A stretch of 32,000 nucleotides of DNA from Candidatus Saccharimonadota bacterium (GCF_002214165.1 NZ_CP019964.1:120001-152000), one strand, 5' to 3'; counted from the first letter of the stretch, positions 1 to 32,000 are shown. Translations and numbers: made by a program. The notes: a model not told the origin generated them from the sequence alone.

Positions 1-80
1 GAATAAACGTAAAAAGAATTAAATATAATAAACATTAAAGAGAATAATCAGTAATAACATAAATAGAAAATATTGATATA

Positions 81-3000
81 ATGTACATTACTAAATCTTA
101 TATAATCAATATGGCAGCACTAAGCCAGTCCAGACTATTGAAAACCATCATTGCAGTGGTGTTGTTTTCTTCAATTATTTATATAACATATTCAATTCAA
201 ATTGGTCATACTGCATCTGTGGCAATAACCTCAAATAACTTTAATCTATCTAATCTGTCCAGCAGCTACAATATCAAAGATAATCTGGTCCTTCAGAATG
301 AAAGTATAAATACCGTTGTCAATCCAAGAAATGGTACAAATACATCCAAATTAATAGCAGATCCAACTTTCTCTCCTCCTGGTTGCTTCAAATCCTATGG
401 TGGTATCAGCTACTGGTACTGTTATGTGGAGATGAATGTATCAAGCAATTATGACGGGACAGCAACTTCATCTCCAGGAGGATCAACTAGCACCAGCGAT
501 ACATATGAATTGTATGCAGGCAACTTCTATTATGTTAGTCCAAGCTATTCTGTAGATATATCAGAATCTCCTTCAACCGGCTATGAATTTGTAGACTGGA
601 CTTGCAGTGGCAGTGGGTGCTACAGCGGGACTGCAACATCAAAGAGCTTAAGCGGATTAGGAAGTTCCATAGAAGAAACAGCCCACTTCAAATTGATACC
701 AGAAACATTGACTATGAATGTCAACCCGTCAAATGATGGAAGTACATCACCAGGTGTAGGATCACATACATATGGTTACGGAACTACTGTTTCATTATCC
801 GAAACACCTGCCACAGGCTATGAATTTGTAGACTGGACTTGCAATGGCAATGGTTGTTACTCAGGAACATCAACCAATCCAACAGTAACTCTTAAAAATA
901 GCATAACAGAGACTGCCAACTTCAAGCTTATACCAGAAACATTGACTATGAATATGAACCCATCTTCAGGAGGTAGTATATCACCTTCAGTTGGAAACTA
1001 CATTTATAACTACGGAACTGTTATCACAATAACAGAATCTCCTTCAACCGGATATGAATTTACGGGCTGGACAGGTAGTGGAAGCGGCAGTTATACAGGA
1101 AACAAGTCTGTATCAAGCGTAACAATGGACAGTGCAATAACAGAGACTGCCAACTTCAAGCTTATTCCAGAAACGTTGACTATGAATGTCAATCCATCTT
1201 CAGGAGGTACAACTTCGCCTTCTGTTGGAACTTACACATATAACTATGGAACTTCCATTACAATATCTGAGACTCCAAATCCCGGCTACACATTTTATGA
1301 TTGGACTTGCGGTGGGTACGACTGCTACAGCGGCACATCACAATCTGCCACAATAAAATCCAATAATTCAATATCTGAAACAGCAAATTATGAAGTCAAT
1401 CTAACAATGGAGGTTTCTCCAACTGGAACTGGGAGCACCACCCCATCAATAGGTATCCATCCATATGCTTATGGAACATCAGTACTGATATCCGAAACAC
1501 CTGCAAAATATTATGAATTTGTAAAATGGATAGGATCGACAAATAGCAGTTATTCAGGGAATGCAACCTCCACTTATATTACTTTAAACTATCCAACGAC
1601 AGAGGAGGCGGTGTTCAAGGTAATACCTTTGGTGCTCTATACACCTTCAGTAAGTGCAAGTTCTATAGAAGATGGCCAATCTGAGACGATAACAGAAAAA
1701 TTATCTGGTGGGCTTCCAAACTATACCTATATAGCAAATATCTACTGGTACAATACGTCGGATAATGCTTATGTTAAGGTAAATTCTACTAAAATTATAA
1801 CTTCTAACAGTAGCTCTTCTGTAACATTCTATTCAGAGTACTATCCTTTAGGCAAATATAAGGTCAATTATACAGTAACCGATTCGGAATCTCCCCCAGT
1901 TACTGAAATTTCCGGCTCAAATTATTTTGAAGTAACCTTGCCAATGAGTGTAGAAATTAAACCAGAATATGCTTCCTATGACGCAGGTGAAAGTATTACG
2001 CTTAATGCAATAGTAAGCGGTGGTACATCACCATATTCATACAAATGGTACAACAATACTTCAGGATCCCCCTCAGTGATGAGCAGCTATACTTCAAACT
2101 CAATCACTTTAAGCACTTCAAATGTAAAATCCAATTCCACATTTGAATATTTCGTAAATGTTACCGATTCTGCAAGCAGCCCCCAGACAATAGAATCCAA
2201 AATTTCACACATAAATGTGTTCTACCCTGGATTATCCAAGCCTAATTTCACAGTTTTACCGAGCAATAATATACTTGGAGTTGAAACTTATCCTGAATAT
2301 ACAAATATATCGTTTAATGCCAGCGGGGTAAGTGGCGGTGATCCTCCTTATACATACAGCTTTAGCATATACAGAAACAGTACATCAGGAAAAGTGCTAT
2401 ATGTTAGCAAATCAGTTGTATCAAGTTCCAGCTTCTACAACATCAGCTATAATTTTACAAGCACAGGCAACTATACTGCGAACGTATCGGTAAGTGATTC
2501 TGCGACAGTACCCGAAGTGCAATCCTCGAAGACTATAAAAATTAACATATACTCCGCTTATGGTGGAATAGTAGGTCCTGCGCCACTTACTTGCCCTAAA
2601 AATGTAAAATTAACCCCCGGAACAACAACCATATCCGGAAGCCAAACTTTATACAGTTCCCAATGCTACTACAACCTAACTGTTGATTCGGGCGCAACCT
2701 TGACTTTGTTAAGCGGGGTAAATATTACAGTGCTAAATACGTTTACCAATAATGGGGTAATAACAAGCTCCGGCGAAGGTGAAAGCGGGTATAGCACCAG
2801 CAATGGTTACGGCAACAATGGAAATGCGGATTACCAGAGTTATGCAGGCGGAGAGGGAGGAACTGCTGTAGACTATAACTCTTATGACGCAATAGATATA
2901 GGTGCTACTGCAATAGGTGGTGCCGGAGGTAATGGTCCGTCTATAAAGCATGCAAACTATGTCCATAGTGGAAATGGGAATTTGAGCAATGGCGGCAACT

Positions 3001-6000
3001 ACAGCGGTGCAGGAGGAGCAGGAACCGGATGGGGCACCTTGACAGGAGGTAAACCACCGGGATTTGGAGGCTCTGGCGCTGCTGGAGGGTTTATAGAAAT
3101 AAAAGCCCTTAATTTCTTGAATAATGGAAAGATAGAATCAAATGGGGCAGAAGGCACACCATATAACGTTACGGGTGCAGAAGAATGCGTTCCATTTACA
3201 AGTATTTGCGCAAAGCAAATTTCGGAAGGCGAAGGAGGGGGAGGTTCTGGTGGTGAAATACTGCTGGTTGCTGAATCAAACAGTATTTCAGATGTCAATA
3301 TAGGGAATGTGGAAGCGGAAGGCGGCAATACCGATTCACTTACCTGTGGCACTAGCGGAGTTTACTATGCAGCATCTGGAAGCGGCGGCGGTGGAGGCGT
3401 GGTGATCGTAGAAGCAAGGAGCAGCGTTAAAAATGGAGAGGGTAGTAGCCTTACAAGTGGAATCAATGTAAATGGGGGTACAGCAGGGTCAGTGACAGAT
3501 CAGGACTCAACATACTGCTATAAATATGGAAATGGCAATGACGGAACGAAAGGAAACGTTTATACCTCGACACTGGCATTGATGGCCTATGTACCAAAAA
3601 TATGCAGAGGTCCTGCACCCAATGGAACAGGCCTGCCAACATTGAATGACGGATATTGCTATTTCAATGAATCTGTTGTAACAACAACCCAATACAGCGA
3701 TGGATTGTCGGGCAGCCTCTCAGTAACCGATTCAGAGCCCCCTTCAGAGTCGCCGTCATCTGCAAACGCAATTAAGAATTCTTTCAGCGATGCCGGATGG
3801 CTTATAACATGTCCAAATGCTCCCCAGCCCGGAGATGTGATAGAATATTTTATGTCTAACAAAAACTCTTATATAGGAGGGGATGAGTGCCTAACAAACA
3901 ATACCCCATCCGTGGATGGAGTCGGTCTTTCAACCTTTGTCGAATGGACAAATTCAACTCCTGCATTTGCAAATGTATCAATATACATAAGCAACGACAC
4001 TCCAACAATAAGGAATTTGGGATATATAGGAGAGGTTAATTATACAGACATACCTGCAAGCTCACCATTCTCAAATCTAAACTCAAACGAATACATAATT
4101 TCCAATGGATATAACAGCCAGTCGTATATGTTTGATTCAGTGCCTGATTCCCCAGAGGCCGGGATATGGAGCTGGGACATAAAACTGCCTGATGTGTCAT
4201 CGGTTTCCATATCAAAGCCAATATCCCATACACTAACTAACTTATACTATTACAACGAAACAGGAGATAAAGGAATAGAAGACTGCAATATAACATATGA
4301 TTACTCAGAGAATGCAACATTGAACAATATAAGGAATGCATACATACCAATACCAGGAAATGTCACTCCAAAACCTACCGTTGAATCTTACTTCAACAAT
4401 TCAGGATTTTACTGGAAAGTTCCAAGTGTCTCAAAATCAAGTGCATTCAGCAGCGGGCTTGCATATGTAAGCTGCGCCTATTATCTTTACCAAGGTTCAT
4501 CATCATCAACATTATGCCCGTCTGGGAGCTATAGTTTGGTCACAAACAAAGCTGACTTCTACTTAAACACATCAGGATACCGCACAACAAGCGATGGGAT
4601 AAGTTTGAGCCATAACCTCTTTTTATACACCAGTAGTTCCGGGAGCTATTACCTTATGTCAGTAGAAAGCAGCACAAAAGGAGGATTAGATGGTGTTTTA
4701 GGATACACCTATTATACTTTTGAAACTCCTGCAACACAGCCGTTTACAGATGTAAACGCCACTGTTCTGCCTTACTTGCTTTACAATATAAGCATGCCTG
4801 CCACGACAAGTGATGTAAGTGGAAGATCAGAACTAATGAACCTATCTTTTGACCTTTATAGCCCTTATAACTATATGACCCCCAGCGGCCATCTTGACCC
4901 GTTCAATTTAACTACCGGTTCTGGGTTCTTTGCAACATACAATGAAACAACTTCAAGCACAAGCCACCAACTGGTTCTGGCCCAGTATCCATCCAATTCA
5001 ATACACTCAAGCAGTAGTTCTACATTCGACAATCCAGATACGCAATTTACCTTATCCCTAACTCAAGCGCAGAGGACATCTAATGCGAACCTTTCAAGCT
5101 TCCTTAGCGGTGTAATATCAGCAATAGGTGGCAGTACAGTTGGAAGCTTCTTGGGTACAGGTTTCCCTAACCCCGCATTTATAGGCGAGTCGCCAGATGA
5201 CTACATCTATGCAATCAATTATACACATACAAGCGGATGGCTGGATTTCAATTCAAAGACAACCACAGATTTGGCAGAATTGCGTTACATACCTAAAGGC
5301 TATTACAACATGCTAAACATACAGCCAAGCGAGATAGCGAATGAAAGAGAAAGCAATTTGAGCAGTTGGGATAATGCATGGGCTGTTTTCTGGAATGATT
5401 CCTTATTGGAACAGGCCCACAACCTTTTCATAACTGATGTAATACCAATATCAAATTACACAACTTCATGGTTTGGTGCACTGAATGGCAATACCAATAA
5501 AGAGGTGTTCCAGTATTTTGTGCCTACATCAATGGTAACTGATTACGCAGGAGACATATTCGTAGTTGGAAAATTCACTGCTCCCAAAAGTATCTGGGGC
5601 GACATCGTAAATGTATTCGATTCGGGTGCATCCGGGCAGTTTGAACTGGCCGCTGTCTACTCAAATGGCACTGCAAAATCAGAAGTGGACCCTATAACCA
5701 GTGGCCAATCATTTGAGCCAACATCAGAGATGGCAGTAGCACCTGGAGGGCAGTACATATATCTTGCAAATTCATCCTACGGTTACATACCATTTTATTC
5801 AGGATCCTCTTTGAAGCCTGCAGGATACCAGATAGATACAAGTTATAATACATCGACAACAATGTTTAATATAACAAGCTACCTAGCACATGGAGGGCCT
5901 TTTGACAACTCTACAATAGCATCTTTCTACAAAGGAATGCCGGCAGCATATGACAATGATTCAAACCACCACATTTATGGATTAGGAGAGGCAGGCGGAC

Positions 6001-8498
6001 TTCTTTATGTACTCGATCTGTGGAATTTCACAATAAACGGGAATAGCTCAAGCATACTAATGCTTCAGGCTTACAATGACAATGGAACACAAGTACCAAT
6101 AAATCCATCGGCATACAACAACATGGTTGTGGACCCCGGCCAAATAGCACCAACTCCTATAACAGGCATAAACAATGAAACAGAATACCCACCCTATGGA
6201 TGGCCATTGGCAGCCAATATATCAGTCGGAAATAGCGGTTACATAACTTACTGCGTAGCCGACTGCAATTATACTCCAAGCAATATGAAGCTTAGCCAGA
6301 CCAATGGCTATCCACCCATAGGGCCAAAGATATCCGCATATGGATTGCCATCTGGGATGTTCCCGCACGATTTTGGATTTTCAACGGACTTTAATGGCAC
6401 AATAAACCTGCTTATACATGACAGCGTCTTAGAGCTCTGCACGGATTATAGCGATGCAGGAGACGGGCAGGCAATTCCTTATAGTTACCAATGCCCAGAA
6501 CCTGTGTATAATGAGTTTTTGACTTTCAAGATGAACATCAATAACTACACAGAGGTTTCGTTAGGCGAAAATTCTCCATGGAACTGCTTCATAAATCAGT
6601 CAGAGCCCAATTTGCCAACCCAGTGCGTCATAGACAGCAATTTGAATAAAATGTATGCTCCAATTGAGGAAGTTCCAAGCTCATTCAAATATATACAAAA
6701 CGAAGGATCACCAGGCAAATTCCTAAGCATCTCAACTTCCTTCTCATCAATATATCCAAATTCCACAAAATCAAGCCAGGGTAATTCTACAGATGTGACA
6801 AATCCAGGGAATGGGCTGAACAACAGCGCAAATGCAAGCAAGATATCCGCGCCAACATATGTCCTGTCAGAGAAAAGCATAAACCTCACTAGCCATATAG
6901 GAGGTTACATAATGATACCCTACTACGTAAATTATACACTGACACAGAATTACACAATGGTGAAGTATTCTGGCACAGCATGTTCAACCACCGGCGCCCT
7001 GCCAAGCAATAGCTCTAAAACATATACTTACTTCAGTGCTGCAGATGTACCTGCACATAGCGAATATGTAAATTCAACTATAGAAGGGGGGCCAACTTAT
7101 GGGGAATATGCATACAACAACGAGTACTACACAAGTTCAGTATATGACAACAGCTCTATAATACCTCCTAATGTCCTATTAGAAATGTTCACCAATAGGC
7201 TATTTGGGTCGGCCGCAGTAAACTATACAACAAGAGGAAGCAATTACATAGTGCAGGATCCATTGAATGAATCTCTTGCATTCAATTATACGAACGAGAC
7301 AATAAACCAGTCCGTAGGAAACAATAACTATCCCGGGTACCAGATCATAGGTGTTATACCTAAGAAAATTTCTTATACCGACCAAACAAACGTGCCTATG
7401 GTATTTGAGAACGAAACATCAAATATAGGAATAAGCCTGTTTGACGTATATAAAATCGACAGGTACACAGACACAATATCACTGCCCCTCTCTGGAATGA
7501 CCAAATTAAGAGGTTATAACAGGCTAATTTACACGTTTAAGGATGTATTCAATAATACCATCTATATGCCTGTTGACGTTGACATATCAAACACAACATC
7601 AATATCATTGAATGTGGAGCCGAACCTTAACCCTATAAACTCTAATGAAACCAACATAACTGTATCAGGGGTAGCAACTTACTCAAACGGAAGTGTGGAC
7701 TCATTAGAATACCTACCAAAAGGCTCATTGATATACATTTATTATAACAGAAACATTAACTTCTACAATGCAACTGATGTAAATAATCAGGATCCAAGTT
7801 CAGTATCAAATCCCGCCGCTTACCTGGCTTACGGAAACGAATGCACGGTTAACCCCACAATGTCCGGTTGCAGGCTTGCACAGCCATTGGACAAGCTTCA
7901 GCAAGGCAATGGAGTCGCCGAAGCAAATCTTACTGCATTCAATACACAATACAATAGCACTTCAAGCAATACCTGCTCACCAGAGCCTAAGAGCCTGCTT
8001 GAGAAGACCAATTACACATGCAATATCTATGGAGCATATGGATTGCCAAAGAGTGGCACGGATGTAAGAGGAAATGTAGAGTACTGCAACCCTATATTTA
8101 CAAATGGCACCGGAATGCTTACAAGCGAAGAGGGATTGGTAAATATAGTAAAGGTTGGCTCAAATGGTCAGTTCAACGACAGCTTCAATACATGCGGAAC
8201 AGGAGACGCAAAGATAATAGCTGAGTACTATGGAGCTTCAGGACCTGAGCCAATAAGCATAAATCAGCCATCAATGTCACATTCGGTAGAGTTCGACGGA
8301 AATATTCCAAGCGAGTACGTCAAATCTTACTACGAATACAATTACACTTACTCTCCATACTCCTCAAGCCAGACGATAAACATAGGCAATTTCTCATTGG
8401 CATTCAATGGAGTAAACGCGGTATACAGCATGGCACTGCTATCTGCTTTTATTGTTGCCGCAATGATTTACAAAAGGCGGCGCATTGCACAAAATTAA
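81..8498 (+). CDS. Giant (2805 aa) mosaic cell-surface glycoprotein or adhesin-like protein. It has an N-terminal hydrophobic signal/anchor, 5 tandem InlB-B-repeat-like modules, 3 Ig/PKD-like modules, a Gly-rich beta-helix-like module, about 1600 aa of unassigned sequence, and a C-terminal TM plus basic tail.
   Basis: Single uninterrupted ORF. The N-terminal hydrophobic stretch is LLKTIIAVVLFSSIIYITYSI. The C-terminus is AVYSMALLSAFIVAAMIYKRRRIAQN (TM plus KRRR stop-transfer). N-x-S/T sequons are very dense. Repeated motifs include PxTGYEFxxWT and SGGxxPYxY. The start could be ATG 81 or ATG 111. Confidence 0.9.
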   Translation: MYITKSYIINMAALSQSRLLKTIIAVVLFSSIIYITYSIQIGHTASVAITSNNFNLSNLSSSYNIKDNLVLQNESINTVVNPRNGTNTSKLIADPTFSPPGCFKSYGGISYWYCYVEMNVSSNYDGTATSSPGGSTSTSDTYELYAGNFYYVSPSYSVDISESPSTGYEFVDWTCSGSGCYSGTATSKSLSGLGSSIEETAHFKLIPETLTMNVNPSNDGSTSPGVGSHTYGYGTTVSLSETPATGYEFVDWTCNGNGCYSGTSTNPTVTLKNSITETANFKLIPETLTMNMNPSSGGSISPSVGNYIYNYGTVITITESPSTGYEFTGWTGSGSGSYTGNKSVSSVTMDSAITETANFKLIPETLTMNVNPSSGGTTSPSVGTYTYNYGTSITISETPNPGYTFYDWTCGGYDCYSGTSQSATIKSNNSISETANYEVNLTMEVSPTGTGSTTPSIGIHPYAYGTSVLISETPAKYYEFVKWIGSTNSSYSGNATSTYITLNYPTTEEAVFKVIPLVLYTPSVSASSIEDGQSETITEKLSGGLPNYTYIANIYWYNTSDNAYVKVNSTKIITSNSSSSVTFYSEYYPLGKYKVNYTVTDSESPPVTEISGSNYFEVTLPMSVEIKPEYASYDAGESITLNAIVSGGTSPYSYKWYNNTSGSPSVMSSYTSNSITLSTSNVKSNSTFEYFVNVTDSASSPQTIESKISHINVFYPGLSKPNFTVLPSNNILGVETYPEYTNISFNASGVSGGDPPYTYSFSIYRNSTSGKVLYVSKSVVSSSSFYNISYNFTSTGNYTANVSVSDSATVPEVQSSKTIKINIYSAYGGIVGPAPLTCPKNVKLTPGTTTISGSQTLYSSQCYYNLTVDSGATLTLLSGVNITVLNTFTNNGVITSSGEGESGYSTSNGYGNNGNADYQSYAGGEGGTAVDYNSYDAIDIGATAIGGAGGNGPSIKHANYVHSGNGNLSNGGNYSGAGGAGTGWGTLTGGKPPGFGGSGAAGGFIEIKALNFLNNGKIESNGAEGTPYNVTGAEECVPFTSICAKQISEGEGGGGSGGEILLVAESNSISDVNIGNVEAEGGNTDSLTCGTSGVYYAASGSGGGGGVVIVEARSSVKNGEGSSLTSGINVNGGTAGSVTDQDSTYCYKYGNGNDGTKGNVYTSTLALMAYVPKICRGPAPNGTGLPTLNDGYCYFNESVVTTTQYSDGLSGSLSVTDSEPPSESPSSANAIKNSFSDAGWLITCPNAPQPGDVIEYFMSNKNSYIGGDECLTNNTPSVDGVGLSTFVEWTNSTPAFANVSIYISNDTPTIRNLGYIGEVNYTDIPASSPFSNLNSNEYIISNGYNSQSYMFDSVPDSPEAGIWSWDIKLPDVSSVSISKPISHTLTNLYYYNETGDKGIEDCNITYDYSENATLNNIRNAYIPIPGNVTPKPTVESYFNNSGFYWKVPSVSKSSAFSSGLAYVSCAYYLYQGSSSSTLCPSGSYSLVTNKADFYLNTSGYRTTSDGISLSHNLFLYTSSSGSYYLMSVESSTKGGLDGVLGYTYYTFETPATQPFTDVNATVLPYLLYNISMPATTSDVSGRSELMNLSFDLYSPYNYMTPSGHLDPFNLTTGSGFFATYNETTSSTSHQLVLAQYPSNSIHSSSSSTFDNPDTQFTLSLTQAQRTSNANLSSFLSGVISAIGGSTVGSFLGTGFPNPAFIGESPDDYIYAINYTHTSGWLDFNSKTTTDLAELRYIPKGYYNMLNIQPSEIANERESNLSSWDNAWAVFWNDSLLEQAHNLFITDVIPISNYTTSWFGALNGNTNKEVFQYFVPTSMVTDYAGDIFVVGKFTAPKSIWGDIVNVFDSGASGQFELAAVYSNGTAKSEVDPITSGQSFEPTSEMAVAPGGQYIYLANSSYGYIPFYSGSSLKPAGYQIDTSYNTSTTMFNITSYLAHGGPFDNSTIASFYKGMPAAYDNDSNHHIYGLGEAGGLLYVLDLWNFTINGNSSSILMLQAYNDNGTQVPINPSAYNNMVVDPGQIAPTPITGINNETEYPPYGWPLAANISVGNSGYITYCVADCNYTPSNMKLSQTNGYPPIGPKISAYGLPSGMFPHDFGFSTDFNGTINLLIHDSVLELCTDYSDAGDGQAIPYSYQCPEPVYNEFLTFKMNINNYTEVSLGENSPWNCFINQSEPNLPTQCVIDSNLNKMYAPIEEVPSSFKYIQNEGSPGKFLSISTSFSSIYPNSTKSSQGNSTDVTNPGNGLNNSANASKISAPTYVLSEKSINLTSHIGGYIMIPYYVNYTLTQNYTMVKYSGTACSTTGALPSNSSKTYTYFSAADVPAHSEYVNSTIEGGPTYGEYAYNNEYYTSSVYDNSSIIPPNVLLEMFTNRLFGSAAVNYTTRGSNYIVQDPLNESLAFNYTNETINQSVGNNNYPGYQIIGVIPKKISYTDQTNVPMVFENETSNIGISLFDVYKIDRYTDTISLPLSGMTKLRGYNRLIYTFKDVFNNTIYMPVDVDISNTTSISLNVEPNLNPINSNETNITVSGVATYSNGSVDSLEYLPKGSLIYIYYNRNINFYNATDVNNQDPSSVSNPAAYLAYGNECTVNPTMSGCRLAQPLDKLQQGNGVAEANLTAFNTQYNSTSSNTCSPEPKSLLEKTNYTCNIYGAYGLPKSGTDVRGNVEYCNPIFTNGTGMLTSEEGLVNIVKVGSNGQFNDSFNTCGTGDAKIIAEYYGASGPEPISINQPSMSHSVEFDGNIPSEYVKSYYEYNYTYSPYSSSQTINIGNFSLAFNGVNAVYSMALLSAFIVAAMIYKRRRIAQN
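453..1620 (+). repeat. Five tandem in-frame copies of a 234-nt (78-aa) unit inside the giant gene (consensus ...NPSSGGxxSPSVGxYxYxYGTxxxIxExPxTGYEFxxWTCxGxGCYSGT...ITETANFKLIPETLTMN).
   Basis: Unit boundaries (TTCAA...CCAGAAAC) lie at 687, 921 and 1155, an exact 234-nt period. Degenerate boundaries lie near 453, 1389 and 1620. The motif resembles the divergent InlB B-repeat / Listeria-Bacteroides repeat pattern (GY.F..W). Confidence 0.85.
1627..2553 (+). repeat. Three Ig/PKD-like modules of about 95-110 aa inside the giant gene.
   Basis: Each module carries SGG(L/T/D)P(N/S/P)Y(T/S)Y near its first third: LSGGLPNYTY, VSGGTSPYSYKWY, VSGGDPPYTYSF. Each ends with V(T/S)DSxxxP. This pattern is typical of PKD/Ig-like surface domains. 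The fold is inferred only. Confidence 0.55.
2574..3560 (+). other. Gly-rich, locally GC-richer module of the giant gene, predicted parallel beta-helix-like.
   Basis: Recurrent rungs such as GAAGGFIEIKALNFLNNGKIESNGAEG, GSGGEILLVAESNSISDVNIGNVEAEGG and GGGGGVVIVEARSSVKNGEG. The module is bracketed by GPAPLTCP (N-side) and CRGPAPNG (C-side). Confidence 0.45.
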
Positions 8499-8551
8499 TC
8501 TAAAGAAACTGTGCATAATTTGTAAATTTGTAAAGATTTGTTAAGTCACCC

Positions 8552-8559
8552 TTTAAAAA
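8552..8559 (+). promoter_or_regulatory. TATA-box-like element (TTTAAAAA) for the tes-like gene. The spacing implies a leaderless mRNA.
   Basis: The element is centred about 25 nt upstream of ATG 8581. No SD-like sequence lies in between. The same geometry recurs at 22896-22909 and 26407-26415. Confidence 0.45.
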
Positions 8560-8580
8560 TGTTGCAATTCACTAAATTTA

Positions 8581-10458
8581 ATGGTAGATAAGATGTCTGA
8601 CAACATAAAGATAATGAGTGCAAAGCTTGATGAAGCTTCGCTTCAAGTACAAAAGACGGAACCAGAGGGGTTTTCGCAGAACATAGTTTCCAATATAAAT
8701 AACGTAAGGCCAACAGTAAATGCAGGCGAGGAAGCACAGGAGATGGTTGATCCAGTCTTGGCACCTTACCACAGGAGTATGGAAGAAATAGAGAAAATGC
8801 CAGTTATAGAAAAGACAAAGACGGTTTGCCCAGAGTGCAAGCTTATAATAGATGGAATAATATACAAAGATGGAGACAACGTAATGATCAGGAAGTACTG
8901 CCCAGAGCATGGATGGACCATGGAAAAATACTGGGAGGACTATGACATGTACATGAAGATGCGCCGTTACAACTATTTTGGGAGAGGATTTGACAACCCA
9001 AATACAATAACCGATACAAAAGGGGTTAACTGCCCATTTGACTGCGGAATGTGCGAGAGGCACAAATCACACACAGGTTTGGCAAACGTTGTTGTTACAA
9101 ACAGGTGCCACTTAAGCTGCTGGTACTGCTTCTTCTACGCAAAGGAAGGAGAATCTATATACGAGCCAAGCCTTGCAGAGATAAATAAGATATTCTTGAA
9201 CTTAAGAAGCCAGAAGCCTATACCTGCAAACGCAATACAGATTACAGGTGGAGAGCCAACCATGCATCCTCATATTATAGAAATAATAGAGCTTGCGAAA
9301 AAGGCAGGATTCGATCAGATACAGCTGAACACAACTGGAATAAACATAGGCGCAAATCCGGAGCTGGCAGTAAAGATAAGGCATGCAGGAGTGAGCACAC
9401 TTTACATGAGCTATGATGGTGTGACAAAGAGGGCGAACCCAAAGAACCATTGGGAGACACCTATGGCATTGGATGCCTGCAGAAAAGCAGGAATAGGCGT
9501 AGTTCTTGTACCTACTGTGATAAGGACAATAAACGAGAAGGAGCTTGGGCTTATGATAAACTTCGCATTGAACAACTCCGATGTAGTAAGAGCAGTAAAC
9601 TTCCAGCCTGTGTCATTGGTGGGAAGAATGCCTTCAAGGCTAAGAGAGAAGCAGCGTATAACAATACCTGGCGCAATAAAGCTTATAGAAGAGCAGACCA
9701 ATGGAGTAGTGGCAAAAGAGGACTGGTTCTCAGTACCTTATATAGGTGGAATAAACAAGTTCATAGAATCGCTTACGGGAGAATATAAGTACGATATGTC
9801 AATACATTTTGCATGTGGTGCCGGAACATACATATTCCTTGACAGCGACAATAAAATAATACCAATAACACGCTTCGTGGATGCAGCTGGCCTTGTAGAG
9901 CATCTGGAAAAAGGAATAGCAGAGATGGAAGGAAAGAGCAAGACCCAGAGAAGGATAATAGCCATGAAGACTGTTCTTGGGATGAACAAGTTCATAGACA
10001 AGTCCAAGCAGCCAAAGTCAATAAACTTTGCAAAGCTTTTGATGTCTGTGATACTGAAGCACGATTTCAGCACTCTTGGAAAACTGCAGATGAAATCAAT
10101 ATTCTTGGGGATGATGCATTTCCAGGACGAATACACCTATGATATACACAGGGTAGAGAAGTGCGATATACACTATGCAATGCCTGATGGTGAAGTGCTG
10201 CCATTCTGTACATTTAATGTATTCCCTGAGGTATACAGAGATAAAATACAGAAGCAGTACAGCGTTCCATCAAAAGAATGGGAAGTATCACATCCTGGCT
10301 GGAACTATGCAAAGGACAAATACATGAGGAATATCAAGGAATTAGAGGCAAGCCCGGCTTATAGGAAGGCATATGGAGAAATGACAGACTACTTTGCACT
10401 TCCAGTAAACGGTGGCAAGCATGTTCAGGGTTTTGCAAACGAAGCCCTGAAAGAGTGA
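8581..10458 (+). CDS. tes: Radical SAM enzyme of the MJ0619 / tetraether lipid synthase (Tes, GDGT-MAS) family.
   Basis: N-terminal rubredoxin/Zn-ribbon-like CPEC...CPEHG (8827-8909). Auxiliary cluster motif CPFDCGMCERHKSHT. Radical SAM CHLSCWYC (9106-9129). Also ITGGEPT, NFQPVSLVGR and RITIPGAIKLIEEQTNG, which match my recollection of this family. There is an N-terminal extension of about 75 aa relative to MJ0619, so an internal start is possible. Confidence 0.65.
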   Translation: MVDKMSDNIKIMSAKLDEASLQVQKTEPEGFSQNIVSNINNVRPTVNAGEEAQEMVDPVLAPYHRSMEEIEKMPVIEKTKTVCPECKLIIDGIIYKDGDNVMIRKYCPEHGWTMEKYWEDYDMYMKMRRYNYFGRGFDNPNTITDTKGVNCPFDCGMCERHKSHTGLANVVVTNRCHLSCWYCFFYAKEGESIYEPSLAEINKIFLNLRSQKPIPANAIQITGGEPTMHPHIIEIIELAKKAGFDQIQLNTTGINIGANPELAVKIRHAGVSTLYMSYDGVTKRANPKNHWETPMALDACRKAGIGVVLVPTVIRTINEKELGLMINFALNNSDVVRAVNFQPVSLVGRMPSRLREKQRITIPGAIKLIEEQTNGVVAKEDWFSVPYIGGINKFIESLTGEYKYDMSIHFACGAGTYIFLDSDNKIIPITRFVDAAGLVEHLEKGIAEMEGKSKTQRRIIAMKTVLGMNKFIDKSKQPKSINFAKLLMSVILKHDFSTLGKLQMKSIFLGMMHFQDEYTYDIHRVEKCDIHYAMPDGEVLPFCTFNVFPEVYRDKIQKQYSVPSKEWEVSHPGWNYAKDKYMRNIKELEASPAYRKAYGEMTDYFALPVNGGKHVQGFANEALKE

Positions 10459-10463
10459 GGTGA
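10457..10463 (+). promoter_or_regulatory. Shine-Dalgarno sequence GAGGTGA for the downstream 206-aa gene, overlapping the tes-like stop codon.
   Basis: In tGAGGTGActtgaaATG, the TGA stop at 10456-10458 is embedded in the SD. The SD lies 6 nt from ATG 10470 and matches the canonical archaeal/bacterial anti-SD complement GGAGGTGA. Confidence 0.6.
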
Positions 10464-10469
10464 CTTGAA

Positions 10470-11090
10470 ATGGACAGGCATTCCAAAATTGTTTTGACAA
10501 ACGAGTATCAGGAGGACCTTAAGAAAAATAAGGATGTTACACAAGGAGACCTTGACAAGCAGTATATTATCGAGGAAGGGAACAAGTTCCGTGTGCCCTA
10601 CAGGATGGTTAGGATGGTAACATTCAAAAATGTCGTAAAAGAAGGCGAATTCAGGGACCAGCCACATGCGGCAAGGCTTCAATACAGGCTGATGGAGAAG
10701 GATTCAATATTGAAGGCCCGTGTAAATTTCATAAAGAACACTATAACAATAATGTACAACCCAAAAAATGCCGACAACCTGAAGGATAAGATAAGCCTAG
10801 AAGAAATAGTCGATTTCCTGAAAACCCAAAATGTCAATGTAAATGCAGAAAATGCGGAAGATGTAGATTTTGATTATGTAAAGGACTTCTATTCTTATGC
10901 GTTCAACCCTCCATCAATAAGAGAGCACCCTCCATATGGATATACAGTGGATGAATGGAAGGAGCTCAAGGCAACATACCAGAAAAAGCTGGAAGAGGGG
11001 AAGGAGAAGAGCTGGAACAAGTTCCTTGAATTCCAGAAGAACTACGAAGCTTTGCATCCAGAAATAAACTGGGAAGAAGAGGAGAAGTAA
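10470..11090 (+). CDS. Hypothetical cysteine-free 206-aa protein translationally coupled to the tes-like gene. It may have a central ferredoxin/HMA-like fold and has an acidic C-terminus.
   Basis: Strong SD and an 11-nt gap after tes. The central segment LMEKDSILKARVNFIKNTITIMYNPKNADNLKDKISLEEIVDFLKTQNVNV resembles an HMA-type beta-alpha-beta-beta-alpha-beta pattern but lacks the CxxC metal site. The protein ends NWEEEEK. Confidence 0.7.
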   Translation: MDRHSKIVLTNEYQEDLKKNKDVTQGDLDKQYIIEEGNKFRVPYRMVRMVTFKNVVKEGEFRDQPHAARLQYRLMEKDSILKARVNFIKNTITIMYNPKNADNLKDKISLEEIVDFLKTQNVNVNAENAEDVDFDYVKDFYSYAFNPPSIREHPPYGYTVDEWKELKATYQKKLEEGKEKSWNKFLEFQKNYEALHPEINWEEEEK

Positions 11091-11154
11091 CATTTCTCTT
11101 CTTTGTCCGTCTAATTTTATCTACTGTTTCTTAAATTAGAAATTAAGTTAGAAA

Positions 11155-12750
11155 TTAATAATCTAATTTTTTTATTCTCAATTCCAATGCAGATACCGGC
11201 TCCAGCAATGAAAAATTAAGCAATACCTCAGGATTTATCTCTCCCATAATGCCTTTTTTTATGCCGTCTATATATATATCGGCAGTCCTGCCCTCTATAA
11301 ATGCAGGGTCTTTCGATTCTTTTAGCTCAAGGTTTAAACCAAGGTAATTGCAAAATGCCTCCAAATCCGCTTTTACATCATTGAAATTTACCTTCGCCCC
11401 CTCTGCTACAATGGCAATATTCAAATACTCACTCACTTTGCCTTTCTCTACCCTATACACATTACCTATCTCAAAAAGCTTTTGGGGCATAGGCTGGTCA
11501 GCGGATGTCTTAAGGTTCATCATTAGATTAGGCAGCAGTTTAGTACGCACAATGCCAAATGTCGAAGTCTTGGAGCTAAGCAACGAAACGGATCCAGGAT
11601 CATCCTGAAGCATGTATTCAAATTCAACCTGCCTGTTGGTGAGGTAAAAGTTCAATGCCTCAGAATAACCAAGTCCTACCAAAAGCCCGGAAATATCATT
11701 CTTAAATTCTGTAAGCGTGTCTAGGCTTCCATAACCATATACCCCAGAGATTTCCTTAGGAGTAATGTTATTATATCCATAAGCTATAGCCATATCCTCT
11801 ACAATATCTATCTTACCGAATACATCCGTCCTATAAGGGGGTATAACGATTGTTGCCGAACTTGAATTGCTGCTTTTTACTAGATAACCCGATCTTGAAA
11901 TCAAATCCAGGCATCTTTCGCTTTTTTCATCTAATCCTATCCTTGAATTGAAGTCCTTAAAATGCAATGCGACCTTCCTTCCCTTTAGGTCTATTGAGAC
12001 AAAAGAACTCTTGTTCTGGGTCATATGCACTTTCACAGGATGTATTGAAGCTCCTATATCAATCAACGACGAAGCTATAATCCTTGCAGTATTCTGCACT
12101 GCAGTTTCATCGCTGCCATTAATATCTATAAGGATGTTTCGTGTCGAAGTTCCTACAGAGGTTTCATCGGAGTTTATTACCGGCACAAGCGACAGCGTCT
12201 TTGATTTGTCCTTCAATATTGGATATCTCCCTTCAATGCTTTCAAAAATGGAGGAATATCCTTCTTTGTCGCCCTCTTTTACGAATTCCGAGAACCTGGC
12301 CGCTTTCCCATACCTCAATGGGGTAAACTCCTTATCATCAGATAAATTATAAAACAGAGGGAATACAATTTTGTCCAGGTTGTGAATGCCTAATGCTACC
12401 TTTTTGCGTTTTCTCCCATAAGTATCGGTAAGTTTCTCCGTAAAATTTATCAAGTACTCAAGGCCATTTCCAGACAGGTCCACATTTTTAGCAGCAAATG
12501 CAATGCCATAGGGGCGAAGGGATCTGAATTCCGGGCTAATGTAAAGGTCACCCTCAAAATCACCTATAGCCGAATCATAAGACCTTGGTTTTACAGTTCC
12601 TAAATGTAATCTTACCTCCCTCATAAAGTTATTGAAATAAAGCAGTTCTGGCCTATTTGGGGTAATATCAACAACTGTGCTGGTATCGTTTGAATCCTCC
12701 AAGCTCATTCCAAGCTCGGATATCTGTGATTTGAAAACATCCAGGTCCAT
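11155..12750 (-). CDS. pheT: Phenylalanine--tRNA ligase beta subunit (archaeal type).
   Basis: The 531-aa ORF lies directly downstream of pheS. It carries the archaeal PheT-like N-terminal ...ITPNRPELL... motif and has B3/4-B5-like length and organisation. The true start is probably upstream (see finding at 12748-12813). Confidence 0.85.
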   Translation of the reverse strand: MDLDVFKSQISELGMSLEDSNDTSTVVDITPNRPELLYFNNFMREVRLHLGTVKPRSYDSAIGDFEGDLYISPEFRSLRPYGIAFAAKNVDLSGNGLEYLINFTEKLTDTYGRKRKKVALGIHNLDKIVFPLFYNLSDDKEFTPLRYGKAARFSEFVKEGDKEGYSSIFESIEGRYPILKDKSKTLSLVPVINSDETSVGTSTRNILIDINGSDETAVQNTARIIASSLIDIGASIHPVKVHMTQNKSSFVSIDLKGRKVALHFKDFNSRIGLDEKSERCLDLISRSGYLVKSSNSSSATIVIPPYRTDVFGKIDIVEDMAIAYGYNNITPKEISGVYGYGSLDTLTEFKNDISGLLVGLGYSEALNFYLTNRQVEFEYMLQDDPGSVSLLSSKTSTFGIVRTKLLPNLMMNLKTSADQPMPQKLFEIGNVYRVEKGKVSEYLNIAIVAEGAKVNFNDVKADLEAFCNYLGLNLELKESKDPAFIEGRTADIYIDGIKKGIMGEINPEVLLNFSLLEPVSALELRIKKLDY

Positions 12751-12802
12751 GAACTTTTCTACATCCTTATTGTAAAACGTGACTGTAGCTATTGAATCAC
12801 CA

Positions 12803-14263
12803 TTAAAACTCTATCTTTTTCCTTGTCCTAAGCCAGCCTATATTATTTTTATAGATATCCGATAGGCTATTGAGCTTTGCCCTTGAAAGCATCATGCGGT
12901 CCAGGCCAAGCCCCCATGCCAATACTGTTGCACCTTTAAGCCCTAATGCTTCAGTTATGTCATTTCTTATAACTCCAGCTCCCCCCATCTCAATCCAATC
13001 ATTATGCTCATTATCGAAATGATGTACCTCAAAGCTTGGTTCAGTAAAGGGGAAATAAGAAGGCTGTACGCGTATCTCAAGGCCGAGCGATTGGAAAAAT
13101 TCCTTCAGTATCCATATGAGGTTTGCCATGCTCAAATCCTTGCCTATTACAACACCATCAAATTGATACATCTCTGCAAGGTGCTTGTAGTCCACGCTCT
13201 CATTCCTGAAGGCCTTGTCTATAGTGAATAGCTTTACAGGAGTGGTAAAATCGACATTCCTGTAATTGTACATACTATGTGCAGATACCGCCGTTGTATG
13301 CGTCCTAAGGACTGCCTGCTTCGCATTGTTGATATCCCATTTCCCTTTCCAGTTGCTAAGGTGCATGTTCTTTACTTTGTTTATCAGTTCCTCGTCATCT
13401 ATATCTATCTTTTCTGGCGAAGACAGAAAGAACGTGTCCTGCATATCCCTTGTGGGGTGATCTTGAGGCGAGAAGAGCGAGTCAAACACCCAAAACGCTG
13501 GCTGTATTATGCTACCAGAGGTTTCCTTGAATCCAAGTGAAACCATCTTATATCGTATATAATTTATAAACTCATTCATAGGATGCCTTAAAGCAGGATA
13601 TGAAGGTGCAACTTCTGCATCAACGGAATAAGGCTCAAAGCCTTTCCCTTCCCATCCTCTATGCACCATAAGATTCCTGCTCAATGAGCCTATCCGGTCT
13701 TCCTCTTTTTCTGTAGATAAAAGTTTATTTCCCTCATCAGTTATCTTAATATTTCCTATGTATGCTTTCTCCTTCTTTTCAATTAGCTTTCTTGATATCA
13801 AAATCTTTGCTCTTTCATCATCAATACTCGAAAACTTTCCATCATTGATAAAGTTAAGCGCTTCTTTTAGGGGATAATTAAATTCATTTCCAAGAGAGTT
13901 CTTACCTGCATCCGTAAGAGTCAATACACCATCATTTATATCTATCCACCCATTCTTTTTTGCCCATATGAAACCTATTCTCATGTCGCCCGGCACATTC
14001 TTAATCTCTAGCGATCCTTTTGAATTTATATATTTGGCAAGAGTCTCTTCTGGAAATTCTGAAAGATAAGATCTCCCTTCATCAGTCAAGGTATAAGTTA
14101 CTTTAACCTCATCATCCCCTGTTATGGCCTTTCTGAGCTTTAAGTCCTCTATAGCCCACCGCAAAGAATCTTCATTAATCCCAATCCCGTTTAAAATTTC
14201 ATCGAATTCTGCCTTTTCATGTGCAGCTATAAAGTATAAAACTCTGTATTCATAGCCTATCAA
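12803..14263 (-). CDS. pheS: Phenylalanine--tRNA ligase alpha subunit (archaeal type, N-terminal wHTH repeats).
   Basis: The 486-aa ORF carries class II aaRS motifs: HPTRDMQDTFF (motif 1/2 region), FRNESVDYKHLAEMYQFDG, GAGVIRNDITEALG and WGLGLDRM (motif 3). The apparent start is TTG at 14263, with no upstream in-frame ATG. Confidence 0.9.
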   Translation of the reverse strand: MIGYEYRVLYFIAAHEKAEFDEILNGIGINEDSLRWAIEDLKLRKAITGDDEVKVTYTLTDEGRSYLSEFPEETLAKYINSKGSLEIKNVPGDMRIGFIWAKKNGWIDINDGVLTLTDAGKNSLGNEFNYPLKEALNFINDGKFSSIDDERAKILISRKLIEKKEKAYIGNIKITDEGNKLLSTEKEEDRIGSLSRNLMVHRGWEGKGFEPYSVDAEVAPSYPALRHPMNEFINYIRYKMVSLGFKETSGSIIQPAFWVFDSLFSPQDHPTRDMQDTFFLSSPEKIDIDDEELINKVKNMHLSNWKGKWDINNAKQAVLRTHTTAVSAHSMYNYRNVDFTTPVKLFTIDKAFRNESVDYKHLAEMYQFDGVVIGKDLSMANLIWILKEFFQSLGLEIRVQPSYFPFTEPSFEVHHFDNEHNDWIEMGGAGVIRNDITEALGLKGATVLAWGLGLDRMMLSRAKLNSLSDIYKNNIGWLRTRKKIEF

Positions 14264-14268
14264 TTCAA

Positions 14269-15045
14269 TTACCTCAATTTTCTAAGGGCTAATAGGACAC
14301 CCAAAACCACCACAACTATAATGACGATAGCTAAATATATAGGTAGTGATTTAGAGTTGTAAGTATTGTAAAGGAACTCATTGATCTCAAACCCTAAGCT
14401 TGTATCAAGATCGTATTGGAAAGTAAATTTGGACAGTGGTTCCTGGTCGTACCATGAAAATTCTGTCACGTTTTTGTAATTGTCCGAGAATCCTGTGGAA
14501 GGTGAATCTGGCAGAGGGTAAATGGAGACTATTTTAGCCCCGCTTGGCGGAATTATTGTAAGTGTAGTATTTGGGTATAAATATTCTCCACTAAGAGAAT
14601 GCCCAAAATTAAATACAGAATCATTAAACGTATAACGTATAACTCTAGGGGCTACCCTATCACTTAATTGTACTCCTTTAACATAATATGTCATATAAAG
14701 ATTTGCATATCCTCCACCATAATCTGTAGGTACAAGAGGCCCAGGAAGGAACTTAAATCCATATACCCCAGAATGCGAATTCAATATGTGCTGCGTAAGT
14801 TCTGGCCCAATTAAGCCCTGCCATGTGCTTAAGCTAAGGTTTAACGCGTCCCTGTCTGTTTCATATTGTTTTACGGAATAATTGCTTACATAAACTGTAA
14901 GCACCTCATTCACTTGTGCAGTATTCGATGTATTAAGAATTACTGTGGTATTAAGATGTACTACGGAGTAGCCTGCATTTGCATTTCCCGCAAGGAGGAG
15001 TGCAAATATAACCGCAGCTATAAATATAGTTAAATGCTTATACAT
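14269..15045 (-). CDS. Secreted, C-terminally membrane-anchored hypothetical glycoprotein (258 aa).
   Basis: Sec-type signal peptide MYKHLTIFIAAVIFALLLAGNANA. C-terminal TM plus basic tail LPIYLAIVIIVVVVLGVLLALRKLR. Several N-x-S/T sequons. The stop lies 5 nt upstream of the pheS start. Confidence 0.75.
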   Translation of the reverse strand: MYKHLTIFIAAVIFALLLAGNANAGYSVVHLNTTVILNTSNTAQVNEVLTVYVSNYSVKQYETDRDALNLSLSTWQGLIGPELTQHILNSHSGVYGFKFLPGPLVPTDYGGGYANLYMTYYVKGVQLSDRVAPRVIRYTFNDSVFNFGHSLSGEYLYPNTTLTIIPPSGAKIVSIYPLPDSPSTGFSDNYKNVTEFSWYDQEPLSKFTFQYDLDTSLGFEINEFLYNTYNSKSLPIYLAIVIIVVVVLGVLLALRKLR

Positions 15046-15226
15046 CTAAATCATTCCAATATTAACTTGAAGGGTTGAATTATAAATACTTTACTTGTGT
15101 AAATTTGATTATTGATTTAAAGTATAACAATTAACTTAATTAAAATATTCAATTGCAATGTTTAATCTGGGTTTTTAAACAAAAAATTTAAAAAATTCCA
15201 CAAATAATTTGTAGCAAGATGATAAT

Positions 15227-17656
15227 GTGTATGACCCTGAATCAGAAAAAAAATGGAATACTTATTGGAAAGAGAACGAAATGTTCTTATTTGACGAAAC
15301 AGATCGCAAAAAGCCTATTTTCATAATCGATACACCTCCACCAAATACCACCGGAGAATTGCATATGGGTCAAGTTTACTGGATATCCTATATTGATTCA
15401 ATTGCAAGGTATAAGAGATTTAAAGGGTACAACGTGCTTTACCCACAGGGTTGGGATACACAAGGTTTTCCTGTAGAACTACAGGTAGAGAAGGATCACA
15501 AAGGTCTTTCAAAAGAAGAGTTTTACAACAAATGTGTAGAGTACGCAACCAAAAATTTGAACAAAATGAAGGAGCAGATGCTTGAGATGGGCGCATCATT
15601 TGATGACAGATATGAATATGTAACTATGTCTGATGATTACCACAGGAAAATACAACTCTCATTAATTGAGATGCAGGAGAAGGGCCTTATATATCTCGCG
15701 GACCACCCAGTGGAATGGTGCCCTCACTGCAAGTCATCAATATCAAGGGAAGAAAGCGATGATGTGGAGAAAAACACAACACTTAATTACATAGAATTTA
15801 AATTTGATTCAAAAGAGGAAAAATCTATAATAATAGCGACAACAAGGCCTGAACTTCTGCATGCATGTGTAGCGATTATGGTAAACCCATCGGACGAACG
15901 CTATAATAAGTTAATAGGAAAGGAGGCCATCGTCCCAATATTCGGGCAAAAAGTAAAAGTGTTTTCGGATGAATCCATAGACAAGGATTTTGGTACTGGA
16001 GCAGAAATGGTCTGCACATTTGGAGACAAGCATGATGCCGAACTTTATTATAAATACAATCTAAGGCTGATAAAATCTATAGATGACGATGGAAGGCTTA
16101 TCAATGCAGGGAAATATGAAGGATTGTCAATAAAGGAGGCTAGGTCAGCCATAATCGATGAGCTGAGGACCTTGAATCTGCTCAGCAAGCAGGATAACCT
16201 GAAGCATAGCGTAAAAATACATGACAGATGTTCAAGCGAAATTGAAATAATCTCATCTCTGCAGTGGTTTGTTAAGACAAAGGAATTTTCAGGTAAGCTA
16301 AAGGAATATGCAAAGCAAATAAAATGGACACCCGCAAACACAATCCAAAAGCTTTTTGACTGGGCGGATTATATAGAGTGGGATTGGAACATATCAAGAA
16401 ACCGTGTATTCGGCACCCCAATTCCATTCTGGTACTGTTCAGATTGCCATTATATATTGGCTGCAGATAAAGAAAAGCTCCCTATAAACACCAGTTCAAT
16501 AAAGCCGCCTATTGACGCATGCCCAAAGTGTGGTTCGCACAACTTGGTAGGGGAAGAAAAGGTATGTGATGTTTGGGTAGACTCGTCCATAACCCCTATG
16601 ATAATAGCAGGATGGCCTGACAACAAAGAGCTTTTCAAAAGAGCTTTTCCAGTAAGTGTAAGAATACAGGGAGTTGATATAATAAGGACATGGGCGTTCT
16701 ACACTACCCTAAGGACAATGCTTTTGACCGATAACAAGCCATTTGAGAATCTATTATTGAACGGGATGATACTAGGAAAAGACGGAAGGGAGATGCACAA
16801 GAGTTTTGGAAACGGCGTGAACCCAAGAGATGCCATCAAGCAATACTCTATAGATTCTATCAGGCTATGGGTAGCAATAAGCGGTGATATAGGAAGCGAT
16901 AAAAAGTACTCTGACAGCCTGCTTAACTATTCAAAGAGCTTTATACTAAAAGTATACAACTCCGCAATGTTCATAAAGAACCTTATTGACAAGTCAATGC
17001 CTCCGGAAGAGCCTCCGCCTAAAGGGTTTGAATTGCTTGATATATGGATCATCAACAGGTTCAACGAGGTAGTTAAAGAGGCCGATAAATACTACTCCGA
17101 ATTCAACCTTTATGGGGCAGCCATGGCACTTGTAAACTTTTACTGGTATGAATTCTGTGACTACTACATAGAGGATGTAAAGTATAGAGTTTACTCGGAT
17201 GGCGAATCAATTAGTAAGAAAGCAGCGCTTTACACATTAAACTATATAATGTCGAATTCCCTGGTCATGCTCGCTCCAATAATCCCACATGCGGCGGAGG
17301 AAATAAATTCATTATTCAGCGACAGCAGCGTATTCAATAAGAAATTCCCAGAATACAAGGAGTTAGCCCCAGAGGAAACTTACACGATAAACGGATATAT
17401 ATTCAAGAGCAGCATAGTGAATATAGACTACATAAATGCGGGCAAATTCGTAAACCAGATAATAACGGATGTAAGGAAGGAGAAAGCGCAGAGGAAGCTT
17501 GCATTGAACGCTCCAGTCAAATCCATAAAACTGGAAGTTCCGGAAACCTACTATGAGATAGCAAAGGTATCGGAAAAAGACCTCAAGGGAATACTAAACG
17601 CGGATAAGATAACTTTAACAAAATCCAATGAATATTCACTGTCATTGGATTTATAA
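15227..17656 (+). CDS. valS: Valine--tRNA ligase.
   Basis: 809 aa. HIGH-type motif PPPNTTGELHMGQ. CP1 editing-domain signature TTRPELLHACVAIMVNPSDERY. KMSKS variant EMHKSFGNG. GTG start at 15227; the nearby ATGs are out of frame. Confidence 0.85.
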   Translation: MYDPESEKKWNTYWKENEMFLFDETDRKKPIFIIDTPPPNTTGELHMGQVYWISYIDSIARYKRFKGYNVLYPQGWDTQGFPVELQVEKDHKGLSKEEFYNKCVEYATKNLNKMKEQMLEMGASFDDRYEYVTMSDDYHRKIQLSLIEMQEKGLIYLADHPVEWCPHCKSSISREESDDVEKNTTLNYIEFKFDSKEEKSIIIATTRPELLHACVAIMVNPSDERYNKLIGKEAIVPIFGQKVKVFSDESIDKDFGTGAEMVCTFGDKHDAELYYKYNLRLIKSIDDDGRLINAGKYEGLSIKEARSAIIDELRTLNLLSKQDNLKHSVKIHDRCSSEIEIISSLQWFVKTKEFSGKLKEYAKQIKWTPANTIQKLFDWADYIEWDWNISRNRVFGTPIPFWYCSDCHYILAADKEKLPINTSSIKPPIDACPKCGSHNLVGEEKVCDVWVDSSITPMIIAGWPDNKELFKRAFPVSVRIQGVDIIRTWAFYTTLRTMLLTDNKPFENLLLNGMILGKDGREMHKSFGNGVNPRDAIKQYSIDSIRLWVAISGDIGSDKKYSDSLLNYSKSFILKVYNSAMFIKNLIDKSMPPEEPPPKGFELLDIWIINRFNEVVKEADKYYSEFNLYGAAMALVNFYWYEFCDYYIEDVKYRVYSDGESISKKAALYTLNYIMSNSLVMLAPIIPHAAEEINSLFSDSSVFNKKFPEYKELAPEETYTINGYIFKSSIVNIDYINAGKFVNQIITDVRKEKAQRKLALNAPVKSIKLEVPETYYEIAKVSEKDLKGILNADKITLTKSNEYSLSLDL

Positions 17657-17888
17657 CCACGCTGGCTTGCAAATTACATTGTCCGCATCACGGGCATTTT
17701 GCAGTTCCCTGCCGTTTAACAAAAGGTATTTATAGTTATGCAACAAATATAAAAATACTAACGGAGTAACATCCATAAAACCCACTTATAGGGCAGTTAG
17801 TTTTAATCAAGGTTTAATCAGGGTTAAGTTTTATACGGTTAAATTAAATCTTACCAATTAATCAACATTATCAAAAGGTTGAATTTTT

Positions 17889-18356
17889 ATGGCAAAACTT
17901 CATACAAAAAGACATGGAAAATCAGGATCCCTTAAGCCAATAATGGAAAAAGGACAACTTCCGGAAGGCTTAAAAGTGAACAAGGAGGAAATAGAGAAAC
18001 TTATCGTGGATTATGCCCAGCACGGAATGCCTCCTGCATTGATAGGTGAAACGCTGAAGAAAGAAAAAGGCGTAGGTTACATAAAGCAGATAACAGGGAA
18101 AAGGCTGATGCAGATACTTAAGGACAATAACATGAAATTTGATCTTCCTCCAGATTTAATGGATCTGATGAAAAAAGCGGTAAGGCTGAACAAACATATG
18201 GCCAACAATCACATGGATGTGCATAACAAAATAAGACTAAAGAGAGTAGAATCTAAGATATGGAGGCTTACAAAATACTACATCAACGAAGGAGTATTGC
18301 CTGAAGGCTGGAGATACAACGCACAGCAAGCAGAATTACTTATAAAGAGAGTGTAA
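17889..18356 (+). CDS. rps15: 30S ribosomal protein S15 (uS15, archaeal S15P/S13e type).
   Basis: 155 aa. The N-terminus MAKLHTKRHGKSGS is typical of archaeal S15. An SD-like AAGGTTGA lies about 8 nt upstream. Confidence 0.85.
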   Translation: MAKLHTKRHGKSGSLKPIMEKGQLPEGLKVNKEEIEKLIVDYAQHGMPPALIGETLKKEKGVGYIKQITGKRLMQILKDNNMKFDLPPDLMDLMKKAVRLNKHMANNHMDVHNKIRLKRVESKIWRLTKYYINEGVLPEGWRYNAQQAELLIKRV

Positions 18357-18360
18357 TTAT

Positions 18361-18927
18361 ATGGCTCTACAAAAAAAAGATAACTGGAAATTTAAAAAAT
18401 GGTTTACCGTTTACGCACCTGCCGTATTTGGGGGGAACATAGTTGTAGGAGAAATGCCTGCAAACAGCGACAAGAATATACTGAATAGAAATATACGTAT
18501 ATCCCTTAATTCACTTACAAATAATCCATCCCATATGTATACAACAGCAGTGTTAAAAGTAAACGAAGTAAATGGGGATAACTTAAACACAAAACTTTCA
18601 GAACTTAGGTTGCCTTACAGCTACCTAAGGTCTTTAGTAAGGAGATATAGGAGCATATCAAATTCAAGAGTTGAAGGAGTTACAAAGGACGGCATAAAGA
18701 CCGTGATTAAGTCCTTGGTAGTTACAAGGGAAAGATCCCCACACACAAAGATTGTCGGGATACGCAAAGAGATGACAGACTACATAAACAAAACTCTTCC
18801 CAACCTGACCTATGACGAGGTTGTAAAGTCTATAATGGAAGGCAGGCTTCAGTCTGACATAAAGTCTTCCGTAGAGCATATAGCAAAGGTAAATAGGGTA
18901 GAAGTAGTGGCCTTGGAATTCAAATAA
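18361..18927 (+). CDS. rps3ae: 30S ribosomal protein S3Ae (eS1).
   Basis: 188 aa. KKDNWKFKKWFTVYAPAVFGGNIVGE matches the conserved S3Ae N-terminal pattern (K.W..K.W..V.AP..F). The gene starts 4 nt after rps15. Confidence 0.8.
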   Translation: MALQKKDNWKFKKWFTVYAPAVFGGNIVVGEMPANSDKNILNRNIRISLNSLTNNPSHMYTTAVLKVNEVNGDNLNTKLSELRLPYSYLRSLVRRYRSISNSRVEGVTKDGIKTVIKSLVVTRERSPHTKIVGIRKEMTDYINKTLPNLTYDEVVKSIMEGRLQSDIKSSVEHIAKVNRVEVVALEFK

Positions 18928-18930
18928 TCT

Positions 18931-18950
18931 AATTTTTAATTTAATTTTAA
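18931..18950 (+). terminator. Oligo-T tract (AATTTTTAATTTAATTTTAA) in the convergent spacer after rps3ae.
   Basis: T5 and T4 runs lie immediately after the stop codon. Archaeal transcription terminates at oligo-T tracts. The 57-nt spacer is shared with the convergent minus-strand gene. Confidence 0.3.
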
Positions 18951-18984
18951 ATTTGAATAATGTTTAGCTACGCCTTTGTCCAGA

Positions 18985-19326
18985 TCAGGTATAACTTACT
19001 AACACCACTCCTATAAATATAAGGATTACGCCTGCCCATCTTAGGTAAGTCACGTTTTCCAAAAGAACTAATCTTGACAATATAACCGCAACAATATAAC
19101 TTATTCCGCTTACACTATATGCCCAACTTAAATGCACTCTACTCAGTACATAGAAATATATCACAGTTGACAGCCCATAAGCCGCAAGGCCAAGAACCAT
19201 CATCAACGACCCATAGTCAAATGCGGTACCCAAAAGCGTCAATGAGTACTTAAAGAAAAGCTGCCCAAAGCTGCCTAATAATGCAGACGATGAAAGGACT
19301 AAAAGATACAGCAGTTTTTTATTCAT
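18985..19326 (-). CDS. Small 4-TM membrane protein, a half-size DMT-superfamily (EamA / SMR / ArnE-F-like) transporter subunit.
   Basis: 113 aa, entirely hydrophobic helices. It is paralogous to the upstream 122-aa ORF (ALLGSFGQLFFKYSL vs ALIASLSQIAFKTSL). A 9-nt gap separates it from the partner gene. Confidence 0.6.
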   Translation of the reverse strand: MNKKLLYLLVLSSSALLGSFGQLFFKYSLTLLGTAFDYGSLMMVLGLAAYGLSTVIYFYVLSRVHLSWAYSVSGISYIVAVILSRLVLLENVTYLRWAGVILIFIGVVLVSYT

Positions 19327-19335
19327 AAATATTAC

Positions 19336-19704
19336 CTAATATGATATTGCGACTATCAATATGCCCAGGAATATGACAGATATCCCGATGTACCTTATTA
19401 AGCTAATCTTCTCATGGAGAAGGAATTTGGAAAATAAGGTGACAAATATGAAGCTGCTTGCAAATATTGGATAGACAACCGAAAGAGGTGCACGATCCAA
19501 GGCGAAAAGATAAATAACCAGGCTAACAGCATAACCCAGCAGCCCGAGGAGTATCATTTTATCTGAGAAGACCTTTTTAATAAGCATCAATAAACTCAAA
19601 CCAGATTTTCCCAAGCTTGTCTTAAATGCAATCTGTGACAAAGAAGCTATCAATGCCGCAAAAAGCGTTAAAAATATAATTATATATATAATCATTGTAA
19701 TCAC
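19336..19704 (-). CDS. Small 4-TM membrane protein, the second half-size DMT/SMR-like subunit of the pair.
   Basis: 122 aa from GTG 19704. ATG at 19695 (MIIYIIIF...) is the more likely start. The protein is a paralogue of the downstream 113-aa ORF. Confidence 0.6.
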   Translation of the reverse strand: MITMIIYIIIFLTLFAALIASLSQIAFKTSLGKSGLSLLMLIKKVFSDKMILLGLLGYAVSLVIYLFALDRAPLSVVYPIFASSFIFVTLFSKFLLHEKISLIRYIGISVIFLGILIVAISY

Positions 19705-19977
19705 ATGTCACAAGAAGAATTGGGCAGGGAGTTTTTTATATCCATCATAACAGTTTTAATGACTATTATTTCAATAATAGTATTTATAATATATGGTGGC
19801 AATTATCTATTCTATATTTTTATATCTTTAACGATAATCATAGGAGTAGTAAACGCATGGATGATAGACAAGAAGAGCAATAAGGAAGAGCTTGCGAAGG
19901 GAAAACCTTCTAAGAAAGAAAAGCTACCTTCTGCAAAAGTCAGGAATGGAAAGAAGCAAAATCCAAAAAGCGATTAA
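19705..19977 (+). CDS. Small hypothetical membrane protein (2 TM) with a lysine-rich C-terminal tail.
   Basis: 90 aa. Two hydrophobic helices are followed by KKSNKEELAKGKPSKKEKLPSAKVRNGKKQNPKSD. A TATA-like AAAAATATAATTATATATA is centred about 25 nt upstream of the ATG. Confidence 0.5.
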   Translation: MSQEELGREFFISIITVLMTIISIIVFIIYGGNYLFYIFISLTIIIGVVNAWMIDKKSNKEELAKGKPSKKEKLPSAKVRNGKKQNPKSD

Positions 19978-20041
19978 ATTGATTAACTTTTTAAAATTTA
20001 ACAAAAATACCAATTCAGTAAAATAAACCCCAGGAAGTTTT

Positions 20042-22264
20042 ATGACAAATACGCTTATAATAGCAGAGAAGCCAAGTGTAGCAGCTAGGATAGCTGAAGC
20101 TATAGGCGATTCCAGGCCAGAATCAAAGTCTAACGGCAGATACAGGTATTACGAGATAAATTCAGGAGGGCAAAAGATATTCATCGCTCCTGCGGTAGGG
20201 CATTTGTTCACAATAAAACAGAAGGGGTCAGCCCATGGTTATCCTGTGCTTGATGTGGAATGGGCGCCTTCTTATGCGGTAAGCAAGAACTCCGCCTTTA
20301 CTAAAGGTTACCTAGATACTTTAAGAAAGCTCTCCGAAAACTGCGACTATTTCATAAATGCATGCGATTATGATACAGAAGGGACTGTAATAGGCACAAA
20401 CATAATAAAGGATGTGACTAAACAGGACCTGGCCAGTTTGAATGGAAAGGCGCACAGGATGAAATTCTCTACTACGACTGACAAGGATTTGCGCGAATCA
20501 TACAAAAACATTGAGCCGTTAGATTTAAACAATTATTACGCAGGTGAGACAAGGCACATATTGGACTGGCTTTGGGGGATAAACTTCAGCAGGGCCCTAA
20601 CTGCAGCCTTGTGGGGTTCACTAAAGAAACCTTTAAGCATAGGAAGGGTCCAAGGGCCAACCCTATCGATCTTATCAACAAGAGAGCTTGAGATAAAGGA
20701 TTTCAAGCCAGAGCCATTCTGGAAGATAACTGGGGAGATAAAAGGTGTGAAGTTTACGAATTCCAAGGGAAACATATTTGATAAGAGCATAGCAGAGCTT
20801 GCTTTTAAAAATACCGAATTGCATCTTGATGAAGGAAGGATTGAAAAAATAGATGTAAAAGAGGAAAGCAAGCAGCCCCCACCTCCATTTGATCTGACCT
20901 CCTTGCAGATAGAGGCAAGCCACGTGCTAAATCTTGATCCCTCAGTGACGCTTTCAATAGCACAAAGCTTATACGAAAAGTCATATATATCTTACCCAAG
21001 GACTTCATCGCAAAAGCTTCCTTACACCTTGGGGTTGCCATCAATAATATCAGAGATAGCCAAGAATCCAGAATACAGGGATATAGCACAATCCCTGCTG
21101 TCCAGGAAAAGGTTCAAGCCAGTCGAAGGCAAAAAAACGGACGAAGCCCATCCATCCGTATTCCCTACCGGTGTTCTTCCAAAAGAACTATCAAGGCAGG
21201 AGCAGCAGCTTTATGATCTGGTAACCCGCCGTTTCCTATCCTGTTTTGAAGAGAATGCATCTATAATGCACACGAATATATCTGCAGCATTCGGAGATGA
21301 AAAATACAAAGCATCAGGTGCAAGGATTACAAAGAAGGGATGGATGGATACGTACAAATACGCAAAGCTCTCCGAAGTCGAGCTTCCAGAGTTCCTGCAA
21401 AACGAGCCTGTAAAGCTGGACAACCCAAACATGGCGGAACTGAAAACACAGCCCCCTAAAAGATATACAAAAGCAGGCATAATTGCAGAATTAGAAAAAA
21501 GAGGATTGGGCACAAAGGCAACAAGGGCTGCTATAGTAGATACCCTTTTCAAGAGGAACTACGTAACAGGCCAGCAGCTTCAGGTAACTGATTTTGGACT
21601 AGCCGTTTATAATGCGCTGTTGCATAACTGCGAAATGATAATTGATGAAAAGACAACAAGGAAGCTTGACAAGGACCTTGAGGAAATAATAGACAACAAG
21701 ATTACCGAAAATGATGTCATATCAGAAGGGAAAAAACTCCTTTTGGAGGCCCTTAAAGTATTTGACGAGCACAAGGTGCAGATAGGAAATGAATTAAAAT
21801 CGTCCTTCAAATCAGTAAATTCCTTAGGAAAATGCCCTAAATGCGGAGGCGACTTAGTCATAAGGCATTCACATATAGGGAAGCAGTTCGTTGCCTGCTC
21901 AAACTATCCAAACTGCACTGTCACTTATCCTCTGCCACAATCCGCAAAGATAGTTCCAACAGGTAAGGTTTGCGAACACTGCAAGACGCCAATTGTAAAG
22001 GTAATCCGCAAAGGAAAGAAATCTTTTGAGATGGACTTGGATCCGAACTGCATTACTAAAAAGGCGTATTACGAAAAGGCAAACAAGCAACCGCAGGAAT
22101 CAAGTAACCCTGTAAATGCAGTTACCGCCAAATCAATGCTCGACAAATCCACACAAAAACCTAAAAAAACGAAGACACGCAAGAAAAGCAGCACAAAAAA
22201 GAGGGCAACATCTGCCAAGAGCAAGGCCAAACAGGCAAAGGCTCCAAAGACAAAAGGCGATTAA
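20042..22264 (+). CDS. topA: DNA topoisomerase, type IA (TopA / Topo III-like), with two C-terminal zinc ribbons and a lysine-rich tail.
   Basis: Toprim start LIIAEKPSVAARIAEAIG. Catalytic-Tyr motif SYISYPRTSSQ. Zn ribbons CPKCGG...CSNYPNC and CEHCKTP. The tail is KPKKTKTRKKSSTKKRATSAKSKAKQAKAPKTKGD. Confidence 0.85.
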   Translation: MTNTLIIAEKPSVAARIAEAIGDSRPESKSNGRYRYYEINSGGQKIFIAPAVGHLFTIKQKGSAHGYPVLDVEWAPSYAVSKNSAFTKGYLDTLRKLSENCDYFINACDYDTEGTVIGTNIIKDVTKQDLASLNGKAHRMKFSTTTDKDLRESYKNIEPLDLNNYYAGETRHILDWLWGINFSRALTAALWGSLKKPLSIGRVQGPTLSILSTRELEIKDFKPEPFWKITGEIKGVKFTNSKGNIFDKSIAELAFKNTELHLDEGRIEKIDVKEESKQPPPPFDLTSLQIEASHVLNLDPSVTLSIAQSLYEKSYISYPRTSSQKLPYTLGLPSIISEIAKNPEYRDIAQSLLSRKRFKPVEGKKTDEAHPSVFPTGVLPKELSRQEQQLYDLVTRRFLSCFEENASIMHTNISAAFGDEKYKASGARITKKGWMDTYKYAKLSEVELPEFLQNEPVKLDNPNMAELKTQPPKRYTKAGIIAELEKRGLGTKATRAAIVDTLFKRNYVTGQQLQVTDFGLAVYNALLHNCEMIIDEKTTRKLDKDLEEIIDNKITENDVISEGKKLLLEALKVFDEHKVQIGNELKSSFKSVNSLGKCPKCGGDLVIRHSHIGKQFVACSNYPNCTVTYPLPQSAKIVPTGKVCEHCKTPIVKVIRKGKKSFEMDLDPNCITKKAYYEKANKQPQESSNPVNAVTAKSMLDKSTQKPKKTKTRKKSSTKKRATSAKSKAKQAKAPKTKGD

Positions 22265-22903
22265 TTGTCTAATTTGATATATATTCCACCATCTTATAAA
22301 AAGCTCAAGAGAGGCCCGCAGGTAATATTGCCCAAGGATATAGGGATAATAATAGCGTATTCTGGAATAGACAAAAACAGCACATGCGTTGACGCAGGCA
22401 CTGGAAGCGGCTGGCTTGCAGTAAGCTTGGCTAAAGTATGCAAAAAAGTAACAAGCTATGAATTGAGGGAGGATTTTGCAAAGATAGCTGAGAAAAACAA
22501 GGTTATCGCGAATGTACCTAACCTAAAGATTAAACTGCAGGATATAACAAAAGGTATCAAGGAAAAAGATATTGATTTGGTAACATTGGATTTTCCCGGA
22601 TCCGAGAAAGCTGTAAGGACAGCCCACAAGTGCCTTAAGTCAGGAGGGTGCATAGTAGGATATCTCCCCAATGTCGAGCAGGTAAAAAAATTCGTTACCA
22701 AGCTTAACTATTACAAGTTCTATGAAATTGAAACATTTGAAGTTATAGTTAGGGATATATTAGTGCGCAAAGAAGGTGTAAGGCCATCAACTAAAGGAGT
22801 ATGGCACACAGCTTATCTTACTTTTGGAAGGAACCACGCAAAAATCAAAAATCAAGCAACTGCAAAACCAAAATTTATAGAGAAGCAAGTAAGCAAAATA
22901 TAA
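22265..22903 (+). CDS. trmI: tRNA (adenine-N1)-methyltransferase, TrmI/Gcd14-like (short form); SAM-dependent.
   Basis: KRGPQVILPKDIGIIIAYSGI followed by the SAM motif VDAGTGSGWLAVSLA and DLVTLDFPG fits the TrmI pattern. The only in-frame starts ahead of the conserved block are TTG at 22265 and TTG at 22274. The ORF abuts the topA stop with a 0-nt gap. Confidence 0.6.
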   Translation: MSNLIYIPPSYKKLKRGPQVILPKDIGIIIAYSGIDKNSTCVDAGTGSGWLAVSLAKVCKKVTSYELREDFAKIAEKNKVIANVPNLKIKLQDITKGIKEKDIDLVTLDFPGSEKAVRTAHKCLKSGGCIVGYLPNVEQVKKFVTKLNYYKFYEIETFEVIVRDILVRKEGVRPSTKGVWHTAYLTFGRNHAKIKNQATAKPKFIEKQVSKI

Positions 22904-22909
22904 ATATTA
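22896..22909 (+). promoter_or_regulatory. TATA-like element (AAAATATAAATATT) for the J-domain protein gene, with leaderless geometry.
   Basis: Centred about 25 nt upstream of ATG 22927, with no SD-like sequence. It overlaps the 3' end of trmI. Confidence 0.4.
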
Positions 22910-22926
22910 ATTGAAACAAAATAATT

Positions 22927-25365
22927 ATGACTTATATGTTGGAGTTGCTCGTGATAGTTCCGTTGGTATTCAGTTTCAATGCAGTACTGCCACTCATACC
23001 TTTGATCATAATAATAATACTTATAGCTGCCGCTGCCGGAATGACAAGAGGCTTCAGCATATTTGCATTTTTCGGCCTAGACGCATTAATGGGAGTTACC
23101 CAAGGAACTGGCGGAGGCAGGGCAGGAAAGGGAGTAAGAAGCGTAAATTACAACAGGTCTGCAGGTCCAAGGTCAAATGCCTCAAAGCGTGTACCAAGAG
23201 GCCTAGTTACTAATAAACTTAAAAAACGTAAACTAACCAAGCAGGATACAAAGATAAGGGCTATGAAAGAAGCAATGGGTAAAAATTATGATCCAAAATG
23301 GAGAACTAAAAGAGGTTCTGTAAGAGAAGGAAATAAGGAACTAAAAAAGACAACGAAAGAATATAATGAATTCCTTAGCAATTTAAAAAAGACTCCAAGT
23401 AAGATGGCCCAGACAGGCTCAAGCACTAAATATCCAAATACAACAGGAGCAATGAAATTTGCGACATCAGTCTTAGGGTCCTCTTTTATACTTTCGCAGA
23501 ATAATTCAAATAAAACTCAGGCGGCGTTAGCAAAAGACTATGTAAAGAACAAGTCAAAAGAATACTACAAGGAGGTGAAGGAGCAGGAAAGGCAGCAAAG
23601 GCCATTAGCGGTTCTTAAAAGAAGGAAGGAAGCCCGCATGAGAGATCTAAAGCTGTACAAAGAGAGGCTTGAAGAGCTTTACAAAGCCCAGAACCAGAAG
23701 ATACCTCCTTCAACCAAATTAAAAAGCAACGGACTAACGCAGGATCAAATTGACGAGGTCAACAAGAGGATGGGCAAAGCCACATTTTTTGCAAAGCACT
23801 CCTTCCTGGGTACTGGAGCGGAATTTTACAGGACTGCAGCCAATACTATTCTCAACACACAAGACAAGATGCTTACGCAGCTATACGGAAAAGACTACGA
23901 TTCAAAAGCAAAAGGGCTAATAAATATGGTGGCAACAGGCAATGTTGTCAAAAGTTCACTTAGCCAGAAAGACCAGGAACTATATGACTTGTACAAAACC
24001 TATGACCTAGACAAAGGGGGGACAAGTGCAAATGTCATCAATCATATGTATGTAGGAGGCAACTATAATCCCGATACGAAAACCCTCAGTCAGCAGGTAA
24101 GAGAAGACATCAAGCACAATATGTTTCATCCGTTTAAGCAAGCAGCAATGGAGATAGGGTATAAGGATAAACGTGGATCGGTCGATTACAAAAATTATTA
24201 CAAGGCAACTTACGGGCAGGATCTGCCATCAGGGATAATGACGTCAAACAAGTATTACTTCGACTTGGTAAAGACCATTAAGGCGGACCACACCCCACCC
24301 CCACTTCCAATAATCAACACAAACAAGCCACCAAATGTTATCAGAGTGATGAATACCGATGACAATGGAAATCCTATGTACCGCAAGAATGGCAACAGAG
24401 TGGAGACTTTCCTAGTTGAAAACCACACCGAGGATGGCGGTGTCAGCTACGGATTTGCCAACAAGGAACAAATAGAATCATTGCGCAAGTACGAACTGGA
24501 ACACGGGAATAAGTATCTGGAAGAGAAGTACAAGAACGATAAAAGATCATGGCACGACATAGTATATGGGATAGGAGAAAAGAACAGCAATGTAAGCTCC
24601 GAAGCAGAGTACGACAAGGAAGGAAGCCGCAAACTCAAGACAGGGAATTACAATGACAGGAGGGAGCGCGATATCGATAATGGCACCACATTTAACTACA
24701 ATAAGGCCACTTATGAAAATGCAGGAAGAATGGACATGTATAATATAAAGGAGAATTTATTGAAAAAGAACGAAGATGATGAGAATATACTGAAAAGCCA
24801 TACAGTGCTGTCAATAAACAAGGATAAAAACAATGACCTGATTACCACAGATAATGATTCAAGCACGCCCCCAACTCCAAATGCAATGCAGAAATATAAA
24901 CCTACTTATCCATCAAATGACACAAAGGGGGCAACCGATAATAATACCGGGATATCTCAATATTCCCAAGAACCAAACGCTCAAACAACACAGGTAATGC
25001 TTTATACAAACATCATCCCGTTCTCCAATTCAGCTGGATCCGAATCAGATAGCTATTATTCTAACAATGGTTACTCCCATGATTACCACTCACACACTTA
25101 TTACTCAAATAATTACTCCTCTTCTTCATCGTCATCTTCAAACAGCACTTCACAGAGCATAAACACATCCCAGGATCCCTACTCAATATTAGGGATTGAA
25201 AGAGATTCATCCTATGAAGAAATAAGGAGGGCTTACCATAAATTAGCTCTAAAGTACCATCCAGATGTCCATTCAGGTAGGAGAGAGGAAGCAGAAGAAA
25301 AATTCAAGAAAATAGCAAATGCATACGAAGAAGCGATATACAAAAATGAGCATAAAGCGCAGTAA
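22927..25365 (+). CDS. Membrane-anchored 812-aa protein with a C-terminal J domain (DnaJ-like, HPD motif).
   Basis: N-terminal hydrophobic helices LELLVIVPLVFSFNAVLPLIPLIIIIILIAAAAG and FSIFAFFGLDALMG. A long K/N/Y-rich middle and an S/Y/N low-complexity tract follow. The C-terminal J domain is DPYSILGIERDSSYEEIRRAYHKLALKYHPDVH...KFKKIANAYEEA (25174-25362, HPD at 25258-25266). Confidence 0.8.
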   Translation: MTYMLELLVIVPLVFSFNAVLPLIPLIIIIILIAAAAGMTRGFSIFAFFGLDALMGVTQGTGGGRAGKGVRSVNYNRSAGPRSNASKRVPRGLVTNKLKKRKLTKQDTKIRAMKEAMGKNYDPKWRTKRGSVREGNKELKKTTKEYNEFLSNLKKTPSKMAQTGSSTKYPNTTGAMKFATSVLGSSFILSQNNSNKTQAALAKDYVKNKSKEYYKEVKEQERQQRPLAVLKRRKEARMRDLKLYKERLEELYKAQNQKIPPSTKLKSNGLTQDQIDEVNKRMGKATFFAKHSFLGTGAEFYRTAANTILNTQDKMLTQLYGKDYDSKAKGLINMVATGNVVKSSLSQKDQELYDLYKTYDLDKGGTSANVINHMYVGGNYNPDTKTLSQQVREDIKHNMFHPFKQAAMEIGYKDKRGSVDYKNYYKATYGQDLPSGIMTSNKYYFDLVKTIKADHTPPPLPIINTNKPPNVIRVMNTDDNGNPMYRKNGNRVETFLVENHTEDGGVSYGFANKEQIESLRKYELEHGNKYLEEKYKNDKRSWHDIVYGIGEKNSNVSSEAEYDKEGSRKLKTGNYNDRRERDIDNGTTFNYNKATYENAGRMDMYNIKENLLKKNEDDENILKSHTVLSINKDKNNDLITTDNDSSTPPTPNAMQKYKPTYPSNDTKGATDNNTGISQYSQEPNAQTTQVMLYTNIIPFSNSAGSESDSYYSNNGYSHDYHSHTYYSNNYSSSSSSSSNSTSQSINTSQDPYSILGIERDSSYEEIRRAYHKLALKYHPDVHSGRREEAEEKFKKIANAYEEAIYKNEHKAQ

Positions 25366-25504
25366 GCCTCAAGTAATCCTTAATAAATGATAAATGGTCA
25401 GCAAGCGGGTAAACAATAAAGCAATATTAACTTAAGATGAAGTAAAATTTATCATAATAAATAAAAGATTAATAAATTCTTCTAAGAAATAAATAACTGA
25501 ATAA

Positions 25505-25596
25505 AGCCCCATCGTCTAGTGGACATTTCTTACGAAACCAAAAAAGGACAGCAGGCTCTGGACCTGTAAACACCAGTTCGAATCTGGTTGGGGCTA
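25505..25596 (+). tRNA. tRNA-Gln (anticodon CUG) with a 28-nt D-loop, i.e. a probable non-canonical intron of about 20 nt. No CCA is encoded.
   Basis: Hand-folded. Acceptor stem AGCCCCA/TGGGGCT (A1:U72, as in archaeal tRNA-Gln). D-stem GTCT/GGAC (25514-17 / 25546-49). Anticodon stem GCAGG/CCTGT with loop CTCTGGA (CTG at 25558-60). T-arm ACCAG-TTCGAAT-CTGGT. Discriminator A at 25596. The D-loop spans 25518-25545. Confidence 0.8.
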
Positions 25597-25655
25597 CTCA
25601 AATTCTATTTGAGAGAGCTTATCAATAAAAGTTCAAGGTATTAAGGAGTAATAAA

Positions 25656-26369
25656 ATGGTATATAGATATAATATACCTGTAAAAGAAGAGATAAAAGAG
25701 ATTGTTATTGCCGATTTAGTGCTGACAATAGCATTCACTTTATCATTAATGGGAGGTCTGTTCAGCAGATCCCCCAATTTCGTAGAACGTTTTGCGATCT
25801 ATCTTCCAGGTATATTTATAATAGTGACACTGACGTTTGTGCTTCACGAGCTAATGCACCGCCAGGTTGCAAAGCATTTCGGTGCAGTTGCAAGCTTCCA
25901 ATACTCAGTCAATGGCTTGTTAATTACCTTAGCTACGGGGGTATTTGGATTCATATTCGGGATTCCCGGTGCCACTGTAATCTATACAAATAATTTTACA
26001 CGTAAAGAAGAGGGCTTAGTATCAATTGCAGGGCCATTGATGAACTTTGCCGTGTTCGTACTGTTTTTTGCAATATTCATAATGTCACCTTATATAAACA
26101 ATTCCTACGTGACTTTAATAGCAGCATTAGGAATGTTCATAAGTATACTTTTAGCCTTTTTCAATATGCTCCCTATAATGCCTTTAGACGGGGCGAAGGT
26201 GCTTAATTGGAATAAAAAGGTTTACTTTAGTTCAATGGTCATAATATTCATACTGATGGCAGTTTCATACCTAATACTTACCGGAAGCATACTAGACATG
26301 TTTATGGAAGTTGCGATAATGATAGTGCTGGCTTCATTCTTTTCGTTATTTTACAGAAGAATTATATGA
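25656..26369 (+). CDS. Site-2 protease family (peptidase M50) intramembrane zinc metalloprotease, minimal form without PDZ.
   Basis: HELMH (HExxH) sits in a TM helix, followed later by FNMLPIMPLDG (the NxxPxxxLDG motif). The protein is polytopic and hydrophobic, 237 aa. SD-like AAGGAG lies about 8 nt upstream. Confidence 0.8.
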   Translation: MVYRYNIPVKEEIKEIVIADLVLTIAFTLSLMGGLFSRSPNFVERFAIYLPGIFIIVTLTFVLHELMHRQVAKHFGAVASFQYSVNGLLITLATGVFGFIFGIPGATVIYTNNFTRKEEGLVSIAGPLMNFAVFVLFFAIFIMSPYINNSYVTLIAALGMFISILLAFFNMLPIMPLDGAKVLNWNKKVYFSSMVIIFILMAVSYLILTGSILDMFMEVAIMIVLASFFSLFYRRII

Positions 26370-26406
26370 CTTCCCCGTTATAAACCGTCTTGGCATATTA
26401 ACATAG

Positions 26407-26415
26407 TTTTAAATA
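26407..26415 (+). promoter_or_regulatory. TATA-like element (TTTTAAATA) for the type IV filament-like operon, with leaderless geometry.
   Basis: Centred about 24 nt upstream of ATG 26435, with no SD. It is the only sizeable non-coding spacer (65 nt) ahead of five tightly packed genes. Confidence 0.45.
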
Positions 26416-26434
26416 CATTAATTGAGAAATTATA

Positions 26435-27769
26435 ATGTGTTTAGTTATGGTTGAAAATCAATCCTCCAAAGCATCTCCGAGTGCAAACAATGCCAATGCC
26501 CCCAACCTGAACGAAGCTAAAACCAATATCGACAGGATGCTGGCGCTTCTCCAGAGCAAAGGCAGAATGGATGTCAATACGCTTGCATTATCATTGGACA
26601 CTCCTGCCTCCGTTATAGATGACTGGGCAAAGATATTGGAATCAGCGAATATGGTAAAAATATCTTACGAATTGGGAAAAATGTACATAGAGCCTTTCAG
26701 CAATGTAGCAAATACCCAGAACATCGACAATATCATAAGCAATAAGCGAGAGCAGTTAAAAAGAGATGTCGATGTCCAATATATACTACTTGAAAAACTG
26801 GTAAACTCCGCAAATTCCACTTCTGCAGATATAAACAGTGCAGAATTCAAATTCTCAAAAGAATACCCACAAATAAGGAAAACAATAAAAAAGCTGAATA
26901 AGACCCTGGCAGAGCTTAATAAATACAACCTGAAAGTAGAAGGATTGAACAAAAACACGTCGGGAGAATACACCAAAGTAAATGCGGATTACCAAAAGCT
27001 GGTTTCTAATATAAATGGGCTGTCTAACGGGCCATTAGAAAATGATCTAAAAACCCTAAATATAAAATTATCAAAAACCCTCGGGGACATACTGTCTAAG
27101 AAGGCTGATTTAGAAAATATTAGGAAGGACAACCTTAAGGAGATAGAAGATATAAAAAGAGATCTCCAATTCCATTATAAAGATGCCTTAACCTCAATAA
27201 ATTCATTCAGCAAATCACTTAATGACCAAGTATTAAAAGCCAGGCAGGAGATAAGTAAGAACATAACTAGTATAAATAAAGATAAAGCAAACTTAAATAC
27301 TGCAATAAAAAGTTATAATACAATGATGTCGCTTTACAACAAAACATCTGGAAAAGTAGATTCTAAAAAAGTAGAGGAAATATATAATTCAAATAAGGCA
27401 AAGATAGATGAGTATACAAACGAGTTCAATAAAGCTTATGACGAAGTATCGGGAAAATTAAATGATATAACAAAGCACTTTGGCGATTTAGGCAATCTAA
27501 ACTCCCAGATACTTAACTTGATTACTGTACTTAATGATTCAAAAACGAGAGTAAAAGATTTAAGAAAGGAGATTAATGATATAAAAAGAGAGGTAGATAC
27601 ATTATCAATAAAAAAGAATGTGTCTAGGGAGGATATTTTGAAGTATGCTGAGATAATAGAAAAACACAGCAAGAAAACCGAAAGTGAAATAAATAACCTT
27701 TCAGACAAAATAAAAACTTCATCTGATGCCCTCTCAAAATCGTTAACTTCGGATGATACTAATGAGTGA
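26435..27769 (+). CDS. Hypothetical protein with an N-terminal winged-helix-like domain plus about 350 aa of predicted coiled coil. First gene of the secretion-ATPase operon.
   Basis: 444 aa. MLALLQSKGRMDVNTLALSLDTPASVIDDWAKILESANMVKISYELGKMYIEP looks like a wHTH. The rest is heptad-like K/N/L/I/E-rich sequence. The 3' end overlaps the ATPase start. Confidence 0.75.
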   Translation: MCLVMVENQSSKASPSANNANAPNLNEAKTNIDRMLALLQSKGRMDVNTLALSLDTPASVIDDWAKILESANMVKISYELGKMYIEPFSNVANTQNIDNIISNKREQLKRDVDVQYILLEKLVNSANSTSADINSAEFKFSKEYPQIRKTIKKLNKTLAELNKYNLKVEGLNKNTSGEYTKVNADYQKLVSNINGLSNGPLENDLKTLNIKLSKTLGDILSKKADLENIRKDNLKEIEDIKRDLQFHYKDALTSINSFSKSLNDQVLKARQEISKNITSINKDKANLNTAIKSYNTMMSLYNKTSGKVDSKKVEEIYNSNKAKIDEYTNEFNKAYDEVSGKLNDITKHFGDLGNLNSQILNLITVLNDSKTRVKDLRKEINDIKREVDTLSIKKNVSREDILKYAEIIEKHSKKTESEINNLSDKIKTSSDALSKSLTSDDTNE

Positions 27770-29438
27770 TTTAGAACCAAAATCAATTATTGATGCCGGT
27801 GATTTAAGGGGTATTGATTCCAGCGGTGCGGATAATATTGAGCCTACGGCAGAGCCAAACCCAAGTCCATCCGTTAACGAAAACCCTAAAAATGAAGATA
27901 ACAATGCCAAGGTCTCTGAAAATAAAGGTAATGAAGGTTCCACACCAACCCAGCAAACAATTCAAGAGTATGATTTAGTTGCAAACGGGTTGGAAGCGCA
28001 CATAACAATATACAAGACTGTTGAGGAGTTCGTTCCAATATATGGAGTCAGTTTCAAGGGGGTGAGCATGGCAACCCGTCTTCTGCTTCTTTCAATGAGG
28101 CGTCCCCTTCTTACTTCGGTTCCTGTAGATTTATCTAAGATAAACGATAAAGATTATGTATCTGATCTGAACAAAAGGTACCTTGCCGCAGCAGAAGTTC
28201 TTATAGACAGGTATCTGCCAAGAATTGAAGAGGGAATCAAAAAGGTTTTATTGTCTTATATACTTAACATGATGTTAGGTTTAGGAGAATTAGAAGTGCC
28301 ATTATCGGACGATTCATTAGAAGAAATTACAGTAAATGGCGCAAATTACAATATCTGGGTATTCCATAAAAAGCTTGGCTGGTTAAAGACTTCACTTAAG
28401 CCAACCAGCGAGGATTCAATATACAATCAAGCAGAGCAGATAGGAAGGAGGGTGGGAAGAGAAATAAATAACCTTACCCCTCTCATGGACGCTGAACTTG
28501 AGGATGGATCAAGAGTTAACGGTACACTATTCCCAATATCACAGTCGGGAAATACTCTTACTATAAGAAAGTTCTCGAAAAATCCTTGGACTATGCCTGC
28601 CTTAATAAAGAACGGATCACTAGACGCCAATTTAGCTTCATTGGTCTGGCTTTGCATACAGAACGAGATAAGTGTATTGATATCTGGGGGAACTGCAAGT
28701 GGTAAAACGAGCTTTTTGAACGCAATGAGCATATTCTTCCCAAGCAATAGAAGGGTTATATCTGTAGAAGATACACGAGAACTTGCCCTGCCGAACTTCT
28801 TGCAATGGGTACCTATGATAACAAGAGAGCCAAACCCTGAAGGAAAGGGAGCAGTCAGCATGTACGATCTGATGATAAACTCATTGAGGCAAAGACCTGA
28901 TATAATAGTCGTCGGAGAAATAAGAGCGGCTGAAGATGCCCAAACCTTGTTCGAAGCAATACACACAGGTCACTCTGTATACGGTACGCTTCACGCAGAT
29001 AATGTGCAGGATACTATTATAAGAATGACAAATCCTCCTATAAACACCCCAAAAATATCAATGAACGCCTTGGGTGTTATAATAACAGTATTCAGGCATA
29101 GGGCAAAAGGGATAAGAAGAGTACTTGAATTTGGTGAACTATTGAGGACAGGAGATGCAAACGTGCTTTACAGATGGAATATAAGGACAGATACATTCAC
29201 AAAGGTAAGTGAGATGACAAGGCTTCAAGAGACCCTGAACTTATATACAGGGATGACCAAGAGCGAAATAGATTCTGATGTAAAGGAGAAATCAGATGTA
29301 TTAAGCTGGATGGCTGCAAATAATATAACTAACGTAGACGATGCAGGTTTTGTAATTGCTAACTACTATAATAACCGAGAAAGGGTTTTGGATATAGTAA
29401 AAGAGAATGCGAAATTTTCAAGAGATAAATTCAAATGA
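27753..29438 (+). CDS. Type II/IV secretion system ATPase (FlaI/ArlI-, PilB-, TadA/EpdL-like hexameric motor).
   Basis: Walker A GGTASGKTS (about 28684-28710). Asp box SVEDTRELALP. Walker B DIIVVGEIR. His box HTGHSVYGTLHA. There is a low-complexity N-terminal extension of about 70 aa. The alternative start ATG 27762 overlaps the upstream stop by 8 nt. Confidence 0.85.
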   Translation: MILMSDLEPKSIIDAGDLRGIDSSGADNIEPTAEPNPSPSVNENPKNEDNNAKVSENKGNEGSTPTQQTIQEYDLVANGLEAHITIYKTVEEFVPIYGVSFKGVSMATRLLLLSMRRPLLTSVPVDLSKINDKDYVSDLNKRYLAAAEVLIDRYLPRIEEGIKKVLLSYILNMMLGLGELEVPLSDDSLEEITVNGANYNIWVFHKKLGWLKTSLKPTSEDSIYNQAEQIGRRVGREINNLTPLMDAELEDGSRVNGTLFPISQSGNTLTIRKFSKNPWTMPALIKNGSLDANLASLVWLCIQNEISVLISGGTASGKTSFLNAMSIFFPSNRRVISVEDTRELALPNFLQWVPMITREPNPEGKGAVSMYDLMINSLRQRPDIIVVGEIRAAEDAQTLFEAIHTGHSVYGTLHADNVQDTIIRMTNPPINTPKISMNALGVIITVFRHRAKGIRRVLEFGELLRTGDANVLYRWNIRTDTFTKVSEMTRLQETLNLYTGMTKSEIDSDVKEKSDVLSWMAANNITNVDDAGFVIANYYNNRERVLDIVKENAKFSRDKFK

Positions 29439-30136
29439 TAAAGGTTGGTATAATGGATGAAGATGTGGATTACGATAAAATCAAGGACTTCATAAATAAT
29501 ATATACGGGAGTTCATCACAGAACCCTACATCCGAATCAACCCCAATAACAATAAACATTTCAGAGGTAGTGGATAATCCAGAATCAAATCAAAATAGGA
29601 TGTCCTATGCAGATGTAATAAAAATGATAAACTCATTGGATTATGGATTATTCAGGAATAACAGGATAACGAATTTATATAATCCCATTGCACCCAGCAA
29701 ATACATAATAGGTGAGCAGACTCAGAGGACAAGGGAGACAACTGCAACCCCAGTGGTGAATATAAGTTCTAGTGCGCAACAGAATCAGGTTGTCAGCGAG
29801 GCTCAGGCCAATCCAGCAAAAGGTATAAAGCTTAAGGACTTGGTTAAAAAAATAAATTACGATGATTTGGTGTTGCCAAGCTTGCCAATCTCTGATCAGA
29901 TATCCGAAATTAATAGAATAAATGACGGATTAAGAAATAACATATTTGACCATGACCATTTAATAATAGTAATGCAAGAGATATATGGGATAAAGAGGAT
30001 TTCCGACAAGGAGAAAAGCGACTTGGGAAGCAAGATGTCAAAGCTTGGTGATGCAGAGAAGGCACTATTAAGCGCAAGAGATGACAAAATAAGCGAGGGG
30101 ATTAACCTTATAGATAAAATGGTAAACGGTGGATGA
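29435..30136 (+). CDS. Hypothetical soluble 233-aa protein between the ATPase and the platform genes.
   Basis: ATGA start/stop overlaps at both ends. No TM segment, no cysteine motif and no family recognisable by eye. The alternative start is ATG 29453. Confidence 0.65.
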   Translation: MIKVGIMDEDVDYDKIKDFINNIYGSSSQNPTSESTPITINISEVVDNPESNQNRMSYADVIKMINSLDYGLFRNNRITNLYNPIAPSKYIIGEQTQRTRETTATPVVNISSSAQQNQVVSEAQANPAKGIKLKDLVKKINYDDLVLPSLPISDQISEINRINDGLRNNIFDHDHLIIVMQEIYGIKRISDKEKSDLGSKMSKLGDAEKALLSARDDKISEGINLIDKMVNGG

Positions 30137-31155
30137 TATTGTATTACAAGGATAACAACAAAGGCAATGCGCAAAATAACGATCCTAATACAAATGCCAC
30201 TCAAATGCCGAACCCCACGCAATCAAATTCATACCAGGTACCCGCAGGAGGTATTGGAGGCACTCCTGAAGATGAATCAAGAAGAAGGGTGCGCAGGGAT
30301 ACAGCATCATTCCAGAGGCCGAGCCGCATAGATCTTTACCTGCAAGGAGTAGCTGCAAAGCATAAAGGGCTGGAACAGTCTTTGAAGGAGCAAGGAATAA
30401 ATGAAAGTGTTACATCTTTCCTAAAACGTATGCTTTTTGCATCAGTTATTGTAGCAGTTTCAATAGGTGTGGTCGGGTTTATACTATTCTTGCATCTAGG
30501 ACTTGTAATTGCATTTGCGGCTTTAGTTGGTATCGTTGTAGGAGTGGCAGCTTTTCAGTTCTCATTTAAGGCCTTCATAAACTATCCAAGCAAGAAGAAG
30601 GTTTCAAATGGGAAGGACATAGAAAGGAACATCCTTTTTGCATCAAGAGACCTTATAATATCACTCCGTTCTGGAATGCCATTATTCAATGCAATGGTAT
30701 CTATAAGTTCTGGATATGGAGCAGCAAGCAGGGAGTTTGCCCATGTAGTAGAGAAAGTTCAGTTCGGTGAATCCTTAGAACAAGCAATAGATGATACAGC
30801 ATCCGAAAGCAAGAGTGCATCTTTCAGGAAGCTCATGATTCAGGCTTCTGTGAGCATAAAAGCAGGTTCAAATATAGTTGACTCTTTGCAGGAGATAGTA
30901 GACGATCTTTCAAGGGAAAGGGTAATACAGCTGCATGCTTATGGGCAAAAGCTGAATGCAATAGCAATGTTCTATATGCTTTTCGGAGTCATACTCCCGA
31001 GCATGGGTATAGCAGTTGTCACTATATTGACAACATTCATAGCACTGATAGTAGTAACCCCAGAACTGCTTTACGGGGTATTGGTAGGTATTATTTTCCT
31101 GCAGGTGGTCTTCTTGCAGATGATAAGGAGTTCAAGGCCTATATTTACAATGTGA
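30133..31155 (+). CDS. Type IV filament inner-membrane platform protein with a single T2SSF domain (TadB/TadC-, EpdJ/K-, half-FlaJ-like).
   Basis: 340 aa. An N-terminal disordered N/Q/P-rich region is followed by 2 TM helices. A cytoplasmic T2SSF-like block (ILFASRDLIISLRSGMPLFNAMVSIS...FGESLEQAIDD...ASVSIKAGSNIVDSLQEIVDDL) and C-terminal TM helices follow. Confidence 0.75.
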   Translation: MILYYKDNNKGNAQNNDPNTNATQMPNPTQSNSYQVPAGGIGGTPEDESRRRVRRDTASFQRPSRIDLYLQGVAAKHKGLEQSLKEQGINESVTSFLKRMLFASVIVAVSIGVVGFILFLHLGLVIAFAALVGIVVGVAAFQFSFKAFINYPSKKKVSNGKDIERNILFASRDLIISLRSGMPLFNAMVSISSGYGAASREFAHVVEKVQFGESLEQAIDDTASESKSASFRKLMIQASVSIKAGSNIVDSLQEIVDDLSRERVIQLHAYGQKLNAIAMFYMLFGVILPSMGIAVVTILTTFIALIVVTPELLYGVLVGIIFLQVVFLQMIRSSRPIFTM

Positions 31156-31159
31156 TACA

Positions 31160-32000
31160 ATGGAGTTTAGATTTGAGCGTTTGGTTTCAAGGAACATCTC
31201 TTACAAGCTGTCGCACTTGCTAGACCTTGCAGGGCTCAAAATGACTGTAAACAAACTCCTGTCATACATGGTAATAGGATCTATACTGCTTATGGTTATA
31301 GTTCCATTTGTGCTGTACTTCATGAAAATAAATATAATATTGGCCATATTATCTGTTGTCATAGCTCCTGCAGTGTACTTGGTAGTAATATACTTTATAT
31401 TGAACTACCTTATAGATAAGAGGAAGTCAATCATGGAGAATTTCCTGCCTGACTATCTGCAGATAACTGCCGCAAACCTAAGAAGCGGTGTGTCTTTGGA
31501 TAGGGCAATGCTGATGGCAGCAAGGCCTGAGTTTGGGCAGTTGAGCCTGGATGTCAAGGAGATGAACAAGAAGATATATGGTGGCGAAACACTTGATGCT
31601 GCCCTTACCGAGCTTGCAAACAGTTATGATTCAACTACATTGAAGCATTCCGTTCGTATGGTATTGGAGGCATATAGGTATGGAGGTGCAATGTCTGACT
31701 TGATTTCACAGATGTCAAAGGACCTTAAAAACCAGCAGCTTACAATGAAAGAGATTTCGGGGCAGCTGCTTATGTACAGCATATTCATAGTATTCGCAGG
31801 GCTTATAGCAGCTCCCGCCATGTATGGCCTTACAAGCCAGATGATTGTTGTTACTGATACAGTATGGAAGGGTATACTGGCAGCCAATCCTGGTGGATTG
31901 CCAACTACAGGGGTATCTTTTCTAAAGCCAAGCCCTCCAAAGATATCCCCACAGACATATCACACGTTCTCATTGATATCAATAATATTTATTACGGGTT
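31160..32000 (+). CDS. Second single-T2SSF-domain platform protein (partial; runs off the window end).
   Basis: Absent from the ORF track because no stop lies in the window. Hand translation from ATG 31160 gives MEFRFERLVSRNISYKLSHLLDLAGLKMTVNKLLSYMVIGSILLMVIVPFVLYF...FLPDYLQITAANLRSGVSLDRAMLMAARPEFGQLSLDVKEMNKKIYGGETLDAALTELA...YGGAMSDLISQMSKDLKNQ...IFIVFAGLIAAPAMYGL. This is the T2SSF pattern with flanking TMs. The gene starts 4 nt after the previous stop. Confidence 0.7.
   Translation, partial: MEFRFERLVSRNISYKLSHLLDLAGLKMTVNKLLSYMVIGSILLMVIVPFVLYFMKINIILAILSVVIAPAVYLVVIYFILNYLIDKRKSIMENFLPDYLQITAANLRSGVSLDRAMLMAARPEFGQLSLDVKEMNKKIYGGETLDAALTELANSYDSTTLKHSVRMVLEAYRYGGAMSDLISQMSKDLKNQQLTMKEISGQLLMYSIFIVFAGLIAAPAMYGLTSQMIVVTDTVWKGILAANPGGLPTTGVSFLKPSPPKISPQTYHTFSLISIIFITG

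Follow-up and report, generated by a model that had tools for sequence, protein, structure and literature searches.

Gene content of the locus

The window analysed here is a stretch of 32,000 nucleotides from the genome of Candidatus Mancarchaeum acidiphilum Mia14 (DPANN, Micrarchaeota), a tiny symbiotic archaeon. Five co-directional, tightly packed genes occupy its plus strand from position 26435 to the window end. They encode, in this order, a protein of 444 aa combining a winged helix with a long coil (wH/coil; 26435..27769, MIA14_0169), a type IV filament assembly ATPase of 561 aa (27753..29438, MIA14_0170), p233, a soluble protein of 233 aa (29435..30136, Mia14_0171), platform protein 1 (TadC1; TadB/TadC/EpdJ-K-like, 340 aa; 30133..31155, MIA14_0172) and platform protein 2 (TadC2; 31160..32000, MIA14_0173). 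Locus tags other than Mia14_0171 were assigned by gene counting, that of the first gene starting from Mia14_0171. TadC2 has 280 of its 328 residues in the window; its stop codon is at window-equivalent position 32146, and the gene is complete in L001 (11028–12014). Successive genes overlap by 17 nt (8 nt if the second ATG is used), 4 nt and 4 nt, and the last two are separated by a 4-nt gap. The ORFs are thus arranged exactly as claimed in a preliminary description of this DNA. Upstream, on the same strand, lies a gene for an M50 (site-2-protease-like) membrane metalloprotease of 237 aa (25656..26369) with HELMH and NMLPxxPLDG motifs, a match to Pfam Peptidase_M50 (E = 2.8e-10) and about 6–8 hydrophobic segments.

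The TATA-like box that had been placed ahead of the five genes is present, one base from the previously given position 26407: TTTAAATA occupies 26408..26415 on the plus strand, 19 nt ahead of the first ATG. It is the sole copy in the window, where 4.4 copies are expected by chance, so the count itself is not significant. The same box is found at −27/−28 in the orthologous loci L004, L005 and L008, and most distant loci have A/T-rich boxes at −26 to −38. We consider TTTAAATA the likely archaeal TATA box of the operon, with predicted promoter activity. Since it stands so close to the ATG, the mRNA would be leaderless or have a very short leader.

The locus has been published before: Golyshina et al. 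2017 (PMC5498576) list MIA14_0170-0177 as one of the two systems for type IV pili in Mia14 and place it in clade 1 (Epd-like). This refutes the suggestion that the operon belongs to an undescribed system. According to the same paper, the prepilin peptidase (MIA14_0570) is encoded elsewhere in the genome, and no archaellum genes are reported; its component table omits the 444-aa and the 233-aa proteins (PMC5498576).

Motor ATPase and platform proteins

The ATPase matches Pfam T2SSE (E = 1.8e-35) and contains no hydrophobic segment. Its scores with NCBIfam FlaI (256 bits) and TadA (TIGR03819, 173 bits) are far under the cutoffs of 550 and 373, respectively. As read from the sequence, the set of predicted catalytic motifs is intact: Walker A (GGTASGKT, residues 312–319), Asp box (RVISVEDTRE, residues 334–343), Walker B (DIIVVGE, residues 383–389) and His box (HTGHSVYGTLHA, residues 404–415). 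The nearest solved relatives are Archaeoglobus fulgidus GspE (2OAP, 221 bits), FlaI (4II7, 202 bits) and CpaF (162 bits); by these raw scores, which do not discriminate between clades, CpaF is more distant from the ATPase than are afGspE and FlaI. Its membership in clade 1 is taken from the annotation of Golyshina et al. (PMC5498576).

TadC1 and TadC2 contain one T2SSF domain each (Pfam E = 1.2e-15 and 9.9e-14, respectively). Both are multi-transmembrane, the former with at least three hydrophobic segments, and the two are paralogues with 23% identity (E = 2e-8). Against NCBIfam FlaJ the platform scores 27.7, the cutoff being 550. A split platform is characteristic of clade/system 1, EpdJ/EpdK included, but not unique to it, since subsystems 4A and 4B have it as well. 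The T2SSE and T2SSF matches bear out the Tad/Epd-like type IV filament core, an ATPase with a split platform, that had been proposed for this operon. Together with the subunits with class III signals described below, the ATPase and the adjoining platform identify the locus, at the level of sequence, as a type IV filament assembly system, namely an archaeal type IV pilus.

Pilin-like genes downstream of the operon

None of the ORFs in the window has a class III signal peptide. The search for such signals beyond position 32000 that had been proposed as a check found four genes just downstream (window-equivalent 32344–39197), convergent to the motor operon and beginning approximately 200 nt beyond the last platform gene. 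Hence the earlier observation that no pilin is in view holds for the window itself but not for the locus; it is a window-edge artefact, as the window stops before these genes. Each of the four proteins has one N-terminal hydrophobic segment and a conserved N-terminus of the form [KR][GAS]/hydrophobic, where the slash denotes the cleavage point predicted at the motif level: KKG/ILLTLL, KKG/FIFTLDA, A/QFWSIDV and S/QIAIEF. Three of them are large and contain Laminin_G_3 (LamG) domains (E from 8e-18 to 4e-46), whereas the remaining one is 196 aa long. The DUF2341 domain itself was not matched in the three large proteins; the DUF2341 and Laminin_G_3 models both fall within the concanavalin-like superfamily.

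No major pilin was identified, and the locus contains no small Epd pilin. The absence of a prepilin peptidase, noted before for the window, extends to 10 kb downstream, and neither the EppA peptidase nor the FleN/MinD ATPase is encoded in the window or in these 10 kb. Likewise, no KaiC-like FlaH had been seen in the window, and the locus has no ArlH gene.

The 233-aa protein

The N-terminal part of p233 (residues ~13–81) contains two copies of a short helix motif, Yx[DE]L[IV]xxIxx[IV]E. It is followed by a variable P/Q-rich disordered linker and a conserved C-terminal three-helix bundle (residues ~130–231, nt 29822–30127) with the motif LVLPxLSxxDQISELERIIEGL...F..E...YGL...R. AlphaFold2 pLDDT values are 73–92 for residues 130–231 and below 50 for residues 1–124. 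The protein has no hydrophobic segment and no match in Pfam, NCBIfam or the PDB sequences, and a Foldseek search of its model produced nothing at E < 0.8. The family, aligned using 60 sequences, has 199 representatives with E <= 1e-3; the stricter limit of E <= 1e-10 leaves 78. As judged from these searches, p233 is the founder of a family without a name.

Conservation of the gene order

Using the p233 motif, we collected 45 metagenomic loci. They retain the order [M50 protease]-wH/coil-ATPase-p233-TadC-TadC-convergent LamG pilins, while their flanks differ. The ATPase gene is located upstream of p233 in 40/40 loci, TadC1 is downstream of p233 in 40/41, and TadC2 is next after TadC1 in 31/31. 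The wH/coil gene precedes the ATPase gene in 28 of 31 loci, mostly overlapping it or ending within 10 nt, and convergent LamG genes are present in 20 of 23. Junctions across distant loci mostly range from −11 to +13 nt. None of the genes flanking the Mia14 operon (TopA, methyltransferase, DnaJ, HSP20, GrpE) recur in distant loci, and among the loci recovered p233 was never found outside the pilus context. In the closest relatives (L004–L011) synteny extends over everything from topoisomerase to DnaK, and therefore adjacency there proves nothing. We infer the taxonomic breadth of the 444-aa and 233-aa families from metagenome contigs; one family member is labelled Marsarchaeota.

The M50 gene is present in all 23 distant loci with sufficient upstream sequence, being adjacent and on the same strand in 16 and on the other strand within ~2 kb, with TrkA-like genes inserted, in 7. 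No other flanking gene is common to the distant loci. The protease is thus a conserved neighbour of the operon; it is uncertain whether it is part of the machine.

The preliminary description was to be abandoned if the 444-aa and 233-aa proteins gave confident matches to described accessory families or if the five-gene order proved not to be conserved in related genomes. Neither was found, as the order is strongly kept in the 45 metagenomic loci and in the closest relatives, and neither protein belongs to a described family by Pfam, NCBIfam, PDB sequences or folds. The profile and fold searches that had been suggested yielded no Foldseek match and, in the PDB, only weak similarity to winged helices. 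What is new here, going by sequence comparison, is that these proteins are two conserved, unannotated components of the locus.

The 444-aa protein

According to the AlphaFold2 secondary structure, residues 25–88 (nt 26507–26698) of the 444-aa protein form a winged helix, and residues 94–438 (nt 26714–27748), about 345 in number, form four long helices or a coiled coil. Confidence in the monomer models of p233 and this protein is low overall, with mean pLDDT of 57 and 60. The protein has no hydrophobic or transmembrane segment. In Pfam and NCBIfam it has no match above the threshold, and the sub-threshold ones are to coiled coils only. The winged helix has a mean pairwise identity of 50% among the family members, and the coil, conserved in length but variable in sequence, one of 20%. 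In L012, a related locus labelled Woesearchaeota with 47% ATPase identity, an 80-aa gene consisting of the winged helix only (E = 2e-7) overlaps the ATPase gene, and p233 is absent. This suggests that the winged helix is the conserved, ancient module of the protein.

The best PDB match of the winged-helix profile is FeoC/YhgG (1XN7, E = 2.5e-4; also 4AWX_B and 2K02), a small winged helix and the closest solved sequence relative of the domain. The match is weak and spans ~40 residues. FeoC is a protein-binding winged helix, and its gene adjoins that of FeoB, the NTPase of a membrane machine, to which the FeoC product binds. It functions in iron transport, an unrelated system; the match by itself is uninformative on function. 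Other matches, all within the range from 2.5e-4 to 0.02, are MarR YusO (1.7e-3), LrpA, AF2008, TFE and MntR.

Since the latter include bona fide DNA-binding regulators, the protein may instead be a MarR/TrmB-like DNA-binding factor, oligomerised via its coil, which would autoregulate the operon from 26408–26415 and have no structural role. The MarR and TrmB Pfam models match 10 and 9 of 19 members, respectively, with the best E of 8e-4 and all scores below the gathering ones. The gene is the first in the operon, beside the conserved promoter region, where regulators commonly reside in their own operons; many unrelated regulators are encoded in archaeal pilus loci (Makarova et al.), and the 80-aa form from L012 resembles a small regulator. 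On the other hand, the domain is net acidic (charge from −4 to 0), and the N-terminal half of the recognition helix has conserved D/E instead of R/K/T. About 345 residues of length-conserved coil would be unusual in a simple repressor, the overlap or short distance (<=10 nt) to the ATPase gene in most loci suggests stoichiometric co-production, and the best solved relative binds protein. On balance we consider the regulatory role possible, if somewhat unlikely.

Comparison with known systems

The Epd pilus of Methanococcus maripaludis represents clade 1 in the scheme of Makarova et al. 2016 and "system 1" in that of Sivabalasarma & Albers 2026. Like the Mia14 locus, which Golyshina et al. place in this clade (PMC5498576), it has one ATPase of the FlaI/TadA family (EpdL), two co-transcribed single-domain platform paralogues (EpdJ/EpdK) and several minor pilins with class III signals. 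The three large LamG proteins may correspond to the large adhesin-like pilins of Epd, which have DUF2341 as their concanavalin-type domain where Laminin_G_3 is present here, and in both systems stand-alone major pilins are expected. In contrast to Epd, EppA, the FleN/MinD ATPase and a small Epd pilin are missing from the Mia14 locus, the former two being frequent but not obligatory in clade 1 loci (Makarova et al.). Further differences are the wH/coil protein and p233, absent from the clade 1 component lists and from the text of the 2026 survey, the convergent orientation of the pilin genes, and the M50 protease as a conserved neighbour.

The bacterial Tad/Flp pilus has a homologous ATPase (TIGR03819, 173 bits; CpaF structures, 162 bits) and a platform of two paralogues. 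The Mia14 locus does not qualify as such a pilus, given that the TIGR03819 score is far under the cutoff of 373 and that TadZ/CpaE, the RcpA secretin, TadD/G, the Flp pilin and TadV are lacking in the locus; moreover, class III signals of the archaeal type and LamG domains are present in the Mia14 subunits. Nor does it qualify as an archaellum (FlaI, 256 against 550; FlaJ, 27.7 against 550; no ArlH, ArlF, ArlG or archaellins in the locus).

In archaella, the ArlX/FlaX ring, ArlCDE and ArlH are soluble or coiled-coil proteins encoded beside the ATPase gene, which make a cytoplasmic scaffold round the ArlI/ArlJ core. The likeness to the Mia14 proteins lies in the idea of a lineage-specific cytoplasmic scaffold and not in the sequence: neither the 444-aa nor the 233-aa protein matches them in sequence or fold, and the 444-aa protein lacks a membrane anchor such as ArlX carries at its N-terminus. 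Another cytoplasmic coiled-coil protein from an archaeal type IV pilus locus is arCOG07564 of halobacterial subclade 4F, a presumed regulatory subunit. Compared with the 444-aa protein by description only, it belongs to another pilus clade and lineage, and no winged helix is reported in it.

Proposed mechanism and its alternatives

We consider it moderately probable that the five genes form an Epd-like motor and platform operon in which the 444-aa and 233-aa proteins are genuine cytoplasmic subunits, a scaffold and a tether. The machine is of a known type; the Mia14 locus encodes a form of it that is specific to the lineage and includes two uncharacterised proteins, predicted to be cytoplasmic subunits. 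By homology, a hexameric FlaI/TadA-family ATPase would dock on a platform made of the two single-domain TadB/TadC-like paralogues. A FlaK-type peptidase encoded elsewhere would cleave the subunits with class III signals, and the ATPase would then drive their polymerisation. The 196-aa protein and the three LamG proteins most likely constitute a priming or tip adhesin complex contacting the host Cuniculiplasma, and the major pilin gene, like those of other clade 1 systems, probably stands alone.

The ATPase, the 444-aa protein and p233 are predicted to be cytoplasmic, since none of them has a transmembrane segment. The slightly acidic, strongly conserved winged helix of the 444-aa protein would dock onto a partner, in a mode comparable to that of FeoC on the FeoB GTPase. 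The likeliest partner is the ATPase, because the two genes overlap. The ~345-residue helical region may oligomerise into a scaffold or spacer beneath the platform. p233 may act as a flexible tether, in which a disordered linker of variable length joins the N-terminal helix motifs to the C-terminal bundle, and may connect the ATPase with either the platform or the scaffold.

An adhesive function is suggested by the three LamG-domain proteins. If the machine were mainly a device for DNA uptake or transfer, the pilus would capture host DNA, and the 444-aa protein, perhaps with p233, would handle it at the cytoplasmic face. M. maripaludis depends on its clade 1 Epd pili for natural transformation (PMC10133366), and nucleic-acid binding is compatible with the winged-helix fold. 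Nevertheless, this winged helix is acidic, and the locus contains no gene for a nuclease, helicase, ComEC-like channel or OB-fold protein; we find such a function highly doubtful. The genes for the 444-aa and 233-aa proteins might also be passengers that play no part in the pilus and are adjacent to it only by inherited synteny in a narrow lineage. The syntenic topoisomerase–DnaK region of L004–L011 agrees with this, but we find it very improbable: the 45 distant loci have different flanks and yet retain both genes in precisely the same positions, with junctions that overlap or nearly abut; the p233 family is confined to this context among the loci recovered; and a winged-helix homologue precedes the ATPase gene even in the relative with 47% ATPase identity.

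The reading of the two proteins as scaffold and tether may be carried further. The M50 protease, the wH/coil protein, the ATPase, p233 and the split platform could together make a previously unseen "basal body", part cytoplasmic and part membrane-bound and confined to Micrarchaeota, that turns an Epd-like pilus into a host-contact organelle of these DPANN symbionts, an exchange machine. We regard this as quite unlikely. Were it true, the wH/coil protein would connect the motor with nucleic acid or with a cell-pole or host-contact site, and the pilus would serve the exchange of DNA or macromolecules with the host in place of simple adhesion.

Operon structure and published status

ORF reading bore out the five forward-strand genes of the preliminary description at their proposed positions. 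A 444-aa protein (26435–27769, +) and a 233-aa protein, further referred to as p233 (29435–30136, +), were both read as ORFs from the sequence, and they flank a 561-aa ATPase (27753–29438, +; T2SSE in Pfam/NCBIfam, E = 1.8e-35). The platform proteins TadC1 (340 aa, 30133–31155, +) and TadC2 (31160 to the window end, +) follow, each with one T2SSF domain in Pfam/NCBIfam; extension of the contig past the window end gives TadC2 a full length of 328 aa. The junctions equal, in order, −17 nt (−8 from the second ATG), −4, −4 and +4 nt. The element TTTAAATA is located at 26408–26415, 19 nt 5' of the first ATG. This is its sole copy within the window, and its presence alone is not significant, given that 4.4 copies are expected by chance; its position is kept in orthologous loci. 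p233 matches Mia14_0171 of Candidatus Mancarchaeum acidiphilum at 100% identity; this organism is an ARMAN-2-type member of Micrarchaeota (DPANN) and a symbiont of Cuniculiplasma divulgatum.

The Walker A, Asp box, Walker B and His box motifs of the ATPase are all present, as judged by sequence reading and homology, and the enzyme is thus predicted to be catalytically intact. By homology, the accompanying platform is assigned to the TadB/TadC-like split type. Hydrophobic segments were found in none of the 444-aa protein, the ATPase and p233.

The preliminary suggestion of an undescribed system was an overstatement, as the locus has been published as a clade 1 type IV pilus. Two type IV pilus systems were described in Mia14 (Golyshina et al. 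2017, PMC5498576), and one of them, MIA14_0170–0177, was assigned to the "Methanococci/Methanothermobacteria/Thermococci group", that is, clade 1 of Makarova et al. 2016 (Epd type). Supplementary Table 2 of PMC5498576 names MIA14_0170 (CpaF-family ATPase), 0172 and 0173 (TadC), and 0176; 0171 (p233) and 0169 (the 444-aa protein, by gene counting from Mia14_0171) are absent from it. The core machine is ordinary and already published, and what is new is the unnamed accessory families.

The 444-aa winged-helix/coil protein

In the AlphaFold2 model of this protein (mean pLDDT 60), a winged helix (helices 25–41 and 58–70, hairpin 74–87) is followed by four long helices over residues 94–438. Pfam and NCBIfam gave only sub-threshold coiled-coil matches for the protein itself. 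The winged-helix assignment is supported by matches of the N-terminal domain profile to FeoC/YhgG (2.5e-4), MarR-type YusO (1.7e-3), LrpA and TFE, as well as by sub-threshold MarR or TrmB Pfam matches in about half of the family members. Pairs among 20 non-redundant orthologues share on average 50% identity over the winged helix, against 20% over the helical region. The helical region is nonetheless kept in length: the orthologues total 399–478 aa, apart from two that are extended by C-terminal repeats. The winged-helix domain is acidic, with a net charge from −4 to 0, and its conserved residues include W64, L68 and E69. A word-indexed search with the complete protein found three close lineages only; with its winged-helix part as the query, it found just a single truncated copy, located at the end of a contig.

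In the close relative L004 (6554–8338, +), a 51%-identical lineage, the orthologue is extended at its C-terminus by "ANSTEVSQPQISDTQENNN" units repeated in tandem. This extension is broken by a run of X marking an assembly gap, which is probably why the gene is uncalled in its record.

The p233 family

A word-indexed search with p233 likewise found three close lineages only, and the wider family was revealed solely by an exhaustive HMMER profile search, which gave 199 representative clusters members down to E ≤ 1e-3, 78 of them at E ≤ 1e-10. Nearly all members are 200–250 aa long, and all annotation is "hypothetical protein". In an alignment of 60 sequences, the N-terminal part contains two short helix motifs, Yx[DE]L[IV]xxIxx[IV]E, around an [IV]D[ILV]S motif. 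A P/Q-rich linker, about 40 to 180 residues long, connects it to a C-terminal domain with the consensus KDLVLPxLSxxDQISELERIIEGLxExVFDxEHxxIVxQEVYGL...LRDQRL, where L147, P148, E158, E182 and R215 are invariant. AlphaFold2 predicts a three-helix bundle for residues 130–231 (pLDDT 73–92), residues 1–124 being unstructured.

The family has no match in Pfam, NCBIfam or PDB sequences; the ten longest members were included as a check for domain fusions, and their extra length lies simply in the P/Q linker. Foldseek against PDB gave no match at E < 0.2 for the monomer models of p233 and the 444-aa protein, both of low confidence and built from three-sequence alignments. In all searches of this analysis, the two extra components proved as unrecognizable as initially described, apart from the weak winged-helix matches of the 444-aa protein.

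Conservation of the gene order

Gene order in the close relatives proves little, since the whole neighborhood is kept there too. We therefore rely on 45 distant metagenomic loci, recovered via the p233 motif and annotated by an ORF and phmmer script; the denominators below are loci with enough sequence. The ATPase gene lies directly upstream of p233 in 40/40 loci and TadC1 directly downstream in 40/41, TadC2 being next in all 31. The winged-helix/coil gene precedes the ATPase gene in 28 of 31 loci, and junctions are mostly from −11 to +13 nt. The genes that flank the operon in Mia14 (TopA, methyltransferase, DnaJ protein, HSP20, GrpE) are all missing from the 45 loci. As the pilus block is kept while the flanking genes differ, it is a module rather than residual synteny, and the expected conservation of the five-gene order holds in these p233-containing loci.

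A gene for an M50 / site-2-protease-like membrane metalloprotease (237 aa, 25656–26369, +; motifs HELMH and NMLPxxPLDG), MIA14_0168 by gene counting, is also linked to the block. It is found nearby in all 23 loci with enough upstream sequence: in 16 it is the immediate same-strand neighbor, and in the other 7 it lies on the opposite strand at a distance of about 2 kb. Its function may possibly be tied to the pilus, e.g. processing of a pilus component or regulator. In L036, three TrkA-like NAD-binding / membrane genes (1284–3217, +) lie between the M50 gene and the pilus operon; this insertion and the inverted M50 gene characterize one hot-spring clade (L036, L039–L041, L044, L045, L054).

Other genes of the window include one for a 2805-aa protein (81–8498, +), which has a hydrophobic anchor at its N-terminus as well as three InlB B-repeat (Flg_new_2) domains. 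An 812-aa protein (22927–25365, +) begins with a transmembrane region, continues through a long N/S/K-rich stretch of low complexity and ends in a J domain (DnaJ, E = 1.4e-17). Its NCBIfam match to the mycoplasma terminal-organelle protein TopJ is through the J domain only, and its gene is present in close Mancarchaeum-like relatives only, being absent from the distant loci. A radical SAM protein of 625 aa whose N-terminus holds a zinc ribbon of the HMPTM type (8581–10458, +) and ORFs of 206 aa (10470–11090, +) and 258 aa (14269–15045, −), neither with a Pfam match, are encoded amid genes of PheRS alpha/beta, a class I tRNA synthetase, and ribosomal proteins S15 and S3Ae.

A genome-collection scan with the ATPase alignment yielded only three loci, because the chosen patterns were too specific. 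One of them, L012 from a Woesearchaeota-labelled MAG, encodes a 47% identical ATPase. The start of the ATPase gene is overlapped by a gene for an 80-aa winged-helix-only protein (6787–7029, +), a homologue of the 444-aa protein's N-terminal part (E = 2e-7). Behind two platform genes lie those of two class III pilins of 160 aa (RRAQ|AALEYL; 10425–11469), and p233 was not found in this locus. Coil and p233 were seen only in p233-containing loci. The presence of the winged-helix partner alone in L012, a single relative more distant than the 45 loci, suggests that it is older than the coil and p233.

Pilin-like genes beyond the window

The sequence past the window was read on NCBI contig DAHXFV010000001.1 (243 kb), which encodes the 340-aa protein. 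After a gap of 197 nt from TadC2, four convergent genes encode proteins of 598, 614, 196 and 893 aa (12212–19065 of the extended locus L001, window-equivalent 32344–39197, −). Each protein has one N-terminal hydrophobic segment and a class-III-type N-terminus (KKG|ILLTLL, KKG|FIFTLDA, A|QFWSIDV and S|QIAIEF), also kept in distant orthologues, and three of the four contain one to three Laminin_G_3 domains. Judging from these features, the proteins are pilin-like. The genes overlap (−10, −4, −47 nt), which suggests a second operon facing the motor operon; convergent LamG/pilin genes are present in 20/23 distant loci.

The statement that no pilin is in view stands for the window, where a class III signal scan gave antisense or internal artefacts only, and fails beyond it: the absence is an edge effect, as the four genes begin just past the window end. 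Just past them lies a heat-shock cluster (19147–21023, window-equivalent 39279–41155) of HSP20, a 145-aa winged helix-turn-helix protein (HTH_24 / DDRGK-like), GrpE and DnaK, common to close relatives only.

Comparison with known systems

Hallmarks of clade 1, or system 1 of the 2026 survey, are one ATPase, a two-gene platform, large adhesin-like pilins, numerous minor pilins, and major pilins encoded as stand-alone genes; it occurs in methanogens, Thermococcales and DPANN. In M. maripaludis, the clade 1 pilus mediates adhesion and is needed for natural transformation (PMC10133366). The Mia14 system, reported to be a member of this clade, would work like these Epd-type pili. Unlike the described Epd loci, the Mia14 locus has two additional unnamed families, a conserved M50 neighbor and a convergent LamG pilin block, and lacks EppA and MinD. 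The 2016 census and the text of the 2026 survey are both silent on any component of the winged-helix/coiled-coil or p233 type.

Other assignments were rejected: the bindosome on model scores and missing partners, the bacterial Tad system on the TadA score (173 vs cutoff 373) and no TadZ, RcpA or Flp in the locus, and the archaellum on the FlaI score (256 bits vs cutoff 550) and no ArlH, ArlF, ArlG or archaellin genes in the locus. UpsX, another unexplained upstream accessory gene, was set aside as a functional precedent because its published phenotype was corrected.

Proposed roles of the components

Given the tight coupling, the lack of transmembrane segments and strict co-occurrence, we infer with moderate confidence that the 444-aa protein and p233 are cytoplasmic motor subunits. 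In the main rival explanation, the winged-helix protein acts as an autoregulator, and its profile does match real DNA-binding regulators. We favor a docking-plus-scaffold role for it, as the winged helix is acidic and highly conserved, the coil is conserved in length and free in sequence, and FeoC provides a precedent. p233 would be a flexible tether, since it has two conserved end modules with a disordered linker between them whose length varies. By homology, the proteins with class III signals are putative substrates of the pilus machine; the LamG pilin-like ones probably form a priming/tip adhesin complex, the major pilin and peptidase presumably being encoded elsewhere, the latter reportedly as MIA14_0570.

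DPANN archaea, Mancarchaeum among them, spend their lives attached to a host, with which they exchange material. Filaments on Micrarchaeota were seen by cryo-ET, and the genes for them are unassigned (PMC11329633); the Mia14 operon is the best-conserved candidate for such a filament in this phylum. The two unnamed families and the conserved protease neighbor fall outside the archaeal pilus component lists examined, and defining them would put new parts into the type IV filament toolkit. MIA14_0168, 0169 and 0171 (by gene counting from Mia14_0171) are targets for studying symbiont–host contact in the Mia14–Cuniculiplasma co-culture.
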